In this document: positions 1 through 64,000 of the stretch, piece by piece
Numbering within the stretch: the stretch's first letter is position 1
Layout of the letters: each line of letters opens with the position of its first letter
Virus record (IMG/VR): IMGVR_UViG_2724679538_000004
Coordinates: 45,799 to 109,798 of that record
Strand: one strand, 5' to 3'
Length of the DNA stretch: 64,000 nucleotides
Source of the DNA: a virus
Taxonomy: Duplodnaviria; Heunggongvirae; Uroviricota; Caudoviricetes
The notes under the pieces: model-generated
What the model was told of the DNA's origin: nothing
Databases searched by the model: none
The model's input: the letters and a program-made list of their open reading frames with translations, nothing else
Program-made: the position numbers and the translations under genes

Positions 1-1596
1 ATCATCCGCGGTGAAGACGGTGACATGACCAAAGGCAAGGACACGCTGACGCAGGAGTTCGTTGAACGTCTGATTGGTGCATCGAAAGAGGTGTTCATGG
101 CGTCTATCTACGCCAGTCAGGAAGCAATGCCAGATCTACCTGGGATGTCCGACAAAAACCTCAAAACCATCGTAGAAGAGGCCGCTGGTGTAGACAGACT
201 AACACGCGCTTACGCCATCGCTCGTGAACGTGCTAATGCAGCTGCCGCACGAATGGATGTTGTCAAAACCAAAATAGAGTCGGCCATTTCCACTATTGAG
301 TCCACACAGTCCGAAATTGATTCCGCAAAAGCCTCTTCTGAGTCATGGGAAAAAGAACGTTCTAAGCGCTATGACGATGCCCTGGCTGGGTTGGCCAGTG
401 CCGAGGTCGAATTAACGGAAGTCGAGCTTGAGATCCGCACTCTTCCCGAGCAAATCCGTGATACCGAGAAGGCAATCGAAAGTGAGCGCAATAAATTGGC
501 ATCAAAAGAAGAGCATGATGCTAAGTTGCTCAAAGTTCGAGGTGCGATAACTGACATTCGGTCCAGCATCAAAGCTACAGAAAGAAGCCAAAATGACGCG
601 ATGAATCGTGCCCGTAGTTTCAAAAACAAAGCGGAAGAGGTCAACACTAAAGTTGGCGCTCCATGCCCAACGTGTGGCAAAGCTTACTGCGAGGAAGATT
701 TGTCAACCGTGAAGGAAAGCTTCATCGAACAAGCGCGGCAGGAGATTGGGCAGGCGAAAACGCTGGCTGAGACTATGGCTAAGCACAAATCGCATCTTGA
801 GAAAGCATTAGGCATCGAAGCTGCTCTCGTCAAAGCCACACCTGATGTGAGCGCCATCATTACCAGAATCGAAGAGCTTACGAAGCAACTTTCTTCTCTA
901 CGCCATCGGGAGAAAGAGGTTGCTGCTATTGAGTCGCTTGTTGCTCGTGCTCGTGCTGATGTTGAGCGGATCACCAAAGAGATTAACCCGTTTATTGCTC
1001 TTATCGCGAGACACGAGGAAAGCCTTGCGACACGCAAATCAGCGTACAAGTCATTGAAAGACGAATTGAAGGCCATTCAGGAGCAATCATTGCTGTTAGA
1101 GAAAGCTCGTCAGGTTTATTCGCCAGCAGGGGTACGCTCTCACATTTTGACGTCAGTTACGCCCTTCCTTAATGCACGTACCGCTGAGTATCTCAATACG
1201 TTGTCTGACGGGAATATTACTGCTGAGTGGTCGACGATGGATGTCACTAAAAAAGGTGAGTATCGCGACAAATTCAACATTAGTGTGCAGAAGAAAGGTT
1301 CAAGTAAGTCGTTCCAGACCCTCTCTGGTGGTGAGAAGCGGAAGGTTCGCATTGCGTGTTCTTTGGCATTGCAAGATCTGGTCAGTAACCGGGCGAGTAA
1401 AAACATCGATTTGTTTATCGGCGACGAAATTGACGATGCACTCGATACAGCCGGTCTTGAGCGCCTCATGGGTATTCTGGAGTCCAAAGCTCGCGAGCGG
1501 GGTACTGTGCTGATTATCTCCCATAAAGAGATGAAGTCATGGTTCCGGGAAACGATCACTGTCGAAGTTAAAGAGGGGCGCAGCTATGTCGTTTAA
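1..1596 (+). CDS. sbcC: SbcC/Rad50-like recombination ATPase, 3' portion (5' end lies outside window)
   Basis: Frame is open to the window edge; CxxC zinc-hook (CPTC) within a long coiled-coil region; C-terminal ABC signature LSGGE, Walker B/D-loop GDEIDDALD, H-loop ISHK. Confidence 0.75.
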   Translation: MIRGEDGDMTKGKDTLTQEFVERLIGASKEVFMASIYASQEAMPDLPGMSDKNLKTIVEEAAGVDRLTRAYAIARERANAAAARMDVVKTKIESAISTIESTQSEIDSAKASSESWEKERSKRYDDALAGLASAEVELTEVELEIRTLPEQIRDTEKAIESERNKLASKEEHDAKLLKVRGAITDIRSSIKATERSQNDAMNRARSFKNKAEEVNTKVGAPCPTCGKAYCEEDLSTVKESFIEQARQEIGQAKTLAETMAKHKSHLEKALGIEAALVKATPDVSAIITRIEELTKQLSSLRHREKEVAAIESLVARARADVERITKEINPFIALIARHEESLATRKSAYKSLKDELKAIQEQSLLLEKARQVYSPAGVRSHILTSVTPFLNARTAEYLNTLSDGNITAEWSTMDVTKKGEYRDKFNISVQKKGSSKSFQTLSGGEKRKVRIACSLALQDLVSNRASKNIDLFIGDEIDDALDTAGLERLMGILESKARERGTVLIISHKEMKSWFRETITVEVKEGRSYVV

Positions 1597-2314
1597 ATTA
1601 AGCCGCTCGCAGTTTTTGCAGGTGTTTGCGGTGATGCAGTCAATAAAACTGATCAATGAACATACCTACAATGGTGCGGCACCAGGCATTATGTGGGGCA
1701 GCAATAATATCGACAAAGCGCAATTTGCTCAGTTGATTGGCCTAATATCCGAGACACCATTGATGCAAAGTTTGAAATCCCTGCCGTCTGGATGTACTGC
1801 CCCGATCTTGATCAATCCTTTTGTTGAAGGTGGATATATTCCCGACACCGGACCTGGGTTTATTGCAACCCATGAAAATGAAGGTCTTAACATTAAAAGC
1901 GACGCGTACTTTGGGGCAATGGATGCACATATCTGTATGGCTTTCACGAACCTTATTCGATTTGCCAATAAGCGAGCGGATAGTTTGGCATCGCCAGGTG
2001 ATGGTTTTACCGGTTTCCTTATCGAAAGAAGGGATAAAAAGTACAGTGCGGACAAACTACAGTTCATTGGGAAGTATGGAGAAAATGCAGAAATCGAACT
2101 ACAGCTACCTCATGTTTTAGCAAACAATAGCGCAGACAGTAGGCTGTTGATGGATATCATGCGTCATTTCATTCTGGAAAGCGTTAAACATGTCGACGAT
2201 AAGGCCGTCGCGCACAATACCGAATCTTTTGACTTCGCAACATTGCAAACGGCAACAGTGGTCAAATCGTTAGAGACGAGATTATTGGAAAACCCTGTAT
2301 GGGGAACATGGTAA
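1586..2314 (+). CDS. hypothetical protein
   Basis: 242-aa ORF with purine-rich RBS, overlaps the SbcC-like stop; no phosphoesterase (SbcD) motifs seen. Confidence 0.45.
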   Translation: MSFKLSRSQFLQVFAVMQSIKLINEHTYNGAAPGIMWGSNNIDKAQFAQLIGLISETPLMQSLKSLPSGCTAPILINPFVEGGYIPDTGPGFIATHENEGLNIKSDAYFGAMDAHICMAFTNLIRFANKRADSLASPGDGFTGFLIERRDKKYSADKLQFIGKYGENAEIELQLPHVLANNSADSRLLMDIMRHFILESVKHVDDKAVAHNTESFDFATLQTATVVKSLETRLLENPVWGTW

Positions 2315-2323
2315 GGAGGCCAT

Positions 2324-2893
2324 ATGAGTAAAAAAATCAGCGTAGTTGGTGTAGACCCTTCAATGAGCAACTTTGGGCTTGCTGTGGGCACTTTAGACCT
2401 TGAAACGGACGAACTTGAGATTCAAGGCCTTACTCTTGTGGAAACTAAAGCGGGAAGCAACAAAAAGACGGTCCGCGTAAACAGCGACGATCTGCGCCGC
2501 GCGAACGAAATCTGGCGTGCAGCCAAGCCCATAATCGAGAAGGCTCAGATGGTGTTTTGCGAATTGCCGGTTGGTAGCCAGTCCAGTCGTGCGCAAACTT
2601 CATACGGCATCTGCATTGGCGTACTAGCGTGTGTGGACAAGCCATTGATACAGGTCACACCAAACGAAATCAAACATTTTGTCGGTAACAAACTTACTAC
2701 GTCGAAAGAAGAAATTATCCAGTGGGCTACGAAAAAACACCCTAAAGCACCGTGGTTGCGTCGTAAGCAATCTGGACAGGATGTGCTCGTGAATAAAAAC
2801 GAACATTTGGCTGATGCTGTGGCAGCCATCCATACCGGTATGCAAACAGATCAGTTCCGTCAGGTACGTGAAATGCTCAAGTCACTTATATAA
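2324..2893 (+). CDS. RuvC-like Holliday-junction resolvase (putative)
   Basis: N-terminal VGVDPS and C-terminal EHLADAVAAIH resemble RuvC acidic catalytic motifs; AGGAGG RBS. Confidence 0.5.
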   Translation: MSKKISVVGVDPSMSNFGLAVGTLDLETDELEIQGLTLVETKAGSNKKTVRVNSDDLRRANEIWRAAKPIIEKAQMVFCELPVGSQSSRAQTSYGICIGVLACVDKPLIQVTPNEIKHFVGNKLTTSKEEIIQWATKKHPKAPWLRRKQSGQDVLVNKNEHLADAVAAIHTGMQTDQFRQVREMLKSLI

Positions 2894-2902
2894 ACCAGAT
2901 TG

Positions 2903-2922
2903 ATAGGTAAGTACTTATCTAT
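2903..2922. promoter_or_regulatory. copy of recurrent palindrome ATAGGTAAGTACTTAYCTAT
   Basis: Near-perfect inverted repeat directly after a stop codon; same motif recurs about 13 times in the window. Confidence 0.4.
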
Positions 2923-2928
2923 TAACAT

Positions 2929-2958
2929 GGGCCACTACATTTAGTGGCCCTTTTTATT
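2929..2958 (+). terminator. intrinsic terminator-like hairpin
   Basis: GGGCCACTACATTTAGTGGCCC stem-loop followed by a T-run. Confidence 0.55.
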
Positions 2959-2967
2959 TGGTGATAC

Positions 2968-5283
2968 ATGATAAGCATCGTAAAACGTAACGGCCAAACA
3001 GAGCCGTTATCCGAAGAAAAATACAACCGCGTCGTAATGTATGGCGTAGAAGGTATTCGTGGCGTAAGCGCATCAGCTGTAGCAATGGGAGCTGCGGCCA
3101 GTATTTTTGATGGGATGACCACCAGCCAGTTGCATGAGGCTTTGGTTAAATCTGCTGCGGACCTAATCTCTCCAGAGACACCAAACTACTCACAAGTAGC
3201 CGCACGTCTGAACATTTTCAAAATCCGCAAGCATGCATTCGGTCAATACGACTATCCGAATTTCTATCAACACATTGTTAAAAATGTCAACAAAGGCGTT
3301 TATGACGCAGATCTACTGAAATACTACTCGGTCGAAGAAATAGAGGAGCTTGGCATATACATTAAGCCTAAGCGTGATGAGCTTTTTGGTTATGCAGCTA
3401 CTGTTCAGCTACATAGCAAATACCTTGTCCAGAATCGTGTGACTGGAGAAATCTACGAGGGGCCACAACATATTTATATGCTGGTGGGCATGTGTCTGTT
3501 CCAGAATTGGGAAGACGACTGCGCTGGCAAAACTCGTATGGAGATGGTCAAAGGCTTCTATGACATCACCAGTACGTTCAAATTGTCCTTGCCGACCCCA
3601 ATCATGGCAGGCGTTCGTACTCCTACTCGCCAGTTCTCCAGTTGTGTGCTGATTGAGTCTGGGGATAGTCTGAAAGGGATTAGTGCAGCTTCAGCCGCAA
3701 TTATCGACTACGTTTCACGTCGTGCTGGAATTGGTATTGGTTTTGGCCGCATACGTGCGCTGGGAAGTGAGATCCGCAATGGTGAAGCCACCCATACCGG
3801 AGTTCTTCCATTCCTGAAGCATTTCCAGACTGCTGTTAAATCTTGCTCGCAAGGTGGTGTTCGTGGTGGAGCAGCAACAGCGTTTTACCCGATCTGGCAT
3901 CTTGAAGTTGAAAGTCTGCTGGTGGTGAAAAACAACCGAGGTATCGAGGAAAACCGTGTTCGCCATCTTGATTACGGAGTAATGATCAATCGCCTCATGT
4001 ATCGCCGACTTGTTCGAGGCGAGAACATTACTCTGTTCAGTCCGCATGATGTGCCTGATATGTACGAAGCCTTCTTTACAGATCAGGATCTGTTTGAAAA
4101 GCTGTACCATAAATACGAAGCCGATGATTCAATCCGCAAGAAGTCAGTACCTGCCGTTGAGCTGTTTTCATCTCTGATGCAGGAACGAGCGTCCACTGGC
4201 CGCATTTATATTGCGAACGTCGACCATATTAATGAGCATGGTGCTTTTATTCCTGCTCTTGCACCTGTTCGTCAGTCAAACCTGTGCATGGAGATCACCC
4301 TACCCACTCGTCCACTGACATTTACCGACGATCCGAACGGTGAGATCGCGCTGTGCACTTTATCAGCTTTTAACCTAGGAGCCATCCGTTCACTGGAGTC
4401 TCTTAAAGAGGTTGCGTTCTATGCCGTGGCTGCACTGGATTCGCTACTGGATTATCAAGACTATCCGATGGATGCAGCGAAAGTGCCTGCCAAAGCTCGT
4501 CGTAGCCTGGGGATTGGTGTAACCAACTTTGCTTATTACCTGGCAAAGAATGGCGTTCGTTATTCTGATACCGCTGGCAATAAACTGGTGCATGAAACGT
4601 TTGAAGCTATCCAGTATTACCTTCTTGATGCCAGTTGCCGACTTGCGGAAGCAAAAGGTGAATGTGACTGGTTTGAGCAGACCAGGTACGCAATTGGCCA
4701 GTTGCCGATCGACCACTACCGTTCTTCATTAGACGAAAGTGACGAAACTAACTTTGAATTAAAGATGCCGTGGGAAGAACTGCGTGAACGAATTGCAAAA
4801 CACGGCCTTCGCAATTCCACGCTGACGGCACAAATGCCATGTGAGACTTCCAGCCAGATCACTAACTCCACCAACGGCATTGAACCGCCTCGTGGCCCGG
4901 TGTCAGTGAAATCTTCTAAGGACGGCATCGTCAAGATGGTCGTGCCTGAGTTTGAAAAATTGAAGGAACAGTATGAATACCTGTGGGATATGCCGGACAA
5001 CCGCGGCTATCTGACAAAGGTGGCGATCATCCAGAAGTTCTTCGACCAGGCTATTTCAGCCAATACCAACTATGACCCTTCTCGCTTTGAAGGCGATAAA
5101 GTTCCAATGATGACGCTACTGTCAGATTTGCTTCTTGCCTACAAGATGGGAGTTAAAACGCTTTACTACCACAACACCAGAGATGGTGCAGGAAAGCGTG
5201 ATGACGACGAACCGCAGAATCCACTGGCGCAAGCTGTAGCCGTCGAGCCAGAAGATGAGTGCGACGGAGCCTGCAAAATCTGA
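2968..5283 (+). CDS. nrdA: ribonucleoside-diphosphate reductase alpha subunit (class Ia)
   Basis: 771 aa; N-terminal ATP-cone-like region; catalytic SNLCMEI motif; overall resemblance to E. coli NrdA. Confidence 0.9.
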   Translation: MISIVKRNGQTEPLSEEKYNRVVMYGVEGIRGVSASAVAMGAAASIFDGMTTSQLHEALVKSAADLISPETPNYSQVAARLNIFKIRKHAFGQYDYPNFYQHIVKNVNKGVYDADLLKYYSVEEIEELGIYIKPKRDELFGYAATVQLHSKYLVQNRVTGEIYEGPQHIYMLVGMCLFQNWEDDCAGKTRMEMVKGFYDITSTFKLSLPTPIMAGVRTPTRQFSSCVLIESGDSLKGISAASAAIIDYVSRRAGIGIGFGRIRALGSEIRNGEATHTGVLPFLKHFQTAVKSCSQGGVRGGAATAFYPIWHLEVESLLVVKNNRGIEENRVRHLDYGVMINRLMYRRLVRGENITLFSPHDVPDMYEAFFTDQDLFEKLYHKYEADDSIRKKSVPAVELFSSLMQERASTGRIYIANVDHINEHGAFIPALAPVRQSNLCMEITLPTRPLTFTDDPNGEIALCTLSAFNLGAIRSLESLKEVAFYAVAALDSLLDYQDYPMDAAKVPAKARRSLGIGVTNFAYYLAKNGVRYSDTAGNKLVHETFEAIQYYLLDASCRLAEAKGECDWFEQTRYAIGQLPIDHYRSSLDESDETNFELKMPWEELRERIAKHGLRNSTLTAQMPCETSSQITNSTNGIEPPRGPVSVKSSKDGIVKMVVPEFEKLKEQYEYLWDMPDNRGYLTKVAIIQKFFDQAISANTNYDPSRFEGDKVPMMTLLSDLLLAYKMGVKTLYYHNTRDGAGKRDDDEPQNPLAQAVAVEPEDECDGACKI

Positions 5284-5287
5284 CATA

Positions 5288-5320
5288 TGGTGGGGGATAT
5301 CCCCACCTTCTCTTTGATTT
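5288..5320 (+). terminator. terminator-like hairpin
   Basis: GGTGGGGGATATCCCCACC hairpin followed by a T-rich stretch. Confidence 0.45.
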
Positions 5321-5344
5321 GTAAGCCTTGTTTAAACACATAAG

Positions 5345-5364
5345 ATAACAACTTGTTTAAACAC
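5345..5364 (+). promoter_or_regulatory. promoter/operator family motif (AACAACTTGTTTAA)
   Basis: Near-palindrome AAACAA-N-TTGTTT about 25 nt upstream of the nrdB start. Confidence 0.4.
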
Positions 5365-5388
5365 ACCAAAAAGCAAAAGGAAAAACAC

Positions 5389-6531
5389 ATGTCATATTCA
5401 ACGTTCCGTTTGGGTGCTAATGATGCAACCAAAGAGCCTATGTTCCTCGGACAATCTGTCAACGTGGCACGTTACGATCAGCAAAAGTACCGTGATTTTG
5501 AAAAGTTGATTGAACGTCAATTGTCTTTCTTCTGGCGGCCAGAAGAAGTTGATATTTCAAGCGATCGCATCGACTTCAATACGAAGCTGCGGGACCACGA
5601 ACGTCACATTTTCCTGAGTAATCTCCGTTATCAAACGTTACTCGATTCAGTTCAGGGACGTAGCCCAAATGCAACGCTGCTGCCGCTTATCTCTATCCCT
5701 GAACTGGAAACGTGGATTGAAACGTGGTCTTTCTCTGAGACTATCCATAGCCGCAGCTACACCCACATTATTCGTGGCATGGTGGATGACCCTAGCATTG
5801 TTTTTGACGGTATTGTTACGGATGAAGAAATCATCAACCGAGCGATCAGTATCTCTGCTGAATATGACAGGCTTTATGGGATGACCTGCGATCGCCAGTC
5901 GTTAGGTGAGAAGGAATTTGAGCGTCTGTACGTAAATGAATATGGCTGGGAGCCATACCCTTTGCAACGTCAGCTTTTCCGCACGTTGGTGTCTATTAAT
6001 GCGCTTGAGGCGATCCGTTTCTACGTAAGTTTTGCATGTACGTTTGCCTTTGGCGAACGGAAGTTGCTTGAGGGTAACACCAAAATTATGCGCTTTATTG
6101 CCCGTGATGAAGCTCTGCATTGCGAGGGAACAGAACGTATGATCCGCTTCATGCGTACAGGTCGCGAAGGTTTATTGTGGAAAGAGATTGCTGCTGATGA
6201 AGAAAATGTCATTTACGACACCATGAAATCAGTCGCCGAACAAGAAATGAACTGGGCAGACTATCTCTTCAAAGATGGCTCAATGATTGGTTTAAACGCA
6301 GAGATTCTCAAAAGCTACGTAAAGTACCGCACCAATCTGGCTATGAATCGTCTTGGCCTTAAGGCGTTATTCCCAGAAGTTACCAGTGATCCGCTGGTCT
6401 GGATGAATAAGTGGCTATTGACCGACACACTGCAAATCGCACCACAAGAGGCAGAGCAAAGCACATATCTGGTAGGTCAGATCGATTCTACCGTAGACAA
6501 AGCCTCACTGAGTCAGTTCGCGGACCTGTAA
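5389..6531 (+). CDS. nrdB: ribonucleoside-diphosphate reductase beta subunit
   Basis: Strong resemblance to E. coli NrdB over the whole length; ATG at 5389 with AAGGA RBS preferred over the upstream TTG at 5353. Confidence 0.9.
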
Positions 6532-6609
6532 GCCTATAAATTGCGTTATGTGGCCTGGTAACGCTGGGCCACAATGGAGCACAAGTTCTAATAAAGGAAA
6601 GAAAACGAT

Positions 6610-7485
6610 ATGAATTTTACCAAACTGAAAGACCACCTAAAGATTGCCACGGATCGTCTCGTTGGTTTCAAGGCTGAACCATATGAAATCAATGAAGGTC
6701 ACGTTATGGCGACGGAAGCTATTTACCAAATGGTCGATCAGTTTCATGAACTCTTTCAACACCCGCGTCGTGTGGTGCCAACACCGGAATTACTTCGTCT
6801 CCGTGCCAGATTGATTCATGAGGAAGCTGTAATAGAAGGCATCCCAGCCGCACAAAAAGGAGACATTGAGCAGCTGCTGGATGCAATGGCTGATTTTCTC
6901 TATGTAGGTGTAGGCACAATGGTCGCAGTTAAAGGTGGTATTTCTACAGGTATGACTTACTACACGCAGGAACAAAGCATTGATCGCTTTATTGAGACAT
7001 TCTTTGTGCCTCAGAATACTGTGTTCGATGACATGGCTATTCCATTCAAAGAAGCTCAGCAGGCGGCTGTGATGCTTGAAGAGTTGGCTGACAAACTTGA
7101 AAAGAAAACCATGAGAGATCCTGAACTGATTCAGGAGCTACGCCGTGTAATGAATAAAATTTACGTCGCGTGCATGATGACATATCGACTCGCTGATTTC
7201 TTGGGTGTCGATGTTGTTGAGCTGGTACGTGAGATTCATCGTTCCAACATGACTAAATTATGGCCTGCGGATATGGAAGAGCGCCAAAAGGCTGTAGAGA
7301 ACTGCAAATACGACAAACACGATCTAAGTTTTCGCCATGCGGACGGGACAGACATGATGATAGGCTTTCGTGTTTCAGATGGAAAAATACTCAAATCGCC
7401 AACATACAGTGACGTTGATCTTACTGCGTTTGTAGCGCAGGCGAAGTCTTCTGCAATATATGATGAAGTTAAAAAATTATTGTAG
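6610..7485 (+). CDS. all-alpha NTP pyrophosphohydrolase-like protein (MazG/HisE/dimeric-dUTPase superfamily), putative
   Basis: EExxE...D...D pattern (IHEEAVIEG...LLDAMADFLY) typical of the superfamily; sits in the nucleotide-metabolism cluster. Confidence 0.4.
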   Translation: MNFTKLKDHLKIATDRLVGFKAEPYEINEGHVMATEAIYQMVDQFHELFQHPRRVVPTPELLRLRARLIHEEAVIEGIPAAQKGDIEQLLDAMADFLYVGVGTMVAVKGGISTGMTYYTQEQSIDRFIETFFVPQNTVFDDMAIPFKEAQQAAVMLEELADKLEKKTMRDPELIQELRRVMNKIYVACMMTYRLADFLGVDVVELVREIHRSNMTKLWPADMEERQKAVENCKYDKHDLSFRHADGTDMMIGFRVSDGKILKSPTYSDVDLTAFVAQAKSSAIYDEVKKLL

Positions 7486-7629
7486 GTAGTTACTTATGTG
7501 TGTATATTAATTTTGTGTACTAACTACACCTGGTAAGAGAATCTTCGTATATTTTGGTGGCCATGTGCCACCATTTTTTTTGTCATCTGGTCTTGCCTGG
7601 TTTTCGCGTGTAAACTCTCACTTATGAAT

Positions 7630-7650
7630 AATAGGTATGTACTTATCTAT
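7630..7650. promoter_or_regulatory. copy of recurrent palindrome (AATAGGTATGTACTTATCTAT)
   Basis: Inverted repeat 18 nt upstream of the thyA-like start. Confidence 0.4.
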
Positions 7651-7667
7651 CTTTTTGTGGGGTTTAT

Positions 7668-8771
7668 GTGTCTCTTCTATTGAATGGTGAGCATACGAAT
7701 GGCCAGGTGGCTAATACATCGTATGCAAAAGTAATTGAAACGGTACTTAAATCAGGCGTGAAAGCAGGAGATCGGACTGGTACTGGCACTACGAGTGTTT
7801 CTTACGTTCCATCCTACTACTTACTGACTGGCGGCTCTGTTCCGTTGATTTCAGGGAAGGCTGTGAATTTAAAACCGCTTCTGGTTGAGCTGGAGTGGTA
7901 TCTCAAAGGAACAGGCAACATCCAGTTCCTGAAAGACAATGGCGTCAAAATTTGGGATGCCTGGGCTGATGAAAATGGCGATTTAGGACCGGTTTATGGC
8001 AAGCAATGGCGTCGGTGGGAAGACACCCGCATCGTTAGCAATAGTGAGTATTTAAAAAAAATCGACACGTTGCGTGAGCGCGGATACAAGGTCGAGGGGT
8101 ATCTGGGCATAAGTGAAGATCGCGTTGTGTTGTCCCGTGAAATCGACCAGCTACAGCGTATCGTCGACACACTGCGTACCAATCCTACCGATCGTCGTAT
8201 TCTGCTTAATGCGTGGAATGTTGGCGAGTTGGAAGATATGAAGTTGCCACCTTGTCACTTTGTCTTTTCTCTGTGGAGTCGTGAGCTGGACTTTAAGACC
8301 CGGCTGACGATGGCCACCGACATAGGCATCCAACACAATCGCTACGGCCACGAATCCATTTACACCCAGATGCTGTGTCTTCTGGAACGTGATGGAGGTA
8401 TTACAGAGAACATGCTGGACGAGCTGGGCATCCCGAAACGTATTCTGAACTCCTGTCTTGTGCAGCGTAGCGTCGATACTTTCGTTGGTATGCCTTTCAA
8501 TATCGCTGGTTATGGCATTCTCACTCACTTCCTCGCAAAGATCACCGGCCATATGGCTGGCGCATTCGTACATTTTGGTTTTGACGTTCATTTATACGAC
8601 AACCATATGGAAGGCGTTGAGGAACTGCTGAATCGCGAACCGCCAAAAGAGTCCGACCCTGTTGTCATCTTCCCGCATGAGTGGGCTGAGTTAGATGACT
8701 TCAAGTGGGAAGGTGTTCAGATTCTTGGCTATTCACCACTTCCGTGGATCAAGGTTCCAGTGGCGGTGTGA
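7668..8771 (+). CDS. thyA: thymidylate synthase family protein (ThyA homolog with two in-frame insertions)
   Basis: DRTGTGT, WADENGDLGPVYGKQWR, catalytic PCH, QRSxD and PFNIA motifs align with E. coli ThyA; GTG start assumed. Confidence 0.8.
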   Translation: MSLLLNGEHTNGQVANTSYAKVIETVLKSGVKAGDRTGTGTTSVSYVPSYYLLTGGSVPLISGKAVNLKPLLVELEWYLKGTGNIQFLKDNGVKIWDAWADENGDLGPVYGKQWRRWEDTRIVSNSEYLKKIDTLRERGYKVEGYLGISEDRVVLSREIDQLQRIVDTLRTNPTDRRILLNAWNVGELEDMKLPPCHFVFSLWSRELDFKTRLTMATDIGIQHNRYGHESIYTQMLCLLERDGGITENMLDELGIPKRILNSCLVQRSVDTFVGMPFNIAGYGILTHFLAKITGHMAGAFVHFGFDVHLYDNHMEGVEELLNREPPKESDPVVIFPHEWAELDDFKWEGVQILGYSPLPWIKVPVAV

Positions 8772-8772
8772 T

Positions 8773-9186
8773 ATGGCCAGAGGGATGTATGTACTGTGTG
8801 AAATCGATGATGTGCTGGCGAACGTCAGCCATCGTAAGTCGGTGCCTGAATCTGATGCAGGGGCTTTTATTGCAGGTGATGAACTCATCTTTCCAACCAG
8901 CCGCATGTTGCGTGGTTTTGCTCGCTCTGGTGCTGAGATCGTGCTTATCAGCCGTCGCTCCGAGTCTCTTGAAGGCCAGACAAAACGCTGGTTGAAAGAC
9001 TTTGGTGTTGATTACGACTGGCTTCACCTTGTTCCTGATGGTGTCAGTTTTGAAAAGCACATCAAACGCACGCTTGCTGAGCACAAGGGTGAGTTGCTGA
9101 TAGCTGCGCTGATCCACGATCCGCGATTGCGATCGACTTTAGCCAATTATCACCAACGCCCCATTATTTATGAGGTAAGCCAATGA
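8773..9186 (+). CDS. HAD-family 5'(3')-deoxyribonucleotidase-like protein (putative)
   Basis: N-terminal MYVLCEIDDVLA resembles the D-x-D-x-V/L HAD motif of NT5C-type nucleotidases; ATG at 8773 chosen because the upstream part of the tracked ORF overlaps thyA. Confidence 0.4.
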   Translation: MARGMYVLCEIDDVLANVSHRKSVPESDAGAFIAGDELIFPTSRMLRGFARSGAEIVLISRRSESLEGQTKRWLKDFGVDYDWLHLVPDGVSFEKHIKRTLAEHKGELLIAALIHDPRLRSTLANYHQRPIIYEVSQ

Positions 9187-9659
9187 GGATGATTGCAGCT
9201 GTAGGACGCAACTATGAAATTGGCATAGGAAACGTACTCCCCTGGCGTTGCCCAACAGACATGAAATTGTTCAAGCGGCTAACTCAAAACGCAAGTGTAG
9301 TGATGGGGCGTAAGACGATGGAAAGTCTGAAACGCCCACTGCCTGAGCGCCACAACCTTGTATTAACGCGCTCACAAGGTCATATGCCGAATGGGTTTTA
9401 CTCTGCTTGCGTGGAAGACGTGCTAAAGCTTCCAGAGCCTATCTGGGTAATTGGAGGCGGGCAGATTTATTCAACTCTTATGCCTTACGTAGAAGAAATA
9501 TGGCTTTCACATATAGGTGTTGATGTGCCAAACGCAGATGCATTCTTCCCTGTAGAGCTGATGCGCACATTGGGATTTGCTCCAGTGGAGACGGCATATA
9601 CGCAACGACAGAGTGAGGAAGAACCTGGATTTTTGCAGATTGTATACAGAAGGGCGTAA
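9183..9659 (+). CDS. folA: dihydrofolate reductase
   Basis: MRMIAAVGRNYEIG...LPW...VMGRKTMESL...LVLTR matches the DHFR N-terminal signature; ATGA overlap with upstream gene. Confidence 0.8.
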   Translation: MRMIAAVGRNYEIGIGNVLPWRCPTDMKLFKRLTQNASVVMGRKTMESLKRPLPERHNLVLTRSQGHMPNGFYSACVEDVLKLPEPIWVIGGGQIYSTLMPYVEEIWLSHIGVDVPNADAFFPVELMRTLGFAPVETAYTQRQSEEEPGFLQIVYRRA

Positions 9660-10303
9660 TGGATTACCGAATTGGGATCACTGGTGTACAGGGCAGTGGT
9701 AAAACAACCCTGGCAAAATACATCGACAAACACTTTGGCATTCCGTATGTGGATGCCGGGGTTGGCAGACTTATGAGTAGCTTAGGTGTGAAGGTTGGCG
9801 CAAAAATGCCGCTTTACGAGCGTCTTCAAATTCAGATGGAGATTGCAAAGCACATCGAAGTGATTACCCGTGGGGTTGAAGGCTTTGTGATTGATCGAAC
9901 TCCTGCTGATGTTATGGCTTACACGCTAGATCTTGTTGGGCAAACCAATGAAGAGAGGTGTATCGAGTTAGCAATCGACATTGAAAGGTTTTGCCACGAT
10001 ACGGCAATTTCAAATTTCAATGCCATAGCTGGTTTACGCCCGGGAGTCACATTGACCGACGACGACTTCAAACGTGAACAGAGAGGTTCTCTTGATCGTC
10101 TCTATGTTGCTCGTATAGACGCTCTTATGTGTGGGGAATTAACCAAAATCCACCTGCATCCGCAGAGGGGAGATCTGCAAACATTTATTATTTCAGAGCG
10201 GTATCGAACAGTCGAAGCAAGAGCCAGATCCGTGTTCAGGATGATTGATAACGCCGTTGAAAAAATTGAAAAAAGATTCAGTGGCCGCGTGACCGTTCAT
10301 TGA
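9659..10303 (+). CDS. P-loop nucleotide kinase-like protein (possible dNMP kinase)
   Basis: Walker A GVQGSGKTT near the N-terminus; TAATG coupling to DHFR; context among nucleotide-metabolism genes. Confidence 0.45.
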   Translation: MDYRIGITGVQGSGKTTLAKYIDKHFGIPYVDAGVGRLMSSLGVKVGAKMPLYERLQIQMEIAKHIEVITRGVEGFVIDRTPADVMAYTLDLVGQTNEERCIELAIDIERFCHDTAISNFNAIAGLRPGVTLTDDDFKREQRGSLDRLYVARIDALMCGELTKIHLHPQRGDLQTFIISERYRTVEARARSVFRMIDNAVEKIEKRFSGRVTVH

Positions 10304-10364
10304 AAATTGTTCGCCTCTCCAATATTGCAACAATAGAACTCTCAAAATGGATTAAGGATAAAAA

Positions 10365-10784
10365 ATGTTTACTGAAACGCTGCTGGAAGATGAGCTTGAT
10401 CGGAAAACGACAGAGGCTCTTATTCGCGTGGCAGACGAACATTCCAGGTCGCTTCTAAGTGATCGAGAGGCTCGTTTGGTAATTCGCGCCATATTTGAAA
10501 CGGTGCAAGGACTTGTTGGAGCGCAAGTTGGTGAAGCCGTTAATTTTGCAATGAATCAATTCAGTGGCGAAGCCAAGAAGCCACTGTTCCCTATGCATCT
10601 GAAGCTCGCGAATGGAACGGTGTTGTATGTTTCTGTTTGTCTTGATAATAACCAAATAAACGTACTCAATGTGACATCTGGCGAATGGCGCGATCCGGTT
10701 GTTTGCGAAAGTGGTGAAGAAGCATTGAAGAAAGCAGCTCAGTTTGTGCGTAGCGCATTGCTGAAAGGCGCGAAGAAGTTGTAA
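10365..10784 (+). CDS. hypothetical protein
   Basis: 139-aa ORF with RBS. Confidence 0.4.
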   Translation: MFTETLLEDELDRKTTEALIRVADEHSRSLLSDREARLVIRAIFETVQGLVGAQVGEAVNFAMNQFSGEAKKPLFPMHLKLANGTVLYVSVCLDNNQINVLNVTSGEWRDPVVCESGEEALKKAAQFVRSALLKGAKKL

Positions 10785-10793
10785 GGAGTATTA

Positions 10794-11351
10794 ATGGCTA
10801 CGTTAGTCGCTGGTATCGATATTGAGTCTACAGGGCTGGATTTCAGATCTGGTCATAAAATCATTGAAATTGCCATTACTCGTTATGAACTGGAGTCGCA
10901 ATCACACATCGATAACCTTGTAATGCGTTTTAATCCGCGTCGCAGCATTGATCCAAAAGCCCAGGCGGTTCATGGCATTTCTCTCGAAGATCTGGCAACC
11001 GAACCGTTGCTGTCTGACCATGCAAAAAAGATTGCCGATTACATGGGTACATGTAGTGCATGGGTTGCGCATAACGGCGAAGCGTTTGACATTCCATTCA
11101 TTCGTCACGAGTTTTCAGGGTATGGGATTGTATTATCGGACATACCACTAATAGACACTATGCTATCAGGTTTATGGGCTACCGAAGATGGCAAGCGTCC
11201 TCGTCTGGAAGAATTGGCGTTTTCACTTGGTTTTATTTATGACCATAAAAAGGCACACAGTGCATTGTATGACACTGATCTGATGATGAAGTGTTTCTTT
11301 AAGGCAAGAGATAAATACGGTTTTTTCAAACTGCCTTTTGAATCAGTATAA
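10794..11351 (+). CDS. DnaQ-like 3'-5' exonuclease (DEDDh family)
   Basis: Exo I GIDIESTGL, Exo II HNGEAFDIPF, Exo III HSALYDTD; AAGGAG RBS. Confidence 0.75.
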   Translation: MATLVAGIDIESTGLDFRSGHKIIEIAITRYELESQSHIDNLVMRFNPRRSIDPKAQAVHGISLEDLATEPLLSDHAKKIADYMGTCSAWVAHNGEAFDIPFIRHEFSGYGIVLSDIPLIDTMLSGLWATEDGKRPRLEELAFSLGFIYDHKKAHSALYDTDLMMKCFFKARDKYGFFKLPFESV

Positions 11352-11359
11352 CTTTAAAC

Positions 11360-11390
11360 AAAGCCTACTTTTTACGGAGTAGGCTTTGTC
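11360..11390 (+). terminator. terminator-like hairpin
   Basis: AAAGCCTACT...AGTAGGCTTT inverted repeat directly after the exonuclease stop. Confidence 0.45.
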
Positions 11391-11663
11391 AATACTAAAA
11401 GTATGCAACAAACAGCCTGGCGTATTCTACAACTGCAACAACACATTTAATTATAAAACTGCCTATGTTACCTTTTTGCGACGGGATTCCAAAAATACAG
11501 TTCTTGTGGGCCTGATGGTATATTTACAAGCCAAAAATTGCGAACAGGACCAACAATGCGCCTTCTATTTATTTCCTGCCTGTAATTAACACTTTTCCGC
11601 CTGATAGGTTTCATCAAAATATACACAGTGACGAAACAACTTAACAACTGACAGGAGCACGAA

Positions 11664-12455
11664 ATGAGTGTCGTTGAAAATGCAGTATTGAAAGATGACC
11701 TTGATGAACTGACAGCAATGCTTCAAGCGCTTGATGAACCAGTGCAAAAGGCGTCGCGGGTAGAAAATACAGATGAAATTGACAACTTACTTGAAGGACT
11801 GGATTCAGGTATTGCAGTAAGTTCCGATGACATTGTAGGGGAAGTGATAGACGCTGAGGTCTCTGGTGATTTTAGCTTTGCGTTAAATGAGTTAGAAATT
11901 GAACATGAGTCATTAAATGTAAACGATAAAGAAGAAGAGGAAAAAATTGAGTCTGATATATCTCAAAATAAAATAATTTCTGTTTCAGAGGAACAAATTA
12001 GCAGGTCAGATAAAGGAAAAAATAACAACAAAAAAATCCGTTCCACAAGAGGTCCACGCTTTACACTGGACGACAAAGAACAGTCATTTTTTGAAAATGC
12101 AGGCCTCGATAAAGAATCATTCCTTGCAGCTTATGAAAAAGCACCAGTTAAGGCAAAGGATAAGGTTTTGAATTTATTAAACTGGTTTAGTGGTGGTCCA
12201 GATATTAGTGTTTATACAGTAATATCATTGCGTCACATTATTGAGGCTAATGTGGCTACAAGTAACAGTATTAAAATTGCTTTGATGAGCAATCCTGAAA
12301 AACCTTATCCACTCAACACAGCATCAACGCAGGCCGGTCAGATGATGGCTGTTTTTCCTGCTACTGGAGTCGCTTTACGAGAAGGTGGAAATCTTACACT
12401 GAATGTGGAGTCGCCGATCATTAAGAAGTTTAAAGCGGAGTACACTATTGGATGA
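11664..12455 (+). CDS. hypothetical protein with strongly acidic N-terminal half
   Basis: 263-aa ORF with GGAG RBS; D/E-rich first ~100 residues. Confidence 0.5.
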   Translation: MSVVENAVLKDDLDELTAMLQALDEPVQKASRVENTDEIDNLLEGLDSGIAVSSDDIVGEVIDAEVSGDFSFALNELEIEHESLNVNDKEEEEKIESDISQNKIISVSEEQISRSDKGKNNNKKIRSTRGPRFTLDDKEQSFFENAGLDKESFLAAYEKAPVKAKDKVLNLLNWFSGGPDISVYTVISLRHIIEANVATSNSIKIALMSNPEKPYPLNTASTQAGQMMAVFPATGVALREGGNLTLNVESPIIKKFKAEYTIG

Positions 12456-12529
12456 AGTTCCCCTACTCAAAATAAAGCCCATAGAGAGCATTTTGTTGCT
12501 GGGTAAGCCAATCGCATACCCAGCACTAA

Positions 12530-12577
12530 AAAAACGCGTCAGAAAGCTTCTCGTGCACGTTCTGACGCGTTTTTTAT
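12530..12577. terminator. intrinsic terminator (A-run, hairpin, T-run)
   Basis: AAAAAACGCGTCAGAA...TTCTGACGCGTTTTTT. Confidence 0.6.
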
Positions 12578-12606
12578 TGGTTGATATGCATTTGAGGAAA
12601 TGAAAA

Positions 12607-12628
12607 AATAGGTAAGTAGTTACCTATA
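12607..12628. promoter_or_regulatory. copy of recurrent palindrome (AATAGGTAAGTAGTTACCTATA)
   Basis: Inverted repeat 13 nt upstream of the Dam-like start. Confidence 0.4.
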
Positions 12629-12640
12629 CGGAGTGATTCA

Positions 12641-13234
12641 ATGATAGCGGCTGAGAAAATTAAAAAACGAGAGCGTGACCCTTCTCTTAGAGATCTATGG
12701 CGCACACCTCAATGGTTGTTTAACGCTATCCAGAAATACTTAGGTGTTCAATTCGATGTGGACGTTGCCTGCAACAAAGACAACGCTCTTCTTGCAAATT
12801 ACATAGGCGTGGAGCGTGATGCTTTGAAAAGCAACTGGGGAGAACCGGGCACTATAGCATTCCTAAACCCGCCCTACTCGAAAATTTCCCCGTGGATCGA
12901 GGCCGCAATACGCGAACAAGCACGAGGTGTCACTACAGTTATGCTTATACCACAATCCCTTGATACAAAATGGTATGAGCGGGCCACTGAGCACGCAAAC
13001 GAAACGGTTATTCTGTCTGGAGGTCGTGTGGCTTTCGTGGAACCAGACGTTAATTTGGGATTTGTGGAGGTAAACATTAACCCTGGTGGAAGTATGCTTC
13101 TGATTTTTAGAGGCTTTTGTCAGGGAGCTGGACACACGATTAGAAAAATTCCTCTGGCGGTGTTGAAACAGCTGGGGGGTTATGATCCTGCCAATGTTTC
13201 CAGAAAGAAAAGAACATACAAGAAGGCAGCTTAA
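12641..13234 (+). CDS. phage Dam-family DNA N6-adenine methyltransferase
   Basis: DLWRTPQWLF and NPPYS motifs typical of phage Dam-type methyltransferases. Confidence 0.7.
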   Translation: MIAAEKIKKRERDPSLRDLWRTPQWLFNAIQKYLGVQFDVDVACNKDNALLANYIGVERDALKSNWGEPGTIAFLNPPYSKISPWIEAAIREQARGVTTVMLIPQSLDTKWYERATEHANETVILSGGRVAFVEPDVNLGFVEVNINPGGSMLLIFRGFCQGAGHTIRKIPLAVLKQLGGYDPANVSRKKRTYKKAA

Positions 13235-13236
13235 GT

Positions 13237-13335
13237 TCTGTCTGGGAGTGTTCTTGGACCTGCTTCTGTATAAATAAATACATACTAATATATTAATATA
13301 CAGATGCAGGTTTTTTGTAGCAAACGTGCCAGACC
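13237..13335. repeat. nested-hairpin element (outer GTCTGGG/CCAGAC, inner AT-rich CCTGCTTCTGTATA/TATACAGATGCAGG, T-run)
   Basis: Read directly; a paralogous element lies at 42805-42903. Confidence 0.5.
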
Positions 13336-13416
13336 TTGACAACATCCCAGAACCCACTAGAAACCCTCCCCAGACGCTCTAGAATCAATTTTGAGTAGCA
13401 AAGTAAGGAAACACAC

Positions 13417-13647
13417 ATGGTCTATCAAACAAACGTTGTAGCGCTCGTTGAGAGCGATTTTCTAGCCCAGGCGCGTGAAATGCTTAAAGATCGCGAGCGG
13501 GCGTTTAATTTGTATGAATGGGCACTCAAATGCCTACATCTTGGCGAGCATAAAGAACTTGTTGAACAGCTGTTAGGTGAGTTGATTAATGAGGTGTTTG
13601 CCTTAAACGTCCAGCTACATGGGCGAGAAAGTAACCAACCCCAATAA
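13417..13647 (+). CDS. hypothetical small protein
   Basis: 76-aa ORF with AAGGAA RBS. Confidence 0.35.
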   Translation: MVYQTNVVALVESDFLAQAREMLKDRERAFNLYEWALKCLHLGEHKELVEQLLGELINEVFALNVQLHGRESNQPQ

Positions 13648-14183
13648 TAGATAAGTACCTACTATTCATATTATTTATCTTAAGTGATAGGATACTATAG
13701 TTTTCAGTCCATGTACTGGAGACTCGACCTGATGGGTGGAGGGTAGCGTCACTGGCGTCAGGTTTAAAAAAAAGCTCACTACCAGCGTAGAACCGGTGCC
13801 GTTTAGGCGCTGGGGAAGGGGGAACCAGAGTGAGCAGAGACAAGGGTCACTTTATGATTGTCGAGTCTGGGAAGTTCGAGAGGTTGAATCCAGTACTCCC
13901 CTTCATAAAGTGTGGGAAGATCTCGGTTCTGGGATGCTGTCATCCATAACTTCCCAAGCTTAAGCTGGCAGTAGACTTAAGCCATAACTTTTCAGGTTAT
14001 GAAACGACCAGGTTGGTGAGGAACTTTTGTACTCACCTCCCTGGGAGGATATTACCTGAAAAGACAACCTCTCACTTCGTTCGAGGTGAACTTCACTCAC
14101 TTCGTTCGTTCAGTTCAGATTAATTAAAAACCTCTTCTGGGAAGTAAGGTTTTAAAAAATAAATTTATTATTAATAAGTTATA

Positions 14184-14208
14184 ACACGCACGCGTGTGCG
14201 CACGCGCG
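14184..14208. other. 25-nt perfectly alternating purine/pyrimidine GC-rich tract (ACACGCACGCGTGTGCGCACGCGCG)
   Basis: Read directly; about 40 nt upstream of the RNase HI start. Confidence 0.5.
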
Positions 14209-14246
14209 AGGAAAAAATCGGCGCGGCGCTTGATTCAGGAGTTTAT

Positions 14247-14843
14247 ATGACGACGAAGACACCAGCCCGATCGCAAGCAAAAACTCTCAAAAAAGCCAAA
14301 AACAAAAATTCTCCCCGCACCAATCACACAACGCCTGTCGTAGAGTTCAATCCCCAGCTTAAAACCGTGAAAATCTTTAGTGATGGCTCTTGCCTTAAAA
14401 ATCCGGGTGGTCCTGGCGGTTACGGTATCGTTCTCCAGTATCGTGGTGAGGAACGCGAGTTCTCAGATGGTTTTCATAGCACCACTAATAACCGCATGGA
14501 GATGATGGGCGCACTCATCGGGCTGGAGCGTTTGAAATATCCATGCAACGTTATTTTGTACTCTGATAGCCAGTATCTGAAAAACGGCATGACACAGTGG
14601 ATGAAATGGTGGAAACGAAATGGATGGATGACTTCTGATAAAAAACCGGTAAAGAATGTTGATCTGTGGAAGCGTCTGGATGAGGCCGCAAGTCGACATA
14701 ATGTTCGCTGGAAGTGGGTTAAAGGCCATGCGGGACATCGTGAAAACGAGATCTGTGATCGTCTTGCTAAGATTGCAGCATTCACTGCCGCTGATACTCC
14801 ATTTAAAAAAGATTTAGGTTTTTTGAATCAAAATAGTAAGTAA
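14247..14843 (+). CDS. rnhA: ribonuclease HI with basic N-terminal extension
   Basis: [45 protein letters not shown] align with E. coli RNase HI; ATG 14247 preceded by CAGGAG. Confidence 0.85.
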
Positions 14844-14985
14844 GTATTTACCTATTATTTAGATTAAGGTATTCTGATCACCGTCAGGATGACAATGTGT
14901 CGGTGAGACACAGTTCCAGGATGGAACGGGAAAGGCGGCTGGTTAATGCCAGCCGCAACTCTTTCTGACACTGGATGGAGTCCTA

Positions 14986-15483
14986 ATGGCACGTCAAACC
15001 TATTTCACTTCTGCAACTAAAAGCAAACGCCCACGCTCTTTACGTCAAATTTTGGCCGAGCTATTTAGCGGTCGCGCTTTGTCACGCCTTGATGAACTGG
15101 AGTCTACCGTTCAGTTGCTGACGAAACGTTTAGATGATCAAGCATCAGTCGTTGCGAATATGGGGGCGATTGTTACCTCTCGTTCTTCACGCGAGGCGAA
15201 AAAAGTACGTCCTTTAGTGAAGGAGAAAAATAACAAGGACAGTTCGAATGGAAAATTTTCAAAGAAAGAGGCTGAAACCAATGGCCTACGCTCTCATTTT
15301 GCTTTCACTGGCGACGGTAGCCGTCCCAGCAGGCCAGAGCCTTTTGATGCAGGATTCTTCCACCACACGTCAGCCGACGACAATTTCCACCGCTCCAGTG
15401 GAGCGTCCTGTCTCTCTGGATGGGATGTCGGTGGATGCGATACCTCAAGTTCATCCAGTTACTCTGGATCATGCTGCGATTAA
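14986..15483 (+). CDS. hypothetical protein (Ser-rich C-terminus)
   Basis: 165-aa ORF with GGAG RBS. Confidence 0.4.
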   Translation: MARQTYFTSATKSKRPRSLRQILAELFSGRALSRLDELESTVQLLTKRLDDQASVVANMGAIVTSRSSREAKKVRPLVKEKNNKDSSNGKFSKKEAETNGLRSHFAFTGDGSRPSRPEPFDAGFFHHTSADDNFHRSSGASCLSGWDVGGCDTSSSSSYSGSCCD

Positions 15484-15492
15484 GGCTGTTGC

Positions 15493-15681
15493 ATGAACTG
15501 GCTTTCAAATCACTTTGGAAAAATTTGGCTGGTTATTGTGGCTCTCATGGCCGCAGGTTGGGTGTCAAACATTGTAAAACTCGTTTGCTCTGGGGATCTC
15601 CAGTTTCAGGCTGGAATGACTCTGGCTCGTGTAGTTGGGATTTTTATGTTTCCAGTCGGTTCGGTGCTTGGCTATTTCTAA
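15493..15681 (+). CDS. small hydrophobic (membrane) protein
   Basis: 62-aa ORF with two hydrophobic segments. Confidence 0.4.
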   Translation: MNWLSNHFGKIWLVIVALMAAGWVSNIVKLVCSGDLQFQAGMTLARVVGIFMFPVGSVLGYF

Positions 15682-15740
15682 TGCGTGTCGGAGTTGAGGC
15701 TTTAGAAGCCATAGTTCATGTAATTCTGTTTACTTCACTT

Positions 15741-15760
15741 AGAAAACAACTTGTTTTGAC
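15741..15760 (+). promoter_or_regulatory. promoter/operator family motif (AGAAAACAACTTGTTTTGAC)
   Basis: Near-palindrome upstream of the TerB-like gene. Confidence 0.4.
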
Positions 15761-15782
15761 AAATAACATATAGGAAAAACAC

Positions 15783-16208
15783 ATGTTAGGTTTCTTTAAA
15801 AAGAAAACTCGTAAAGCTGTTATCGAAGTCAAAAAAATGGAGAACCGTGATGCGGTTGAAGCCACTGTGTGGGGCGCGTATATGATCTCCTATTCCGATG
15901 GCACATGCGATGCAAAAGAAATTTCCATTCTTGAGAAAACAATTGCAGCTCTGCCTGCGTTTTCTCCGTTTGCTGCTGAGATAGCCCAGATGAGTGCCAA
16001 TATCCGCGCTCAATACGAAGCCTCACCACGCCGAGCTAATGCTCAAGCTTTACGTGAACTGGCTGATGTGGCCGGGACTAATGATGCAGTAGATGTTCTG
16101 TGTCTGTGTATTGATATTGCCGATCAGGACGGTATTGGCGAGGAGGAAGAGTTGGTGTTGAAAAAAATCGCTCAGGCGCTCCAGCTTTCACTGGATGCTT
16201 ATCTCTAA
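15783..16208 (+). CDS. TerB-like domain protein
   Basis: Two repeated segments (ISYSDGTCDAKE... and IDIADQDGIGEEEE...IAQALQL) resembling the TerB tellurite-resistance fold. Confidence 0.55.
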   Translation: MLGFFKKKTRKAVIEVKKMENRDAVEATVWGAYMISYSDGTCDAKEISILEKTIAALPAFSPFAAEIAQMSANIRAQYEASPRRANAQALRELADVAGTNDAVDVLCLCIDIADQDGIGEEEELVLKKIAQALQLSLDAYL

Positions 16209-16366
16209 TGCTTGAGAGATTCCGGCTTGTGATCGTCATTGCTCTTTTGGTGATGGCGGTGCTGGTGGATTTTACGGGAAAGATCATGTCTGTCATTTCT
16301 GATGGCGTTCTTGTTGGTCTGGCGATCTACTTCGCTCGCCCTCTAATCCGTAATGCAAAGTGTTAA
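16208..16366 (+). CDS. small hydrophobic protein (52 aa)
   Basis: TAATG-coupled to the TerB-like gene; mostly hydrophobic; below the ORF-track size cutoff. Confidence 0.35.
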   Translation: MLERFRLVIVIALLVMAVLVDFTGKIMSVISDGVLVGLAIYFARPLIRNAKC

Positions 16367-16371
16367 TAACA

Positions 16372-16397
16372 AGGGCCGACTATGGCCCTTTTGTTTC
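16372..16397 (+). terminator. intrinsic terminator
   Basis: AGGGCCGACTATGGCCCT hairpin plus T-run. Confidence 0.5.
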
Positions 16398-16408
16398 ATG
16401 GAGCGCGT

Positions 16409-17224
16409 ATGTTTGAGATTTCAACACTCACTTCTACTACCAAAGGTTTTCACGATAAGCCTTCAATGACCAGTCAGGAGATTGCCGAGTTGGTTGGCAG
16501 TCGTCACGACAGCGTTAAACGCACCATAGAACGGCTGGTAAAAACTGGCGTCATTACTTTTCCACCAATGGTGGAAAAGCCCACCGCAGGTCGCCCTTCG
16601 ACGATGTACCTGTTTGAAGGCGATCAGGGCAAACGAGACAGCATTGTCGTAGTTGCGCAGCTGTCGCCGGAATTTACGGCACGTTTAGTTGATCGCTGGA
16701 GAGAGTTGGAGTCCATATATGGCGCAGCTGTGACTCCAGCGATACCTCGTACCTACAAAGAAGCTCTTGTTCATTTGCTTCATCAGGTTGAAGAAAACGA
16801 GCGCCTTGAAAAGAAAAATGAGGCTTTGGAAGTAGCGCTGTCAAATGCAAAGCCAAAAGCCATTCTGATGGATACGATTTGCGGAACCGCAAATGAACTT
16901 TACGGGCTTAATGAAGCTGGGCGCATTCTCGGTACATCTGGTGTTGTTATGGGGGAATTTCTGGATTCTCTTGGCGACGTTTATGTAAAGCGCAAATACA
17001 CAACTATCAATCGTCAGTTCTTGAAGGCTTTCATTGACCGTGGCTATGGGAAAAATGTCGTGATCGGAACTGGACGTAACCAGGCAAAATTCACCTTTAA
17101 GGGGCTTTGCTTTGCGGCTGTGAAGCTGATTGCCGCAGGAAAAATAACCGTCAACTCCATCGAATATGAACCGTGCCGGGAACATGTTGAGCGTGAATTG
17201 AAGGGCGCAAAAAGTCTTCATTGA
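16409..17224 (+). CDS. Rha-family phage regulatory protein (antirepressor-like)
   Basis: MTSQEIAELVGSRHDSVKRTIERLV matches the Rha N-terminal signature; ATG 16409 with GGAG RBS. Confidence 0.55.
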   Translation: MFEISTLTSTTKGFHDKPSMTSQEIAELVGSRHDSVKRTIERLVKTGVITFPPMVEKPTAGRPSTMYLFEGDQGKRDSIVVVAQLSPEFTARLVDRWRELESIYGAAVTPAIPRTYKEALVHLLHQVEENERLEKKNEALEVALSNAKPKAILMDTICGTANELYGLNEAGRILGTSGVVMGEFLDSLGDVYVKRKYTTINRQFLKAFIDRGYGKNVVIGTGRNQAKFTFKGLCFAAVKLIAAGKITVNSIEYEPCREHVERELKGAKSLH

Positions 17225-17295
17225 TTTTCAACGTGGACACTCACCTTTTCATTGCGATTGTTCCCCTCTCCTAATCAGACACAATAAAGCCAATA

Positions 17296-17316
17296 AGAAA
17301 ACAACTTGTTTAATCA
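17296..17316 (+). promoter_or_regulatory. promoter/operator family motif (AAGAAAACAACTTGTTTAATC)
   Basis: Directly upstream of the RBS of the 17331 gene. Confidence 0.4.
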
Positions 17317-17330
17317 TCAAGGAAAAACAC

Positions 17331-17900
17331 ATGTGCGAGAAATGCAAAGCGATAGCTGATGAACAAAATGCCCTATTTGAAGAAATGGGTGCTAATGAGC
17401 TGGTAAAAATGTTAGCCATTCTTCGGGGAATAGAAGACGTTTCCATATTTGAGAGAGTGCTAACAGCACATAGTTTTAAGTCTACCTTTGAAGAGCCAAT
17501 TCAGGTTGTCGCTTTGGCGCACCATTTTGGTGTTCATTATCTTGCTGAAAAAGAGCGAGCTAAAAAGTTGCAGGCGACTTTGGATATGGTGAGCGAGCCT
17601 CAACGAACTCATGACGATAACAAGAGTGAGACGATTATTGCTGACAAAGATCGTGAAATTGCCGGACTCAAATCCTCTCTAACAATGTTGATGTCCGCAA
17701 TGAACCTGGTGTCATCTCAGGCTGGCTTAAAAATGCCATCACTAAATAGCTATGATCCGATGGCAGTGCGCCAGCTGCTTGGTGCAATGGCTGATCAGCT
17801 TGACGACACGAAAAATCGTATTGAAGATATGATGCGGGAACTTAGTCATCGTCATAATCTGACAACTCAGCCACATAAAGCTTTTCAAGTATCACATTAA
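17331..17900 (+). CDS. hypothetical protein
   Basis: 189-aa ORF with AAGGAAA RBS. Confidence 0.45.
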   Translation: MCEKCKAIADEQNALFEEMGANELVKMLAILRGIEDVSIFERVLTAHSFKSTFEEPIQVVALAHHFGVHYLAEKERAKKLQATLDMVSEPQRTHDDNKSETIIADKDREIAGLKSSLTMLMSAMNLVSSQAGLKMPSLNSYDPMAVRQLLGAMADQLDDTKNRIEDMMRELSHRHNLTTQPHKAFQVSH

Positions 17901-17902
17901 TA

Positions 17903-17927
17903 AAAGGGGATTCGTCCCCTTTTTCCT
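17903..17927 (+). terminator. intrinsic terminator
   Basis: AAGGGGATTCGTCCCCTT hairpin plus T-run. Confidence 0.6.
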
Positions 17928-17970
17928 TACCTAAGTGAAATTTTAAAAATATTATTCTTTTTATATTATT

Positions 17971-18414
17971 TTAAATACCAGGATTAGATAAATTGTCTAT
18001 GAATGTGCGGGTGGTATTGACAAATCCAGACCCAGAAAAGCGCATAATGAAGCCGTTTTCATCAAAAGTTACGCTCTTTTTATTCATAAATTCATTAAAA
18101 ATATGATTTGTGCCTGCTCTTGTTGAGGGATACCAATATATTCCCATATCACTGTCGCAGTCCTGATGCATGCGAACCTTTACACCGTTTATTTGCATGG
18201 GGACTGACTCGCCTGTTGTAGTGCATTTTTGTGATCTGTATGGTGTTAAGTATAAACCAGGTTCATTACCCTTTGATCTGGCAATAAAAATATACCAATT
18301 GCCGTCATCTGACAGTACTGCCGGAAGACTGTTCTTGGCTATATACCATCCTTCGGCGTTTGCCACAGATATTGAGCCGAATGTCAGAAGCATTGCGGCG
18401 ATAAATTTATGCAT
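17971..18414 (-). CDS. secreted protein of unknown function (moron-like, opposite strand)
   Basis: N-terminal signal peptide MHKFIAAMLLTFGSISVANA; flanked by AT-rich DNA. Confidence 0.55.
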   Translation of the reverse strand: MHKFIAAMLLTFGSISVANAEGWYIAKNSLPAVLSDDGNWYIFIARSKGNEPGLYLTPYRSQKCTTTGESVPMQINGVKVRMHQDCDSDMGIYWYPSTRAGTNHIFNEFMNKKSVTFDENGFIMRFSGSGFVNTTRTFIDNLSNPGI

Positions 18415-18635
18415 CGTTTTACCTCTTTAAAGAAAGGCTATTAATTTAATGGTTAAGGTGCAGTCACAGGCATTCAATTGAAGTGTAGAAAAAATTGAAG
18501 GCGCTAAGCGATAAGCGCTAATCAATGTAGCATAATACGTTGTTGTTGTAACAATAAAACAACATGTAATTTTGACGTCCATCGCCTTAATAACATCTTT
18601 ATCCCCTTTTTAACTTATTCATAATTAAACCAATT

Positions 18636-18654
18636 AGAAAATAATTTGTTTACT
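18636..18654 (+). promoter_or_regulatory. promoter/operator family motif (AGAAAATAATTTGTTTACT)
   Basis: Upstream of the methyltransferase-fusion gene. Confidence 0.35.
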
Positions 18655-18663
18655 GGTTTGATT

Positions 18664-20349
18664 ATGACAACTGCCCTTTCAATCACTGACACCTTCAAAA
18701 CAAGTTCAGAAGTTGACTATCGAAAAGAGCTTAACCTCATCCATAAAATCGTTGCAGAGTGCGAACGCGAGATCGCTTTCATGCGCCAGGTACATGATTA
18801 CGTATATGGCGATGAACGCCATAAGATGATTAATCGTTTGTTACGACTTAACTACCGTCCAGATGATGAGAACGCTCGTTTTAATAACATTGTACTGGAC
18901 AAGGCTGATCTCGAATGGGTGAAGCAGAACATCTGGGCTGAATACTGGAAAAAGGTCACTGATATGACTAACGTTCTGCTGATCATGCCAGCTTCCCGTC
19001 GCGAGGAGTGGCGTGAGCAATTTATCGAGGGCAAGCAGGAAATCACCAAAACTGACAGAACTGGCTACCAGATGAAGGTTAAGGAGTTCGTTGGAGTACC
19101 CGAGTTCAAGGTAGAAACTGTCATACCAACGATGATTAGCCTTCTAAATGACAGACATAAATATCTTTCTGAGCGCGTGTACGGTTTGTTTAAGGTGCTG
19201 AGTCCTGCACATAAGACCAACAAAACGAACGGCTTTAGCGAACGTTTGATCATTGCCAATTGCATTACTGATTTTTGGCGGGATAGCGTAAGTGTTAATT
19301 ATAAGCTTGAGGACTACATTGACGATCTGCGGGTATTGCTGCATTTCTTCGCGCACAAAGAGTTCATTACTATTAATCGCAGTTCGCAGATGCTATCCCT
19401 GGCATACAGAGCTAATGGCTGCAACACCGGTGAGTGGGTGAGCGTCGACGGCAATTTAATGCGTGTGAAGATGTTCAAGAACGGTAACGTTCACTTCGAA
19501 ATCCACCCTGACGTGGCCTGGAAGTTGAATGAAGTTCTGGCGCACAGTATGCCATCAGCCATACCTGCACCATGTCGTACCGCGCCAAAAACGCGAGCGC
19601 CAAAAGAGTTTGGCACTATTCATAAGATTATTTCAGACCCTGTACGAATCGCTTTGCGAGACGGACGACGTACCCGTAATCAAGAAGCCTGGTACTTTTC
19701 TGATTCATGTTTGCAGAAAAATCAGGTGGAAGAGTTGGAGCGTACATTAAGTTTTATTGGAGGAGTACGGGAGAACAGTCAGTGGACGTTCCCCTATGAT
19801 GCGACACAAACAATAAACAGTATCGTTGATACGGGGCTAGTTCCAGAAGCGAAATCACACCAGTTCTATCCAACACCGCATGTAATCGCTGAGTATGTGG
19901 CGAGAGCGATCGATCATAAGCCTGGAGAAACTCTTTTGGAACCGGAAGCCGGGCGTGGTGATTTGTTGTCCTGTATTGACGCTAACCGGGAAGATATTAC
20001 CTGCATAGAATTAGCTCCCCTTTTTGCGGATATCCTCCGTTCAAAGGGGTACGCGAATACGATTTGTTGCGACTTCTTGAAATGGTCAGAGAGTAATGCA
20101 GGCTATCAATTCGACAAAATCGTTATGAATCCCCCCTACTCTTTTAATCGCTATAAAGAGCACACGCTATCTGCTCTTGGGCATCTGAAAGTTGGAGGCA
20201 GGCTGGTGGCCGTGTTGCCGGGAAACTCGCCTTCGCTTAATTGGATGACTTTGGATAATTACGTTTATGCAAAGGGGAAATCTTTCACTGGTGAGTTCGC
20301 TGATACGGGGGTTACTGTCAGCGTGTATGTCTTCAAACGCGTAAAATAA
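18664..20349 (+). CDS. DNA methyltransferase with a ~400-aa N-terminal domain of unknown function
   Basis: C-terminal ~160 aa carries FYPTP, LEPEAGRGDL (SAM-binding) and NPPY motifs; ATG 18664. Confidence 0.65.
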   Translation: MTTALSITDTFKTSSEVDYRKELNLIHKIVAECEREIAFMRQVHDYVYGDERHKMINRLLRLNYRPDDENARFNNIVLDKADLEWVKQNIWAEYWKKVTDMTNVLLIMPASRREEWREQFIEGKQEITKTDRTGYQMKVKEFVGVPEFKVETVIPTMISLLNDRHKYLSERVYGLFKVLSPAHKTNKTNGFSERLIIANCITDFWRDSVSVNYKLEDYIDDLRVLLHFFAHKEFITINRSSQMLSLAYRANGCNTGEWVSVDGNLMRVKMFKNGNVHFEIHPDVAWKLNEVLAHSMPSAIPAPCRTAPKTRAPKEFGTIHKIISDPVRIALRDGRRTRNQEAWYFSDSCLQKNQVEELERTLSFIGGVRENSQWTFPYDATQTINSIVDTGLVPEAKSHQFYPTPHVIAEYVARAIDHKPGETLLEPEAGRGDLLSCIDANREDITCIELAPLFADILRSKGYANTICCDFLKWSESNAGYQFDKIVMNPPYSFNRYKEHTLSALGHLKVGGRLVAVLPGNSPSLNWMTLDNYVYAKGKSFTGEFADTGVTVSVYVFKRVK

Positions 20350-20369
20350 TAGGTAAATACTTACTTAAA
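20346..20369. promoter_or_regulatory. copy of recurrent palindrome (AATAATAGGTAAATACTTACTTAA)
   Basis: Overlaps the stop codon of the methyltransferase gene. Confidence 0.35.
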
Positions 20370-20410
20370 ATATGTAAGAATGTAGTTAGTTGAAGACGAG
20401 AGAAAAGCAC

Positions 20411-21106
20411 ATGACAAATTACAGATTTACGGCATGGGATGATTCACGGCCCCCCTTCAAATTCTGTATGAGAGGAGAACTTGATCAGCCTGCTGGAGCA
20501 ATCATCATCGATAAAGATGTTGTTAAGTTTGAGGGTGACTTTGATACATCAGCAAAGCTTTTCGTTGAACATGTTGCCAAACGCTGGAGTAAGCAGTGGA
20601 AAAGCCTTGAAAAACGCGCTCTTGGATTTGATGTATTTATGGCTGGCATTGATACAGCAAAAAAGGCTCTGGCTGCCGGAAATCCATTAGATCTTGAATC
20701 ACTTTTCAAAGGTGAAATGGCCTCAGCCATGTTCGCCACTATGTTCGCGGGTGAGTTCGTCCGTAGCGGTGCCAGAAACTATCTGGAGCTGTTGTACAAC
20801 GTTCCTGAAATGGGTGATTTTACCGTCACTATTCAACGCAAAGAAGGTAAGACTCCAGGCGAACGTATCGCTGAACTTGAGGCTGTGGTGGACCAGCGTA
20901 ACGGAGAATGTGATCGTTTGGTCAACGAACTTAATGCTCTCCGGGAAGAAAAAATTGGAACGGGTAGCAATACACGCAATGCTGCGGATATCTACTTCCA
21001 GTTAGTCGAGGAATGCCAGATTCCACCAGGCGGATCTCTTGTCGATTACGTCAGACATTTAATGGAGCAAGTGGATTCCAAAGATAAAGATAGTGAGGGA
21101 CGCTAA
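20411..21106 (+). CDS. hypothetical protein
   Basis: ATG 20411 with GAGAG RBS; the tracked ORF begins at an upstream TTG. Confidence 0.45.
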   Translation: MTNYRFTAWDDSRPPFKFCMRGELDQPAGAIIIDKDVVKFEGDFDTSAKLFVEHVAKRWSKQWKSLEKRALGFDVFMAGIDTAKKALAAGNPLDLESLFKGEMASAMFATMFAGEFVRSGARNYLELLYNVPEMGDFTVTIQRKEGKTPGERIAELEAVVDQRNGECDRLVNELNALREEKIGTGSNTRNAADIYFQLVEECQIPPGGSLVDYVRHLMEQVDSKDKDSEGR

Positions 21107-21384
21107 TGTTTGGCGTTGATGCAGGTCGTATTGCTGCTTTTGTACAAAAGCCACTTGAAAACCCACTGTCTCGCAGTGAGCAAATGGAACTTGCAAGGCT
21201 GTTTCTGCATATCAAGGAACAGATGGATTCCTTCAACAGTCTTCCAGAACGGCCTATTTCTGACGTTCATGTTCAGATGGTCATTGATAGCCACGAAAAG
21301 GGTTGGGCGACGATTGTTCCCTGCAAAATCACTTATGAACTTGCAAAAGAAGTAAAGGAATTACGAGGTAGTAAAAATGACTGA
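21106..21384 (+). CDS. hypothetical protein
   Basis: 92-aa ORF overlapping the upstream stop. Confidence 0.4.
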   Translation: MFGVDAGRIAAFVQKPLENPLSRSEQMELARLFLHIKEQMDSFNSLPERPISDVHVQMVIDSHEKGWATIVPCKITYELAKEVKELRGSKND

Positions 21385-21697
21385 TCGAAAACGATTTGAG
21401 GCATGGTGTTGTAAGAATTTAAGGAAGTGCAATCTTTTAAAAATTGGCGGATCAAATGGTGAGTACATTTCGCCAACAATGCAGGCTCGTTGGGAGATTT
21501 GGAAGGCAGCCTCGCAGGAAATGCGTCGAGTAGCCTCCGCATTCAAAACAGGTGAAGCTGTGTCCGCTAAAGCTGCAATAGATACGCTTGATCGCATGGG
21601 GTTTACGTGGGAAGGGGGTGTCTACTGGAAGCCTCCGGTTGGATTAATTCCCTCATATCTCATCCAGCAGCTTAATGCCGAGCACAACCCATCGTAA
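21377..21697 (+). CDS. hypothetical protein
   Basis: 106-aa ORF overlapping the upstream gene by 8 nt. Confidence 0.4.
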   Translation: MTDRKRFEAWCCKNLRKCNLLKIGGSNGEYISPTMQARWEIWKAASQEMRRVASAFKTGEAVSAKAAIDTLDRMGFTWEGGVYWKPPVGLIPSYLIQQLNAEHNPS

Positions 21698-21704
21698 ATA
21701 AATA

Positions 21705-21725
21705 AAGGCCATAAGTTATGGCCTT
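21705..21725. terminator. hairpin (AAGGCCATAAGTTATGGCCTT)
   Basis: Inverted repeat after the stop codon; no clean T-run. Confidence 0.4.
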
Positions 21726-21726
21726 A

Positions 21727-21785
21727 AATAAATTGTTTTCTACCTTTTCTTATTTGTGAAAATAACCACAACTAGAAAACAATGG
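21727..21785 (+). promoter_or_regulatory. sigma70-like promoter (TTGTTTTC ... TGTGAAAAT) plus operator half-site
   Basis: Nearly identical to the promoter at 27652-27718. Confidence 0.45.
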
Positions 21786-21793
21786 AGTTAAGA

Positions 21794-22435
21794 ATGTCTC
21801 GCATTTCCGAAGCACACATGTTCGCCGCTGGCGCTCATGGTGGCGTTGGCCAGAAAAGAAAATATACCGGTGAAGATTATATCAATCACCCGGTTGCTGT
21901 CCGAGAGATTGTTGCATTGCATGACGGAACCGTGGAGATGCAGATCGCGGCGCTTCTGCATGATGTGGTCGAAGACACCAATGTAACCACAGAGATGGTA
22001 CGTGATCACTTCGGTGAGCGCGTAGCTGAAATGGTTCAGGCTCTGACCAATATTGCAAGGCCAGAAGACGGCAATCGAATACAGCGTTTCATCATCAATG
22101 TCCGGGAGCTGGAGCAAAATCTCGACATGCAGACGCGCATGATCAAGCTGGCTGACCTGCTCGACAATACCTCTTCTATCGTGAGTCGCGATCCTGAGTT
22201 TTCAGCTATCTACCTTGCAGAGAAAGAGCTGATGCTGGACGTACTTTTTAACGGGAAGGAGATTGGTACCAACGCTGATGTTGTCGAGTACATGGAGAGG
22301 ATAGGTATAGAACACCCGTTGCTATTAAGCGCAATGGCGAAAGTCACTGAAGGTATTGCGCTTCTGAAACCGGTACTCATCAAACGTTATGAAAAACACA
22401 AATCGCTGATCTGGAGCGCGTGGGAGGCTGCATGA
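21794..22435 (+). CDS. HD-domain small alarmone hydrolase, (p)ppGpp-hydrolase-like (SpoT/Mesh1 family)
   Basis: HGGVGQKRKYTGEDYINHPVAV and AALLHDVVEDT match the RelA/SpoT HD hydrolase signature; GGAG RBS before ATG 21794. Confidence 0.75.
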   Translation: MSRISEAHMFAAGAHGGVGQKRKYTGEDYINHPVAVREIVALHDGTVEMQIAALLHDVVEDTNVTTEMVRDHFGERVAEMVQALTNIARPEDGNRIQRFIINVRELEQNLDMQTRMIKLADLLDNTSSIVSRDPEFSAIYLAEKELMLDVLFNGKEIGTNADVVEYMERIGIEHPLLLSAMAKVTEGIALLKPVLIKRYEKHKSLIWSAWEAA

Positions 22436-22974
22436 AGGTCGAAAAAATAGATGTTCTTTCCTTTGTGTTGACAGATCTGGAACGTCTCGATCCGGTTCGA
22501 GTGATGATTGAAAACTACGAATCTGGTAAGGGAAGAATCACCATCACCTGCTACGGAAAAGCGTGGACTGCGGCTTGGTTTGCTATGGGCGGTGATGATG
22601 TGCAGACGTTCATCAAGCGAGTCAGCAACGACTATCTAATCGACAATTTCGACCCTCAACTGCCAAGAACGGTCGACGATGACAACGATGCAAATCTGCT
22701 TTTCGTGAAGTCAGAAATAATAAAGTTACGAAGAGAGAGAGAAATCGACGCCGTACTGGCTCGTGAAATGTGGGACGAGGCGGAAAACGCCGATGACGTA
22801 AAAGAAAGCTGCTGTTGTTTCGGCGTCGGTAACAAACTGCTGAATCTCTTTGGCGATGATCCGTGGTATGCCTCCTGGCCAACGATACCAAACCCGAAAT
22901 ACCAGTATCTTGAACGCATTGTGAACGCGGTACGTGAAGGGTTGAAAGAGTTAGACAAGTTAGAGGCATCGTAA
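22432..22974 (+). CDS. hypothetical protein
   Basis: ATG 22432 with GGGAGG RBS. Confidence 0.45.
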   Translation: MKVEKIDVLSFVLTDLERLDPVRVMIENYESGKGRITITCYGKAWTAAWFAMGGDDVQTFIKRVSNDYLIDNFDPQLPRTVDDDNDANLLFVKSEIIKLRREREIDAVLAREMWDEAENADDVKESCCCFGVGNKLLNLFGDDPWYASWPTIPNPKYQYLERIVNAVREGLKELDKLEAS

Positions 22975-23468
22975 TGAGAGAGAAAATCAAGAACCCGGTC
23001 GTCGTATTGTATAAACGGGAAAACAGCGATTCTTATGCGGTATCCATCACTGATGGAAGCCAGAACATGCACGATGGCCTGCTAATGGCCTCAGTGTCTC
23101 CTGATGAGTCGGACTATCCCTTCGCCACCTTCGCTATGGTTGGTTACTACATGGCTGCCGAAATTGAGAAGTTACGGGCGCAGAGAGACGCATTGGCGGC
23201 GGAGAATGTGGCATTGAGGTCTAAGGCTGAGGAACTGGCAAATGAAGCGTCAAAAATTTACTCGGCATACAACGCCACTATCACAGAGCCTGACGGGGAT
23301 TTTATAGACATGCAGACACTGCATGAAATGCAGTGCATAGAAACTCCAGCTACCGACGCTTTCCTAGTTGAAGTACGAGCGCAGGGCGTAGAGGTGTTTG
23401 CTGAGTGCGCATACACACTTGAACATCATGATCACGCAGTGGCCTTCGCATCAAAGGAGAGTGAGTGA
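22974..23468 (+). CDS. hypothetical protein
   Basis: 164-aa ORF, TAATG coupling. Confidence 0.45.
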   Translation: MREKIKNPVVVLYKRENSDSYAVSITDGSQNMHDGLLMASVSPDESDYPFATFAMVGYYMAAEIEKLRAQRDALAAENVALRSKAEELANEASKIYSAYNATITEPDGDFIDMQTLHEMQCIETPATDAFLVEVRAQGVEVFAECAYTLEHHDHAVAFASKESE

Positions 23469-23469
23469 T

Positions 23470-23667
23470 ATGGATAAAAATACCCCTGCTTACTGGAGTC
23501 TATCACTTGATACCGAATGCCCGAAATGCGGTATCAATTTCGATCTACTTTGTGATGCTGATTTCTGGGAGTTTTCTGGAGCAAAACAGGCATGTGAAGA
23601 AATAACAGGTTACGAAACATGCTGTCCAGAATGCAACCATGAATTTAAAACAGATTTTGTGTATTGA
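23470..23667 (+). CDS. small zinc-ribbon protein
   Basis: CPKCG ... CCPECNH cysteine pairs. Confidence 0.4.
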   Translation: MDKNTPAYWSLSLDTECPKCGINFDLLCDADFWEFSGAKQACEEITGYETCCPECNHEFKTDFVY

Positions 23668-23677
23668 AGCATAGCAA

Positions 23678-24307
23678 ATGACCACCTTTACTAAAGAACA
23701 ACTAATTGATCATATTAATGATCGCAAAGATGTCCGTCAGAGAATGTTGGAAACTGCGACGATTTCTTCTGGATTCAGAGAATATCTTGAAAGAGAGCTT
23801 GCCACCGATCGGATTGCCCTGGCGTCGCTGGAAGCAAAACCAATAGGTGCATTCCACATTGCAGAACAGCAAGTTGAAGGCACAAGTGACTATCTCAAGG
23901 ATGGAGAATGGCCTATTGATAATGGAATTATTGAGGTCTACGCCGCTCCACCCGTTCCAGTAGTACCGGAAGAAAAACCAATGCCTAATCCTCTTAGCAT
24001 GTACGCGGTTGATGCTGTTGCCGCTATTGCAGAGGTGAGAGGATGGAACGCCTGCCGCGCAGCCATACTTCAGAGTCAAGATAGGGGCATTAAGGATGCA
24101 TGGATAAGCTGTAGTGAGCGAATGCCAGATGATGGTCAGCACGTAATTATTTTATGTGATGGCGCATTTGTTCTTTATGCGCAATATCGAGACGGTGAGT
24201 TTTTTGATGTCGTCCGTGATGGTGATGAATTTTTCGAAACGCAGAGCCGCAACGTCACACACTGGATGCAGCTACCAGAACCGCCGCAGGAGTCGAAGAG
24301 TGAATAA
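23678..24307 (+). CDS. DUF551-like domain protein
   Basis: C-terminal WISCSERMPDDGQHVIILCDG ... VTHWMQLPEPP resembles the DUF551 signature seen in enterobacterial prophages. Confidence 0.5.
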   Translation: MTTFTKEQLIDHINDRKDVRQRMLETATISSGFREYLERELATDRIALASLEAKPIGAFHIAEQQVEGTSDYLKDGEWPIDNGIIEVYAAPPVPVVPEEKPMPNPLSMYAVDAVAAIAEVRGWNACRAAILQSQDRGIKDAWISCSERMPDDGQHVIILCDGAFVLYAQYRDGEFFDVVRDGDEFFETQSRNVTHWMQLPEPPQESKSE

Positions 24308-24521
24308 AGCAGAGTTATTTCAGAAAATATCGGCTCTCGCGGCTGAATGCCACGCTATAGCATCTGAGCTTGATGTTGGCGACGAACGAACCGAGATGTT
24401 CGAAATATACAGTGTACTGCGCAATCTCTCTCGGCGTGGCTACGCCATTCAGGTAGGGCGAGTGACTAATCCACTACTCACATCATGTGATGAGGATGAC
24501 CCGGATGAGGATGACGAATGA
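24300..24521 (+). CDS. hypothetical small protein with acidic C-terminal tail
   Basis: GTG start preceded by AGGAG. Confidence 0.35.
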   Translation: MNKAELFQKISALAAECHAIASELDVGDERTEMFEIYSVLRNLSRRGYAIQVGRVTNPLLTSCDEDDPDEDDE

Positions 24522-24901
24522 TGAATAAATCAGTAGCCGGTGAGTTTCAGAAGGAAGTCGATAATACCACTGTTCTATTGGACGATATTTTAAGCATTCT
24601 CGCGCTGCTTGAGGCTGGAGAATGGTCAGAACATTGCACCAAAACAGAGCTAGGCGGTCGGCTTGAAAGAGAGATTACACGGCTGATTAGCGATGCCCAA
24701 AATTATTTGTCACCTGAGAACCTCCCTTGCGATGTAGTCCTTGTGCCAGGGATGAGGATACACGAAGGTGTCAGAACGAAAACATTATTGACCGCATTAC
24801 AGAGAAGAGCCGAATTAAAGTCGCGGGTTAAGTTGATGCCATCGAAAATGCTTGATGCCATCAAATTTACGCAATCGCAACATACTGAGAGAGATAAATG
24901 A
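24518..24901 (+). CDS. hypothetical protein
   Basis: 127-aa ORF, ATGA coupling. Confidence 0.4.
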   Translation: MMNKSVAGEFQKEVDNTTVLLDDILSILALLEAGEWSEHCTKTELGGRLEREITRLISDAQNYLSPENLPCDVVLVPGMRIHEGVRTKTLLTALQRRAELKSRVKLMPSKMLDAIKFTQSQHTERDK

Positions 24902-25527
24902 GCACGGTAGCGAAAGATCTCACAGAAGATATTCTCAATGAAATTATTGCTGGCGCGAATACCTCGCTTGAACAATATCTTGCGTTGGCGCTAAGAGCCG
25001 AACGTCGAGACAGAAAGCATTTTTATGAGCGATTACCAGGGAAGCGACCAGATAGATCAGATGAAGAAGGTAGCGATATAGACTACATGGAACCTTTAGA
25101 TGTTTATCAACTTGGTAAAGATGATGGCTGGAACGCTTATCACGATGCTGTGTTGAAGTTGGATGAAAAAGTGAAACCTCTTTCGCGACCAGTAGATCAC
25201 GGTTTTCGCGATAACTGCGAGTGCTCTAGTTGTCAGATCACGGCTCGTATTTGTTCCGAATTAACAGATAAGTCCACCCTAATCTACGAAGTTAATGTAG
25301 GCGGTAATACATGGGTCGAATGCACAAGAGCTGCATACGTAAGAGCAAAAGACAACGGCGAATTGACCAGAGTTGTTACCCATCACCCAAATAATGTGCT
25401 TAAAGATCACCAGATTCGAGAACTAGTGAATGAATTGCGGGATATTGCGGTTACGTATCACGGAACGCAGCAATTGCGGGAGAAGATTGCCAGAGCAGTG
25501 AACAACTCAATCCGTCCAGAAAAATAA
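24898..25527 (+). CDS. hypothetical protein
   Basis: 209-aa ORF, ATGA coupling. Confidence 0.45.
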   Translation: MSTVAKDLTEDILNEIIAGANTSLEQYLALALRAERRDRKHFYERLPGKRPDRSDEEGSDIDYMEPLDVYQLGKDDGWNAYHDAVLKLDEKVKPLSRPVDHGFRDNCECSSCQITARICSELTDKSTLIYEVNVGGNTWVECTRAAYVRAKDNGELTRVVTHHPNNVLKDHQIRELVNELRDIAVTYHGTQQLREKIARAVNNSIRPEK

Positions 25528-25544
25528 GTAATAGTACGATAAAG

Positions 25545-25569
25545 AGGCCCCATGCTCTTGATGGGGCCT
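25545..25569 (+). terminator. hairpin after gene end
   Basis: AGGCCCCATGCTCTTGATGGGGCCT. Confidence 0.4.
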
Positions 25570-25736
25570 GTAGCAACAAGCGTTATGGACGTTGGTTTAC
25601 GTACTCAATGATCGCTTTGATAATCGCGAACATCGGCGGCACGATTTTGAAAAGTAAGTTAAGCATAACAGGCCTCACTTAGTTTTATCGCGCCTAGCTG
25701 CAAATACCTTTGAGCTTGCCTTTGCAGTTGCAATAT

Positions 25737-25933
25737 CTGTAGTCGCCAGATACTTACGGCACGATTTCGAGTTAAGGTAAGGTTTGAGAGTCACCAAAAA
25801 CCTGGACTTAAATCTTCTTTGAGAACAATGATGTTTAGTAAATGGTCATTGTTACTAGGTATGACCACTCTACGTTTCTTGATGAATCCAGTACATTCGG
25901 TTAATCTTAACTCAGTCGCCAGATACTTATGGC
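25737..25933. repeat. two direct repeats AGTCGCCAGATACTTA(C/T)GGC about 174 bp apart in an 800-bp noncoding gap
   Basis: Read directly. Confidence 0.5.
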
Positions 25934-25970
25934 TCAGGAACAGAGACGCAAACTCCGTTTCCTTTTAAAA

Positions 25971-25998
25971 AGCCCGGTCTAGTCAACTGGGCTTTTTA
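25971..25998 (+). terminator. terminator-like hairpin
   Basis: AGCCCGGTCTAGTCAACTGGGCT plus T-run. Confidence 0.45.
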
Positions 25999-26292
25999 AT
26001 GTCTGCTTTTTAACCAAACATACCCTCAATACTGCAACATCAGTGTCTTGCGAATCAAGATAGTGTGTATAGATTTTTCATGCAAGTGCATAAGTCTGTG
26101 GATAACTCAGGAAGGAAAAAGTGACTTCCGCGCACTTTAGGCCGGACAAGGCCTTCGAAAAAGTCAATGGGAAGAAAAAATTTGTTAAAAATAACGTTTG
26201 TTTGAATTGTATATTTTATACCTGTCAATAGTTAGCATCTTATTAACATCTTTTTTAAGAGACAGAGTTTAAAAACATGTCGCTCCAACATA

Positions 26293-26312
26293 TACTGTAT
26301 GTACATACAGTA
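26293..26312. promoter_or_regulatory. LexA (SOS) box
   Basis: Perfect 20-bp palindrome TACTGTATGTACATACAGTA (CTGT-N8-ACAG) about 15 nt upstream of the UmuD'-like start. Confidence 0.8.
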
Positions 26313-26328
26313 TTAAGAGGCGAGTATT

Positions 26329-26718
26329 ATGGGATTCCCATCTCCTGCAGCGGATTATGTTGAAAGCCGTATTTCTCTTGATCGGCAGATAATTAGACAT
26401 CCTTCAGCGACCTACTTCCTGCGAGCGGCTGATAGCCATCACCGCGAAGGAATATTGCAGGGGGCGCTGCTGGTGGTCGATTCTTCACTAACTCCGGTTG
26501 ATGGTTCACTGCTTGTATGTGCTATTGATGGGGAATTTCGTGTAAAAAAATACCGTAAGTATCCGCGTCAGTACCTGGAGGATTTAAGAACTGGCAAGAA
26601 GGAAGCATTGCCAAAGGATGACGATGGATGCACTGGCAGTACTGCCGTGTTTGGTGTCATCACTCACATTATCAACGACGCAAGAAGTGGCGAATTTGAT
26701 GATTGTCCTGTGATGTAG
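26329..26718 (+). CDS. umuD: UmuD'-like protein (pre-processed form, HumD-like)
   Basis: Begins MGFPSPAADYVE, i.e. at the position of the UmuD Cys24/Gly25 self-cleavage site as I recall it; Ser/Lys dyad positions and GEFxVKK, VFGV(I/V)xH(I/V) conserved; AAGAGG RBS. Confidence 0.8.
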   Translation: MGFPSPAADYVESRISLDRQIIRHPSATYFLRAADSHHREGILQGALLVVDSSLTPVDGSLLVCAIDGEFRVKKYRKYPRQYLEDLRTGKKEALPKDDDGCTGSTAVFGVITHIINDARSGEFDDCPVM

Positions 26719-26723
26719 ATAGA

Positions 26724-26747
26724 AAGCCCTCGTTTGTATGAGGGCTT
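26724..26747. terminator. bidirectional terminator between convergent genes
   Basis: AAGCCCTCGTTTGTATGAGGGCTT. Confidence 0.5.
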
Positions 26748-26762
26748 CTAGGTAAACACAAA

Positions 26763-27506
26763 TCACTGCATGTTGCCGAATTTTTTGTTAAGGCTTTTTC
26801 GTATTGTCTCTATGGTTTTCTCCCTATCTGAATATAGTTCGCTAACTACATAGTCCATAATCTCAAAAGCACCTTCGATATCTTTGATCCGAACTTCATC
26901 AAACGTATGACTGCCTGCATTCCCCAAGAACTTTATCGCCAAAAGATTTTGAGCAAGTTTGCTGCCCTCTTCCGGGATTTTTTCGATACGATGGTGCAAT
27001 CGGATTGTCTTACCTTTATCATTTTGCGTAGGTATCCCCATAGAGGTAAGGATATTTTCTACAGCGATTCTGATTAGGTTTGCTGCGGCACCTTGCTGCA
27101 TTAAAAAAATGGAAAAAGCAGCTTTCAGGGGGCCACTTACTTCATCCGGGCAGTTCTCTGGAATTTGAAAAACATTCAAGGAAGGAACAAAGCAAAGAGG
27201 TTTGTACCATTGATAATATTCGTCTGCCATTTCCTCTGGTTGGTAATCTCTATCCCATCCTGCCTTTCCTACGCAGGCAACCGCTTCGCCACATTTTGCT
27301 CGTGAACATTTGGCCATACAGCTGAAATAGGACTCAGACATATCGTAATCAAACCAATCTTCATTTTGTGCTTTCCTGGTACCTAAAGACTCCTCTTCAA
27401 CAAAACTATCTTGCATGATTTCCAGAGTCTTTTGTCCGCAGACCGGACAAGGCCAGTCCACATGTTTATCGCTGTAAAATCGATGGGAAATTTTATGAAT
27501 AGCCAT
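26763..27506 (-). CDS. zinc-ribbon protein; C-terminal region resembles DUF4145-type module (tentative)
   Basis: N-terminal CPVCG ... C..C; C-terminal LAIKFLGNAGSHTFDE; opposite strand to all neighbours. Confidence 0.5.
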   Translation of the reverse strand: MAIHKISHRFYSDKHVDWPCPVCGQKTLEIMQDSFVEEESLGTRKAQNEDWFDYDMSESYFSCMAKCSRAKCGEAVACVGKAGWDRDYQPEEMADEYYQWYKPLCFVPSLNVFQIPENCPDEVSGPLKAAFSIFLMQQGAAANLIRIAVENILTSMGIPTQNDKGKTIRLHHRIEKIPEEGSKLAQNLLAIKFLGNAGSHTFDEVRIKDIEGAFEIMDYVVSELYSDREKTIETIRKSLNKKFGNMQ

Positions 27507-27651
27507 TTATTTCGCTCCATGCATATTGGCCGAAATGAGTTCAAACGATACCAATATGAATAATAGATGCGTTACTTTAAGACACTGTGGATTAAATACA
27601 AAGCATGGCTACCAACAGAAGGAACAAAAGATACTGGTTACAAATACCCGT

Positions 27652-27718
27652 AAATAAATTGTTTTCTACCTTTTCTTAATTGTGATAATAAACCACACAA
27701 GAAAACAAATTGTTTAGG
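27652..27718 (+). promoter_or_regulatory. sigma70-like promoter (TTGTTTTC, extended -10 TGTGATAAT) followed by operator CAAGAAAACAAATTGTTTAGG
   Basis: Read directly; same architecture at 21727-21785. Confidence 0.5.
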
Positions 27719-27728
27719 AGTGGCAAAA

Positions 27729-28028
27729 ATGCTGAACATTACCCAAGCCTACCAGGTGGCATTGATTAGTGCATCTCATACATCAGAGGAAGATGCTCGC
27801 CGATTCATGATCGCAAGCAATGAGCTGGATTGGGTTTCACAAATTGACGGCGGTTGTATTGTCCACGCCTGGTTACAGGATGATGTCTGGAAAGACAACT
27901 TGCGTCGATATGGTATATCCGAAGGCGCAATTGCTAACATTCAGAAAGTACTTGATGTAGGCTTTGACTCTGTACATTTCGATTGTGGCGCACCGGTCGT
28001 TGAAGGGCTTGAGTGCTGGAACTGGTAA
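27729..28028 (+). CDS. hypothetical protein
   Basis: ATG 27729 with AGGAG RBS. Confidence 0.45.
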   Translation: MLNITQAYQVALISASHTSEEDARRFMIASNELDWVSQIDGGCIVHAWLQDDVWKDNLRRYGISEGAIANIQKVLDVGFDSVHFDCGAPVVEGLECWNW

Positions 28029-28064
28029 TCCGGCAAACGTTCCATACTATGTAACGGAGAATTT

Positions 28065-28250
28065 ATGCTTAAAGAGGACTCATATCTACTAAAGGCGCTT
28101 GAAATGCGTGGCGTTGAACCTACAGTGAAAAACGCTCACGATATCTACCTTCAGTTTTCACCGGAGCTGAAACGGCTCATAAATCAATACGGGGTTAATG
28201 ACTCAAGTGTTAAAGCAATGATAGATGATGAATTAGACCATCTCATCTAA
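28065..28250 (+). CDS. hypothetical small protein
   Basis: 61-aa ORF with GGAG RBS. Confidence 0.35.
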   Translation: MLKEDSYLLKALEMRGVEPTVKNAHDIYLQFSPELKRLINQYGVNDSSVKAMIDDELDHLI

Positions 28251-28402
28251 TCGTTTCCTATGATAATGGTTTTCACTTTGAGATTGTTATTTTTCATAGC
28301 CAAAGCTGATGTTTGTGGAAGGTGGATTGATAAACGGATGCGTATTTAGGTTATACAAGTGAGAAAATTGATAATATATAAACGCGATTTTTATGTGATG
28401 GA

Positions 28403-28972
28403 ATGGATGTAATGGAAACCCAGAACCAACAAACAAAACCTCTGAATAACATTTATGCGTGGATTCTAGCGTTCATGCCTTTCTTCTTTGCAGTATCGCC
28501 GGAAGAGTATACCAATTACGCTATTATAATTGGGGGTGTAACTACCATCGGTTTGTTAGTAGCTGACAGAATGGCTCTATCGGAGTCTGGCTGTGAACCA
28601 CCTTCAATTCTATGGGGGGTATTCCTCCTGCCTGTCTATCTCTGGAAGCGCGCGACTATTACAAAAGGCAGCAGAGTGCCATTTATCATAATCGTTGCGT
28701 CGCTGGCTTGGGTTATCTTCATCGGCATCCCACACAAGGACGAGGTTGCTCTTGAAGAAGCAGCCTGCCCTCTCGTGACAACTATTCTGAAAGAGAATAA
28801 CGGTTCGACTGCACCAAAATGTATGAAGGTGACAATAGAGGACAAGGTGACGGATAAGTTCTATAGAGCAACGGCTACACTAGACAATGGTAATGACATT
28901 AACATTACTCTGGAACTTACCGGCGACAGGAACTTCTACGTCCGTGTTCCAAATGTTTATCTGAACAACTAA
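28403..28972 (+). CDS. membrane protein (multiple hydrophobic segments)
   Basis: Several predicted transmembrane stretches. Confidence 0.45.
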   Translation: MDVMETQNQQTKPLNNIYAWILAFMPFFFAVSPEEYTNYAIIIGGVTTIGLLVADRMALSESGCEPPSILWGVFLLPVYLWKRATITKGSRVPFIIIVASLAWVIFIGIPHKDEVALEEAACPLVTTILKENNGSTAPKCMKVTIEDKVTDKFYRATATLDNGNDINITLELTGDRNFYVRVPNVYLNN

Positions 28973-29100
28973 CGGTTGCAACTTATTGATAATGGCGGTC
29001 ACAATTTGATTCTTTTCTATAAGAATCCGTTGATCGCCACTACTCCCCTTCCATACCTGCAACCACATCCTTAAATATCAATTAGTTATAGTTGTTTATA

Positions 29101-29124
29101 CCAATAAGAAAACAACTAAATAAC
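29101..29124 (+). promoter_or_regulatory. promoter/operator family motif (variant)
   Basis: CCAATAAGAAAACAACTAAATAAC; no convincing gene downstream. Confidence 0.3.
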
Positions 29125-29313
29125 AGATCAACGAAATGTCAATGCTTTCGCCCGATTTGGTCTATAAAATTGACGTTTTCACACATCACTTCTTATACCC
29201 GCAATCCTACGCAGCAGACAGCGCCACAGCGTCCAATTTTCACCACAGATGACCCAACAACTACCAATAAAAACACACGCTCAAAATCGCTCCCGTTGCG
29301 TTACACAACCATA

Positions 29314-29356
29314 TAAACAACTTGTTTTCAGGCATAACAAAACAACTAAATAACAC
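29314..29356 (+). promoter_or_regulatory. promoter/operator family motifs (TAAACAACTTGTTTTCAGG and CATAACAAAACAACTAAATAACAC)
   Basis: Immediately upstream of the A/C-rich noncoding tract. Confidence 0.35.
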
Positions 29357-29900
29357 ATATGCCATTCCCCAAAACAACCAACCTCTTTATGGCAGGCTAC
29401 CGAAAAGACCCACCTCTTCTTCCCAGGCTACCGGACAACCAACCTAACTTTCACAGGCAATTCGAAACCTCCATACGCGCGATACCCACGACACGCCATT
29501 CCCCAAATAGCGAAGAACCACCGAAACCCCAACGAAGCTTGTAACCGCAAGGATTTCCTCAATCCCAAAAGACACGAAACAGAACATTCGAGGGAAACGC
29601 CATTACCCAATACACGAATAACTACAAAAGCCTTTCACGCACTCCATACAAGCAACTCAAACACAATAACGAAAGGAATCGCCCACCTGCCATTACTCCA
29701 TACACGGAGAAGAACAATCACCAAAACGTCGAGAACAACCCAGAGAAGAACCACCGCAAAACGAACGAAACCATATAAACCGACAGAGAGAACTACACAC
29801 CCAATTCACCAACAGAAATAGTCGCCGTATAGAACGTTCAGGGAGGAGTGAGTATTAACGCCTATAGAGAGCTTGAGACAGATAAAACACGAAGAAAACA
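29357..29900 (+). other. A/C-rich, G-poor noncoding tract with dispersed GCCATT(A/C)C(C/T)C...ACACG repeats (candidate untranslated transcript)
   Basis: No credible ORF on either strand; composition skew visible by eye; bounded by promoter-like motifs upstream and a hairpin/T-run downstream. Confidence 0.35.
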
Positions 29901-29946
29901 CAACATGTATAACGGAGAAGCCAGGTATGTATAAGTGGGGAGTGGA

Positions 29947-29968
29947 GGAGGGGTGTCGCCTCCTTTTT
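29947..29968 (+). terminator. terminator-like hairpin plus T-run
   Basis: GGAGG-GGTGTCG-CCTCC then TTTTT. Confidence 0.45.
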
Positions 29969-30032
29969 CGTATTTATTCAACTCCTGATTTTATCCCCCC
30001 GTAAAACCCCTACGGTCAGCCTTCGGTCCATA

Positions 30033-30173
30033 CAGGGAAAAGGTTGCATCCCGCTACAGAAACGGCTGGGTTGCCTTCGGGGAACGGCTGGAGGTTTTCA
30101 GGGAAACGGTCGAGTTGCCTGTGTGGGTTTCGGGAAAAGGCTCGATGCCGGTTCAGGAACGGTGGCGTACCGG
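30033..30173. repeat. about six tandem imperfect ~22-bp repeats of (C)AGGGAAA(A/C)GG type (iteron-like)
   Basis: CAGGGAAAAGG, CGGGGAACGG, CAGGGAAACGG, CGGGAAAAGG, CAGGAACGG read in series. Confidence 0.55.
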
Positions 30174-30475
30174 TATAGCGAGAGGGAGAGTTGCGGCTAC
30201 CCACCTGTAATGTGCGGGAAGAAGGGAGACTCTCACGTATAGGCGAACCTACTTCCCGCTGGATTCCCTCTGAATGCCCAGCTACAGCGTAATTGTGCCA
30301 GACAGTCCGCGGGTCACAATCGATTTCAGTAGGTTTTCGGGGAGAGGATTATTCTGCCCACCAGCTCCCTGCGGCCAGTAAATCAGAATAATGTAAAAAG
30401 TGCCCACGGTACTGAACCTGAAAAGTCACTACTAAAACTGCATTTACCGGAATAAAACTCTTTTTCACCTATGTG

Positions 30476-30518
30476 TTATTGCGATAATAACACCAACGAG
30501 AAAACAAGTTGTTTACGG
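30476..30518 (+). promoter_or_regulatory. promoter (-10-like GCGATAAT) plus operator CGAGAAAACAAGTTGTTTACGG
   Basis: Read directly. Confidence 0.45.
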
Positions 30519-30525
30519 AGTGGTA

Positions 30526-30837
30526 ATGAATACCTCATTGGTTCTTGGTCTTGCAGAAGGTCAGGACAGAAAAGAAAAGCCAACTTTGATGGGACACCTC
30601 ACATTGTTGGATATCGTAGCGAACGGAACTTCTATTCGACTGTTTCGTGAAAAAGCTATTACCTTCGACAAAGTGAATTTAACGCGCTATGTGATGGTTG
30701 TTCGTCGCCAGCGAGGAAGAGGGTGGATGTCAGTTCAGAAAATGTGGCCAGAGGACCAGCTTGAACTGGCACTGATGGAAGTGAACCGCGTAGCCCAGCA
30801 AGAAATCCAACGAGCTTCTGTTCAGGCAGTGGCTTAA
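30526..30837 (+). CDS. hypothetical protein
   Basis: ATG 30526 with ACGGAG RBS. Confidence 0.45.
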   Translation: MNTSLVLGLAEGQDRKEKPTLMGHLTLLDIVANGTSIRLFREKAITFDKVNLTRYVMVVRRQRGRGWMSVQKMWPEDQLELALMEVNRVAQQEIQRASVQAVA

Positions 30838-30871
30838 GCATGTGCAAGCAGTAGTTAGTCGAGTGTACGAC

Positions 30872-30900
30872 AGCCCTGATTCCTTACAGGGCTTTTTTGT
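30872..30900 (+). terminator. intrinsic terminator
   Basis: AGCCCTGATTCCTTACAGGGCT plus TTTTTT. Confidence 0.6.
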
Positions 30901-30924
30901 ATTGTAAGTAACTACTTACAATAA
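30901..30924. promoter_or_regulatory. copy of recurrent palindrome (ATTGTAAGTAACTACTTACAATAA)
   Basis: Inverted repeat about 40 nt upstream of the next start. Confidence 0.35.
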
Positions 30925-30963
30925 TAGAATTACCTCGTTCGTTAACTTACATACAGGGAGAGT

Positions 30964-31362
30964 ATGATGAGCGTAAAACGCGAAAACCTGACAATCGATA
31001 TGTACTATGCCTCTGAAAAAGCAGAAGACGAAGCGGTTGCAAAAATTACCGTGATGATTCGTGACAATGAATCTGGTGCAGAGGTACAAACAAGCACTCT
31101 TGTACGCACAGGAACAGGCGAAGAGGCGACTTATGCCGTCGGCTATCAGAATATCAACGATGCCACGGACCCGCTGTTACTTAAACTGGAAAACCACTTC
31201 CGCAGTGTCGATAAGGTGCTTTTTGAGAAGCTGATGGAAGCCGTGGATGAGGTGTATACCTCAAACCTCAACAGCAATACTACCTGGATGGGACAGTATG
31301 GCCTGCGAATTACCACCGGCGCTCAAGTAGAAACCGTCATCCCCGAAAGCGTATTCGCTTAA
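30964..31362 (+). CDS. hypothetical protein
   Basis: 132-aa ORF with GGGAGAG RBS. Confidence 0.45.
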   Translation: MMSVKRENLTIDMYYASEKAEDEAVAKITVMIRDNESGAEVQTSTLVRTGTGEEATYAVGYQNINDATDPLLLKLENHFRSVDKVLFEKLMEAVDEVYTSNLNSNTTWMGQYGLRITTGAQVETVIPESVFA

Positions 31363-31372
31363 TCCTCTTTGA

Positions 31373-31399
31373 ATGGCGCGTAAACCGCGCCATTTTCTT
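31373..31399 (+). terminator. intrinsic terminator
   Basis: ATGGCGCGTAAACCGCGCCAT plus T-rich run. Confidence 0.55.
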
Positions 31400-31405
31400 A
31401 TGCCC

Positions 31406-31424
31406 GATAACAATTTGTTTTCTG
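31406..31424 (+). promoter_or_regulatory. promoter/operator family motif (GATAACAATTTGTTTTCTG)
   Basis: Read directly. Confidence 0.4.
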
Positions 31425-31443
31425 CCTTATCTGATTTGTGAAA

Positions 31444-31854
31444 ATGATTTCACTGAAGCAACTTAATAAGGAAACCATCATGGAACTTGATATCTATATC
31501 GAGACGCAGCCTAAAAACGATCTGAATAACGAGGAATCCAGAAGACAGGTTGCTTACTTCCGCAAGTTCAATGCGCTCGTTGGGTGGATGGAGCGCAACG
31601 TAGGTGAAGTCGAAAATTGTGAGCTTTTAGAATTAACGATGAATGACATTTGTTTTCTGAAAGCTCATTTGATGCACATAAACGAAAGTAATTGCGAAGA
31701 GTACTTACCTACACAGGAAGGGTTTTTCTTCGGCAGTCAGGAGTACGATGAAGGTTACTGGCATGACGTGGATAAGCTGAAAAAACTGGTGGAAGACCTG
31801 ATTAGGAACCACGACTTCCACAATAACAGACTGACATTTTGCGCCTGGTGGTAA
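31444..31854 (+). CDS. hypothetical protein (start uncertain; an ATG at 31480 has the better RBS)
   Basis: ORF in the expected cassette position. Confidence 0.4.
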   Translation: MISLKQLNKETIMELDIYIETQPKNDLNNEESRRQVAYFRKFNALVGWMERNVGEVENCELLELTMNDICFLKAHLMHINESNCEEYLPTQEGFFFGSQEYDEGYWHDVDKLKKLVEDLIRNHDFHNNRLTFCAWW

Positions 31855-32136
31855 ATATGGGGGATTTTAGAAAGCGTCTTAAGGAAAGAACTGAGCAGGC
31901 CAGGAGGCAAAACGCGTTTTCTGTTATCCGGTACGCGAAACAATTCAGTCGGAACAACAAGTCAGTTGAGGAAAAGATCCTCAGCGTAATAGGACGATAA
32001 TTATTGAGGCTACCAGCATGGATAGCCTCACTGACTTTTCTTATAACCGAAGGTTAGTTTTGAAACCTGGCTAATGACTTCCAGTACCTGTCTTGATAAT
32101 TCAGCCTGCATTAACTTCTTTTCTGCCTTATCTACA

Positions 32137-32175
32137 CTGCGATAATTACACCAACAAGAAAACAACATGTTTACG
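32137..32175 (+). promoter_or_regulatory. promoter (-10-like TGCGATAAT) plus operator CAAGAAAACAACATGTTTACGC
   Basis: Read directly. Confidence 0.45.
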
Positions 32176-32185
32176 CAGTGAGGAT

Positions 32186-32473
32186 ATGCACATGACTGAT
32201 TTCACCATTACTACCAAAGCACAAAATGTATTCCTTGAATCATGGCTGGACTTGCCGGAAACAGAACAGCAAGAAATGGATCATGTGGAATATGACGAGC
32301 AGGTAAGCACGCGATTCTTCCACTTTGAGGGCTGCGTTTACGATATTGCCGACTTCATGCGAGATGACCGCTTCCCTGAATGGCACGCAAGCTATCCACT
32401 TAACGCCTTCGCCATGCTGATGATCCGTGTGGATGACTCAGGGGATACCATCGATGTCGGTTTGCTCCACTAA
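32186..32473 (+). CDS. hypothetical protein
   Basis: ATG 32186 with GAGGAT RBS. Confidence 0.4.
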   Translation: MHMTDFTITTKAQNVFLESWLDLPETEQQEMDHVEYDEQVSTRFFHFEGCVYDIADFMRDDRFPEWHASYPLNAFAMLMIRVDDSGDTIDVGLLH

Positions 32474-32503
32474 ATAATAAGGGACCACCAGCATTGGTGG
32501 CTC

Positions 32504-32776
32504 TTATATCATTTTTGCGAGCTTATTCATTTTGGTGAAGTCAATTGGCAATTCGGCCAAAGGTATCAAATAGTCTTTTTGTGCCCAGAAGTTTGGAGAT
32601 CTGCCCACTACATACGAAAGCCGATAAGCGTCTTCATCGGTAATCGGCTTTCTTTGTTCTAGTATAGCTTCAGCATAGTCGATACTAACCGCCATGCTGC
32701 GAGCCAATAATTCAACCCCAATACCGTAATCGTCATAAATGGCATCAAGAAATTTTTTCACATCAAGTTGGGACAT
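32504..32776 (-). CDS. XRE-type helix-turn-helix DNA-binding protein (putative regulator)
   Basis: LARSMAVSIDYAEAILEQRKP resembles an HTH motif; lone minus-strand gene among plus-strand cassettes. Confidence 0.45.
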   Translation of the reverse strand: MSQLDVKKFLDAIYDDYGIGVELLARSMAVSIDYAEAILEQRKPITDEDAYRLSYVVGRSPNFWAQKDYLIPLAELPIDFTKMNKLAKMI

Positions 32777-32861
32777 ATGATTATCTCCTCAAATAAGCCA
32801 AGTTTTTATTATATAACGATATTTTTCGATTGTGGGTAATATGATTACACCCGCAGGCTAA

Positions 32862-32945
32862 AAACACCAACCTCTTACCTCCAGGCTACCGATTAACCCA
32901 CCTGTTCCCGTCCGGCTACCGCAACTTTCCACTTTGACGCCTTAT
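32862..32945. repeat. paralog of the 29375-29465 element (contains two CAGGCTACCG-type direct repeats)
   Basis: Aligns by eye with 29375-29465. Confidence 0.5.
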
Positions 32946-32953
32946 TCGTACAA

Positions 32954-32992
32954 CGATAATTAACACCAACAAGAAAACAATTTGTTATTTAC
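32954..32992 (+). promoter_or_regulatory. promoter (-10-like CGATAAT) plus operator CAAGAAAACAATTTGTTATTTACG
   Basis: Read directly. Confidence 0.45.
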
Positions 32993-33007
32993 GATAAGGA
33001 ATTAATC

Positions 33008-33490
33008 ATGAATTTTATCGTTACTGTAAACGCACCCGCACATGGCAATATCGCTGTAACGTTCTCTGACATTGAAAAACGAGTACTTGGTGCATGGCGC
33101 GACAATGAGACGGTAGAACTGTCAGCACAAGAAAAATGCATTATTGCACGCGACATCATTGGTAATCGTCGTTACTCGCGGGTATTTGAGAAAGCGTATG
33201 TGGTAAATTCTGGATTCGGAACGTTCGTCTTTCCGGTGCGCTCCGGGCGATTCTGCCAGTCCAAGCTGATTGAGTTCGCTACGCAGATTTCTGTCTGGAT
33301 TAAAACTCAATCGTCGTTCAAATTTTCCGACGATGAAGCAGTATCGCAGGGGATGCGGATCGCCAACAATGCGATAAAATGCAAAAACATTACGTATGCC
33401 GCTGGCGTTGACACATGGAAACTGTTTTGCGCTAACTTTATGCTGAATGTATACGCAAGCAACCGCATCCACATCCTTGATGGCGTGTAA
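33008..33490 (+). CDS. hypothetical protein
   Basis: 160-aa ORF with AAGGAA RBS. Confidence 0.45.
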   Translation: MNFIVTVNAPAHGNIAVTFSDIEKRVLGAWRDNETVELSAQEKCIIARDIIGNRRYSRVFEKAYVVNSGFGTFVFPVRSGRFCQSKLIEFATQISVWIKTQSSFKFSDDEAVSQGMRIANNAIKCKNITYAAGVDTWKLFCANFMLNVYASNRIHILDGV

Positions 33491-33539
33491 CTGAGAAGAG
33501 GGCCAGAAACGGCCCTTTCTCTATAGCCACCAGCTGCCG

Positions 33540-33657
33540 CAGGGAAATTTTCAGAAACGGCGAGGAACGCATTCATGAACCGACGGGAAACGGCCAAGAT
33601 TTTTTCGGGAAACGGCTGCATTCGCCTTTATGTAGAAAAACATCGGGAAGCTGGTGG
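33540..33657. repeat. second array of GGGAAACGG-type repeats, flanked by CCACCAGCT / AGCTGGTGG inverted repeat
   Basis: CAGGGAAA, CGACGGGAAACGGCC, CGGGAAACGGCTG, CGGGAAGCTGG read in series. Confidence 0.5.
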
Positions 33658-34082
33658 AATCCAACCAGCGGTTGTCGGACAGGTGAGCGCGGAAAATAAT
33701 GATGACTTTCGTCGCCTGAGACATACAGATTTCTTTCATAGCGTAATCACATACGTGATTAAGTAGTGTGATTATGTGAAAAATCACGCGCACATAATAC
33801 GCGAGCGGATAAAGAACAACACAAAATGCCGATCCGCGCCGACAAATAAACGCGGATCACATAGCAAGACTAATAACCAATGATTAGCCATACATTATAA
33901 CGCAATATAACGCGATTTAAGCGCGTTAATGTGTTAAGTAATGGGTATGTACTGGTAAGGATGTAAAAGCGCGTCTATGGTGTTATTTTGGCGCTTATTT
34001 TTATGTTGTTGGAGTGAGTCAAAGACAATAAAAAAACGCGCCATTGATGGCGCGTTATTGTGGAAGTATTGGAAACGAAAAA

Positions 34083-34101
34083 AGCGCCCATAGTGGGCGC
34101 T
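34083..34101 (-). terminator. terminator for minus-strand gene
   Basis: Hairpin AGCGCCCATAGTGGGCGCT preceded on the plus strand by an A-run; an identical hairpin lies at 34354-34370. Confidence 0.5.
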
Positions 34102-34105
34102 CGAT

Positions 34106-34336
34106 TTATTTATGTAAACTGATTTCAAATCCCATTTCTACAAACGCTTTCAGCATTAAAAATATATCAGCGTCGTTCACCTCAGCTTTTTTGCGCTCCT
34201 GGTCGCTCAATAAGTCAATTTTGCGCGTCGTTTCATCTATAAGCTCGACTGCGCGCCCAGCGTAACCAGCGATCCCAGCGATCCGATTTACATAATATTC
34301 ATTGTGGACGTTAACGCCAGCGATAAGAATAAACAT
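34106..34336 (-). CDS. hypothetical small protein
   Basis: 76-aa ORF flanked by the duplicated hairpins. Confidence 0.4.
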   Translation of the reverse strand: MFILIAGVNVHNEYYVNRIAGIAGYAGRAVELIDETTRKIDLLSDQERKKAEVNDADIFLMLKAFVEMGFEISLHK

Positions 34337-34353
34337 GATTAAGCTCCTTAAAA

Positions 34354-34370
34354 GCGCCCATAGTGGGCGC
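34354..34370 (-). terminator. terminator for minus-strand gene (duplicate hairpin)
   Basis: GCGCCCATAGTGGGCGC. Confidence 0.45.
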
Positions 34371-34383
34371 CAGATTCCATTAA

Positions 34384-35034
34384 TTACGCTTTGAAAGCAT
34401 CAGCCAGATAGTTATAGAAATCATTTTTAATAAAGCGATATTGCTGCGTACCAGCTTTTGCGCTTCCCATTCCTTTGACTTTCTCAACAAGTCCAAGACG
34501 TTCACAAAGATTAATTAGCTGATTAGCTTGAGTATAGCCAGCGTCAAGTTTAATCTCACACGCTTTTTTAGCTTCATTCATTAAATCGAAAACAGCGCCA
34601 TTTGTGAACGTCTCGATCTCGTCGTTAATCATATCGATTAAAGCGAATACACGAGATCCTGACATATCAGCGACGGAATATACACATGTTCCAGCTTTAA
34701 TAGATTTAACAAGATAAACCAGCTTTTCCAGTGAATAACTATTAGTCATAGCGTCACGGAAAAATACTTCTGGGGCTTGTTTACTTGCTTTAATCGCATA
34801 GTAGAAAACAGAACATAATTTATCGTCTTCTACTGCGTTAACCACGTTGTTGATGAAGTAAGCAAGCTTAGTGGTCGCAGCTTGCATATTTGCTTTGTCT
34901 GCTTTAGTGTGCGTACCATTTTTATAATGTTCGTTATATGTTTGAGTTGCCAGATCTGCTTTTTCGCGCAGCTCATCGGATACAATGGAAGCAGCTTCAA
35001 TGATGGATTTTTTAGAAATGATAATGTTAGCCAT
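34384..35034 (-). CDS. hypothetical protein
   Basis: 216-aa ORF. Confidence 0.5.
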   Translation of the reverse strand: MANIIISKKSIIEAASIVSDELREKADLATQTYNEHYKNGTHTKADKANMQAATTKLAYFINNVVNAVEDDKLCSVFYYAIKASKQAPEVFFRDAMTNSYSLEKLVYLVKSIKAGTCVYSVADMSGSRVFALIDMINDEIETFTNGAVFDLMNEAKKACEIKLDAGYTQANQLINLCERLGLVEKVKGMGSAKAGTQQYRFIKNDFYNYLADAFKA

Positions 35035-35317
35035 GATAATTTTCCTTATGTAAATTTAAAATTTATTGTCGTTAGCGTCTTCGCTTTCGACGAGTTCAAT
35101 TATCGATACGCGAAAAAAGATTTCAAGTGTTTTTTTAAATTTTTTTGCAGGGACGAAAGTCCTAGAAATAAAAGCGAGATCGTCGAAGGTGTTCCCTAAA
35201 TAAATAATCGATTCCGGCTTTTGACCTTATATATATTTAGGTTATTTAATTTATAGAATATAAAGAAGTGACATGAAAAATAATAACCGGACTTAGCCGG
35301 TTATTAACCTTATAGAT

Positions 35318-35626
35318 TTATTGGACAGACTCTACAGCCTTACGATTGGTGTCAAATAGCGCATCAACGAACTGTGCCGATGACTCGCTAGATTCGCAAT
35401 CCAACATTGCCCGTTCTTCATTTGCCACTTTCTTACACAGTTCCACATTCTCACCTATCGCTTTTCCTGCTTTTACGGCTGCCGAAAATTGATACATGCA
35501 AACTGATACATTCTGAGACGTTGAGCACACGTCATTCATCAGCGACTGAATGACAGGCTTATAGTCCATTGCATTTGCCGCAACTGAGCAAAGTAAAAAT
35601 AATGGTGGTAACAATATCGATTTCAT
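35318..35626 (-). CDS. small exported (periplasmic) protein
   Basis: Signal peptide MKSILLPPLFLLCSVAANA. Confidence 0.5.
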   Translation of the reverse strand: MKSILLPPLFLLCSVAANAMDYKPVIQSLMNDVCSTSQNVSVCMYQFSAAVKAGKAIGENVELCKKVANEERAMLDCESSESSAQFVDALFDTNRKAVESVQ

Positions 35627-35629
35627 AAC

Positions 35630-36226
35630 TCAAAAAGGCAAAATTCGTTCAACCCAATCGAACAAAACAACTATTTTTCTACCGTTCTCGACACGTAGTG
35701 TAACCTGACAAGCATCTGCGCCTGCTGACACCCCCTCAATTTCACGGCCATCCGCCATGTACACCCTTATAGATTTGTTTGCTTTATGGGCCTGGTTGCA
35801 AATTGCAAAAAAATCACGGCGTGATGGCCGATTGTCAACATAATCAGGGTGAACTGTTAATCGACCTTTGAAATCGTGAGCGATACCGTCAACCACACCT
35901 GATTCAATTGTACTAATGCGTTCAAGTGGAAGCCTTATACGATTTTCTTTGTCAAAAGGGGCTGGGCAAAGATCAACTTTGTTACGAGATGGCATGAGAC
36001 CATAAACGTACATGCAAAACGCCTGGCCATCTTCGAGAGTGGCCCTTACAGGAATTTGTTCTCTGCGCCAGAACATCAGGAGGTTTTCAATATTCTTATA
36101 ATCTCGCGGCCAGACCTCCGCTGGCACGCCGTAGGTGATGTCTTTAGTCGTCATGTCATTATAAAGTTGTTGGCAATATATCCATTGTACCATCCCAGGT
36201 TGTGAAGACCCGATATGTTTTAGCAT
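35630..36226 (-). CDS. hypothetical protein (start uncertain because it overlaps the upstream gene)
   Basis: 198-aa ORF. Confidence 0.45.
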   Translation of the reverse strand: MLKHIGSSQPGMVQWIYCQQLYNDMTTKDITYGVPAEVWPRDYKNIENLLMFWRREQIPVRATLEDGQAFCMYVYGLMPSRNKVDLCPAPFDKENRIRLPLERISTIESGVVDGIAHDFKGRLTVHPDYVDNRPSRRDFFAICNQAHKANKSIRVYMADGREIEGVSAGADACQVTLRVENGRKIVVLFDWVERILPF

Positions 36227-36578
36227 CGTTTTGTTTTAGCCTTATTTCTCGCTCCATCCGAGAAGGGTTAAATGCGCAAAGCCCTGAGCTTTCAATTGAT
36301 GTGCCAACTATCCACTCACCTTCATTAAGAAAGAAGGTGACTTTTTCTCCTGGTTTCAACTTGGCGGATGTCTCACCATTGATAAAAATGGAGGCATAAC
36401 AGCCTGAGCCTACAAGACCTTTGTCTCGAACAATCGTTAATGTTGATACATTTGGCGTCTGGTATTTGAAGATTCTTTCTTGAGGCGCAACTTTCGCTTT
36501 TGAAACTGAGATAGAGGAGGATGAACACCCAATTAGAGAGGCCCCAAACATTAAAATAATGAATTTTGTAGCTTTCAT
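36159..36578 (-). CDS. lipoprotein (putative)
   Basis: MKATKFIILMFGASLIGCSSS signal with L-I-G-C lipobox. Confidence 0.55.
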   Translation of the reverse strand: MKATKFIILMFGASLIGCSSSSISVSKAKVAPQERIFKYQTPNVSTLTIVRDKGLVGSGCYASIFINGETSAKLKPGEKVTFFLNEGEWIVGTSIESSGLCAFNPSRMEREIRLKQNDAKTYRVFTTWDGTMDILPTTL

Positions 36579-36602
36579 AGTACCTAACATATTAATTCAT
36601 CG

Positions 36603-37145
36603 TTATTTATTGATTAGTGTTCTCTTGTAAATATCTACCAGAAGATCGTCTCTTTTAATATCGGTGCAGATATCATCGAATGTCAATGTTTTCGATAATA
36701 TGCTTGCATTGTACTTTTCTATGAAACATTTTAGCGCCAGGTGGTCCTTGAAAATGAATGAAAAACCATATGATGAATCGCTATCATCTATGTATCTTTT
36801 GGCTTTAGGATAACCGTATAAATTTGAATGTAATTCTAATTTACCAGGCGACACACCATCACATGAATTCATAATCGAGAACAAACACGATAAATTGTAT
36901 GGGTAAAATACAATACCGCAATTGGTTTTTACCCCCTCAATATCTTTAACATATATATAGTGTTCATAATCGTCTTTATATGAAGCCTTAAGCTTATATC
37001 TGATTAGTTTATGTTCGCCATTTTGTATTGGAGATAGATATGCCTGTTTTGCTAAACAAGATTTTTTTGACTTATAATATGTATGAATGCATTCTTTAAT
37101 CTGCCTTGCACTCAAATAGTTATTGTCAATATTTAGCTTTCCCAT
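36603..37145 (-). CDS. hypothetical protein in an AT-rich segment
   Basis: 180-aa ORF; local base composition visibly more AT-rich than surrounding genes. Confidence 0.45.
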   Translation of the reverse strand: MGKLNIDNNYLSARQIKECIHTYYKSKKSCLAKQAYLSPIQNGEHKLIRYKLKASYKDDYEHYIYVKDIEGVKTNCGIVFYPYNLSCLFSIMNSCDGVSPGKLELHSNLYGYPKAKRYIDDSDSSYGFSFIFKDHLALKCFIEKYNASILSKTLTFDDICTDIKRDDLLVDIYKRTLINK

Positions 37146-37464
37146 ATAGCTCTATAAACTGAAACCAAAACGCTTGTTAATAGCCTACAAACCTCGTTCA
37201 GCCAATCAAGTTTTTTTCTCAGCCGGAGGCTTGCGCTTATAAAAATGTGATCAATATCACGCATTGTCGCTCACTACATACACGTGAACTCTCACAATCT
37301 TCTAGTTACGCCTGATTGATTTATAGCCTTTTTGGTGAAAACAAGAGCAAATTGTGAATTTTATTTAATATCAGAGGATAATTACTTCAACAACATCATT
37401 GATGTGCCTCTTTTGACAAGTAAGCACATCATAATCTTAGTAATTAGAGGAAGAAGATAGAACG

Positions 37465-37761
37465 TTACGGTAGCCTGCTAAGGATTTCGTCCAGATCTTC
37501 CTTAGTCAAATTTGAGTTTTCATAAATCTGCATAATCCTTTCGCGAGCTTTAGCAGAAGCTTTTGCAGTTGCGCCCAAAGAAGAAGCAATTTTGTCAAAC
37601 TCGGCCATCGGCATCTTTTCAAGTACAACATTGATGATTTCAGACTTTGACAGTTTTAGGTTTTTGTCTTTCAGTTTGGCTTTAAATTTTGTTAGTTTGT
37701 TGTTCGCCTGTTCAGTTAATGCGACCTGACAATACGTTGTTTTTTTCTCGCTCATAGTCAA
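37465..37761 (-). CDS. small DNA-binding-like protein (possible ribbon-helix-helix)
   Basis: N-terminal strand-then-helix pattern (TTYCQVALTEQANNKL); ATGA-coupled to the helicase gene. Confidence 0.35.
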   Translation of the reverse strand: MTMSEKKTTYCQVALTEQANNKLTKFKAKLKDKNLKLSKSEIINVVLEKMPMAEFDKIASSLGATAKASAKARERIMQIYENSNLTKEDLDEILSRLP

Positions 37762-39317
37762 TCTCGTTTCAAAATCCCAAAATCAAAAGTACCACCTACT
37801 GGCAAAACGCCTTCCGCAAAACCTGGTGTTGTATCGATAATATGCTTCCGTTCGTAAGAATGAGACAGTAAGTATTTATTACTAACGTCAATAAAATCAC
37901 TGATAAAGCACACATTGGCTTGATTTTTCTTGGCTCGAAGGCCGCGACCAACACGTTGCCTCATCTCAACTTCGGCCTTTCCACCACCAGCCAGAATCAC
38001 TGCCCCAACACTCGGTACATCAACACCAACATCCAGAATAGTCGACCCTATTAAAACATCTATTTCGCCGGACGCTAAACTATTCAATTTTGCTTGCCTT
38101 GTCGATTGGTTGGACTCGCCATAAATGAAGTCAACTTTCAGACCGGACTCCTTCATCATTTCCATTAAGATCTGCCCGTGGCGCTTAAGGCGAACTAGAG
38201 TCATACAGTTCAGAGAATGCTTTTTATACATTAACGCTTCTCGAACTATGGCCTCGTTACGACTTAGATTATATACGATCCCCAACTGATAAGCCTTTTG
38301 GTAGGCGGTACTCATGCCAACCCTAAAATTTAGATGCTTATTAGCGAGTTCAGCCTTGATTCGTGCCTCGTCTGGAATGTAGGCAATTTTATGATAGAGG
38401 AAGTATGGTTTGGCCAAAATACCTTTATCAATTAGATATTTTTCTGTGACCTTGATTTCTATGCGACCAGCCACGGCCATCAGGCGCATGTTGGCTTCGG
38501 TAGAGTCCTTCATGAAAGGGGTTGCAGTCAGCGCAAGACGATAATCTGCGTTCACACAAAGACGGGCGATATCATAGAAGTTGGAGCCGGAAGACTCATG
38601 GGCTTCTTCAAGAATGAGAAGAGAAACGCTAGAAAGAAAGCGCTTTACCAAATCTCGGCGTTTTAGATGGTAGTTTTTCTTATCTGCCGATGCGTCTCGT
38701 GGCGGCTCTTCAAGGAAGCTTGCCAATGTCTGTACCGTGGCGACGTTGATATGACGTGAAACCTGAAACTCACCAGATCCAATTACTCCAACTTTCTGAC
38801 CTTTTAGCCATGATTCGCCATTTTCTGCACGGTAATCGATAGATTTCTGAAAGTTTTCTGCCATTTGATACATCAGAACAGAACGAGTGGTTAAAAATAG
38901 CGTCATGCGGCCAATTCTTGCAGCTGCTTTACATGCAACGTTAGATTTCCCGCCACCAGTTGCGATCTGCGCAATCATCATCCCTTCTCGTACTAGAGTT
39001 TCTACCGTCTGATCCTGATATGCATAATCTGGGTTATATGGGAAAGGGTTAACAACTGGGTTTGGTTTCCCAAGTGCAGGGGCTTTGTCCTTTCGAATAT
39101 GTAAGCATTTGATGCCTGCTTTATTCAGATTCGAGGCTACAGGCTTCGCGAATCCAGCGGGGAACGAGTTTTTGCTCCAGTTGAACATGGTGCTTGTGCC
39201 TTTCCAATCACCAGCTTCAACTTCATAGCTCAGCATCTCTTGCACGAGTCGTTTTACATTGTCATCAGCGCCAGAAATCAGTGCGTTTACAGCATTAGAT
39301 ACAATCCGAACTGTCAT
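37758..39317 (-). CDS. superfamily-2 DEAD/DEAH-type helicase
   Basis: Motif I ATGGGKS, motif II LEEAHE, motif III TATP, motif VI QRVGRGLR. Confidence 0.8.
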   Translation of the reverse strand: MTVRIVSNAVNALISGADDNVKRLVQEMLSYEVEAGDWKGTSTMFNWSKNSFPAGFAKPVASNLNKAGIKCLHIRKDKAPALGKPNPVVNPFPYNPDYAYQDQTVETLVREGMMIAQIATGGGKSNVACKAAARIGRMTLFLTTRSVLMYQMAENFQKSIDYRAENGESWLKGQKVGVIGSGEFQVSRHINVATVQTLASFLEEPPRDASADKKNYHLKRRDLVKRFLSSVSLLILEEAHESSGSNFYDIARLCVNADYRLALTATPFMKDSTEANMRLMAVAGRIEIKVTEKYLIDKGILAKPYFLYHKIAYIPDEARIKAELANKHLNFRVGMSTAYQKAYQLGIVYNLSRNEAIVREALMYKKHSLNCMTLVRLKRHGQILMEMMKESGLKVDFIYGESNQSTRQAKLNSLASGEIDVLIGSTILDVGVDVPSVGAVILAGGGKAEVEMRQRVGRGLRAKKNQANVCFISDFIDVSNKYLLSHSYERKHIIDTTPGFAEGVLPVGGTFDFGILKRD

Positions 39318-39361
39318 AAATCTCTTTCCTTCGTGCCTTTTGTGTGTTATTTGGCTATCAT

Positions 39362-39385
39362 AATAAGTAAGTGCTTATCTAATGG
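39362..39385. promoter_or_regulatory. copy of recurrent palindrome in a divergent intergenic region (AATAAGTAAGTGCTTATCTAATGG)
   Basis: Lies between the minus-strand helicase and the plus-strand ParB-like gene. Confidence 0.35.
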
Positions 39386-40080
39386 ATTGTATCAGCAAAA
39401 TGGATGTGAAAATCACGATTTTGCAGGTTGAAGTGGCCAACCTGCGTCCAAATTCATGGAACACCAACTCAGTAGGTGCTCAAAACTTCGAAAAACTGAA
39501 AGGATCTATCGAAAAATTGGGCTTTTTTAAGCCTATTTTGGCGCGTGAGCTTAATGACGGCATTTATGAAATCCTCGGCGGCGAACATCGCTGGCGTGCG
39601 GCCATTGAACAAGGAATTTCAACGGTTCCAGTGCTATCGGTTGGCAAAATTAGCGACTTAGTAGCGAAACAGATGTCACTCGTGGACAACGAACGCTACG
39701 GCGAAGACGATCAGATTGCTTTGCAGCGCTTTATTGAAGAAATTCAGTCTGAACTCGATTACCAGTTGTCAGAAATTGCCCCTTATGACGATGAAATTTC
39801 TATGGTTCTTGCAAAAGAGGCTGCAATTGACCTCGAAGCTCTTGAGGCACTGTCGCGTGGGGAGGATGAGCCTGTAGATACTGACAAGCGTGAAAAAATC
39901 GAACGCGCCGGAACAGATCATCAGACCATGCGTTTCAAAGTTACCTTTGATGCGTCAGATCGTGTTGCCGACACAATAAAAAACATCATCAAAGAACAAG
40001 CAATTAACACTGGCAATGAAATGGAGAACGCTGGTGAGGCTTTGGTGTGGCTGGTCGACTACTACAAGGAGCGTATGTAA
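39382..40080 (+). CDS. ParB-like nuclease-domain protein 1
   Basis: ILGGEHRWRAA matches the ParB/Srx box (GxxRxxA). Confidence 0.65.
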   Translation: MDCISKMDVKITILQVEVANLRPNSWNTNSVGAQNFEKLKGSIEKLGFFKPILARELNDGIYEILGGEHRWRAAIEQGISTVPVLSVGKISDLVAKQMSLVDNERYGEDDQIALQRFIEEIQSELDYQLSEIAPYDDEISMVLAKEAAIDLEALEALSRGEDEPVDTDKREKIERAGTDHQTMRFKVTFDASDRVADTIKNIIKEQAINTGNEMENAGEALVWLVDYYKERM

Positions 40081-40748
40081 TGACCAAAAAGTTTGAAATC
40101 GTATATCGCAATCCGGCAGATCTCATTCCTTACGAGATGAATGCCAAAAAGCATGATGAACAGCAGATCCGAGATCTGGCCGCAGCCATTAAAAAGCGCG
40201 GATTTGACCAGCCAATTACGGTCGATAAGAACGACGTAATTATTACTGGCCACGGCCGCCGTGAGGCTGCAATTTTTGCTGGGCTTGAGCGCGTACCAGT
40301 TATTGTTCGCGATGATCTGAGTGATGACGAGGTTCGTGCGAAGCGCCTTGAAGATAACCGACTCGCCAGCATTGATTACGATGCAATTAAGCTACAGAAA
40401 GAGCTTGAGTCGCTTGTTCTGGACGATATCGAGGTTTTCGGCTTTGAAGAGCGAGAGTTGAATGTTCTCGTTGGCAGCATGACTGAGGAAATGGATACCG
40501 ACTCGTTAGTTATCGATCTGGGCGAAGAAACCAAACGACAGAAGGATGAGCACACCGAAATCAGTCGTGAAGTTGCAGCGGAAGAAGTGCGCGTTGTCGA
40601 CGTATTGGGCTTTAAAACGCTCCCTGCTGGCTCTGCCATTGTTGTTGGTGATTTGCTTGCCCACATGGAAGAAATGACTGGAGAAAGCGGGGTAGACGCA
40701 TTTGTGGCATATGCGGAGAAGATCTCTTCCGGGGAGATGACTGCATGA
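40080..40748 (+). CDS. ParB-like nuclease-domain protein 2
   Basis: ITGHGRREAAIFAG ParB box; TAATG coupling with AAGGAG RBS. Confidence 0.65.
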   Translation: MTKKFEIVYRNPADLIPYEMNAKKHDEQQIRDLAAAIKKRGFDQPITVDKNDVIITGHGRREAAIFAGLERVPVIVRDDLSDDEVRAKRLEDNRLASIDYDAIKLQKELESLVLDDIEVFGFEERELNVLVGSMTEEMDTDSLVIDLGEETKRQKDEHTEISREVAAEEVRVVDVLGFKTLPAGSAIVVGDLLAHMEEMTGESGVDAFVAYAEKISSGEMTA

Positions 40749-41383
40749 GCAAATACATCATCAACGTATCGTTTCAGACTCGCGTAAATAAAACCACGCG
40801 CACGTTGGAAATCGCCGAGTCGTTCGGGCTTGGCCTTGACGAAAAAGAGTGGACGCTTTACGACAATCTGGAGCTGGAAGTTAAGCAGGGCGATGTAGTG
40901 TACATCACCGGCCAATCCGGTTCAGGCAAATCAGTTGTGCTGCGCGAACTGCAACGCCAGATGAAAGATGAAGGGCTTTCTGTGGCCTCCATCGATGATT
41001 TTACATTCGACAATGATGTTAACGTCATCGACCAGCTAGGGAAAACAACCAGCGAAGCGCTGGGGCTGCTGTCTATGGCCGGATTGAATGACGCCTATCT
41101 CTTTGTGCGCAAACCTTCCGAAATGTCTGACGGTCAGAAATATCGTCTCAAGATCGCCAAGCTAATTGAGTCAGGCGCAAAAGTGTGGGCTGCGGACGAG
41201 TTCGGTGCTGTTCTTGATCGTGTAACGGCGCAGGTCGTGGCGTCCAATCTACAGCGTGCAGCCCGTAAAGTTGGGGCGACGGTGATGGTTGCGACAACTC
41301 ATGAGGACCTTAAAAACGCTCTTCGTCCTGATATGCAGATCACTAAGCACTATAAAGAGCGAGTGAAGGTGGAATATGCCTGA
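40745..41383 (+). CDS. small ABC-type ATPase
   Basis: Walker A GQSGSGKS, signature-like SDGQKYR, Walker B AADEFG, H-loop TTHE; ATGA coupling. Confidence 0.6.
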   Translation: MSKYIINVSFQTRVNKTTRTLEIAESFGLGLDEKEWTLYDNLELEVKQGDVVYITGQSGSGKSVVLRELQRQMKDEGLSVASIDDFTFDNDVNVIDQLGKTTSEALGLLSMAGLNDAYLFVRKPSEMSDGQKYRLKIAKLIESGAKVWAADEFGAVLDRVTAQVVASNLQRAARKVGATVMVATTHEDLKNALRPDMQITKHYKERVKVEYA

Positions 41384-41630
41384 TTTGAAGATTGTAGAGC
41401 TGAAGCCATCGAAAGAGGATGACAATAACAATGTTGAGGTCATCCGCTTGCTGGAAGAAGCACTCCAGTACGCCAGAGAAGGCAAATCCCAGAGTCTGGC
41501 GCTGCTGATGATCAATAACGACGGCAGTGTCATGGATTGCTGGCATAACGGTGGGCGTCCTTACGTCATGGTTGGGGCGATGGAATCGCTTCGCCTGGAC
41601 TTCATCAATGCCAATATAGAGCGCAGGTGA
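41376..41630 (+). CDS. hypothetical small protein
   Basis: 84-aa ORF overlapping the ATPase gene. Confidence 0.4.
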   Translation: MPDLKIVELKPSKEDDNNNVEVIRLLEEALQYAREGKSQSLALLMINNDGSVMDCWHNGGRPYVMVGAMESLRLDFINANIERR

Positions 41631-41635
41631 TCGAC

Positions 41636-42526
41636 ATGACAGACATCATCATCAAACGCTACCGCCTTGAAGAGTTTCCGCGTCATCTGGACTTTCTGGA
41701 GCGAATGACTGTCACAAAGGGGACTGTAGAGGACTGGCACGCTCTTAAGTCGCTTCACTACAAAACTGACGGCAAACCTTTCGCACCAACTTATTATCGC
41801 TGCGAACTGGATGGCCGTCTGGTGGGCGTCGTGGTAATGGCTTACCCGAAACTTTTGCTGGCACCTCGCCATCGCATGTTTCCTAAGTTGAAACCAACCA
41901 CTAACACCACCGTGGCGAACCAGTACTGGGGGCGATACGTGAATAACAACTTTGCGGTGATCAGTCGCTCAGTTGTGGATACTCAGTACCGTGGCGTTGG
42001 CGTCTCTTATCGAATGATTAACCTGGTTAGCAGGATGCATGATCGGCCAATAATTGAGATCCAGTCCTCAATGAGCAAATACAATCCCTTCGCCATGAAA
42101 GCAGGGTTCAAGTTCATCCGCCCTGAGCGACCGAAGAGCTATGAAAGTGCACTGCGTGTGTTCCAGCGCCATTTCCGCTCCGACCCGGGAGATAACGAGG
42201 CGATCGTCAAAGAGTTGTTCGCAATGAGCGAGTCCCGTCGTCGCCGTGCACTGCGTGATCTGGTGGCGGACTACCACAAGAACAGTTCCCTGGCAAAAGC
42301 TGGGCGGAATCGTGGCACGACGATTCAGGACATTGCCGACAGTCTCGTGGACGAGGCCAGCATAGTGAAGCTGCTCAAGGACATTCACAACCTGAGCTTT
42401 ACGTCTCCGTTGTATGGTGTGTACCGAAACCCTGACTTTGGCCGTCGACTGCCTGATTCGCTGCCACTGCTGGCATTCGACAAACAACCTTTGGATAAAC
42501 CGTTAGAAATTGCTTTACCGGCATAA
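41636..42526 (+). CDS. GNAT-like acyltransferase-fold protein (putative)
   Basis: VVDTQYRGVGVSYRMINLV resembles GNAT motif A (Q/R-x-x-G-x-G/A). Confidence 0.45.
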   Translation: MTDIIIKRYRLEEFPRHLDFLERMTVTKGTVEDWHALKSLHYKTDGKPFAPTYYRCELDGRLVGVVVMAYPKLLLAPRHRMFPKLKPTTNTTVANQYWGRYVNNNFAVISRSVVDTQYRGVGVSYRMINLVSRMHDRPIIEIQSSMSKYNPFAMKAGFKFIRPERPKSYESALRVFQRHFRSDPGDNEAIVKELFAMSESRRRRALRDLVADYHKNSSLAKAGRNRGTTIQDIADSLVDEASIVKLLKDIHNLSFTSPLYGVYRNPDFGRRLPDSLPLLAFDKQPLDKPLEIALPA

Positions 42527-42535
42527 GGATTTGCC

Positions 42536-42802
42536 ATGACGTTAACCGATAAACAAAAGGACATTATCAAAACGCTCAATCTCGGTTATGAACGAGGACA
42601 TCTACTTGATCTGGACGAATTGCTTGAAGTTTTGCCCTACAAAACATCTAAGCAAAGTATCCAGTTCTCTATTCGCGCACTGATCAAAAAAGGGCTGGTG
42701 GAGAAAGGAAACACTCGCCAGCGCAGTGATACTCGATATCACCGTCGTACTCTTGGGTTAACTACTTTAGGTCGAGCACGAGCCAAATTACTGGTGATGT
42801 AA
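42536..42802 (+). CDS. small basic protein, possible winged-helix DNA-binding
   Basis: 88-aa basic ORF. Confidence 0.35.
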   Translation: MTLTDKQKDIIKTLNLGYERGHLLDLDELLEVLPYKTSKQSIQFSIRALIKKGLVEKGNTRQRSDTRYHRRTLGLTTLGRARAKLLVM

Positions 42803-42804
42803 TA

Positions 42805-42903
42805 GGTCTGGGGTGCTTATTTAAAGCCTGCGTCTGTATATATAAATAATAAATAACTTATTAAATATATACGGAAGCAGGTTCAATAAGACACGCCCAG
42901 ACC
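42805..42903. repeat. nested-hairpin element paralogous to 13237-13335
   Basis: Outer GGTCTGGGG/CCCAGACC, inner CCTGCGTCTGTATATATA/TATATACGGAAGCAGG. Confidence 0.5.
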
Positions 42904-42917
42904 TAATTTGACACCCC

Positions 42918-42964
42918 AGAAAACAAGTTGGTTAGTGAATGCAATAAACAAGTTGTTTTAGAGC
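42918..42964 (+). promoter_or_regulatory. two copies of the promoter/operator family motif
   Basis: CAGAAAACAAGTTGGTTAG and AATAAACAAGTTGTTTTAGAG. Confidence 0.4.
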
Positions 42965-42998
42965 GCATGGACGCGCTCTGTGTGTTTTAGAGGGATCT

Positions 42999-43631
42999 AT
43001 GACTGTCGAAAAAGACGAGGGAAAAACTCGCCTGACACCAGCGGAGTGGGCCGAAGCAGAAGCCAAATGGACGTCAGGCGAATATACACTCTCAAAGCTG
43101 GAGGAAGAGTACGGCATTCGCCGTGAAACACTCTCCAGACATTTCAAAAAGCGAGGATTGGAGAAAGGCGCAGACTCTGTTGGGAAGATGGTTCGCGAGT
43201 CTCTCAAATCTGACGCAGAGCTTCGTGCTAAAGCCCGTGCAGAAAAGATAGAAGAACGTCGTACACGTTATGACGGCTGGGCATATGCCTTGGGGCAGAT
43301 GGTGATGGTCGAAGTCACTACTGCTAAACGTGAGGGAAAACCTTTAGGGGGGATTGAGGATTCTCTTAAGAGCTTACAGAGAGCAAGTAATACCCTTGCA
43401 AAATGCTTTGAAATTTCGTCCAAAGCGTTGGGCATGGATCATGCGGAAAATGACGAGGAAGAAATTCCTAACCTGGTATTTGGCGAACTTACGCCTTCTC
43501 AGGTGGCGAAATTACGTCAGGAAGACGATGAGCCTGAAATCATCGATGACGAATTGCTTGAGGCACTAGAGGAAGAAGCTCTTAGCGAACTGGACGCCAG
43601 TGAGGAGGAGAGCGAAGGGGGAGATAAGTAA
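42999..43631 (+). CDS. terminase small subunit (putative)
   Basis: Immediately upstream of and coupled to the large terminase; acidic C-terminus. Confidence 0.5.
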   Translation: MTVEKDEGKTRLTPAEWAEAEAKWTSGEYTLSKLEEEYGIRRETLSRHFKKRGLEKGADSVGKMVRESLKSDAELRAKARAEKIEERRTRYDGWAYALGQMVMVEVTTAKREGKPLGGIEDSLKSLQRASNTLAKCFEISSKALGMDHAENDEEEIPNLVFGELTPSQVAKLRQEDDEPEIIDDELLEALEEEALSELDASEEESEGGDK

Positions 43632-44887
43632 TGTCGATCCCGTCTTCTCTGAGTCTTGTGCAGCTGCATTCTGGGCAGATGAAGGTGTTCCAGTCGCCAC
43701 ATCGATTTAAGGTGGTATGCGCAGGTCGTCGCTGGGGTAAGTCCAGGTTGTCGATCTCAACCATAATTCGTGCGGCAGCAAAGAGCAAAAAGCAAAGAGT
43801 CTGGTACGTAGCGCCGACCTATCAAATGGCACGCCAGATTCTGTGGGATGACCTACAGGAAGTTCTGCCTCGCAAGTGGGTTCGTAAAAAGAACGACACC
43901 ACGATGACAATCGTGTTGAAGAACGGTTCTGAGATCGCCCTCAAAGGTGCTGATAAACCTGACACTCTGCGCGGCGTAGCGTTGCATTTTGTAGTGCTTG
44001 ATGAATTTCAGGATATGAAGGCTGATACCTGGTACAAGGTATTACGACCTACTCTTTCATCGACACGAGGCGGTGCACTGATCATTGGTACGCCAAAAGG
44101 ATTCTCGGAATTTCACAAACTGTGGACCATCGGCCAGAACATTGAGCTGCAAAGAAAAGGACAGTGGAAGAGTTGGCAGTTTGTTACCGCTGATTCTCCG
44201 TTTGTGCCTACTGCCGAAATCGAAGCGGCAAAGAACGATATGGACCCGAAGTCCTTTGCGCAGGAATACCTGGCCAGCTTCGAAAACATGTCAGGTCGTG
44301 TTTATTACCCGTTTGATCGTAACGTGCATGTGAAGCCACTCCAGTTCAATCCGAAACTACCTATTTGGGTTGGGCAGGATTTCAACATAGACCCGATGTC
44401 TTCTGTAATTTTGCAACCACAGCCAAACGGTGAACTATGGGCAGTTGATGAGTTGGTACTCTTCTCATCAAACACGGCAGAAGTGTGTGACGAACTGGAA
44501 CGACGCTATTGGCGATGGAAATCGCAGGTGACGATTTTTCCTGACCCCGCTGGGGCATATCGTCAGCACGCGCGAGGTGAATCAGATGTCGATATCTTTA
44601 AAGAAAAGGGATTCTTACGTGTTGACTATTCGAAGAAGCACCCGCCGATTGCAGATCGTGTGAATGCTGTAAACCGTATGCTGATGAGCGCATCAGGTGA
44701 AGTTCGTCTCTATGTCGATCCTAAGTGCAAGCACCTCATAGATTCTCTTGAAAAGGTTATCTACAAGCCCGGATCTCGTGACATGGATAAGTCAGGTGGG
44801 GTTGAGCACAGCGCAGACGCATTGGGCTACCCAGTTCATCGTAGGTATCCGGTGAAAAATCGTGTTATTCTTGGTGGATCTAGATAG
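43631..44887 (+). CDS. terminase large subunit
   Basis: Walker A VVCAGRRWGKSRL, Walker B FVVLDEFQD; followed by the portal gene. Confidence 0.75.
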   Translation: MSIPSSLSLVQLHSGQMKVFQSPHRFKVVCAGRRWGKSRLSISTIIRAAAKSKKQRVWYVAPTYQMARQILWDDLQEVLPRKWVRKKNDTTMTIVLKNGSEIALKGADKPDTLRGVALHFVVLDEFQDMKADTWYKVLRPTLSSTRGGALIIGTPKGFSEFHKLWTIGQNIELQRKGQWKSWQFVTADSPFVPTAEIEAAKNDMDPKSFAQEYLASFENMSGRVYYPFDRNVHVKPLQFNPKLPIWVGQDFNIDPMSSVILQPQPNGELWAVDELVLFSSNTAEVCDELERRYWRWKSQVTIFPDPAGAYRQHARGESDVDIFKEKGFLRVDYSKKHPPIADRVNAVNRMLMSASGEVRLYVDPKCKHLIDSLEKVIYKPGSRDMDKSGGVEHSADALGYPVHRRYPVKNRVILGGSR

Positions 44888-44903
44888 GTAAGTACTTACC
44901 TAT
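44884..44903. promoter_or_regulatory. copy of recurrent palindrome (ATAGGTAAGTACTTACCTAT)
   Basis: Perfect copy overlapping the TerL stop codon, 19 nt before the portal start. Confidence 0.4.
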
Positions 44904-44921
44904 GAATATGGAGAAATTCAA

Positions 44922-46496
44922 ATGGAATTGGATGACAAACAAATTAAAGATTTAGTGGCAAGACGCCACCCTGAATACGAAAAGAAAAAGACACATTGGG
45001 ACTTCCTCGCCAGCACTTACGCTGGTGGGCGTGGTTGGTTCGCTGACAACATCTTTCGTTATTTCAAAGAAGGCGATCAGGAGTTTAAGGAACGTCTTGA
45101 GCGTGCTTACCGCTTCAATCACACCCGTGAAGTAGTAAACCTCATTAATAAATACCTGTTTAAAGAAGATATCCATCGAAACACAGAGGAAGCGCCTGAG
45201 CAGATCCGTAACTTCTGGAAAAGAGCGACACGCCAGAATGCATCTATCGACTCATTTATGGCTGCTATCGATTTGCAATCGTCAATCTATGGCCGTATTT
45301 GGGTTGTTGTAGATAGCACAATGAATGGTGATGTGGAGTCAGTCGCTGATGAGAAGAGGAAGAATGCACGTGCCTATGCCTACTGGATTTCCCCTCAACA
45401 AATGCTGGATGTGGCATGGGATGATGACGGCAATATGTTATGGGCGTTAATTGTGGAAGTTGCTCGTGATGATGCAGATCCATTTACTTCAACCGGTCAG
45501 GAATACCAACGTTATCGTCTGTGGACACAAAACGAGTGGTATCTGTTCCGTGAAGAAGTTAAGAAGAGCGCTGGCGGAGCCGGTCGCCGTCAGGCAAAAG
45601 TTATTTTAGAGGATAGCGGTGAACATAATCTCGGCGTAGTTCCCGTGTTTCCTGTTGATTGTATTGGAGAAAGCGAATCACCGTATTTCAGTCCATCGTT
45701 AATCGATGACATCGCATATCTTGATCGTGCTGTAGCCAACTATTTGTCTAACCTTGATGCCATTATTCAGGATCAAACTTTCAGTCAGTTGGCTATCCCC
45801 GTGCAGTCGATGATGCCTGGTGATGAAAGCCATAGCAAGGTGCTGGAAATGGGCACAAAACGAGTTTTCACCTACGATTCTGAAGGTGGAAACCAGCCGT
45901 TTTATCTTTCTCCAGATCCAAAACAAGCTCAGATGATCATCACTACGATTAAGACGGTGATTAATGAAATCTACCATTCAGTTGGTGTTGCTGGCGAACG
46001 AACGAAGCAGGATAACGCACAGGGAATCGATAACTCTTCTGGTGCCGCTAAGATGTATGACTTCCAGCGAGTTAACAGTCTGCTGGTCACAAAAGCAGAG
46101 CGTCTTGAAAGGGCAGAGCGACAAATTATGCAACTTGTCGCTAAATGGATGGGAGTCGAGCTGGATGAAGACCATTCTCTAATTGCTTACCCTGAGAGTT
46201 TTGATATTCGCGGTCTTACTGACGAATTTGCTGTTGCTGAGAAGCTGTCAATGCTTCAAGCGCCTGATTCTGTACGTCGTCGTCAGATGGAAATGCTCAT
46301 CGAGAAGATTTTCCCGAATATCACTGAGGCGATGAAAAAGGAATTTGATAAAGATCTCTTGAATTTTCCGCCAAAAAATGATCTAAATACCCTTGAAAAT
46401 AAGTCAGTACTTACTTATCATCGAGATACAGCTCAAGAAACCGAGCAAGATCAACCCCGAGGGAGTGGGGACTCATCTACTCAAGAAACCGAGTGA
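44922..46496 (+). CDS. portal protein (putative)
   Basis: 524 aa; position between terminase and scaffold. Confidence 0.6.
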   Translation: MELDDKQIKDLVARRHPEYEKKKTHWDFLASTYAGGRGWFADNIFRYFKEGDQEFKERLERAYRFNHTREVVNLINKYLFKEDIHRNTEEAPEQIRNFWKRATRQNASIDSFMAAIDLQSSIYGRIWVVVDSTMNGDVESVADEKRKNARAYAYWISPQQMLDVAWDDDGNMLWALIVEVARDDADPFTSTGQEYQRYRLWTQNEWYLFREEVKKSAGGAGRRQAKVILEDSGEHNLGVVPVFPVDCIGESESPYFSPSLIDDIAYLDRAVANYLSNLDAIIQDQTFSQLAIPVQSMMPGDESHSKVLEMGTKRVFTYDSEGGNQPFYLSPDPKQAQMIITTIKTVINEIYHSVGVAGERTKQDNAQGIDNSSGAAKMYDFQRVNSLLVTKAERLERAERQIMQLVAKWMGVELDEDHSLIAYPESFDIRGLTDEFAVAEKLSMLQAPDSVRRRQMEMLIEKIFPNITEAMKKEFDKDLLNFPPKNDLNTLENKSVLTYHRDTAQETEQDQPRGSGDSSTQETE

Positions 46497-46518
46497 TAAG
46501 TAACTGAAAGGAATTTTT

Positions 46519-47406
46519 ATGTATCTGTGGCAAATGCTTATGGCCCAACGTGGGCTTATGAATGTGGCCGAAGCGCATGAGCGTGGAGGTGCAGGCGTTG
46601 CTCCTGCTGAGAATGATCAGGGTGCACAAGTCCTTGACAATCAGAATGAGCAAAAAGAGCAGCCGAAGGGCGATGACGAGTTTGCTGGCATGACTCAGGA
46701 AGAGTTGGTGGCCGAGCTTCGTAAGTCCAAAAAAGCTGGTGCTGAACTACTGAAAGAGAACATGAAGCGCAAAGAGAAAGAGCGCACATTGGCCGATCAG
46801 CTTGCTCAGTACGGCGATATTGATCCGGCGCGTGCTCGTCAGCTTTTAGAAGCTGAACAGGCCGCAGAAAACGCACGTCGTGAGGCGGAGCAGGCTGAGC
46901 TTGAGCGTCGTGGTGAGTTCGATGCTGTTAAGAAGCAGATGATCGAAGCACATCAGGCAGAGCTGGCACAACGTGACGAACGCTATGCCGCACTGGAGAG
47001 TGAGAACACCGCACTGAAATCTCAATTAGTTGAGATGACAATAGGCGCTTCTTTCAGCAACTCAACATTCCTACGTGACAAAGTTCTGATGACTCCGGCA
47101 AAAGCTCGCGTTGTCTACGGTTCTCATTTCGAAGTTGGTGAAGACGGTAGTGTTGTGGGCTATGACAAACCGGCAGGTCATAAGGAACGAACTGTTCTGG
47201 TTGACGGTGAAGGTAAACCGTTGCCGTTTGAATCCGCGATTGAACGCATTGTGCGGGCAGATCCGGAAGCTGACGCATTGATGCGCAGCGAAGCCAAGCA
47301 GGGTGCTGGTTCTAATACTAAACCAACCCATAAAGTTACCCAGCCGAAGAATAAGTCAACTATGGATAAGTTGGCGTCAGGTCTGGGGAAAATCGGACTT
47401 AAGTAA
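46519..47406 (+). CDS. scaffolding protein (putative)
   Basis: Charged A/E/R/Q-rich coiled-coil-like sequence directly upstream of the capsid gene. Confidence 0.55.
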   Translation: MYLWQMLMAQRGLMNVAEAHERGGAGVAPAENDQGAQVLDNQNEQKEQPKGDDEFAGMTQEELVAELRKSKKAGAELLKENMKRKEKERTLADQLAQYGDIDPARARQLLEAEQAAENARREAEQAELERRGEFDAVKKQMIEAHQAELAQRDERYAALESENTALKSQLVEMTIGASFSNSTFLRDKVLMTPAKARVVYGSHFEVGEDGSVVGYDKPAGHKERTVLVDGEGKPLPFESAIERIVRADPEADALMRSEAKQGAGSNTKPTHKVTQPKNKSTMDKLASGLGKIGLK

Positions 47407-47431
47407 CATCTTAATCAAAGGGAATTGATAG

Positions 47432-48313
47432 ATGCCATTACTGCGTGAAGAAGCTGAAAAGCTGTCTAATAACGAACTTGAACAGGGCGTGATTGAAACC
47501 ATCATCGATCGCGATGACTTGTTCGCAATCCTGCCGTTCATGAAGATTAATTCCAAGGCGTACCTGTACAATCGTGAGGCTACCCTGAGCGAAGCAGAGT
47601 TCATCGACGTGAACGACACCATCACCGAAGGTGCAGCAACCTTCACTGAACATGTAGCGAAGCTGCGTATTCTGGCGGGTGATGTAGACGTCGACAAATT
47701 CCTGGCAACCACGATGGCAGATACCAACAACCAGCTGGCTATCCAGGTTCGTCAGAAAGTAAAAGGTCTGGCTCGCGCATTCCGTCGTAATCTGATTCTG
47801 GGGGACTCCAGTTCCAACAATAAGGCGTTTGATGGCATTCCTCGCCTGATGCACGCCGATCAGAAGATCGATATCGCAAAAGCCGCTATGACCTTCTCAA
47901 TGTTCGACGAACTGGTCGATGCGGTTAAAGATCTTGGTGCTGACTGCATCATGATGCGCTCAGAACATCTGCGTGCATATCGTGCACTGCTGCGTACCGT
48001 TAACGTTGGTCCGTCTGAAATTATGATGGAGAATTTCGGTCGTCCGATGCTGTGCCATAACGGTGTGCCGTTCATCGTAAACGACTTTATTCCGCTGACC
48101 ACCGAGAAGGATGCAGCAGACATCTACTGCCTGCACCTGTCGGAAGAAAATGGTGTAACTGGTCTGTATGGCGGCGACAACGCAGGTATTGTCGTAGAGA
48201 ATATTGGTACTGTTCAGAACAAAGACGCTACGCGTACTCGTGTGAAATGGTACTGCTCTCTGGCGAACAAGCACGACAAGGCTATCGCTGCGCTGACCAA
48301 TGTAAAAATTTAA
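47432..48313 (+). CDS. major capsid protein (putative)
   Basis: 293 aa; strong RBS; followed by palindrome and a strong terminator; assigned by position. Confidence 0.55.
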   Translation: MPLLREEAEKLSNNELEQGVIETIIDRDDLFAILPFMKINSKAYLYNREATLSEAEFIDVNDTITEGAATFTEHVAKLRILAGDVDVDKFLATTMADTNNQLAIQVRQKVKGLARAFRRNLILGDSSSNNKAFDGIPRLMHADQKIDIAKAAMTFSMFDELVDAVKDLGADCIMMRSEHLRAYRALLRTVNVGPSEIMMENFGRPMLCHNGVPFIVNDFIPLTTEKDAADIYCLHLSEENGVTGLYGGDNAGIVVENIGTVQNKDATRTRVKWYCSLANKHDKAIAALTNVKI

Positions 48314-48320
48314 CCTAAAT

Positions 48321-48342
48321 AATAGGTAAGCACTTACCTATG
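48321..48342. promoter_or_regulatory. copy of recurrent palindrome (AATAGGTAAGCACTTACCTATG)
   Basis: Directly after the capsid gene. Confidence 0.4.
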
Positions 48343-48350
48343 CTTTCAAG

Positions 48351-48377
48351 GGGTGGGCTTTGCGCCCACCTTTTTTC
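48351..48377 (+). terminator. intrinsic terminator
   Basis: GGTGGGCTTTGCGCCCACC plus TTTTTT. Confidence 0.65.
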
Positions 48378-48402
48378 AAGGTGGAAACGGAGAGAGCGAA
48401 CG

Positions 48403-48834
48403 ATGAAACCAGCGAAAATACGCCTAATTGAACCATCCTTCATCGGCTATACAGGTGTCTTATGTGGAGTGCAGTTCAAAGACGGTATTTCTGTAAAAGA
48501 TCTGCCTTTTATTGATCAGCAACGAATTTGCGCTTCAATGCGTGCCATGACCCTTGAAGGTGAGAACGCATCTCCCTCTGCTGCTTATGGTGCTCGTCAC
48601 ACATTATCTGCCGATAAAGTCGTTGAAAAAGAAGCCCCAGAAATTGTGCCGTTGAAGCGCGGTAAGTCAGAGGAAGAAAAGAAAGTTCAGCATTTTTCTC
48701 GTGAAGAATTGGAGTCAATTGCTGACAGTGAAGGAATTGCAGGTCTTCGTATCATTGGCAATCAGTTTGGCGTGAAAGCGAAAGGTATTGTTGAAATGAT
48801 CGAAGGAATCCTGAAAGCGCAAGGCGGTGAGTAA
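48403..48834 (+). CDS. hypothetical head-associated protein
   Basis: ATG 48403 with GGAGAG RBS. Confidence 0.4.
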   Translation: MKPAKIRLIEPSFIGYTGVLCGVQFKDGISVKDLPFIDQQRICASMRAMTLEGENASPSAAYGARHTLSADKVVEKEAPEIVPLKRGKSEEEKKVQHFSREELESIADSEGIAGLRIIGNQFGVKAKGIVEMIEGILKAQGGE

Positions 48835-49667
48835 TGGCGCAGATCGACACCTACCGAGGCGGGGAGACGGTTTCCCTGTCATTTGCATTTAATGTGCTGG
48901 ATATCCAGTCGGCCACATATACAGTTCGAGATGGAGCCGGGACTGCACTCGTTGAAGACGAGCCGATTGATATTACAGAAGGTCAGATGGCAATTCCGGT
49001 CGTCGTGTCGGCTGAACATAACCAACTTGCGGATAAAGAGCGCGATCTGCGTTACGTCATCGTCAAAGCGGTGGCATCAGGACTCACGCATGAAGAGCGT
49101 AGAATGTATGTTCTGCTAAACAGCTTTGAGCTGGCAATACCAGAACAATCATTTGCAACCATCGCTGATGCACAGATGCAGGCCATTGATATGTTGAATG
49201 GTGACACTTTGCTGGCAGATGGTGAAGGTTTGATGCGTAAACGTCTCATAGAAGCCACCAGACGAATAAAAACATTGCCATTCTCAGTTCGTAAAATTCT
49301 TCGAATCGACTTCGACAGATATGACCGTCCTCAGAACATGTTAAACGTGTACGACATCCCGTGGGGTGCTGATGGGGCATATCGACATGATTTGGTCGAT
49401 TGGGAGCAAATGACGCATGAGAAGTTTGAAGAATTTCCTGAATACTTCAAAGAAGCGTTAATGCTGGCCGTTATCAACGAAGCGTGCGAAATCGCTAATG
49501 GTAATGATGTAGCAGCAGCTCGCGAAGACGGTATTTTGTCTGAATCAATTGGTGAAACAACCAACATGTACCGAACAGGTAAAGCGGCAAATACCCATGT
49601 TGCTCGTAGCACCTGGAGGCTGCTAGTTAGTTATATCAACAATCGGATGATTATCCGTCGTGCGTAA
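48834..49667 (+). CDS. hypothetical structural protein
   Basis: 277-aa ORF in the head-tail joining region. Confidence 0.4.
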   Translation: MAQIDTYRGGETVSLSFAFNVLDIQSATYTVRDGAGTALVEDEPIDITEGQMAIPVVVSAEHNQLADKERDLRYVIVKAVASGLTHEERRMYVLLNSFELAIPEQSFATIADAQMQAIDMLNGDTLLADGEGLMRKRLIEATRRIKTLPFSVRKILRIDFDRYDRPQNMLNVYDIPWGADGAYRHDLVDWEQMTHEKFEEFPEYFKEALMLAVINEACEIANGNDVAAAREDGILSESIGETTNMYRTGKAANTHVARSTWRLLVSYINNRMIIRRA

Positions 49668-49764
49668 CTCTCGTCGCACCATTTACTTCTGGTCGAATGG
49701 CTTAAGACGTGAACACGCGCCTTCGCCTGGTAATGCGTGCGGCGATCTTCACGAGGGAGAGTGG

Positions 49765-50109
49765 ATGAACGTTTCATGGCAAACAGAAATTTCAATATAC
49801 CGTTTTGGCGTAAAAAACGTTTACGGTGAGGCTCAGCTGCAATTTGTCAGGAAGACAAATGTTGGTGTTGTTAAGTTCGAGCAGAGCAATGAAAAGTCTT
49901 CTGTTCGTGCAGATAGCTCTGGTAGCCGTGGTAAAGCCAATCTGGAGTTGTTTGACGCGGTATTAGTAATACCACTTGAAGCGGCGGTGCAGCTCGACGA
50001 TGTACTGATACTTGAAGGGCAGAAATTAAAAGTCTCAAGTGTGCATCGTAGATGGGGATTGCGTGGTCGACCTGGGCATCTTGAGGTTGGTGCAAATATA
50101 TGGGTCTGA
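49765..50109 (+). CDS. head-tail connector/adaptor-like protein (putative)
   Basis: ATG 49765 with GAGGGAGAG RBS; position. Confidence 0.35.
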   Translation: MNVSWQTEISIYRFGVKNVYGEAQLQFVRKTNVGVVKFEQSNEKSSVRADSSGSRGKANLELFDAVLVIPLEAAVQLDDVLILEGQKLKVSSVHRRWGLRGRPGHLEVGANIWV

Positions 50110-50573
50110 AATATGATGCGCACCAATTCAAACGTGCAGGAGAGAGACTTAACAACAGTCAGAAAGCCTTTAAGCGCTATCTCATCAGAGATATGGAAAG
50201 ACTGGCTCGTTTGGTTGAACGGCTAAGTCGAGCAATGGCCCCGCTGGAAACAGGCTCTCTGGAGACAGCCATCTTTGCCAGAGTGATTAAAGAAGGGTAT
50301 TCAGGGCTGCGCATTGAGCTTTCTGTGTCTGGCGCAAAACCACGTCAGGGGCATCCGGGTGTAGAAGTCGGTGACTATGCCAGGTATATGGAACTGGGTA
50401 AATATCGACTCGGTTATCTTTCTCGAATGAAGAACGTGACAAACCCACCAATTGCCGGTGTTAAACCTCGTGTTGGACCACACTTTCTGGAAAGAGCGGT
50501 GCAGATTAGCGAGAAGCAGTTCTCCGAATCGATTCTTGAGGCTGCCAGGAAAGCCGGATTTACGAGAGGTTAA
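50100..50573 (+). CDS. tail/neck component (putative)
   Basis: 157-aa ORF; position. Confidence 0.35.
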   Translation: MGLKYDAHQFKRAGERLNNSQKAFKRYLIRDMERLARLVERLSRAMAPLETGSLETAIFARVIKEGYSGLRIELSVSGAKPRQGHPGVEVGDYARYMELGKYRLGYLSRMKNVTNPPIAGVKPRVGPHFLERAVQISEKQFSESILEAARKAGFTRG

Positions 50574-50574
50574 C

Positions 50575-50958
50575 GTGTTTATTGAAGCATTTGCCAACTT
50601 AATGCAGAAGGCAAAGATTGGTACTGTAGGTACAGATATTTTCTGCCATTACATGCCAGCCGATGTTAAATCTGGCGTACTACTGATCAATCCGAATACC
50701 GGTATCAGTATTGATCACGAGTTACAGGGCTTTTATCACGAGTCGTTTACTATCATTGTCCGTGGCGCAACGATTACCAAAACAATCGAAAAGGCAAACA
50801 AGATAATTGATATGTTTCCTATTCAGGAAACAGAATCCAATGGCGTCTTTTTTCGTCTTGTGCGTCCTCTGTCAATGCCGATCACTTATCCAAAAAACGA
50901 CGGTGCATTAATTGAAGCAGGTATACCAATTGAATTTGCTGGCTATTTATTGAATTAA
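50575..50958 (+). CDS. tail completion-like protein (putative)
   Basis: GTG 50575 with GAGAGG RBS; position. Confidence 0.35.
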   Translation: MFIEAFANLMQKAKIGTVGTDIFCHYMPADVKSGVLLINPNTGISIDHELQGFYHESFTIIVRGATITKTIEKANKIIDMFPIQETESNGVFFRLVRPLSMPITYPKNDGALIEAGIPIEFAGYLLN

Positions 50959-50961
50959 ATT

Positions 50962-50985
50962 AATAGGTAAGTATATACTTACTAC
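50962..50985. promoter_or_regulatory. copy of recurrent palindrome (AATAGGTAAGTATATACTTACTAC)
   Basis: Upstream of the major tail gene. Confidence 0.35.
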
Positions 50986-51032
50986 ACGCGCAATGATTGT
51001 GCCGATTTAACGGAAAAAGGAGTTTTCCATCA

Positions 51033-51779
51033 ATGTCTAATACCCATGTAAAAAACATCAAACTCGGTGCCTGCAGGGTGTCATTTGGTGGTGTGGATCT
51101 GGGGTACACCAAAGGTGGTGTTCAGGTTGAAGTGGCAACTGAAACGCTGAAAGTCACCGTCGACCAGCACGGCCAGACAGTTATGTCCGAGCTGGTGCAG
51201 GGTCGTAACATTACCATTACTGCGCCGCTGGCCGAGTCTGTATTGAAGAATATGGTCGATCTGATGCCGGGGTCTACTCTGAACGAAGACGACAACGCTG
51301 TGACCATCACTTCCGCACAGGGTGTCAACCTGATCGACGTAGCCAAAGAGCTGGTTCTGACTCCGCAGGACACTACCGACTACGTTCTGACCATCCCGAA
51401 AGCTGCGACCGCTGGTAACTTCACCATGACCTACCAGTCTGATGATGTTCGTGTGTTCTCTGTTCAGTTCAGTGCGTACCCTGATGACGAAGGCGTTCTG
51501 GGTAGAATGAGCGGTCCTAAACCGGTAAAAACCGTGTCGATCTCACCGGATTCCCCCATTGTAAAGGTTGGAGAGACTGTGCAACTGACAGCTGAAATCA
51601 CGCCAGCTGACGCCGCAGACAAAACCGGTGTTTGGGAATCCGAAGATCTTGAAAAGGCCACGGTAGACCAAACAGGTCTTGTGCGTGGCGCGGGGCAGGG
51701 TTCCACAAACATCTCCTTCACCAGCAATAGCGGTGGTAAGAAGGCTACTAAATCAGTAACGATTAATCCCGCAGATTAA
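51033..51779 (+). CDS. major tail protein with C-terminal Ig-like (Big_2-type) domain
   Basis: C-terminal VSISPDSPIVKVGETVQLTAEITPADAADKTGVWESED...ATVD resembles Big_2 Ig-like domains as in lambda gpV; AAAAAGGAG RBS. Confidence 0.65.
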   Translation: MSNTHVKNIKLGACRVSFGGVDLGYTKGGVQVEVATETLKVTVDQHGQTVMSELVQGRNITITAPLAESVLKNMVDLMPGSTLNEDDNAVTITSAQGVNLIDVAKELVLTPQDTTDYVLTIPKAATAGNFTMTYQSDDVRVFSVQFSAYPDDEGVLGRMSGPKPVKTVSISPDSPIVKVGETVQLTAEITPADAADKTGVWESEDLEKATVDQTGLVRGAGQGSTNISFTSNSGGKKATKSVTINPAD

Positions 51780-51833
51780 TCAGTGACTAAGCAGAGGCTC
51801 AGGATGGGCCTCTCTTTTAAAAGGATTTAACCA

Positions 51834-52151
51834 ATGACCAAATTACTCGACCTCGATTCCATTCTGCCTCCGAAGAAAAGCATCAAATTTGGCGGTCAGG
51901 AATATCCCATCGTTGAAATGACGGTAGGTCTGTTCGTTTCCATCAAGCAGATGGAAGGTAAAGATCTCATGAACATGTCTCCTGTTGAGCAAGTGACAGC
52001 TTATGCAGATCTGGTTCGTAAGGTTATCCCTTCAGTGCCTGACGAAGTTCTTGAAAAACTGACTGTTCCGCAACTCCAGCAGATCTTCACCTTCGCTATG
52101 GAAGTGATTGATGAAGAAAACGAAAAAGCGGCTGGCGAAGGGGCAAAGTAA
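51834..52151 (+). CDS. tail assembly chaperone (gpG-like)
   Basis: Small acidic ORF between the major tail and tape-measure genes. Confidence 0.55.
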   Translation: MTKLLDLDSILPPKKSIKFGGQEYPIVEMTVGLFVSIKQMEGKDLMNMSPVEQVTAYADLVRKVIPSVPDEVLEKLTVPQLQQIFTFAMEVIDEENEKAAGEGAK

Positions 52152-52501
52152 TTTCCCGTGATGAATCCGGGATAAGGACCGTCTCAATAGATCTCGGATT
52201 CTATTTCAGTCGTGTAGTTGCTCACTACGCCGTGTCGCCATTAGAGCTACTGAACGTTCCTCTCACGATGTTCTGGATGCTCAGTCGCAATATAGACCGT
52301 CTGCGTGCGGAAGAGGATGTCCGCAACTTACAAGTCGCTCGTGCGTCCCAGGCGGATGGCGAGGCTGTGAAGGCGTTCATGGAGGGTTTGCAACTCAGGA
52401 TTGGAAGACCAGTCGTAACAGATAAAGTCTACGATCCAAGCCAGGATAAGGCAGACCCTGACGCCAAAGAGCAACTGATGCAAATATTTGGCAGAGGATG
52501 A
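52115..52501 (+). CDS. tail assembly chaperone frameshift extension (gpGT-like, -1 frame)
   Basis: The -1 frame is open from 52115, overlapping the last codons of the G-like ORF, with an A5 run at 52123-52127. Confidence 0.45.
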   Translation, partial: RKRKSGWRRGKVISRDESGIRTVSIDLGFYFSRVVAHYAVSPLELLNVPLTMFWMLSRNIDRLRAEEDVRNLQVARASQADGEAVKAFMEGLQLRIGRPVVTDKVYDPSQDKADPDAKEQLMQIFGRG

Positions 52502-52508
52502 CAAGGGA

Positions 52509-55500
52509 ATGTCACAAAACGTAGAGTTTATCCTGTCGCTGGAAGACAAACAGTTTACAGCGTCAATCGATCGTGCGGGGAAACTGCTTACTCGATTTGG
52601 TGAGCAGGTAACAAAGCCTGCTCAAAAAATCCAAACCTTTGAACGCTCTTTGGGTTCGGTCGCCCGTATCATTGGCGTTCTGGAAAGCAAGCTCGATTCT
52701 ACGGCAGATAAACTACAGGATGTAGCTGCTGGTTTTGAGCTTGCTTCAGATGCTACGCGTAAAATGCGTGGCAACATCACAAGCCTCAATTCTGGTCTTA
52801 AAGCCCTGATTGAGCGCGTCGATACGACAACTTCTTCAGTAGATAAACTCACCGCTTCATTACGTAAAGTGCAATTAGAGCTGAATGACTTCTCTGATTG
52901 GGCGACGTATGCGAGCAAAAGCGCAAGCCGTTTTGGTACGGAGGTCAAAGAAGCCTCTGCATCAGTCAGCGGAATGAACACGCGTCTAAATAGCACTGCA
53001 AAACGACTTAGCAATTGGGGGGTGACAACAAGCCAGGCTGCCGAGGGACTGAAAAAGGTTCGTGAGCAGATGGACGAAGTTATCGGACGTCAGCAACTGA
53101 TTAGCAAGCCGGTACGTGTTCGTACATCTGGAAGTGGCGATGGTGGTAGCGGGCGGCGTAGCGGCGCTTCTGGTCACAGCGGTAAAAATAACGAAGGAAG
53201 TATGTTCTCTGGTCTTCGTGGCAACATTTTCCTGCTTGGCGAGATCGGAGATGCAGCCAGAACGGTTACTGACATCATGTTTGGGTGGCAGAAGCCTATT
53301 GTTGAAGCTGCGGCCGAAATGGAACGTATGCGGGTGATGCTTCGTGGGTTGAATAAGGAGAAGTCAAACCCTGGCCAGGCTGCCGCCGATGATATGAAGT
53401 ACATCGTAGACATGGCTCAAAATGCGCCGTTTGCGATGCAGGCGTTAACAGATTCCTTCGTGAAGTTTCGTTCTGCTGGCTTAGATCCAACCGATGGTTC
53501 TCTAAAGGCGCTGGTGGACTCCGTTGCTCGTTTTGGTGGTGATAGTGAGCTGTTGAAACGTGCGGCTGTGGCCGTTCAGCAGATGTCAGGTAAGGGCGTA
53601 GTGTCTATGGAAGAGCTACGTCAGCAATTAGGCGAAGCAGTTCCTAACGCGATGCAGGCAATGGCAGACGCAGCTGGCATCACTATGGGTGAACTGACTA
53701 AAGCTGTTGCCAGTGGTACGGTTGAAGCAAAACAGGCGTTGTCTCTGATGTTTGTTGGTCTGCGTGCAGAAAATGAAAATGCCGCGAAGGACATGATGCA
53801 GACGTATACCGGTGCGCTGGCGCAGCTGCAAACCTCCTTCACGTTATTTGCTGATCGCGTTGGCCAGGCTGGATATCTGGACTCTCTGTCAAAGGGGATG
53901 AAAGAACTGGCTTCAATCATGAATAGCGCCGAAGGGATTTCGTTTGCCAATTCTTTAGGTTCGGGATTAACGACGGCAATCGATGGGTTGCGTCAGCTTG
54001 CTCAGTGGTTGGCAAAGAATCAGGAATTGGTAATTAATCTCGGTAAGGTCGTGGCCGCGATGGTTGCGTTCAAACTGATGCGCGCGGGGATCATGGGGGT
54101 AGTTGGTGCTGGCAGCCAGATGGTTAGCACCTTTACTACAATGGCTACCGCTATCCAGACGCCATTTAACCTGGGCGCTACAGCAGTAACTCGATTCAAT
54201 CGTGCAGCACGTATGGGGTTGGCTCCGATCCCCTCTCTTATTTTCGCCATCCGTGGGGCGATTACGGGGCTTAAAGGCGCTTTTGCTGGATTAACGGCGT
54301 TCATTGCGGCAAACCCTATAGGGGCAGCATTTACAGTTGCTACTGTAGCTGTTTCTGGCCTAATCACGTACATGACCATGCTTCGTAGCGAAACGTCAAA
54401 GGTCGTTGACGAGATTAGGAAAATCCCAGAGGCGATGACTGCGGCGAAACGAGCGCAGATGGCCGATCGAGCAGAAAAACTCGAAAAGCAGATTATTGCT
54501 GATCAACGAGCGTTAAAAACTGGTGAGGGTGTTAATTACGTATCCAACTCTGCTGGTGTTATTACTCATAAAGAGTCGAAGGCTGATATCGAAGCACGCC
54601 TGAAAAAAAATCAGGAAGAGTATCAAAAGATAACCGGCACGATAGCTCTTGGTGATGGCGCTGTAGCAAAGCGTTTGGCTAAAGAGGCTGCCGAATCTCA
54701 GATTGAGAAAATTCGAGCTGACAATCAGATTTTCGCTGCAACCTTCGTTAAAGCCCGTCAGGAGGCTCTGGAGAAGATCCAGAAAATCAATGATGACGGT
54801 TCGCTTTCAGATGACGAAAAGAACAAGCTATTGGCGCCGTTACGTGAAACGGTAAACAAAAGCTATCTGGAGCCAGCGCAAAAACTGGTTGATTCACTTT
54901 CTTCTCGTAAGAATGCGACTGAGAAGCAAATAGCGACTCTTAATGATCAGCTTGAAAAAGCCAAAAAAGATGGAAATACCGAGCAGATCCAGAAACTGCA
55001 AGGCAGTATTCGTGGTTATCAGGAGCATTTGGAAGCCGTTGCTCAGGAACTGACTCAGGCAGAGTTCGAGAGAGATAACGCGGCCAAAACTGGTAAGGGC
55101 GTAATGTCAAACCAGGGGACTGTTCTTGGGTTAGGTACAACTGATAAAGCGGCTAAGAAGGCGCTGGCGCAATATATGCGAAACCAGATGGATTCTGCGA
55201 CTTATCAGCGTACTTTGCCTGACGGCACTCCGATGATGGACTTCGAAGGTAAGCCGATTATTGGGCCTAAACAACTCAAGACGCAGCTTAATTTGCAGAA
55301 AGCATCCAGTGCCAGCTCTCTGGAGAAAATGAGCGATGAAGAGCGTGCCGCAGCCATTGCCGCACTGACTAAAGCTCGTGAACAGGATGCCGCAGCCGCC
55401 GAGAAAGCAGCCCAACGATCAGCTAATGCCTCACAGCGTGCGGCCAAGAAAGAACAGGCAGCGCAACAAAAACTGGCGGCCGGATACCAGAAGGCTCTGG

Positions 55501-57050
55501 ATAAAGCCGATCAGCTGATGGGGCAAATGGGTGAAAGCTCTAAGGCTACGGTATCGTTTGATCAGTCTCTACGCGATACAACGAAATCGCTGACAGATTT
55601 GGCTAATGCAGTTCCTACCGAGTTCATCACTCAAGAGATGATCGACAAGGCGAAAAAACGTCTTGAGGACCTCAAAAATGCGACACCTGAATATCGCGAG
55701 ATGTTCAATCGCCGCAATGTTGAGCAGATGATCTCCACTTGGGCACCGGATTCGGACTCCATTATCAGTGCTGGTTATACGCCGTCTCGTGAAGAGAAAG
55801 TTGCTGATTTTGAAGATACCTATAACCGCAATCTTAAGGCGTTGATAGAACTTCGTGATAAGGCGTCAGATCCTAAAGTCGTGGCGCTTTATACAAAGAA
55901 AATCAATCAGCTTATTGCCGCTGGCAATACCGCTCTCATTAAAGAGACGGGGACTGCAACGCAGAAGTTAGCATTGGAATACGAAAATCTGGCCGAGCAG
56001 ATCGAAAGCACCTGGACTGATTTATTTGGCGGCTTGACTGATGTGCTAACAGATTTCGTTATTAACGGGAAGATGAGCTTCTCCAGCCTGTCTCAGTCTA
56101 TTTTGAAAGATATCACCAATATGGTCGTGAAGTCGCAGATCACGCTGCCTCTAATGAACATGTTGGGGATGGGGACCACCGCAGTTGGTAGTTCACAGAG
56201 TGGTAATTTGCTCACCGGGGTCGCTTCCGCCGTTGCCAATCAAGGTGTGCGAATGGGCAACACTGTCAATGGCGACAAGTCAGTAGGCGAAGCGACGAAG
56301 GAGGCATCCAGCTCGGTAACAGGATTGGGGCAAACTACACAGCAGACCACCAGCGCAATTGGCACAGCAACAAATGCGATAGGTAGCTGGGTATCTGGGC
56401 TATTTGATAGCACCGAAGCCAAAGATGCCGAGACAAAAGCCGTGAAGGACTCCATCTTCTCGATGCAGAACCTCAGCTCTGTTACCGGTGCTTTGTCTGC
56501 TGCTTTTGCGATGCTTGGGGCGAATGCTTCTGGCTCGGGTAATAAGTGGTTGAGTTTCGGCGCAACAGTGGCATCTGGTTTGGTGTCTGCATGGGCTGGC
56601 GGTGCGTTCGACAGCACAAACACAGCTTCGGCTGGTGGGGTTGCTGATGGCACTAAAGGTATCCCTGATATTCCAAAGTTTGCTAATGGAGGGATTTTTG
56701 GGAAGGACGGTGTAATTCCACTTCGTGCGTATCAGAAAGGTGGAATTGCTAATTCGCCACAGTTGGCTCTGTTTGGTGAAGGCTCAATGAACGAGGCGTA
56801 TGTTCCCTTGCCTGATGGTCGAACTATCCCTGTTACATTGAATACCGATGGTGTCAGCGGAGGCGGGAATGTCGTTTCGCCTGTGTCTATTGAAATCAAT
56901 GTGCATAGTGATGGCAGCACTAAGGAGTCGGGTAACACAGAAAGTATCTGGAGTAATGCGGCTCAACGCATGAAGGCTATAGCTCTGGAGACCATCGCTC
57001 AGGAAAAACGGCCTGGCGGGTCACTCAACCCTAACACTAAACGCAACTAA
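52509..57050 (+). CDS. tail tape measure protein
   Basis: About 1510 aa; coiled-coil-rich N-terminal part, Ala/Gly-rich hydrophobic middle; position. Confidence 0.8.
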   Translation: MSQNVEFILSLEDKQFTASIDRAGKLLTRFGEQVTKPAQKIQTFERSLGSVARIIGVLESKLDSTADKLQDVAAGFELASDATRKMRGNITSLNSGLKALIERVDTTTSSVDKLTASLRKVQLELNDFSDWATYASKSASRFGTEVKEASASVSGMNTRLNSTAKRLSNWGVTTSQAAEGLKKVREQMDEVIGRQQLISKPVRVRTSGSGDGGSGRRSGASGHSGKNNEGSMFSGLRGNIFLLGEIGDAARTVTDIMFGWQKPIVEAAAEMERMRVMLRGLNKEKSNPGQAAADDMKYIVDMAQNAPFAMQALTDSFVKFRSAGLDPTDGSLKALVDSVARFGGDSELLKRAAVAVQQMSGKGVVSMEELRQQLGEAVPNAMQAMADAAGITMGELTKAVASGTVEAKQALSLMFVGLRAENENAAKDMMQTYTGALAQLQTSFTLFADRVGQAGYLDSLSKGMKELASIMNSAEGISFANSLGSGLTTAIDGLRQLAQWLAKNQELVINLGKVVAAMVAFKLMRAGIMGVVGAGSQMVSTFTTMATAIQTPFNLGATAVTRFNRAARMGLAPIPSLIFAIRGAITGLKGAFAGLTAFIAANPIGAAFTVATVAVSGLITYMTMLRSETSKVVDEIRKIPEAMTAAKRAQMADRAEKLEKQIIADQRALKTGEGVNYVSNSAGVITHKESKADIEARLKKNQEEYQKITGTIALGDGAVAKRLAKEAAESQIEKIRADNQIFAATFVKARQEALEKIQKINDDGSLSDDEKNKLLAPLRETVNKSYLEPAQKLVDSLSSRKNATEKQIATLNDQLEKAKKDGNTEQIQKLQGSIRGYQEHLEAVAQELTQAEFERDNAAKTGKGVMSNQGTVLGLGTTDKAAKKALAQYMRNQMDSATYQRTLPDGTPMMDFEGKPIIGPKQLKTQLNLQKASSASSLEKMSDEERAAAIAALTKAREQDAAAAEKAAQRSANASQRAAKKEQAAQQKLAAGYQKALDKADQLMGQMGESSKATVSFDQSLRDTTKSLTDLANAVPTEFITQEMIDKAKKRLEDLKNATPEYREMFNRRNVEQMISTWAPDSDSIISAGYTPSREEKVADFEDTYNRNLKALIELRDKASDPKVVALYTKKINQLIAAGNTALIKETGTATQKLALEYENLAEQIESTWTDLFGGLTDVLTDFVINGKMSFSSLSQSILKDITNMVVKSQITLPLMNMLGMGTTAVGSSQSGNLLTGVASAVANQGVRMGNTVNGDKSVGEATKEASSSVTGLGQTTQQTTSAIGTATNAIGSWVSGLFDSTEAKDAETKAVKDSIFSMQNLSSVTGALSAAFAMLGANASGSGNKWLSFGATVASGLVSAWAGGAFDSTNTASAGGVADGTKGIPDIPKFANGGIFGKDGVIPLRAYQKGGIANSPQLALFGEGSMNEAYVPLPDGRTIPVTLNTDGVSGGGNVVSPVSIEINVHSDGSTKESGNTESIWSNAAQRMKAIALETIAQEKRPGGSLNPNTKRN

Positions 57051-57092
57051 CAAACGGCTGCCCAGCATTGGGCAGTCTCACAAGGATGTGAA

Positions 57093-57428
57093 ATGGAAAG
57101 GAAAACATTTAACTGGTATCCAGATTACGAGTCTGAAAAGACGGTTAAACCTAATGTTACCGTTCTGAATTTTGGTGACGATTATGAGCAGCGTCAGTCT
57201 AATGGACTAAATCGCATCAAAGAAGAATGGTCACTGACCTTTACTCGAACGTGCGCTGAGATCAACGCTATTGATGACTTTTTGACTGAGCGTGCAGGTG
57301 TAGAGTCATTTTATTGGACGAATCCAAGAGGCAAGCAGATAGTCGTTGTGTGTGACACTCATACAGTGAAACGTTACAGAGGCTATTTCCTTCTGACCGC
57401 AACATTCCGACAAGTTTTTGAAGTTTAA
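57093..57428 (+). CDS. minor tail protein (lambda gpM-like position and size)
   Basis: 111-aa ORF directly after the tape-measure gene. Confidence 0.5.
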   Translation: MERKTFNWYPDYESEKTVKPNVTVLNFGDDYEQRQSNGLNRIKEEWSLTFTRTCAEINAIDDFLTERAGVESFYWTNPRGKQIVVVCDTHTVKRYRGYFLLTATFRQVFEV

Positions 57429-57438
57429 TCTACCCACT

Positions 57439-57464
57439 GGATAAGTAAGTACTTATTTACTATT
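57439..57464. promoter_or_regulatory. copy of recurrent palindrome (GGATAAGTAAGTACTTATTTACTATT)
   Basis: Read directly. Confidence 0.35.
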
Positions 57465-57470
57465 ATTAAC

Positions 57471-57503
57471 GGCGCTGACAGGAAGTTAGCGCCGTTTGTT
57501 TTT
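57471..57503 (+). terminator. intrinsic terminator
   Basis: GGCGCTGACAGGAAGTTAGCGCC plus T-run. Confidence 0.55.
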
Positions 57504-57516
57504 CAAGGATGAAATA

Positions 57517-58215
57517 ATGGGTATTAAAGCTGATATTCAAAGCTTATCACCCTCTGCGCTCATTGAATTGTTCGTACTTGATATGTCGAACACAAACTCT
57601 GGGGGTAAGCTGTATTTTCACGCTGGCACAAACGAACTGATGGAACCAGTCGTTTGGCAGGGTATTACTTACGAACCGTGGCCTATCAAGGCATCAGGCT
57701 TTGATAAGACTGGTCAGGGGACTTTGCCTCGTCCAAAAATTCAGGTTTCAAACTTTGCTGGAACGGTCTCTGCGGAATTGCAGGCGAACGACGATCTGGT
57801 TGGTTGCCGAATTATTCGCAAAATGACTCTGGCTCGTTTTCTTGATGCCGCAAACTTCAAAGACGGTAACCCAACAGCAGATCCAAACCAACATTTCCCT
57901 GATGAGATGTGGTTTATCGAACAGAAGACTCTCGAAACGCACGAAGTCGTCGAGTTTGAACTGTCGAGTGTGTTCGACTTAATGGGTGTGCAACTGCCGT
58001 ATCGCCAGATCATTAAAAACACTTGCCCCTGGAAATATCGTAGTCCTGAGTGTGGATACACAGGTCCATATTTCGACAAAAACAACCAGCAAACGACAAT
58101 ATCAGGAGCGGATTACTGCACGAAACGCTATGACGCCTGCAATGCCCGTCGTAATTACTTTGCTAATGGGGTTATCCACTTTGGCGGTTTCATCGGGGCA
58201 ACGCGCTATGGGTAA
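57517..58215 (+). CDS. minor tail protein (lambda gpL-like)
   Basis: C-terminal cysteine cluster CPWKYRSPECGY...YCTKRYDAC; AAGGATG RBS. Confidence 0.55.
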   Translation: MGIKADIQSLSPSALIELFVLDMSNTNSGGKLYFHAGTNELMEPVVWQGITYEPWPIKASGFDKTGQGTLPRPKIQVSNFAGTVSAELQANDDLVGCRIIRKMTLARFLDAANFKDGNPTADPNQHFPDEMWFIEQKTLETHEVVEFELSSVFDLMGVQLPYRQIIKNTCPWKYRSPECGYTGPYFDKNNQQTTISGADYCTKRYDACNARRNYFANGVIHFGGFIGATRYG

Positions 58216-59005
58216 TACAGTTATCCCTGAGCTTGGCTCGGACGTTATGCAGCAAATCTATCTTTGCGCAATCAATCGTTACCCTAACGAAGCATGTGGC
58301 TTTCTCGTGCGAACGAATGGCGACAAATATCGCTTTATGGAAGCGCGGAACGTATCGGAAAACCCGCAAAACACCTTCGTGATGCATGTGGACGACATTA
58401 TAGCAGCGGAGGACGAGGGGGAAGTCGTAGCCATATGGCATTCGCACACTGACGAGTCCGCAGAAGCCTCAGATGCTGATCGAGCTGGGTGTGAGGCGAC
58501 AGAAGTACCGTGGATGATTCTGGCAGTTCGTAAGAATGTGGAGGGAGAAGCGCCTTTTCATTTCAGCGAGATGAATGTGATCACTCCAAACGGCTTCGAA
58601 ATGCCATACCTGGGGCGACCATATGTGTTTGGCGTTTTCGACTGCTGGATGCTGTGCCGTGACTACTTAAAGCGCGAGTTTAACGTCGAACTAAACCCGA
58701 ATGCACATCTGCACATCCCATCATGGTACACGGGTGACAACGACATCCTCGATCAGAACTACCGCAACGAGGGATTGGTGCGTCTTGCTCCTGGGACGGA
58801 ACCCAAGCGTGGCGACATTTTCTTTATCCAGTACGGAAAAATGCCTGATCACTGTGCTGTGTATATCGGCGACGGAATGATTCTGCATCACCAGATCGAC
58901 CGGCTTAGTTGTCGTGCTTATTACGGCGGGATGTATCAGAAACATACGACGCATCACTTGCGTCACAGAGACTTACTCAAGGGAGATGAGACGTGTCTGA
59001 GTTAG
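58208..59005 (+). CDS. tail assembly protein (lambda gpK-like; JAB/MPN plus NlpC/P60-like)
   Basis: EACGFLV...IWHSHTDESAEASDAD (JAMM-like) then Cys/His pair (DCWMLC ... HCAVYIGDG). Confidence 0.6.
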   Translation: MGNTVIPELGSDVMQQIYLCAINRYPNEACGFLVRTNGDKYRFMEARNVSENPQNTFVMHVDDIIAAEDEGEVVAIWHSHTDESAEASDADRAGCEATEVPWMILAVRKNVEGEAPFHFSEMNVITPNGFEMPYLGRPYVFGVFDCWMLCRDYLKREFNVELNPNAHLHIPSWYTGDNDILDQNYRNEGLVRLAPGTEPKRGDIFFIQYGKMPDHCAVYIGDGMILHHQIDRLSCRAYYGGMYQKHTTHHLRHRDLLKGDETCLS

Positions 59006-59583
59006 TTCATGTTCAGCTTGGCGGCCCAATGGCTAAACATTTTGGTCGCCACTGGCATCTTAAGGTGCGCAATACAAAGCAGGCGATTGATTTAATCGAA
59101 GCGAATCGCCCCGGCCTCAAAGCATGGATGAAGCGCAACATCAAAACCTATGACAGCTACCACATCCAGATAACCAACAAGCAGGGCCACAAATGGTCAG
59201 TTGACGAGGGTGAGTATCAGATGATGGGGCAGTCGGACAACATCGCGAAGATTCGCATTACGCCTGTTCCTCGCGGTAGTGGCGGCTCTGCTTTTGGTTG
59301 GTTTCAGACTGTCGTTGGGGCGGCACTGTTGGTTGCATCCGCATGGATGCCAGCACTGGCCCCACTTGGCCTGACATTAATGATGGGTGGGATTTCGCAG
59401 ATTATTTCACCACAGGCAACCAATGAAAGTGTGAGACAGGCTGATAACTCAAATTCGTTTTACTTCGATGGGCCTCAAAACACCACAAACCAGGGTAACC
59501 CTGTACAGCTCATCTATGGAGAGGAAATTTTGGTTGGCTCACAGGTAGTGAGTTCTTCAATCACGATTGACCAGCTGATGTAA
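58993..59583 (+). CDS. tail assembly protein (lambda gpI-like)
   Basis: GTG start overlapping the K-like gene; C-terminal hydrophobic segment. Confidence 0.5.
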   Translation: MSELVHVQLGGPMAKHFGRHWHLKVRNTKQAIDLIEANRPGLKAWMKRNIKTYDSYHIQITNKQGHKWSVDEGEYQMMGQSDNIAKIRITPVPRGSGGSAFGWFQTVVGAALLVASAWMPALAPLGLTLMMGGISQIISPQATNESVRQADNSNSFYFDGPQNTTNQGNPVQLIYGEEILVGSQVVSSSITIDQLM

Positions 59584-59600
59584 ACAAGGATTTTTTGGAC

Positions 59601-62600
59601 ATGGAACAGTTCAAGAAAAAAAAACTCCCACTTTTTATTGCTGGTGCAGGGGGTAAGAAAAGTAGCTCCAGCCGCACGCCAGTTGAAGCTGATGATACCG
59701 TTAATTCTCGTGCGATGGCCTCTATCCTCGATCTGCTTGGGGAAGGGGTAATTGGCGGGTTGGTGGACGGTGCAAAGTCAATTTTCATCGACGATCTGCC
59801 GATTCTGAATGAAGACAACTCTTCAAATTTTAGCGGCATTACCTGGGATTTTCGTGATGGCTCGCAAGACCAGACTCCAATGGCTGGTTTTGATTTTGTA
59901 GAAACGCCTAAGTCAGTAAACATTCAATTGAAACGGTCTCACGATGTTACCGTTTCAATTGACAACGACGAGGCCGATCGAGTCCGCGTCATCATGAAGT
60001 TCCCGTCGCTGCGTAGTGTCGATAAAAAATCAGGCGATACAAACGGCACGACTGTTAAATACAAGTTCCAGATCGCAAATGGAGATAACTCATTTGTTGA
60101 TGTTATTGCTGAGGGTGAGAAGAGCGAAGAGATCACGCTTACAGCGAAAAAGACGGGGGTGTATTACCGCAGCTATGAACTCAAGCTGCCTAAGCCGGGT
60201 CGTGCCTATAAAGTACGAGTAATCCGTATTACCGAAGATAGTAATACGCAGTACATCTATAACGACACATGGGTGGATTCAATCGGCGAAATTGTTGATA
60301 CGCCTATGAACTACCCGAACTCCGTACTGGTGGGGTTGAAGGTTAATTCAGAACAGTTCGGCAGCACAATGCCTTCGCGATCTTATTTGGTTCGCGGTCT
60401 GAAAATACGAGTACCTTCTAACTACGAAGAAACTTCAAATACTTACGCTGGGGTCTGGGATGGCACTTTTAAACTTCTCTCATCTTCAAACCCTGCTTGG
60501 ATTTTATTCGATTTGCTGACAAACAAGCGATATGGCCTTGGGCAGTACGTCTCAGAGTCCATGATTGACCTTGGCCAGTTGTATCAAATCGGACGGTATT
60601 GCGACGAAGAAGTTGATGATGGTTTCGGCGGTAAAGAGAAGCGATTTGCAATTAATACCCAGATAACAAGTCGTCAGGATGCCTATCGTCTGGTTCAGGA
60701 TATCGCTGGTGCATTTCGCGGCATGGTTTTCTGGGCCGGTGGCATGGTAAACGTGATGCAGGACAGTCCGTCTGATCCGGTAATGATGTTTACCAATTCA
60801 AACGTCAAGGATGGTCTTTTTAGCCGAAAAGGTTCCGCACGTAAAGACCGTCCGTCTGTTGCGCTTGTGACCTACAACAACAAGGAAGACGGCTATAAGC
60901 AAAACATCGAGTACGTTGAAGATCAGGAGGCAATGCGTCGCTATGGTGAGCGTAAAACAGAAGTAGTTGCGTTTGGTTGCACCAGTCGCGGACAGGCTCA
61001 TCGTGTTGGTCTATGGCTACTGTATACCGCTCGTATGGAGTCTGACGTAATCACCTTTACAGCAGGCTTGGACGCCTCGTTTCTGATGCCTGGTGAGACC
61101 GTTCTTATTCAGGACAAATATCGAGCAGGTAAACGAAACTCTGGTCGTATTGTTGCTTTTACCAAAAATAGCATCACGCTTGATGCGCCTGTGTCATTGG
61201 CCAAGGGCGGCAGCTTTATTCGTGTGCTCAATCAGGAAGGTAAGATTGTCGAGCGCGACATTCTGGAGACTGGAGAAGGTATTACCAAAGTCACATTTTC
61301 AACATCACTGAGATCTGATGAATACCCGGTTTTGAATGGTGTCTGGTCAATTACGGAGCCAGATCTTGAGCCAATGCGCGTTCGCATTGTTGGAATAGCT
61401 CAGGGCGATACAGCGGGAAGTTTCAATATTACTGCGGTTGAGAACAACCCAACCAAGTATGAAGCTATTGATAACGGGGCAACGCTTATACCGCAGAATA
61501 CGACGGTATTGGACCCGACGTACTCTAAGCCATCGAATCTGCAAATTACTGAGGGAACATACATCTCTAGTCCTGGCAACCTGTCTGTGAAACTAACCGC
61601 CACATGGGAAGGTAAGTCTCCAGAGTACTGGATTAGCTGGCGGCGCTCTGACGAAAATAACGTATCGAACTGGCAATCGGCGCGTGTTACCGAAGAGCAG
61701 TTTGAAATCGTTAATGTTGCAGAGAATGGGCGATATGACTTTCAGCTTTATGCTGTCTCGTTTAGTGGGAAGAAAACAGAGATCGTAAGCACCGTGTATC
61801 AGGTTCAGGGAACAATGACTCCACCTGATGCACCTACTGCTTTAACGGCTGTTGGCGACTATCGCAACGTTATTCTGAATTGGGTAAACCCTGATTCAAT
61901 CGATCTCGACCACATTAATGTGTACGCCTCTCAGACCAACAATTTAGATACAGCGAAACTCATTGCCGAGTCTGCGAGCACCACTTTCACCCATGCGGGT
62001 CTTGGAGATAGCGAGACGTGGTTCTATTGGGTACGTGCGGCAAACAAACGCGGAATGTTGAGCCAACCTAACTCCAATTTAGGCACTGAGGCGATAACAC
62101 GCGATGTTTTATCGTTCCTGACGGGAAAGATTACCTCGTCAGAACTTGGGCAGGAGCTGCTTGAAGAAATTAACGATAAAGTCTCTCAGGAGGCTGTCGA
62201 AGAAATTTATAAACAAATGGATGACAGTCTGCAAAGTCTTGATGAAAGACTTACTGAGGCAGATAAGCGTCTGGAGGAAGCACAAAGTGACCTGCAGAAT
62301 GAAGTTTCAGGAACTGTAGACAAGGTTAACGATGCACTTAAGCAGGTTGCAGACTCTAACGCAGCTTTTGTGGAGTTGGAAAAGACCGTTTCTGAACAGG
62401 GTAAAGCGGTTGCCAGTGCTGTAGACGCGGCAAATGCTGCTCTTGATAACGCCTCTGCGTTGATTGCAGAAGAACGTGAAGCAAGAGTTGAAGGCGATCT
62501 TGCAAACGCCAAACAGATTGAAGCGATGAAGTCTTCTGTCGACGATAGCGTTGCCGCTGTTGAAGAAATGAAGAAAACAGTTGCTGAGGTTGAGCGTGCA

Positions 62601-64000
62601 AGCGCAGAGGTTTCGACAAATATCGAGGCGTTGGCAAAAACCAACATCGACCTCGCATTGAGGCAAGATGAAGACCAGCACAAACAGTTAGTTAACAATG
62701 CAAAGATTGCCACTACCCAAAAGACCTTTGCTGATGATATGTCAGCAATGGCGACAAAAGTGGAGGAGATCCGGGCTGAAATAGGGGAAAACATTAAAGC
62801 ATCAATCACCGCTGAAACTACAGCTCGTGTTGAGGCAGACAAAGCAATCGCTACTCAAATTACAGAGTTACAGGCAAAGGTTGAAGGTGATATCTCTGCG
62901 TCGATTATTGCCGAGCAGGAAGCAAGGGCAACCGCCGACGAGTCATTGTCACGTCAAATTCTAAGCCTGAAAGCTCAGACTGGTGAAGATATTAAGGCTG
63001 CTGTCGCTGAGGAAACAAAAGCACGTACAGATCAAGATAGTGCATTGGCTTCCCAGATAAGCACGCTGAAAGCTCAAACAGCGGAGGATATTAAGTCGGC
63101 AATAGCTACCGAGTCCAAAGCGCGAACCGATCAGGATGCGGCTTTGGCTACTCAGATTACTAATCTGACAGCGCAAACCAGTAAAGATATTGCCGCAGCT
63201 GTATCAACAGAAACATCGGCAAGAACAGAAGCTGATAAAGCATTGAGTGGGCGAATTGATACGCTTAAAGCGTCAGTAGACGGAAATACAGCAACAATTC
63301 AACAACAGGCCACAGCTATTGCTGATACCAACAAAAAAGTCTCAACCGCGTGGACCTTGAAAATGGAGACTTCAACAAGCGGGGGGCAGAAGTATGTTGC
63401 CGGTATTGCGCTTGGTATCGACACCACTGGTCTTTCTCAGTTTTTGGTGCAAGCAGATCGCTTTGGTCTGGTGAACTCGGTCAATGGGAAAATCACTACT
63501 CCCTTTGTTATTGAAAATAGTATTGCCTATATGAACGGTGCTTATATCAAAAACGGCACGATAGATAACACCAAAATCGGCAATTACATCCAGTCCAATA
63601 ACTTTGTGAGCGGCTCAAACGGTTGGCGTATCGATAAGGCAGGTAATGCAGAGTTTCACAATGCAACCTTCCGAGGCGTTATATACGGCACTGATGGCTA
63701 CTTTAATGGCACCGTTAAGGCTAACAAGATCCTCGGTGATATCGTCAAAGCGGTGGGAAAGGCTTTTCCACATGATCCGCGCGAATCAGAATTTAAACCG
63801 TGGCCGTCAGGGACAATTACAGTGGTGATAGATGACGATCAGCAATTCGATAGACAAGTCATGATTCCAGCTATTGCGTTTCGTGGGGCGAAGCACCGGC
63901 AGGCATCCACAAACAGTGAATATTATTCATCCTGTCGTCTTGTTGTAAAAAAGAATGGTTCTGTAATTTATGACAAATCGACCAACGATGTTACAGCCAT
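59601..64000 (+). CDS. central tail fibre / host specificity protein (lambda gpJ-like), 3' end outside window
   Basis: ORF stays open from ATG 59601 to the window end; long beta-rich protein with FN3-like segments and a tandem coiled-coil repeat region. Confidence 0.7.
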   Translation, partial: MEQFKKKKLPLFIAGAGGKKSSSSRTPVEADDTVNSRAMASILDLLGEGVIGGLVDGAKSIFIDDLPILNEDNSSNFSGITWDFRDGSQDQTPMAGFDFVETPKSVNIQLKRSHDVTVSIDNDEADRVRVIMKFPSLRSVDKKSGDTNGTTVKYKFQIANGDNSFVDVIAEGEKSEEITLTAKKTGVYYRSYELKLPKPGRAYKVRVIRITEDSNTQYIYNDTWVDSIGEIVDTPMNYPNSVLVGLKVNSEQFGSTMPSRSYLVRGLKIRVPSNYEETSNTYAGVWDGTFKLLSSSNPAWILFDLLTNKRYGLGQYVSESMIDLGQLYQIGRYCDEEVDDGFGGKEKRFAINTQITSRQDAYRLVQDIAGAFRGMVFWAGGMVNVMQDSPSDPVMMFTNSNVKDGLFSRKGSARKDRPSVALVTYNNKEDGYKQNIEYVEDQEAMRRYGERKTEVVAFGCTSRGQAHRVGLWLLYTARMESDVITFTAGLDASFLMPGETVLIQDKYRAGKRNSGRIVAFTKNSITLDAPVSLAKGGSFIRVLNQEGKIVERDILETGEGITKVTFSTSLRSDEYPVLNGVWSITEPDLEPMRVRIVGIAQGDTAGSFNITAVENNPTKYEAIDNGATLIPQNTTVLDPTYSKPSNLQITEGTYISSPGNLSVKLTATWEGKSPEYWISWRRSDENNVSNWQSARVTEEQFEIVNVAENGRYDFQLYAVSFSGKKTEIVSTVYQVQGTMTPPDAPTALTAVGDYRNVILNWVNPDSIDLDHINVYASQTNNLDTAKLIAESASTTFTHAGLGDSETWFYWVRAANKRGMLSQPNSNLGTEAITRDVLSFLTGKITSSELGQELLEEINDKVSQEAVEEIYKQMDDSLQSLDERLTEADKRLEEAQSDLQNEVSGTVDKVNDALKQVADSNAAFVELEKTVSEQGKAVASAVDAANAALDNASALIAEEREARVEGDLANAKQIEAMKSSVDDSVAAVEEMKKTVAEVERASAEVSTNIEALAKTNIDLALRQDEDQHKQLVNNAKIATTQKTFADDMSAMATKVEEIRAEIGENIKASITAETTARVEADKAIATQITELQAKVEGDISASIIAEQEARATADESLSRQILSLKAQTGEDIKAAVAEETKARTDQDSALASQISTLKAQTAEDIKSAIATESKARTDQDAALATQITNLTAQTSKDIAAAVSTETSARTEADKALSGRIDTLKASVDGNTATIQQQATAIADTNKKVSTAWTLKMETSTSGGQKYVAGIALGIDTTGLSQFLVQADRFGLVNSVNGKITTPFVIENSIAYMNGAYIKNGTIDNTKIGNYIQSNNFVSGSNGWRIDKAGNAEFHNATFRGVIYGTDGYFNGTVKANKILGDIVKAVGKAFPHDPRESEFKPWPSGTITVVIDDDQQFDRQVMIPAIAFRGAKHRQASTNSEYYSSCRLVVKKNGSVIYDKSTNDVTA

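Follow-up and report, generated by a model that had tools for sequence, protein, structure and literature searches.

A 17-base operator-like motif shared by dispersed promoters of an SSU5/pHCM2-like phage-plasmid

Described repressor systems and the motif of the phage-plasmid

In the plasmid-prophage P1, one site for the C1 repressor is repeated at many promoters, and this operator is an asymmetric 17-bp sequence (ATTGCTCTAATAAATTT) that is read by a monomer. The IncP plasmid RK2 carries palindromic KorA/KorB operators of 12-13 bp (GTTTAGCTAAAC and TTTAGCSGCTAAA) at about a dozen promoters, which coordinate replication, partition, and other functions, and KorB, a member of the ParB family, doubles as a ParA partner. 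The small centromere-binding proteins omega (pSM19035) and ParG (TP228) are also promoter repressors that use arrays of 7-8 bp repeats, and omega controls several plasmid promoters. The promoter-early stem-loop (PeSL) cassettes of T4-type phages are arrays of small genes whose functions are unknown, each with an early-type promoter and a hairpin; in the literature, they figure as recombination modules that lack an operator.

The window examined here (the whole 64,000-nt stretch of DNA analyzed) derives from an SSU5/pHCM2-like phage-plasmid and contains a 17-base near-palindrome, AGAAAACAA-N-TTGTTTA, located just 3' of about a dozen promoters (Table 1). The arrangement is reminiscent of P1 in that a single putative repressor site recurs at many promoters of a plasmid-prophage, but here the site is a 13-bp dyad of unrelated sequence, and the proteins that were examined included no C1 homologue. 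It resembles the RK2 operators in being a short palindrome that recurs at about a dozen promoters, but differs from both in sequence and, unlike the omega and ParG arrays, consists of a single dyad per site, with about 20 targets that are phage genes. The small-gene cassettes of the window share the layout of PeSL cassettes, including a gene content that varies between relatives, except that they carry a conserved operator-like dyad. In the single cassette replacement examined, the boundaries did not fall at this dyad.

The motif family suggested by the earlier note proved to be real, as a scan of the window with AAGAAAACAANTTGTTTA allowing ≤3 mismatches yielded 14 matches versus 0.41 expected, a number reached in 0 of 100 shuffles of the window. 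With a weight matrix derived from 52 sites of three genomes, there were 22 strand-hits scoring ≥14, versus 0.3 expected. All copies lie within 5-43 kb and none occur in the 21 kb of structural genes. Most of the positions originally listed are full sites, whereas the entries near 21772 and 29101 correspond only to half-sites (AGAAAACAATGGAG, 21774; AGAAAACAACTAAATAA, 29107), and two full inverted copies (21725-21741 and 27651-27667) had been overlooked. The core of the motif is the dyad AAACAA-N-TTGTTT, which is extended asymmetrically by a 5' AGA.

Table 1. Motif sites, associated promoter elements, and neighboring genes in the window
Feature	Position	Strand	Motif centre	Context
Operator AGATAACAACTTGTTTA	5343-5359	+	5352	29 nt 5' of nrdB-like gene 5389-6531
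Operator	15741-15757	+	15750	5' of TerB-like gene 15783-16208
Perfect operator copy	17296-17312	+	17305	5' of 189-aa gene 17331-17900
Operator AGAAAATAATTTGTTTA	18636-18652	+	18645	10 nt past CATAAT 18620-18625; 5' of DUF4942/methylase-like gene 18664-20349
Promoter of HD-domain gene (21782-22435)	21725-21790		21732 (-)	Inverted full operator 21725-21741; TGTGAAAAT 21755-21763
Half-site AGAAAACAATGGAG	from 21774			HD-domain gene promoter; 51 bp from upstream copy
Inverted operator AGAAAACAATTTATTTA (- strand sequence)	27651-27667	-	27658	51 bp 5' of 27709; over -35 region
Extended -10 TGTGATAAT	27681-27689	+		Operators on both sides (27658, 27709)
Operator AGAAAACAAATTGTTTA	27700-27716	+	27709	10 nt past -10 hexamer
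99-aa DUF5983 gene	27729-28028			GGAG ribosome-binding site directly 3' of operator 27700-27716
Half-site AGAAAACAACTAAATAA	29107-29123			ORF-free region; kept in Cyrano, SSU5, pJN2-26
Operator TGAAAACAAGTTGTTTA (- strand sequence)	29314-29330	-	29321	ORF-free region; kept in Cyrano, SSU5, pJN2-26
Cassette	30480-30515	+	30508	Extended -10 TGCGATAAT 30480-30488; operator AGAAAACAAGTTGTTTA 30499-30515; family D1
103-aa gene	30526-30837			Predicted driver, cassette 30480-30515; terminator 30872-30893 at end
Inverted operator	31407-31423	-	31414	Directly after terminator 31371-31395; followed by TGTGAAAAT 31437-31445
124-aa gene	31480-31854			3' of operator/promoter 31407-31445
Cassette	32138-32173	+	32166	TGCGATAAT 32138-32146; operator AGAAAACAACATGTTTA 32157-32173
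93-aa gene	32192-32473			Predicted driver, cassette 32138-32173; ends at bidirectional terminator 32478-32506
Cassette	32954-32988	+	32981	CGATAAT (no TG) 32954-32960; operator AGAAAACAATTTGTTAT 32972-32988
160-aa gene	33008-33490			Predicted driver, cassette 32954-32988; terminator 33493-33521 at end
98-aa protein	37465-37761	-		Translationally coupled to UvsW-like helicase gene
88-aa protein	42536-42802	+		PHROG 900, weak LexA-DNA-binding-like match; directly 5' of double operator
TTGACA	42908-42913			Promoter-like region overlapped by double operator
Double operator	42918-42961	+ and -	42927 (+), 42952 (-)	Centres 25 bp apart
Small terminase gene	42999-43631			Downstream of double operator; leader hairpin at 5' side

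Promoter architecture and conservation

In the main promoter class, the motif starts 10-11 nt past a sigma70 extended -10 (TGnGATAAT), and this gap was found in 16 of the 18 promoters having a good -10. The motif centre would therefore lie near +14, with the site covering roughly +5 to +21, whereas the P1 sites lie over -35/-10. The extended -10 elements reported earlier are all present, except that the one at 32954 lacks the TG, and a further element occurs at 31437. Some promoters have a second, inverted copy 51 bp upstream, corresponding to about five helical turns, and such pairs were found in four genomes (the window, Cyrano at 93120/93171, SSU5 at 88325/88376, and pJN2-26 at 28545/28596). 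At the terminase promoter, the core promoter is overlapped by two copies with a spacing of 25 bp; this pair is kept in Cyrano, SSU5, and pMT1, while pJN2-26 has a single copy. The hairpin terminators ascribed to the small genes do fold, with energies of -14.5 kcal/mol (z -5.1) at 30872-30893, -15.6 (z -4.4) at 31371-31395, and -17.7 (z -4.1) at 33493-33521. The accompanying statement that at least six of these genes have their own motif copy was slightly generous, as there are five motif-bearing promoters in 27.6-33.5 kb; the promoter-like site of the 132-aa gene at 30964 lacks the motif, and the copies at 29.1-29.3 kb stand ahead of an ORF-free region instead of a gene.

The small-gene array, for which the earlier note suggested a host-takeover or anti-defence role, does carry the motif and all of its genes match PHROG families of unknown function, but the motif is not confined to this array, as it also precedes the nrdB, TerB-like, DUF4942 methylase-like, and HD-domain genes and the terminase operon, as well as helicase, cobT, and parA genes in relatives. 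We found 18 sites in the E. coli phage Cyrano, 20 in Salmonella SSU5, 17 in Klebsiella pJN2-26, and 6 in Yersinia pMT1. With three doubtful annotated starts set aside, all 18 Cyrano sites are intergenic and located 18-80 nt 5' of + strand genes. Sites at orthologous promoters occur in Cyrano, SSU5, pHCM2, pMT1, pJN2-26, and a more distant Klebsiella element, and the nrdB-like gene operator has orthologous sites in Cyrano, SSU5, and pJN2-26. Among nine orthologous promoters, motif identity was 0.92/0.86 compared to 0.42-0.54 for the flanks. A shared operator across the SSU5/pHCM2/pMT1/Klebsiella phage-plasmid group is thus well supported. The invariance of the motif in elements from Escherichia, Salmonella, Klebsiella, and Yersinia would also suit a host DNA-binding protein conserved in Enterobacterales that reads the dyad and was recruited by the element, as would the retention of sites in pMT1 without the parA-partner gene. 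We regard a host protein as very unlikely, however, because we know of no enterobacterial regulator with this dyad consensus and the persistence of the pMT1 sites may reflect the young age of pMT1.

It is also conceivable that a promoter-leader cassette was simply copied without any regulator, its A-rich leader serving as initial transcribed sequence or translation enhancer. Indeed, the main class is paralogous over the whole block from the -35 region/-10 to the ribosome-binding site (families D1, D5, and D8), and part of the similarity therefore reflects common descent; in addition, gene-proximal copies invariably point in the sense direction and conserve the 5' AGA, and the distance from the end of the motif to the start codon is 10-19 nt in the main class. 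Nevertheless, the same 17 bases recur at promoters that are otherwise unrelated (those of nrdB, the helicase gene, parA, cobT, and terminase) and are more conserved (0.86-0.92) than the -10 region (0.71-0.73) and far more than the downstream leader (0.42-0.54). Moreover, the central base is unconstrained, as in a dyad bound by protein (0.00 bits versus 1.3-1.8 bits at the flanking positions of the weight matrix), and neither the second dyad arm nor the inverted upstream copies would have a role. Copying alone is therefore quite unlikely in our view.

Members of the FljA family repress fliC through its mRNA leader. By analogy, the leader beginning with AGAAAACAA could be an RNA-level operator bound by a translational repressor, such as the FljA-like protein encoded at 35630-36226, which has an Hfq-like C-terminal match and is 75-79% conserved in 5 of 5 elements. 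The motif does lie in the predicted 5' leader adjoining the ribosome-binding site, and the surviving half-sites (21774 and 29107) retain the AGAAAACAA arm. We consider this highly improbable, as the inverted upstream copies give no AGAAAACAA in any sense transcript, dyad symmetry is meaningless for a leader that does not fold, and the distance from the -10 is fixed, whereas the promoter classes differ in the distance from motif to start codon (10-40 nt). In lysogens, the transcript levels themselves are at background, and the FljA-like gene is only weakly expressed (18). Action on DNA is favored because the inverted upstream copies lie outside the transcript and no RNA hairpin was found for the motif (-2.8 and -1.7 kcal/mol; z -0.4 and +0.7).

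Expression in a lysogen and candidate regulators

Published RNA-seq data are available for an LF82 lysogen of the relative Cyrano (PMC9928086, supplementary file 2), which represents one relative, 85-90% identical, under one condition. In this lysogen, the genes that come first after the motif have scores of 5.7-25.5, with a background median of 9.8 and values of 90-7000 for constitutive plasmid genes, and the only motif-bearing operon that is expressed is parA-CYRAN_29-30, at 50-89 (PMC9928086). Such expression is to be expected of a negatively autoregulated repressor operon. From this one data set, we infer that the motif promoters are repressed in the plasmid-prophage state. The earlier proposal that an operator-like dyad 3' of the -10 indicates a single DNA-binding regulator is supported by the dyad symmetry, the fixed gap, the conservation, and the silence in lysogens.

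The regulators put forward with that proposal fared less well. No homologue of the 90-aa HTH protein (32504-32776) was found in Cyrano, pMT1, or the 100 kb of pJN2-26 retrieved, all of which keep the motif, and other genes occupy the place of the Rha-like protein (16382-17224) in Cyrano, which keeps it as well. The Cyrano orthologue of the 88-aa protein is at background (7.8 vs. the median of 9.8) and is therefore not the factor holding promoters off in lysogens, although the 88-aa protein is a candidate for an in-window lytic-phase regulator. As such a switch protein, it would bind the motif after induction, shutting early promoters at +14 and governing the terminase promoter via the double site, and H-NS, an upstream master repressor, or some other factor would explain the silence in lysogens. 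Its gene lies directly 5' of the sole 25-bp-spaced double site at the start of the late operon, its 84-95% conservation across genera is in line with the invariant motif, and the LexA-like match, albeit weak, points in the same direction. Likewise, the upstream motif copies near -37 are compatible with activation, and relatives encode a separate CI-like HTH repressor beside an integrase, and the control region of this repressor has different repeats. Even so, we think it unlikely that the motif serves a lytic switch, as near-consensus extended -10s should fire unaided and yet are at background in lysogens, just like the 88-aa protein; most sites are centred near +14, a repression-only position; and the pJN2-26 terminase promoter has one site. 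Another in-window candidate is the 98-aa protein, whose Cyrano orthologue is expressed in lysogens (114) and which has a strand-helix-helix pattern as assigned by eye, but it is just 56-66% conserved and its putative DNA-facing residues vary.

Our leading candidate for the binder is encoded outside the window, and we infer its role from its context: a 119-aa basic protein right after a small ParA (CYRAN_29 in Cyrano). At the parA promoter, a 75-bp block including the motif is invariant in four elements, while the upstream DNA there is unrelated. CYRAN_29 is 91-94% conserved, exceeding ParA itself in pJN2-26 (83%), and the blocks RPQGRPTRGK..I.SRTMS.EDE and FTRSDVIRAAI are invariant even among homologues at 47-52% identity, where the motif is unchanged as well. 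Its position next to parA parallels KorB, except that CYRAN_29 has no recognizable family; the two ParB-like proteins of the element are silent in lysogens. Omega and ParG offer a similar picture: here too, the gene comes directly after that of a small Walker-type ParA, the N-terminal tail of the protein is long, basic, and probably disordered, and the putative repressor site is found within its own par promoter. However, a ribbon-helix-helix fold is unsupported: a Pfam search gave zero family matches, there were zero PDB sequence matches, the AlphaFold model (pLDDT only 64) gave zero Foldseek matches, and hhalign against approximate ParG and omega sequences yielded a probability <1%. It also counts against this candidate that pMT1 has six motif sites and lacks the parA-CYRAN_29 operon.

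A putative plasmid-state regulon

On balance, we lean modestly toward a reading in which the motif is an operator and one element-encoded repressor silences the dispersed regulon in the plasmid state. Against this reading, H-NS can silence AT-rich promoters without a dedicated repressor, and a symmetric dimer accounts neither for the 5' AGA nor for the fact that gene-proximal copies all face the same way, in the sense orientation. The proposed repressor would be an element-encoded, probably dimeric, DNA-binding protein present in the plasmid-prophage state. When bound at +5 to +21, it would block RNA polymerase binding or escape, and the 51-bp operator pairs may permit cooperative binding or a small loop sandwiching the -10. 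It would hold off roughly 10 motif promoters in the window and 15-20 per whole relative, among them those for nucleotide metabolism, the replicative helicase, cobT, the small accessory-gene cassettes, and the terminase operon. As in P1, one repressor site at many promoters would thus allow scattered lytic operons to be held off together, and induction would relieve the repression.

A predicted operator family in SSU5-like phage-plasmids

Searching the window for AAGAAAACAANTTGTTTA with up to three mismatches identified 14 matches, compared with an expectation of 0.41. A weight matrix was then compiled from 52 sites of the window, the E. coli phage-plasmid Cyrano (pLF82), and the Salmonella phage SSU5. 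Its core is a 13-bp dyad (AAACAA-N-TTGTTT) with 0.00 bits at the centre and 1.3-1.8 bits in the arms; a 5' AGA extension lacks a mirrored counterpart, positions -7 to -9 depart from symmetry, and the consensus is AGAAAACAANTTGTTTA. The 14 strong sites scored with the matrix all lie within 5.3-43.0 kb of the window, and its 21 kb of structural genes contain no strong site. The earlier note had already listed copies of this element, and its observation holds, but its entries near 21772 and 29101 are only half-sites retaining one arm, and it had overlooked two full inverted copies.

The window resembles SSU5-like phage-plasmids. Among phage records, Cyrano comes closest (identity of 85-90% across 69-75% of the query), SSU5 and the Klebsiella elements being more remote, and no record in the E. 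coli and plasmid collections exceeds ~91% identity. Window position 1 corresponds to ~64.9 kb of Cyrano, whose record begins at the counterpart of the small terminase gene (42999 in the window). Matches to the region came from 245 of 5426 complete E. coli genomes, and a further search gave 721 plasmid records (Klebsiella, Escherichia, Enterobacter, Yersinia, and Salmonella). Orthologous promoters bear the motif in every element listed in the table. All 18 Cyrano sites precede plus-strand genes and are non-coding, setting aside three annotated starts that engulf a site. In three annotated Cyrano genes, an operator site falls inside the 5' part (segment L002, 34381-34737, 35805-36155, and 37903-38253). 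CYRAN_103, located in a conserved ORF-free region, is probably not a real gene, while the annotated starts of CYRAN_105 and CYRAN_110 are probably too far upstream.

Across nine orthologous promoters, identity of the window to SSU5 and to the Klebsiella element pJN2-26 was 0.92 and 0.86 within the motif, figures that are somewhat flattering given that sites were picked for matching, although the motif is still present at every orthologous position. The 17 nt upstream of the motif, comprising the -10 and start region, gave 0.71 and 0.73, and the remaining flanks 0.42-0.54. The first observation is confirmed and extended to a conserved, genome-wide family of predicted operators.

Promoter anatomy and the small-gene array

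The main promoter class reads, 5' to 3', as a weakly conserved -35, TGnGATAAT, a spacer of 10-11 nt that includes a conserved CCA(A/C), the motif, a GGAG-type ribosome binding site, and a start codon 10-19 nt past the motif. The spacer length holds at 16 of the 18 promoters with a good -10. We infer that transcription starts at the CCA(A/C); a start 7 nt after the hexamer would put the dyad centre at about +14. A generic -35/-10 scan misses the extended -10 promoters of the window because their -35 is poor. Sigma70-type extended -10 elements had been proposed previously, and five positions in the table do carry one, but the -10 at 32954 lacks the TG. The nrdB, helicase, parA, and cobT sites have promoter contexts unlike the main class.

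Three window promoters (21.7, 27.7, and 31.4 kb) also have an extra inverted copy upstream of the -10, which at 21.7 and 31.4 kb lies immediately after the upstream gene's terminator. A distance of 51 bp separates this copy from the proximal copy or half-site at 21.7 and 27.7 kb, and the 51-bp pair recurs in four genomes (the window, Cyrano, SSU5, and pJN2-26). At the terminase promoter, two copies 25 bp apart span a TTGACA-containing promoter-like region and are followed by a leader hairpin. The hairpin is conserved and GC-rich, has GTGTGTTTTA after it, and resembles either a leader terminator or a stabilising structure at the 5' end; if it is either, a further layer of late-gene control would follow.

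Rfam gave no match at gathering scores anywhere in the window. An RNA hairpin in the leader was considered and rejected, as the leader folding energies (-2.8 and -1.7 kcal/mol) are no better than those of shuffled sequences. In addition, the upstream inverted copies would fall outside the sense transcript, and symmetric dimers that bind DNA recognise dyads of this kind, with an unconstrained centre. Because of these three features, we place the predicted action of the motif on DNA.

The motif was said to drive at least six small genes between 27.6 and 33.5 kb, each with its own copy. Five promoters in this interval have the motif, whereas the gene at 30964-31362 has a promoter-like site without it. 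The hairpin terminators described for the array were upheld: four terminators, each a GC-rich hairpin with a T-run (z -4.1 to -5.1), close its units. All array products match PHROG families without assigned function, one with a DUF5983 domain, and gene content varies cassette by cassette among relatives.

Features of the window and its relatives, with motif counts and Cyrano lysogen scores
Feature	Position or element	Detail
Motif sites	Cyrano	18
Motif sites	SSU5, first 100 kb	20
Motif sites	pHCM2 (Salmonella), first 50 kb	4
Motif sites	Y. pestis pMT1	6
Motif sites	Klebsiella pJN2-26, first 100 kb	17
Motif sites	more distant K. pneumoniae element	at parA and helicase promoters
Full inverted motif copies absent from the earlier note	21725-21741, 27651-27667	
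Extended -10, TGTGATAAT	27681	TGn + TATAAT-like hexamer
Extended -10, TGCGATAAT	30480, 32138	TGn + TATAAT-like hexamer
Extended -10, TGTGAAAAT	21755, 31437	TGn + TATAAT-like hexamer
Rho-independent terminator	30872-30893	GC-rich hairpin + T-run
Rho-independent terminator	31371-31395	GC-rich hairpin + T-run
Rho-independent terminator	32478-32506	GC-rich hairpin + T-run
Rho-independent terminator	33493-33521	GC-rich hairpin + T-run
Terminase leader hairpin	42955-42998	between double operator and terminase start codon
ORF-free region	28975-30470	1.5 kb
A+C-rich stretch	29.0-29.9 kb	plus strand
Terminator-like hairpin	29942-29971	in ORF-free region, at end of A+C-rich stretch
~31-bp repeats	29372-29460, 32861-32925	
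G-rich repeats	30035-30170, 33584-33640	
ORF-poor structured region	13700-14125	
LexA box	26293-26312	TACTGTATGTACATACAGTA
UmuD-like S24 peptidase gene	26329-26718	
FljA-family gene	35630-36226	minus strand
61-aa protein	28065-28250	
HTH protein	32504-32776	90 aa
Rha-like protein	16382-17224	
88-aa protein	42536-42802	
98-aa protein	37465-37761	
Lysogen score, terminase small subunit	Cyrano	7.1 (PMC9928086)
Lysogen score, helicase	Cyrano	21 (PMC9928086)
Lysogen score, cobT	Cyrano	7.8 (PMC9928086)
Lysogen score, nrdB	Cyrano	12.9 (PMC9928086)
Lysogen score, cassette genes CYRAN_101, 106, 108, 111	Cyrano	5.7-25.5 (PMC9928086)

Neighbouring features

Several other features of the window were recorded. 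The ORF-free region, whose longest ORF does not exceed 74 aa, has conserved counterparts in Cyrano, SSU5, and pJN2-26. It contains an A+C-rich stretch with a GC skew of -0.4 to -0.49 and an AT skew of up to +0.59, ending at a terminator-like hairpin, and four GCCATT(A/C)C(C/T)CCA boxes. As RNA, its structure is at shuffle level (z -1.35), Rfam gave no match at E ≤ 1 between 28.9 and 30.5 kb, and the annotated ORFs overlapping it are at or near background in Cyrano lysogens (PMC9928086). The region could be a long unstructured lytic-cycle RNA or a lytic replication origin. Two kinds of repeat, neither of which was scored by Tandem Repeats Finder, look like iterons. The first is a ~31-bp unit ending CAGGCTACCG, present as three tandem copies with more copies 3.4 kb away, and the second comprises G-rich GGGAAACGG-type repeats at ~22 bp spacing; for each kind, one cluster borders the A+C-rich region and the other a 160-aa gene.

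The ORF-poor region near 14 kb folds far better than shuffled sequences (-157 kcal/mol, z -4.4) and matches no Rfam family, tRNA, or tmRNA. Its Cyrano counterpart, annotated as the 44-aa CYRAN_81, reaches a high score of 117 in lysogens (PMC9928086) and is 91-98% conserved, and the region is probably a structured non-coding RNA. A near-perfect LexA box (differing from consensus at 2 positions; chance expectation, none) sits 17 nt upstream of the S24 peptidase gene, whose Cyrano orthologue is strongly expressed and higher still in macrophages (PMC9928086). The 61-aa protein has a weak, sub-threshold match to the T7 gp5.9 RecBCD inhibitor family (E = 0.005, 17 residues). All five elements compared conserve a protein of the FljA family (Pfam E = 2.5e-83; 'repressor of phase-1 flagellin'), with which the element may switch off flagellin in the host. 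Within the 3' coding end of its gene is a sequence resembling the motif, in the window (35671) and also in Cyrano. Finally, a module of an integrase, a CI-like HTH protein, a small divergent gene, and another gene (Cyrano L003 40268-43038; pHCM2 L126 15387-18097) occurs in the plasmid forms (Cyrano, pHCM2, pMT1, and pJN2-26) and is missing from phage SSU5 (L005). Its control regions have common TAGTATAAGTT repeats and no motif. Loss of an immunity region may therefore explain SSU5 as a derived form.

Plasmid-state expression and candidate binding proteins

The transcriptome of E. coli LF82, in which Cyrano is a plasmid, covers every Cyrano gene with a background median of 9.8 (PMC9928086, supplementary file 2). 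In this one relative and one condition, 12 of the 13 first genes behind a motif score 5.7-25.5 and parA scores 50, compared with 90-590 for maintenance genes, including toxin-antitoxin and repA, and 7084 for the top gene, CYRAN_43 (PMC9928086). A near-consensus extended -10 should be active alone, and therefore the silence of the motif promoters fits repression in the plasmid state. H-NS silencing may instead account for the quiet promoters. The best-supported reading, which we favour by a modest degree, is that one element-encoded protein would repress the motif-bearing genes at their core promoters.

Three regulators had been put forward, and none holds. The HTH protein has a homologue in SSU5 only and none in Cyrano, pMT1, or the first 100 kb of pJN2-26, and the Rha-like protein is likewise not common to the relatives; both were rejected on these grounds. 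The 88-aa protein is well conserved, but the score of its Cyrano orthologue in the lysogen is 7.8; a role in the lytic phase, at the terminase promoter, is still conceivable for this candidate. Two further Cyrano proteins were set aside. The CI-like HTH protein CYRAN_45, beside the integrase, is an unlikely binder, being 56-66% conserved and missing from SSU5, and its own control region has the TAGTATAAGTT repeats rather than the motif. CYRAN_43 is poorly conserved and not found in SSU5, pMT1, or pJN2-26.

Among lysogen-expressed genes, just two small proteins are widely shared, the 98-aa protein and CYRAN_29, a 119-aa basic protein encoded beyond the window. The orthologue of the former scores 114 in the lysogen and is 56-66% conserved. 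Its putative DNA-facing residues vary among orthologues while the motif stays constant, it has no PDB matches, and a single-sequence model is uninformative (pLDDT 51), leaving it a weak candidate.

CYRAN_29 scores 89, and the parA-CYRAN_29 operon is the sole motif-bearing operon expressed in the Cyrano lysogen, a pattern of negative autoregulation that we count in its favour. The gene lies directly 3' of a small Walker ParA gene in Cyrano (29307-30334), SSU5, pHCM2, pJN2-26, and CP027615. Four elements with unalignable upstream DNA have an identical 75-bp parA promoter block, whose sole dyad is the motif. The protein is 91-94% conserved; in homologues that are ~50% identical, MGDLAK, RPQGRPTRGK..I.SRTMS.EDE, and FTRSDVIRAAI are invariant and the motif is the same, both remaining so up to the most distant element found. 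The family occurs in ~800 plasmids, all within the SSU5/pHCM2-like group. By eye, a basic tail precedes a strand-helix-helix pattern resembling ParG/omega. No relatives of known fold were detectable, with zero Pfam, PDB sequence, or Foldseek matches and hhalign probabilities below 1% against ParG and omega sequences. A monomer model, with residues 1-47 disordered and helices at 48-60 and 70-84, is compatible with a ribbon-helix-helix fold and not diagnostic of it. In pMT1, six motif sites are kept and the operon is missing. The assignment is therefore a lead: that this ParA partner family binds the dyad and globally silences some 20 phage promoters is a tentative proposal that we consider rather improbable. 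If CYRAN_29 does bind the dyad, the ~20 dispersed sites might also be centromere-like.

In logic, the putative regulon is closest to the dispersed operators of P1 C1 and the KorA/KorB regulon of RK2, and if the ParA partner binds the dyad, the nearest parallel is omega of pSM19035. Like the P1 C1 operators, the motif sites are many and spread over a plasmid-prophage genome (14 in the window, 18 in Cyrano, 20 in SSU5, and 17 in pJN2-26). The motif matches no operator of these three systems, its consensus differing from that of P1 C1, ATTGCTCTAATAAATTT. The literature searched describes no operator or repressor for SSU5-like elements and nothing on silencing of their phage genes.

One conserved predicted operator at ~20 promoters offers a handle on phage-gene control in a common group of phage-plasmids that takes in S. 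Typhi pHCM2 and Y. pestis pMT1. Its conservation makes the lytic regulon listable from sequence alone, and one dyad with one reporter would provide a simple assay for finding the repressor and the signal for induction. Were the ParA partner indeed the binder, one protein would serve both plasmid partition and upkeep of the prophage state, and were it the repressor, plasmid segregation would be linked to the lysis-lysogeny decision.

Follow-up and report, generated by a model that had tools for sequence, protein, structure and literature searches.

The SSU5/pHCM2-type phage-plasmid DNA analysed here (64,000 nt, referred to as the window) contains a noncoding tract of about 630 nt which is rich in A and C and poor in G and T on the strand of the flanking early genes. 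The composition is conserved among relatives, predicted structure and translation signals are weak, several repeats run through the tract in one direction only, and the region is silent in lysogens. The tract is possibly a rut-like loading zone for Rho, which would act in cis and insulate the early genes from co-directional cargo genes upstream; we put the probability of this reading at roughly 0.35. C-rich, G-poor RNA is the defining make-up of Rho utilisation (rut) sites. If the reading is true, the tract would exemplify how a mobile element can protect its lytic genes against transcription of any cargo landing upstream of them. In the searches made, the tract lacks a matching RNA family (Rfam 15 covariance models, no match at E <= 1 on either strand of 26000-34000), a PGAP gene call in any RefSeq relative examined and a description in the literature on SSU5/pHCM2 transcription, origins and RNA-seq. 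The features of the region are compiled in Table 1.

Table 1. Features of the gene-free region and its borders (window coordinates).
Feature	Position	Strand	Basis
Left-boundary inverted repeat TGGCGGTCAC ... GTTGATCGCCA about invariant TTTCTATAAGA (29014-29024)	28993..29039	+	alignment
Operator motif copy 1: TATAGT (29087-29092), inverted repeat AGTTGTTT (29090-29097)/AAACAACT (29110-29117), AAGAAAACAA (29106-29115)	29087..29128	+	motif comparison
Inverted repeat GTCAAT (29138-29143)/ATTGAC (29169-29174), overlapping candidate promoter TTGACG-N18-TATACC (29170-29199)	29138..29199	+	
A/C-rich, G/T-poor noncoding tract	29200..29830	+	composition; skew kept in all relatives; MFE; start and stop codon counts
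Operator motif copy 2: -10 TTGCGTTACA (29296-29305), palindrome AAACAACTTGTTT (29315-29327), extra half-site AACAAAACAACT (29336-29347)	29296..29358	+	
Four GCCATTMCYCMA units, starts 29361 (GCCATTCCCCAA), 29495 (GCCATTCCCCAA), 29599 (GCCATTACCCAA), 29689 (GCCATTACTCCA)	29361..29717	+	repeat search
Three tandem 31-nt units, (A/C)CCACCTCTT-N6-CAGGCTACCG-N5	29369..29460	+	repeats, alignment
GAGAAsAAC units at 29707, 29731, 29743	29707..29751	+	likeness to operator left half; 24-nt spacing in most clades
Conserved right-end block AATAGTCGCCGTATAGAACGTT	29817..29838	+	alignment
Variable segment including ~50-nt insertion peculiar to the E. coli clade	29839..29926	+	mean column conservation 0.2
Invariant GTATAAGTGGGG (29929-29940), hairpin GGAGGAGGGGTGTCGCCTCC (29944-29963), then TTTTTCG	29929..29971	+	terminator-like in scan
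G-rich array, six GGGAAA(A/C)GG(C) units, 22-nt spacing (one gap 31 nt), end CCGGTATAG	30035..30178	+	
Chi site, GCTGGTGG	30358..30365	-	position conserved
Next canonical early promoter/operator, TGCGATAAT (30480-30488), GAGAAAACAAGTTGTTT (30498-30514)	30447..30515	+	serves gene 30520-30837

Base composition and conservation of the tract

The plus strand of 29314-29968 consists of 38.5% A, 28.2% C, 17.3% G and 16.0% T and that of 29360-29800 of 38.8% A, 33.3% C, 14.3% G and 13.6% T (base counts); the values for the whole window are 28.4, 21.3, 24.3 and 25.9%. When 500-nt stretches were compared, A+C reached 0.726 (72.6%) in 29336-29835 against a window mean of 0.497 (sd 0.032), about 7 sd higher and the top outlier of the 64-kb window. 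The skews within the tract amount to -0.37 to -0.49 (GC) and +0.29 to +0.59 (AT). Thereby, the dominance of A and C over scarce G and T, as well as the rank of the tract as the compositionally most anomalous part of the window, both proposed in the original prediction, were confirmed by calculation. The proposed limits of 29314-29968 have to be shifted: the skew sets in about 115 nt further left, at ~29200, and ends at ~29830 (~630 nt), and the final 140 nt (29830-29968) are G-rich and not A/C-rich. C minus G stays at or above 0.15 per 78-nt window, nearly unbroken, across 29156-29733, and no plus-strand runs of this kind in the window are longer. Both these runs and the strand-specific, extreme composition as such argue for Rho loading.

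A gap of ~1.5 kb free of genes was found at the same site in every relative examined, including the deep lineages L134 and L138, with the exception of pMT1 of Yersinia pestis. The earlier proposal to search related phages for similar tracts was followed, and the skew turned out to be conserved in all relatives apart from pMT1. The absence from this plasmid, which is presumably defective for phage growth, is a point in favour of the Rho reading. Elsewhere the skew is kept at 30-40% nucleotide divergence, with exchanges between A and C as the most frequent substitution class, and in the two deep lineages, in which the flanking proteins share only 33-58% identity. The pattern suggests that a property of the single strand has been selected, and not binding sites in the duplex. 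SSU5/pHCM2-type phage-plasmids are common in Escherichia, Klebsiella, Enterobacter and Salmonella, and the region matches 835 plasmid records (PLSDB). A pattern scan of viral contigs yielded mostly chance matches, which were filtered by BLAST, and a query for related loci with a single protein gave no hits.

Coding potential, translation signals and RNA structure

A single plus-strand ORF of at least 60 aa (29359-29544) lies over the tract, and the stop-free frame of 155 codons at 29354-29821 is without any start codon, in agreement with the earlier statement that there is no credible ORF. Furthermore, indels of 1, 5, 10 and 11 nt disrupt all frames in the alignment of relatives. A coding gene or its frameshifted or decayed remnant, the latter having been offered as an alternative at the outset, is rejected because start codon and frame conservation are lacking and the indels are not multiples of three.

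The tract contains 6 start codons compared to 35 +/- 7 elsewhere, the fewest among 631-nt stretches of the window, and 13 stop codons compared to 30 +/- 6. No pair of a Shine-Dalgarno sequence and a start codon was detected within 29200-29830. The predicted minimum free energy (MFE) of the plus strand is -78.9 kcal/mol per 631 nt; the complementary strand reaches -166. The scarcity of start codons and the weak folding both speak for Rho. Relative to shuffled sequences, the fold z-scores are -1.8 for the plus strand (20 shuffles), +0.5 for the minus strand and +1.3 for the G-rich part; with these values and the missing Rfam match a structured RNA was discarded. At 33% C, 14% G and the MFE given above, the description of the tract as C-rich, G-poor, nearly unstructured by prediction and hence rut-like stands. 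Features of rut sites found in the tract are at least about 70-80 nt of C-rich, G-poor sequence, weak predicted structure and absence of ribosome-start signals.

Pairing of the tract with the downstream G-rich array was considered as well. Local complementarity covers one stretch of 14 nt (93%) and another of 26 nt (77%), but the global duplex energy is within 1-2 sd of that of shuffles and, as read from the alignment, pLAO4 has lost the pairing, so that long-range pairing was dismissed. A promoter directed leftward was rejected, too, and so was an R-loop primer from the G/T-rich strand, since no promoter-like site was detected on the minus strand.

A possible cis-acting gate for Rho

In the proposed mechanism the tract would be the core of the conserved gene-free module of ~1.5 kb and act in cis at the RNA level. 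We infer that polymerases enter rightward, having started either in the co-directional upstream cargo genes or at weak promoters linked to the operators (29087-29128 and 29296-29358). Transcription of the tract would then give ~600 nt of RNA that can be neither translated nor folded and is very low in G and U. Having the C-rich, G-poor make-up of rut sites, this RNA should be loaded by Rho, and transcription should halt ahead of the conserved early genes from 30520 on. The intrinsic terminator at 29942-29971 might serve as a backup in the E. coli clade. As a whole, the module would separate the early lytic operons from a variable cargo hotspot in the manner of a transcriptional insulator or gate, with the one-directional repeats as putative sites for a factor modulating the gate. 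The genomic setting fits: 9 of 10 lineages have a co-directional gene upstream, the end of which is no more than a few tens of nt away from the left-boundary repeat.

The rutA and rutB sites of lambda tR1 resemble the tract in being C-rich, G-poor, untranslated and of little predicted structure, as well as in their place downstream of co-directional genes and before genes meant to stay silent. They differ in length (~70-80 nt), and the tract is in addition depleted of U and carries conserved repeats and operator copies. Its ~600 nt, many times the known rut length, count against the Rho reading. A rut site requires composition alone, yet the GCCATT, 31-nt and 24-nt tandem sequences are retained, which is a further point against it.

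Published RNA-seq data are available for lysogens of phage Cyrano (93% identical). Calculated per annotated ORF, the pseudo-ORF over 29092-29450 has an FPKM of 0, indicating that the tract is not a constitutive RNA. The original description as a candidate noncoding RNA holds in its noncoding part and is weakened in its RNA part. The upstream gene CYRAN_102 reaches 57 FPKM in the same lysogens, and this drop to 0 speaks for a Rho gate. Against it, the zero reads already span 29092-29200, upstream of the tract, and the left-boundary hairpin could cause the drop instead, by terminating or processing the transcript.

Repeats within the tract

The repeated cores spread through the tract, noted already in the original prediction, were confirmed, one of them 18 nt away from the position given then (29361 instead of ~29343). 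Four exact copies of the dispersed GCCATT-type core compare with 1.7 expected in the entire window even when one mismatch is allowed. Each lineage has 3-6 of these units, always on the plus strand and with variable spacing, and the motif is absent from the rest of a complete 111-kb relative. GAGAAsAAC occurs 3-6 times per tract compared to 0.2-0.4 expected (five lineages, P <= 0.007 each, for a pattern set post hoc). Composition is consequently not the sole conserved property of the tract, as the one-directional GCCATT, 31-nt and 24-nt GAGAAsAAC repeats and two operator copies are kept along with it.

A second 31-nt array was detected at 32861-32924, directly ahead of the early promoter that serves gene 33008-33490 and beside an HTH-like gene. 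This placement suits a DNA operator and is a point against the Rho reading. It belongs to the evidence for a cis element at the DNA level, i.e. a region with multiple protein-binding sites, on duplex or single-stranded DNA, serving as lytic origin, centromere-like site or packaging site and perhaps acting jointly with the adjacent G-rich array of 22-bp periodicity. The 1.5-kb gap is rich in direct and inverted repeats, the spacing of the G-rich array is iteron-like with a second copy 3.5 kb off, the region is silent in lysogens and the phage has replisome genes of its own. However, duplex sites leave unexplained why one strand is depleted of G and T over 600 bp across deep lineages, and neither would replication or packaging account for this. 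With a GC content of 44-51% the tract is not AT-rich and hence not an unwinding element, the spacing of the GCCATT units is unphased, and a search for an initiator-like gene beside the region gave none. An origin-type switch of GC skew is absent at the tract on the genome scale and was rejected. Altogether, a DNA-level element seems distinctly unlikely.

Operator copies and left flank

The early promoter of this phage was defined as an extended -10 TGnGATAAT located 11-12 nt upstream of the operator AAGAAAACAA-N-TTGTTT. Operator copy 2 contains the palindrome but not TGnGATAAT at 29296-29305, and it is therefore an operator with a weak promoter at best; the -10 position reads TATATT in the Enterobacter/Salmonella clade. 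The early promoter/operator copy originally placed at 29314-29356 accordingly keeps its operator, and its -10 is degenerate. The segment 29322-29358 is 81% identical to 29092-29128 of copy 1, whose AAGAAAACAA core is invariant among relatives and whose -10-like TATAGT is limited to the E. coli clade. The tract of L134 and L138 retains one or two of the operator palindromes. A comparable network is formed by the C1 operators of P1, which are scattered at early promoters like AAACAA-N-TTGTTT in this family (9 exact sites in the 111-kb relative, two copies here). The P1 sequence is a different one, and the copies described here are detached from a functional -10.

These copies also bear on the view that the tract is an evolutionary by-product, in which early promoter-leader modules were duplicated and decayed and persist merely because their homology anchors recombination at the border of the cargo hotspot. 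Canonical promoter-leaders can be aligned with operator copies O1 and O2, whose -10 elements are degenerate, the half-operator-like units are repeated, and early promoter-leaders are themselves A/C-rich, e.g. ATAACACCAACAAGAAAACAA. Relatives are mosaic in the region, too: the identity of L114 with the window is 93% at the left and 75% within the tract, and the content of upstream genes varies among relatives. Nevertheless we regard a mere by-product as very unlikely, since under neutral decay neither the skew nor the blocks with at least 90% conservation between genera would persist, and canonical leaders contain nothing that corresponds to the GCCATT units.

Between the two operator copies, the GTCAAT and ATTGAC hexamers are both conserved in the alignment, the spacer is variable and the A/C tract starts just downstream. 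The overlapping candidate promoter occurs once in the window and fails the sigma-70 scan because the final -10 position is not T. Its counterparts are TTGACA-N17-TTACAC in L134 and TTGATC...CTTATACC in L138.

The left-boundary repeat begins about 20 nt past the stop codon of the upstream gene. It is almost unchanged among 24 non-redundant relatives and is not followed by a U-run. The arms have another sequence in L134 and L138 (GTCAACCTCT/AGAGGTTGAT; GTCAA../GTTGAC) with complementarity kept. An RfaH ops element (GGCGGTAGnnTG, non-template strand) was ruled out, as 28994-29005 reads GGCGGTCACAAT and the GGCGGT arm is missing in L134 and L138.

Right flank

The hairpin followed by a T-run is real (29942-29971), but the terminator is canonical in the E. 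coli clade alone; elsewhere the U-run is 20 nt distant from the hairpin. The consensus fold over 18 relatives is weak (-3.7 kcal/mol) with scarce covariation or compensatory change. The CCGTATAG motif of the right-end block reappears where the G-rich array ends (30170-30178). This array follows the tract and is kept in relatives including L134 and L138, with RNA structure not above expectation; a second G-rich array lies 3.5 kb away at 33555-33618. RepA iterons or an incA-like locus were rejected, the iterons (T/A)ATCCACTGTAGTGAG differing from the units of the array and IncFIB repA being ~75 kb distant, and the same differences weigh against a DNA-level element. The neighbouring Chi site is oriented wrongly to act on the tract, so that a Chi-related role was discarded. 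The next canonical promoter/operator forms the right limit of the gene-free region.

FljA-family regulator and a possible action in trans

At 35630-36151 the phage encodes a protein of the FljA family (Pfam Flag1_repress, E 2.5e-83; 38-39% identical to FljA) which is expressed in lysogens. Its predicted structure contains two Hfq-like Sm domains and no HTH. The model thus shows the conserved "transcriptional regulator" of the family as a FljA homologue made of two Hfq-like domains, and this suggests that much of the early regulation in the family takes place at the RNA level. FljA blocks the translation of fliC mRNA post-transcriptionally (PMC2652032).

By analogy, a FljA-like protein might act on the tract. 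The tract might then be a sponge or decoy in trans, an unstructured A/C-rich RNA of 600-850 nt that is made from the operator-linked promoters upon induction and titrates, by its one-directional repeats, Rho (as supposed in the original prediction), host Hfq or the tandem-Sm regulator; titration would relieve termination or translational repression and lead to lytic commitment. Besides the regulator and the mode of action of FljA, this explanation can draw on the two early-operator copies in or beside the tract, on the excess of half-operator-like GAGAAsAAC in five lineages, on the GCCATT units, whose variable number and spacing in a single orientation are as on a flexible RNA, and on the silence of the tract in lysogens. 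In the E. coli clade the intrinsic terminator would set a discrete RNA. However, the terminator is not conserved beyond this clade, the -10 elements are degenerate in it, and Rho itself should truncate an untranslated C-rich RNA. We therefore consider a sponge unlikely. If it is one, this clinically widespread family of phage-plasmids would possess a novel type of phage switch. The wider idea of a new regulatory class, in which a long RNA depleted of G and U is induced early and its one-directional repeats act as a sink for Rho or the tandem-Sm repressor, flipping the switch from plasmid to lytic growth, appears hardly probable on the present sequence evidence.

The motif counts go against a sponge as well. 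GGA occurs 4-11 times compared to 4.7-9.8 expected (z -1.8 to +1.6 across 24 relatives), and a CsrA sponge of the CsrB/RsmZ type was rejected on this basis and for lack of an Rfam match at E <= 1. Counts of (ARN)n and AAN equal the dinucleotide-shuffle expectation in 6 of 7 lineages, and composition alone yields 3-12 (ARN)3 sites per tract; neither the distal-face motifs of Hfq nor a 3-nt periodicity exceeds what composition gives. CsrB, CsrC and RsmZ (CsrA) and CrcZ (Hfq/Crc) share with the tract a length of several hundred nt, the noncoding character and a short motif repeated in one direction. Unlike these RNAs, the tract has neither an Rfam match nor an excess of GGA, nor one of ARN or AAN over composition, nor presentation in hairpin loops.

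Modulation of Rho by RNA or Sm-like proteins is exemplified by RARE of the Salmonella mgtCBR leader and by Hfq-mediated antitermination at Rho-dependent terminators. The phage resembles these systems in having a rut-like tract together with an Hfq-like tandem-Sm regulator. Mimicry of the fliC 5' UTR, or a FljA operator in the tract, was rejected for want of significant similarity (local alignment P 0.28-0.71; common 9-mer ACCCAATAC, P 0.19), and this result likewise counts against a sponge. The fliC leader, the target of FljA, is A/C-rich and G-poor like the tract and lies beside an RBS; the tract differs in having no significant similarity to it, no RBS and no gene. The leader of gene 33008 resembles the RBS region of fliC.

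Composition and coding potential of the tract

The module described here is real, strongly conserved, noncoding and unannotated. Its plus strand reaches an A+C content of 72.6% at 29336-29835, compared with 49.7% ± 3.2% in 500-nt windows. This is the peak of the whole 64 kb, so the original prediction of a tract dominated by A and C, the most anomalous of the window, holds; G and T each contribute 14% at 29360-29800. The skew does not coincide with the predicted promoter-to-terminator interval (29314-29968): it is real, but spans ~29200 to ~29830, beginning further left and ending before the hairpin. The repeated cores are present as well, although one had been placed 18 nt off.

The claim that there is no credible ORF was upheld. 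A stop-free frame of 155 codons lacks a start codon and results from the scarcity of T, and in the alignment of relatives every frame is broken by indels of 1, 5, 10 and 11 nt. In the RefSeq relatives examined the NCBI pipeline calls no gene across ~1.5 kb at this position.

Conservation in phage-plasmids

Escherichia phage Cyrano (pLF82) shares 93% identity with the region. Further matches are to SSU5 and to 835 plasmid records of Escherichia, Klebsiella, Enterobacter, Salmonella, Citrobacter and Cronobacter; those whose typing was inspected are mostly IncFIB and non-mobilizable. By these sequence matches the window is classed as an SSU5/pHCM2-type phage-plasmid. A complete 111-kb relative has repA, with its iterons, at a distance of 75 kb from the region and the terminase genes at ~13 kb.

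A search for similar tracts in related phages found the same skew in all nine relatives first compared (A+C 0.68-0.75, despite nucleotide identity down to ~66%) and in two deep lineages. One of the latter is a Klebsiella plasmid of a different replicon type, with a flanking protein of 33% identity. The other, a metagenomic contig, encodes an FljA-like protein that is 58% identical to that of the window and matches one named from Nissabacter archeti. Both keep the layout: a boundary inverted repeat around TTTCTATAAG, an operator copy, a TTGAC(A/G)-N17/18-TTAYACC element, the A/C tract, which spans 650-800 nt and contains GCCAT units as well as internal operators, a G-rich block, a GRAACGG-unit array, Chi and the next early promoter. 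In 24 non-redundant sequences, variable stretches alternate with blocks at least 90% conserved; substitutions are most often A<>C, and at 30-40% divergence the composition has not changed. Maintenance of a strand-specific composition during sequence turnover argues for a single-stranded function of the tract, most likely as RNA. The Yersinia pestis plasmid pMT1, presumably defective for phage growth, has kept the flanking genes and lacks the tract.

Two relatives, L114 and L004, are mosaic relative to the window within the gene-free region 28973-30520. In L114 the left part shares 93% identity with the window and the tract 75%; the right part is 93% identical to the Enterobacter clade. Such mosaics indicate recombination within the module. 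Large Klebsiella IncHI1B/IncFIB fusion plasmids keep only the first ~340 bp of the region (window ~29070-29406), e.g. K. pneumoniae pGH27TC_fusion at 4001-4342, adjoined by R-M and DUF262 genes; this copy is a truncated remnant.

Promoters, operators and terminator

The canonical early promoter is TGnGATAAT followed 11-12 nt downstream by AAGAAAACAA-N-TTGTTT. In this family (extended -10 TGnGATAAT/GAAAAT) a palindromic operator lies at about +4 to +25, often accompanied by an upstream TTGTTTTCT half-site. The palindrome is exact at nine sites round the complete 111-kb relative, which amounts to a P1-like network of dispersed operators. The early promoter/operator proposed at 29314-29356 retains the operator, but its -10 is degenerate or clade-specific. 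The second copy of the motif was confirmed as sequence; the copies at 29087-29128 and 29296-29358 both retain the operator, and their -10 positions read TATAGT and TTGCGTTACA in the window and TATATT in the Enterobacter/Salmonella clade. Derivation of the module from a decayed array of promoter leaders appears very unlikely to us. An independently conserved TTGACG-N18-TATACC, without the T in which a sigma-70 -10 ends, is placed exactly at skew onset.

In the E. coli clade the predicted hairpin and U-run (29942-29971) make a good intrinsic terminator. In other clades the U-run is shifted; the consensus fold is weak, and relatives show almost no covariation. Invariant here is the sequence GTATAAGTGGG...GAGGGG..TCGC. 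CTTATAC(C) occurs once per strand, at 29193-29200 (+) and 29926-29933 (-), bracketing the tract head to head, and both copies are conserved in relatives.

In LF82 (Cyrano) lysogens, with values given by annotated feature (PMC9928086, S1 Table), the upstream gene CYRAN_102 (window upstream of 28972) shows 57 FPKM, the pseudo-ORF CYRAN_103 (~29092-29450) 0 FPKM in LB and at most ~14 elsewhere, and the pseudo-ORF CYRAN_104 (~29930-30335) ~14 FPKM. The region, as read from these two pseudo-ORFs, both of which exclude the tract centre, is therefore silent in the plasmid state.

Repeats inside and beside the tract

All kinds of repeat composing the tract share one orientation (Table). Other lineages have 3-6 GCCATT units, without exception on the plus strand and differently spaced, and the complete 111-kb relative has no copy outside the tract. 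GAGAAsAAC, a pattern defined post hoc, occurs 3-6 times in five lineages against 0.2-0.4 expected.

Repeats and early promoters in the window
Feature	Position	Strand	Remarks
31-nt tandem	29369-29460	+	three units CACCTCTT-N6-CAGGCTACCG
GCCATT units	29361, 29495, 29599, 29689	+	four GCCATTMCYCMA units
GAGAAsAAC units	29707, 29731, 29743	+	24-nt spacing in most clades; like operator left half
Second CACCTCTT..CAGGCTACCG 31-nt tandem	32861-32924		immediately 5' of early promoter of gene 33008
G-rich array 1	30035-30178	+	GGGAAA(A/C)GGC units, 22-nt spacing
G-rich array 2	33555-33618		GGGAAA(A/C)GGC units, 22-nt spacing; Chi sites flank
Chi (examples)	30358-30365 (-), 33527-33534 (-), 33650-33657 (+)		
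Early promoters	15740, 17295, 21773, 27699, 30498, 31400, 32156, 32971		canonical, 5' of genes; 31400 a further family member

The second tandem separates the early promoter of gene 33008 from a divergent 90-aa HigA/HTH-like gene (32504-32776, minus; a sub-cutoff match to TIGR02607, E 8e-8), and the 22-nt G-rich units of 30035-30165 recur in array 2, flanked by Chi. These placements fit DNA-binding sites and would suit a cis element acting as DNA, but they leave the composition of the tract unaccounted for, and we consider such an element improbable. The 22-nt spacing can be called iteron-like or centromere-like. Both arrays have Chi sites beside them as well as a (C)CGGTATAG / CTCTATAG motif, and both are kept in deep lineages; they show no excess of RNA structure, and their units are not RepA iterons. 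Chi (GCTGGTGG) occurs 16 times in the 64 kb (1.3 expected from shuffles), and one copy on the right side of the gene-free region is conserved even in the distant lineage L134.

Possible function of the RNA

Folding predicts hardly any structure for a plus-strand RNA of the tract (-78.9 kcal/mol for 631 nt, against -166 kcal/mol for the complementary strand), and its excess of C over G is nearly unbroken across 29156-29733. Start codons number 6 versus 35 ± 7, the lowest among equal-sized stretches of the window; stop codons are likewise at their minimum, and the tract contains no SD-plus-start combination. Almost unstructured, untranslated RNA with C>G is an ideal Rho loading substrate, and transcription into it is expected to terminate unless Rho is countered. 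A Rho gate or insulator that is rut-like and acts in cis is tentatively the most economical mechanism (probability roughly one in three). It would separate variable co-directional cargo genes from early lytic operons, with the repeats as sites for a putative modulator. That the RNA acts in trans as a sponge is unlikely, though less so than the DNA element.

The region matched no Rfam family; excess RNA structure was found neither on either strand nor in the G-rich part, and global pairing of the tract with the G-rich array was negative. CsrA-type GGA motifs were not enriched, and neither Hfq-type ARN/AAN motifs nor 3-nt periodicity exceeded what composition gives. RepA iterons, looked for in the region, were absent; no GC-skew switch was found, and an RfaH ops element was rejected from sequence.

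A conserved 'transcriptional regulator' (35630-36151, minus) belongs to Pfam Flag1_repress (FljA family, E 2.5e-83) and shares 38-39% identity with bona fide phase-1 flagellin repressors. FljA blocks fliC mRNA translation post-transcriptionally (PMC2652032), and the phage homologue is expressed in lysogens. Taken together, these points lend plausibility to RNA-level control in these phage-plasmids, and the homologue is a candidate ligand for unstructured A/C-rich RNA. Similarity of the tract to the fliC 5' UTR of E. coli and Salmonella was not significant. Likeness was confined to the leader and RBS of gene 33008-33490 (32951-33012; CGATAAGGAATTAATCATG), which resembles the Salmonella fliC RBS region (TGATAAGGAAAAGATCATG), the FljA target (local alignment 27 vs 13.8 ± 2.4 in shuffles; P < 0.002, uncorrected, 16 tests). 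Gene 33008 is a candidate natural target of the phage homologue.

Upstream of the tract, gene content varies among relatives. A 61-aa ORF (28065-28250, +) gives a sub-threshold Pfam match to the T7 gp5.9 RecBCD inhibitor (E 0.005, 17 bits vs cutoff 24.5), and its neighbours include UmuD-like, DUF4145 and DUF5983 genes; with these the area resembles a hotspot for anti-defence or cargo genes.

Follow-up and report, generated by a model that had tools for sequence, protein, structure and literature searches.

Repeated recognition sites are known from several systems of plasmids and phages. The iterons of P1 and RepFIB (bound by RepA), of F (RepE) and of lambda (O) are tandem direct repeats of 17-22 bp set in helical phase. 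The centromere arrays sopC of F and parC of R1 and pSK41 are direct repeats that are bound cooperatively, the sopC sites of the phage-plasmid N15 are dispersed and lie near promoters, and the CII site arrays of lambda and 186 consist of a few direct-repeat sites just upstream of a promoter. At the RNA level, ToxI is a tandem repeat directly upstream of a protein gene, the sponge RNAs of the CsrB/CsrA and CrcZ/Hfq-Crc pairs carry their motif in a long non-coding stretch, and nut sites combine a boxA of consensus (C/T)GCTCTT(T)A with a boxB hairpin that follows it.

SSU5-like phage-plasmids, among them pHCM2 of S. Typhi and pMT1 of Y. pestis, are common in clinical Enterobacteriaceae, where they carry resistance and defence cargo. 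To our knowledge, almost nothing is known about their regulation. Here we describe two arrays of a bipartite repeat in a member of this family, represented by a stretch of 64 kb that was analysed as a whole and is referred to as the window. It is most similar to Escherichia phage Cyrano and to E. coli plasmids (89-93% identity), and its genes include those for ribonucleotide reductase, thymidylate synthase, a helicase, ParB-like proteins, terminase, portal, capsid and tail; no gene for a replication initiator or Rep protein was found in the 64-kb window. The array motif was not found in published papers, and no description of the element was found in the searchable literature. Its conservation marks it as a real cis-element that is under selection and occurs, duplicated, at two syntenic positions in a large phage-plasmid family.

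A bipartite unit in two tandem arrays

A first-pass annotation of the window had placed a duplicated intergenic element at 29375-29465 and 32862-32945, and both stretches, here called site A and site B, lie where it had located them. Its description of the two as clearly homologous is borne out by pairwise comparison: the local alignment of A (29360-29480) with B (32850-32970) scores 50, against a mean of 16.8 and a maximum of 30 for 1000 dinucleotide-preserving shuffles, none of which (0/1000) reached 50. The anatomy that it had proposed, two 10-mer repeats per site, has to be revised. The repeat is instead a unit of 26 nt, composed of box1 (ACCNACCTCTT), a variable spacer of 5 nt and box2 (C[AC]GGCTACCG, typically CAGGCTACCG), and both sites are tandem head-to-tail arrays of this unit, with about three units per site and a period of 29-31 bp. 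The spacing of three helical turns claimed for the 10-mers is found again between units, at 30-31 bp.

At site A, on the + strand, unit 1 (29377-29402) reads ACCAACCTCTT-TATGG-CAGGCTACCG and unit 2 (29408-29433), which starts 31 bp after it, reads ACCCACCTCTT-CTTCC-CAGGCTACCG. The third unit (29438-29463), 30 bp after the second, is degenerate in the window (ACCAACCTA-ACTTTCA-CAGGCAATTC) but complete in Cronobacter and in a number of IMG/VR contigs. Site B, also on the + strand, opens with the remnant of an upstream unit, a box2-like CAGGCTAAAA at 32854-32863 that is preceded by a box1 in one IMG/VR relative (L066). It is followed by unit 1 (32866-32891; ACCAACCTCTT-ACCTC-CAGGCTACCG), the best-conserved unit of the site, and, 30 bp further on, by unit 2 (32896-32921; ACCCACCTGTT-CCCGT-CCGGCTACCG), which is more degenerate and carries an insertion of 7 bp in box2 in SSU5, Klebsiella, Enterobacter and Cronobacter.

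The boxes are concentrated in these two places. Allowing at most one mismatch, CAGGCTACCG occurs eight times in the window against 1.9 expected, a count reached by none of 100 shuffles, and five of the eight matches fall inside sites A and B; likewise, ACCMACCT occurs eight times against 2.2 expected, with no shuffle reaching that number and again five of the eight inside the two sites. A putative third copy at 37468-37477 on the - strand was discarded as a chance match, since it falls in the final codons of a gene for a 98-aa protein and has no counterpart in Cyrano or in the relative p88COLEC-2. The arrays went undetected by Tandem Repeats Finder, because the variable spacers drop the identity between whole units below its threshold. 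The bipartite unit, the number of units per site, the A+C-rich region around site A and the membership in a phage-plasmid family had all been missed in the first reading.

The two boxes of a unit lie 1.5 helical turns apart, with neither dyad symmetry nor an internal inverted repeat, and the orientation of the arrays is always that of the flanking genes. As RNA, the units are predicted to fold poorly, with minimum free energies weaker than those of 192/200 and 197/200 shuffles (z of +1.6 and +2.1). A search for an antisense partner of the units, in the rest of the window and in the rest of the genome of one relative, returned short SD-like matches only.

Conservation in relatives and a second Klebsiella lineage

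The region around site A is matched by 835 PLSDB plasmids from Klebsiella, Escherichia, Enterobacter, Salmonella, Citrobacter, Cronobacter and others. A set of relatives was chosen blindly with respect to the motif, by BLAST similarity to a region of 941 bp, and comprised SSU5 together with plasmids of Klebsiella, Enterobacter and Cronobacter. In all of them, both boxes are present at sites A and B. Variation is seen at position 4 of box1, in the 5-nt spacer and in the flanks, and the non-coding DNA around the units is ~69% identical, with many indels. The check by conservation that had been proposed for the element shows boxes retained and spacers and flanks diverged.

A wider pattern scan of IMG/VR with ACCNACCTC-N7-CAGGCTACCG gave 91 loci, nearly all of them on contigs of ~100 kb. 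Relaxed matching across the loci examined yielded 145 arrays. Setting aside a few weak matches to the relaxed pattern within a coding region, all of them are either of type A, which follows GCCATTNCCC, or of type B, which follows GCAGGCTAAAAAC. Altogether, every array found among about nine enterobacterial genera occupies one of the two syntenic positions; of these genera, Kluyvera, Buttiauxella and Yersinia (pMT1 of Yersinia pestis) come from a set of species-representative genomes, whose other matches are single and at roughly the chance rate. In one complete relative plasmid, no unit was found elsewhere on either strand. The earlier suggestion of a module copied within the genome agrees with this distribution, with the qualification that the duplication is old, as both copies occupy the same two syntenic positions in many genera.

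The geometry of the unit is nearly invariant: 243 of 246 cases have the spacing box1-N7-box2, all other spacings together accounting for three. Between units, the linker varies from 4 to 12 nt and the spacing from 29 to 32 bp, with a mode of 31 across loci. From the fixed distance between the boxes we infer that one unit corresponds to one binding site, and the units follow each other roughly in helical phase. Box positions carry ~1.9 bits of information against 0.6-1.0 in the flanks, figures that are inflated, since only loci with an exact unit had entered the comparison and no gaps were allowed in the flanks. On these sequence comparisons, the boxes and their spacing within the unit are under purifying selection, and the pattern is the footprint of a selected recognition site.

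A second lineage, represented by pCAV1099-111 of K. oxytoca, by K. pneumoniae plasmids (pfekpn2511-2) and by a contig (L099) holding the most divergent homologue (51% identity) of the gene downstream of site B, has its arrays in the same two places, with box sequences that have drifted. Its site A consists of three to four units of the form ACACCACTC-N9-CAGGCA with a period of 28-30 bp, and its site B combines ACACCACTC...CGGCTNC with AGGCTAA, at a period of 38 bp. The distance from the start of box1 to the start of box2 is 16 nt at site A, as in the canonical lineage, and 17 nt at site B. Furthermore, box1 has been altered in parallel at both sites. Each of the two lineages occurs in K. pneumoniae and, with two motifs in one host species, a lineage-specific binder encoded by the element becomes more likely than a host factor; the putative binder is therefore probably a product of the phage-plasmid itself. 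Among conserved neighbours, the most diverged between the lineages are a FljA-like protein (34% identity) and the 98-aa protein (37465-37761; 32%); the helicase, ParB-like and ABC proteins are 64-87% identical.

These comparisons bear directly on the idea that the similarity of A and B is a neutral leftover of the old duplication, devoid of function. The third unit of site A and the second unit of site B are indeed decaying in some lineages, as such an account would have it. Nevertheless, the boxes and the spacing inside the unit have been kept in about nine genera, while the non-coding DNA next to them is ~69% identical, and the geometry persists even in a lineage with proteins at only 32-51% identity to those of the window (64-87% for the helicase, ParB-like and ABC proteins), so that we regard this explanation as very improbable.

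The two cassettes and the putative binder

Directly downstream of the site B array lies a promoter/operator module of the "early promoter" family (32934-32987, + strand), whose TTGACG (32934-32939) begins 13 bp after the end of the site and is followed by GATAAT (32955-32960) and by the operator AAACAATTTGTTA (32975-32987). Modules of this type, GCCTTAT-N9-GATAAT and, ~14 nt further, AAACAAnTTGTTT, precede at least six other small genes in the window; in those, a second operator overlaps the -35, a place that is occupied by the units at site B. The palindromic operator AAACAAnTTGTTT itself is found 19 times in the window against 6.9 expected, at least 14 of the copies being intergenic.

The gene headed by site B (33008-33490, + strand; phrog_1641) encodes a basic, conserved protein of 160 aa, restricted to SSU5-like elements, for which no Pfam match and no PDB fold match was found; it is a candidate that could act as an autoregulated binder. 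On the other side of the array, the window and SSU5 carry a reverse-oriented HigA-like gene of 90 aa (32504-32776) immediately to the left, and most other relatives carry a co-directional gene that ends in a hairpin devoid of a T run.

Site A lies in a non-coding stretch of ~1.5 kb (~29000-30520) that has no credible ORF and that was left blank by PGAP in hundreds of plasmids. Within it, a conserved A+C-rich region of ~750 nt (29096-29830, + strand) contains the array and shows a GC skew of about -0.4 to -0.5 and an AT skew of +0.3 to +0.6, together with four + strand copies of GCCATTNCCC (at 29361, 29495, 29599 and 29689). An operator pair upstream of the array (29315-29352), made of the palindrome AAACAACTTGTTT and the half-site AAAACAAC, reproduces the dispersed operator of the element. 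No -35/-10 pair can be recognised between these two operators, and no conserved promoter was found downstream of site A among the relatives compared. In the Escherichia lineage, a terminator-like hairpin with a T run (29942-29971, + strand) closes the A+C-rich region; a scan did not find it in SSU5 or in the second lineage. The early promoter that had been described next to each array is thus present at site B, whereas site A has an operator pair in its stead. The adjoining GGGAAACGG repeats hold only loosely: the window has just two clusters of this type, at 30035-30162 and 33540-33615 on the + strand, each ~0.6 kb downstream of a cassette.

Several other readings of the A+C-rich region were discarded. 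The small ORFs over site A (29359-29544; CYRAN_103 in Cyrano) have neither a conserved start codon nor a conserved frame and are blank in PGAP annotation. The region is not a decayed paralog of the 160-aa gene (tblastn E > 3), and no - strand promoter for a G-rich R-loop transcript was seen by eye or by scan. Rfam covariance models at their gathering score gave 0 matches over the whole window, and no tRNAs were found.

Expression data exist for E. coli LF82 lysogens carrying Cyrano, in which the lysogenic state alone was sampled (PMC9928086). There, CYRAN_103, the ORF that spans site A and the beginning of the A+C-rich region, has a log2(5+FPKM) of 2.32 in LB, equivalent to zero reads, and at most 4.3 in the other conditions (PMC9928086 S1 Table). 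In the same lysogens, the gene upstream of it scores 5.6-9.2 and the 160-aa gene 4.0-7.7, the latter being weak expression (PMC9928086). Given this near absence of reads over site A, a role of its RNA during lysogeny is unlikely.

Taken together, a protein-binding module, as originally suggested, would be the most economical reading of the arrays, with recognition taking place either on double-stranded DNA or on single-stranded RNA. We tentatively favour the first option, in which the arrays would serve as a cooperative binding platform for a DNA-binding regulator encoded by the element and dedicated to the gene-specific control of two cassettes. According to this model, tandem arrays of rigid bipartite 26-bp sites would be bound cooperatively by a sequence-specific factor of the phage-plasmid. 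The dispersed palindromic operator AAACAAnTTGTTT would already provide a global layer of control, and the arrays would add a second, gene-specific one at just two cassettes, the A+C-rich region (site A) and the phrog_1641 gene (site B). Protein binding, double-stranded DNA as the target and the transcriptional modulation of both cassettes would be the three components of such a system.

Recognition on double-stranded DNA is favoured by units that follow each other at about three helical turns in the canonical lineage, by the promoter module downstream of site B and the reverse gene on its other side in this window, and by the silence of site A in lysogens. The units are also conserved, sequence-specific sites in non-coding DNA, as expected of a promoter array. 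Against a DNA-bound array stand the promoter geometry, which is not fixed, and site A, which has no conserved promoter downstream. Neither the distance nor the helical face to the core promoter is constant: at site B, the distance from unit 2 to the -35 is 6-7 bp longer in relatives outside Escherichia, and in the second lineage, where the period of this site is 38 bp, a whole operator separates its units from the promoter. In addition, the units of site A lie ~115 nt upstream of the operator pair in the second lineage and downstream of it in the canonical one. Boxes 1.5 turns apart and devoid of dyad symmetry would moreover be unusual for a simple DNA-binding dimer. In turn, constant orientation, near-continuous conservation over 26 nt and weak RNA folding would suit recognition of a single strand.

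A candidate for such recognition is encoded nearby. Proteins of the FljA family block the translation of fliC mRNA (PMC2652032), and the - strand gene at 35630-36154 encodes a FljA-like protein that matches PF03614 (repressor of phase-1 flagellin) with an E of 2.5e-83 and is composed of two tandem Sm/Hfq-like domains. The units could accordingly be read as modules recognised by this protein in single-stranded RNA (or single-stranded DNA), site B being reached by early transcripts that read through towards the 160-aa gene, and site A, within the unstructured A+C-rich RNA, acting as a second target or decoy. We consider this possible, with the chances rather against it. The two Sm/Hfq-like domains could match the two boxes of each unit, the gene is found in every relative examined, the second lineage included, and its product is among the most diverged of the conserved neighbours (34% identity between the lineages). 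The units themselves, on a constant strand, with no dyad symmetry, with a rigid 16-nt spacing of their subsites and less structured than shuffled sequences, are of the kind that such a protein might read, and the co-directional gene upstream of site B in most relatives, whose terminal hairpin has no T run, would be compatible with read-through.

However, the promoter module of the 160-aa gene starts downstream of site B, which adjoins a reverse gene in the window and in SSU5; site A gave zero reads in LF82 lysogens grown in LB; and the + strand terminator that closes the A+C-rich region has been conserved neither in SSU5 nor in the second lineage. Moreover, neither the units nor the A+C-rich region have above-chance similarity to the leader of E. 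coli fliC, the counterpart of the known target of FljA in Salmonella, and the Hfq/Crc-type motif AANAANAA is not enriched in the region, where it has three matches. One A+C-rich motif, ACCCAATAC, that resembled the 5' leader of E. coli fliC was dropped, as 276/500 shuffles score as well. The most specific version of the RNA account, in which each Sm domain reads one box within a post-transcriptional circuit made of a leader array and an A+C-rich RNA as co-target or decoy, appears unlikely.

The long non-coding stretch around site A also raises the idea that the arrays belong to a replication, partition or architectural complex, for instance as iterons of a lytic origin within 29000-30520. About 1.5 kb lacking a credible ORF and conserved in 835 plasmids would be a plausible setting for an origin. 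The region gathers three repeat families, in which the four + strand copies of GCCATTNCCC face GCCGTTTCCC on the - strand (that is, GGGAAACGG read on the other strand). The units are rich in information and phased, as iterons are, the arrays are not tied to a fixed place with respect to promoters, and the region is silent in the lysogen. The units are tandem, direct and spaced 29-31 bp, but they are 26 bp long and bipartite. Against an origin, the two arrays lie 3.5 kb apart with the second one inside an ordinary row of genes, there is neither an AT-rich unwinding element (the local GC content is 43-51%) nor a switch of cumulative skew there, and no initiator or partition gene adjoins them. 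We therefore hold an origin or partition role to be quite unlikely, and retain the binding platform for an element-encoded DNA-binding regulator as the preferred reading.

Whichever molecule reads them, the arrays rank, like the palindromic operator, the A+C-rich region and the GGGAAACGG arrays, among the non-coding features that the family has conserved best. They also constitute experimental handles, offering a 90-bp probe for the regulator, lineage-specific variants and defined sites for deletion. Should the FljA-like Sm protein be the binder, a family of flagellar phase-variation regulators would be linked to the control of phage-plasmid genes, and, if the RNA reading were true, this would be the first defined recognition code of the FljA family outside flagellar phase variation.

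The arrays among known repeat systems

A number of known systems could be set aside. The RepA iterons of the plasmid are elsewhere: in p88COLEC-2, repA lies ~34-35 kb from site A around the circle and has its own TATCCACTGTAGTGAG-type iterons, unrelated to the units. As to a par centromere, the region upstream of the ParA-like ATPase of a relative has the palindromic operator and no units. Repeats of the ToxI type were rejected, since the gene is preceded by a promoter/operator module and no terminator, the RNA is unstructured and the 160-aa protein lacks a ToxN-like fold. A nut site was excluded as well: box1 reads CCTCTT, in which the conserved G of boxA is missing, and no hairpin is predicted. 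A CrcZ-like sponge built on AANAANAA was dismissed on the same three matches in the region.

Some of these systems nevertheless share real features with the arrays. With ToxI/ToxN they have in common a mobile element in which a gene of ~160-170 aa is immediately preceded by a tandem repeat of ~31-36 nt. As in the CsrB/CsrA and CrcZ/Hfq-Crc pairs, the motif is found both in extended non-coding sequence and in front of a protein-coding gene, with the gene of an Sm-like RNA-binding protein nearby. Unlike the sponge RNAs, the arrays have no evident transcript in lysogens, place their motif off the ribosome-binding site and contain only three copies of it.

At the DNA level, the resemblance to the iterons bound by RepA of P1 and RepFIB, by RepE of F and by lambda O lies in sites that are tandem, in the same orientation, rich in information and roughly in helical phase. 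It extends to lineage specificity, as iterons co-evolve with a binder encoded by the element, which is what we propose for the arrays. The differences are a unit of 26 bp, a period of ~31 bp, a bipartite structure and the lack of an adjoining initiator gene or AT-rich element. With the centromeres sopC of F and parC of R1 and pSK41, the arrays have direct repeats in common, and cooperative binding, established there, would be the proposal here; the dispersed sopC sites of N15 add the precedent of sites located near promoters in a phage-plasmid. In contrast to partition centromeres, the arrays have neither an adjoining par operon nor an internal inverted repeat.

The CII site arrays of lambda and 186 resemble them in having few sites in direct repeat, located just upstream of a promoter (as at site B) and superimposed on a global repressor system. 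They differ in that the distance of our arrays to the promoter is not conserved, that no conserved promoter follows site A and that the unit is much longer than half-sites of the CII type. Each of these systems thus shares part of its design with the two sites, and the arrays of the SSU5-like phage-plasmids join the familiar class of repeated recognition-site arrays.

The A+C-rich non-coding stretch and its left flank

Site A, the first of the two arrays of tandem bipartite 26-bp units, lies within an extremely A+C-rich stretch of about 750 nt (29096-29830, + strand) with a GC skew of about -0.4 to -0.5. It is enclosed in some 1.5 kb devoid of any credible ORF, non-coding DNA running on to about 30520. 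The stretch is kept in 835 PLSDB plasmids, in which the PGAP annotation assigns nothing to it, and RNA-seq of LF82, an E. coli lysogen carrying the related element Cyrano, gives practically zero reads over it (PMC9928086). Being C-rich, G-poor and unstructured, it would suit a role as a Rho-loading region; however, the motifs internal to the stretch are likewise conserved.

When the window is compared with three loci of relatives (L003, L006 and L002), homology between genera begins abruptly at about 29096. Directly to the left, from about 24000 to 29000, the same comparison reveals a variable cargo island, whose contents differ by relative and include type I restriction-modification systems, DUF262/GmrSD, MetRS, IS1 and UmuD-like genes.

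Repeats and boundaries around the unit arrays

Clusters of GGGAAACGG(C) repeats occur in only two places in the window (30035-30162 and 33540-33615), in either case some 0.6 kb downstream of one of the unit arrays. In the second Klebsiella lineage, where they lie at 3350-3500 and 8570-8620 of contig L099, they are better conserved than the units themselves. Read on the - strand, the repeat is GCCGTTTCCC, which matches at 8/10 positions the sequence GCCATTNCCC, present in four + strand copies in the A+C-rich region; the two sets of repeats thus face each other.

At site B, a gene for a HigA-like HTH protein of 90 aa (32504-32776, - strand) is inserted between an upstream hairpin and the array. 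The window and SSU5 share this insertion, which Cyrano and the relatives from Klebsiella, Enterobacter and Cronobacter lack; this identifies the left border of the array as a module boundary. The Chi sequence GCTGGTGG is found at 16 sites in the window, against 1.3 expected, among them 30358, 32485 and 33527 on the - strand, and in non-Escherichia relatives its complement, CCACCAGC, falls within unit 2 of site B, which is degenerate there.

Anomalies in individual assemblies

In a K. pneumoniae assembly (L100, GCA_900608315.1; 4470-4520 and 7870-7880), the units lack an 'AG' exactly at CCAGG, i.e., at Dcm sites; the loss probably stems from faulty basecalling where the DNA is methylated, not from biology. 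A 604-bp contig (L117) filed under the actinobacterium Catenulispora yoronensis bears two perfect units in a site A of the Klebsiella type and is almost certainly contamination of that assembly. Two further loci, L111 and L115, belong to one 108-kb contig of Yersinia pestis NCTC5923 (pMT1-like) and show the same surroundings of site B, which might reflect either a duplication within the plasmid or an overlap between the two loci. Site A was not seen in the retrieved pieces of this contig.

A candidate regulator and a probable dispersed operator

A gene conserved in SSU5-like phage-plasmids (35630-36154, - strand) encodes an FljA-family protein (PF03614), modelled as two tandem Sm/Hfq-like domains. 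Its target might be the flagellin of the host, as a repressor, or transcripts of the element itself.

The window holds 19 copies of the palindrome AAACAAnTTGTTT, against 6.9 expected, mostly in intergenic positions (for example at 15744, 17299, 27652, 27703, 29315, 30502, 31408, 32160, 32975 and 42946). The palindrome belongs to a recurrent promoter module, GCCTTAT-N9-(TG)nGATAAT...operator, that precedes many small genes, and in the relative L101 it also stands upstream of a ParA-like ATPase gene (about 33850). AAACAAnTTGTTT looks like a dispersed operator for a putative master repressor of the element, and in this dispersal of operator sites it would resemble the C1 operators of P1.
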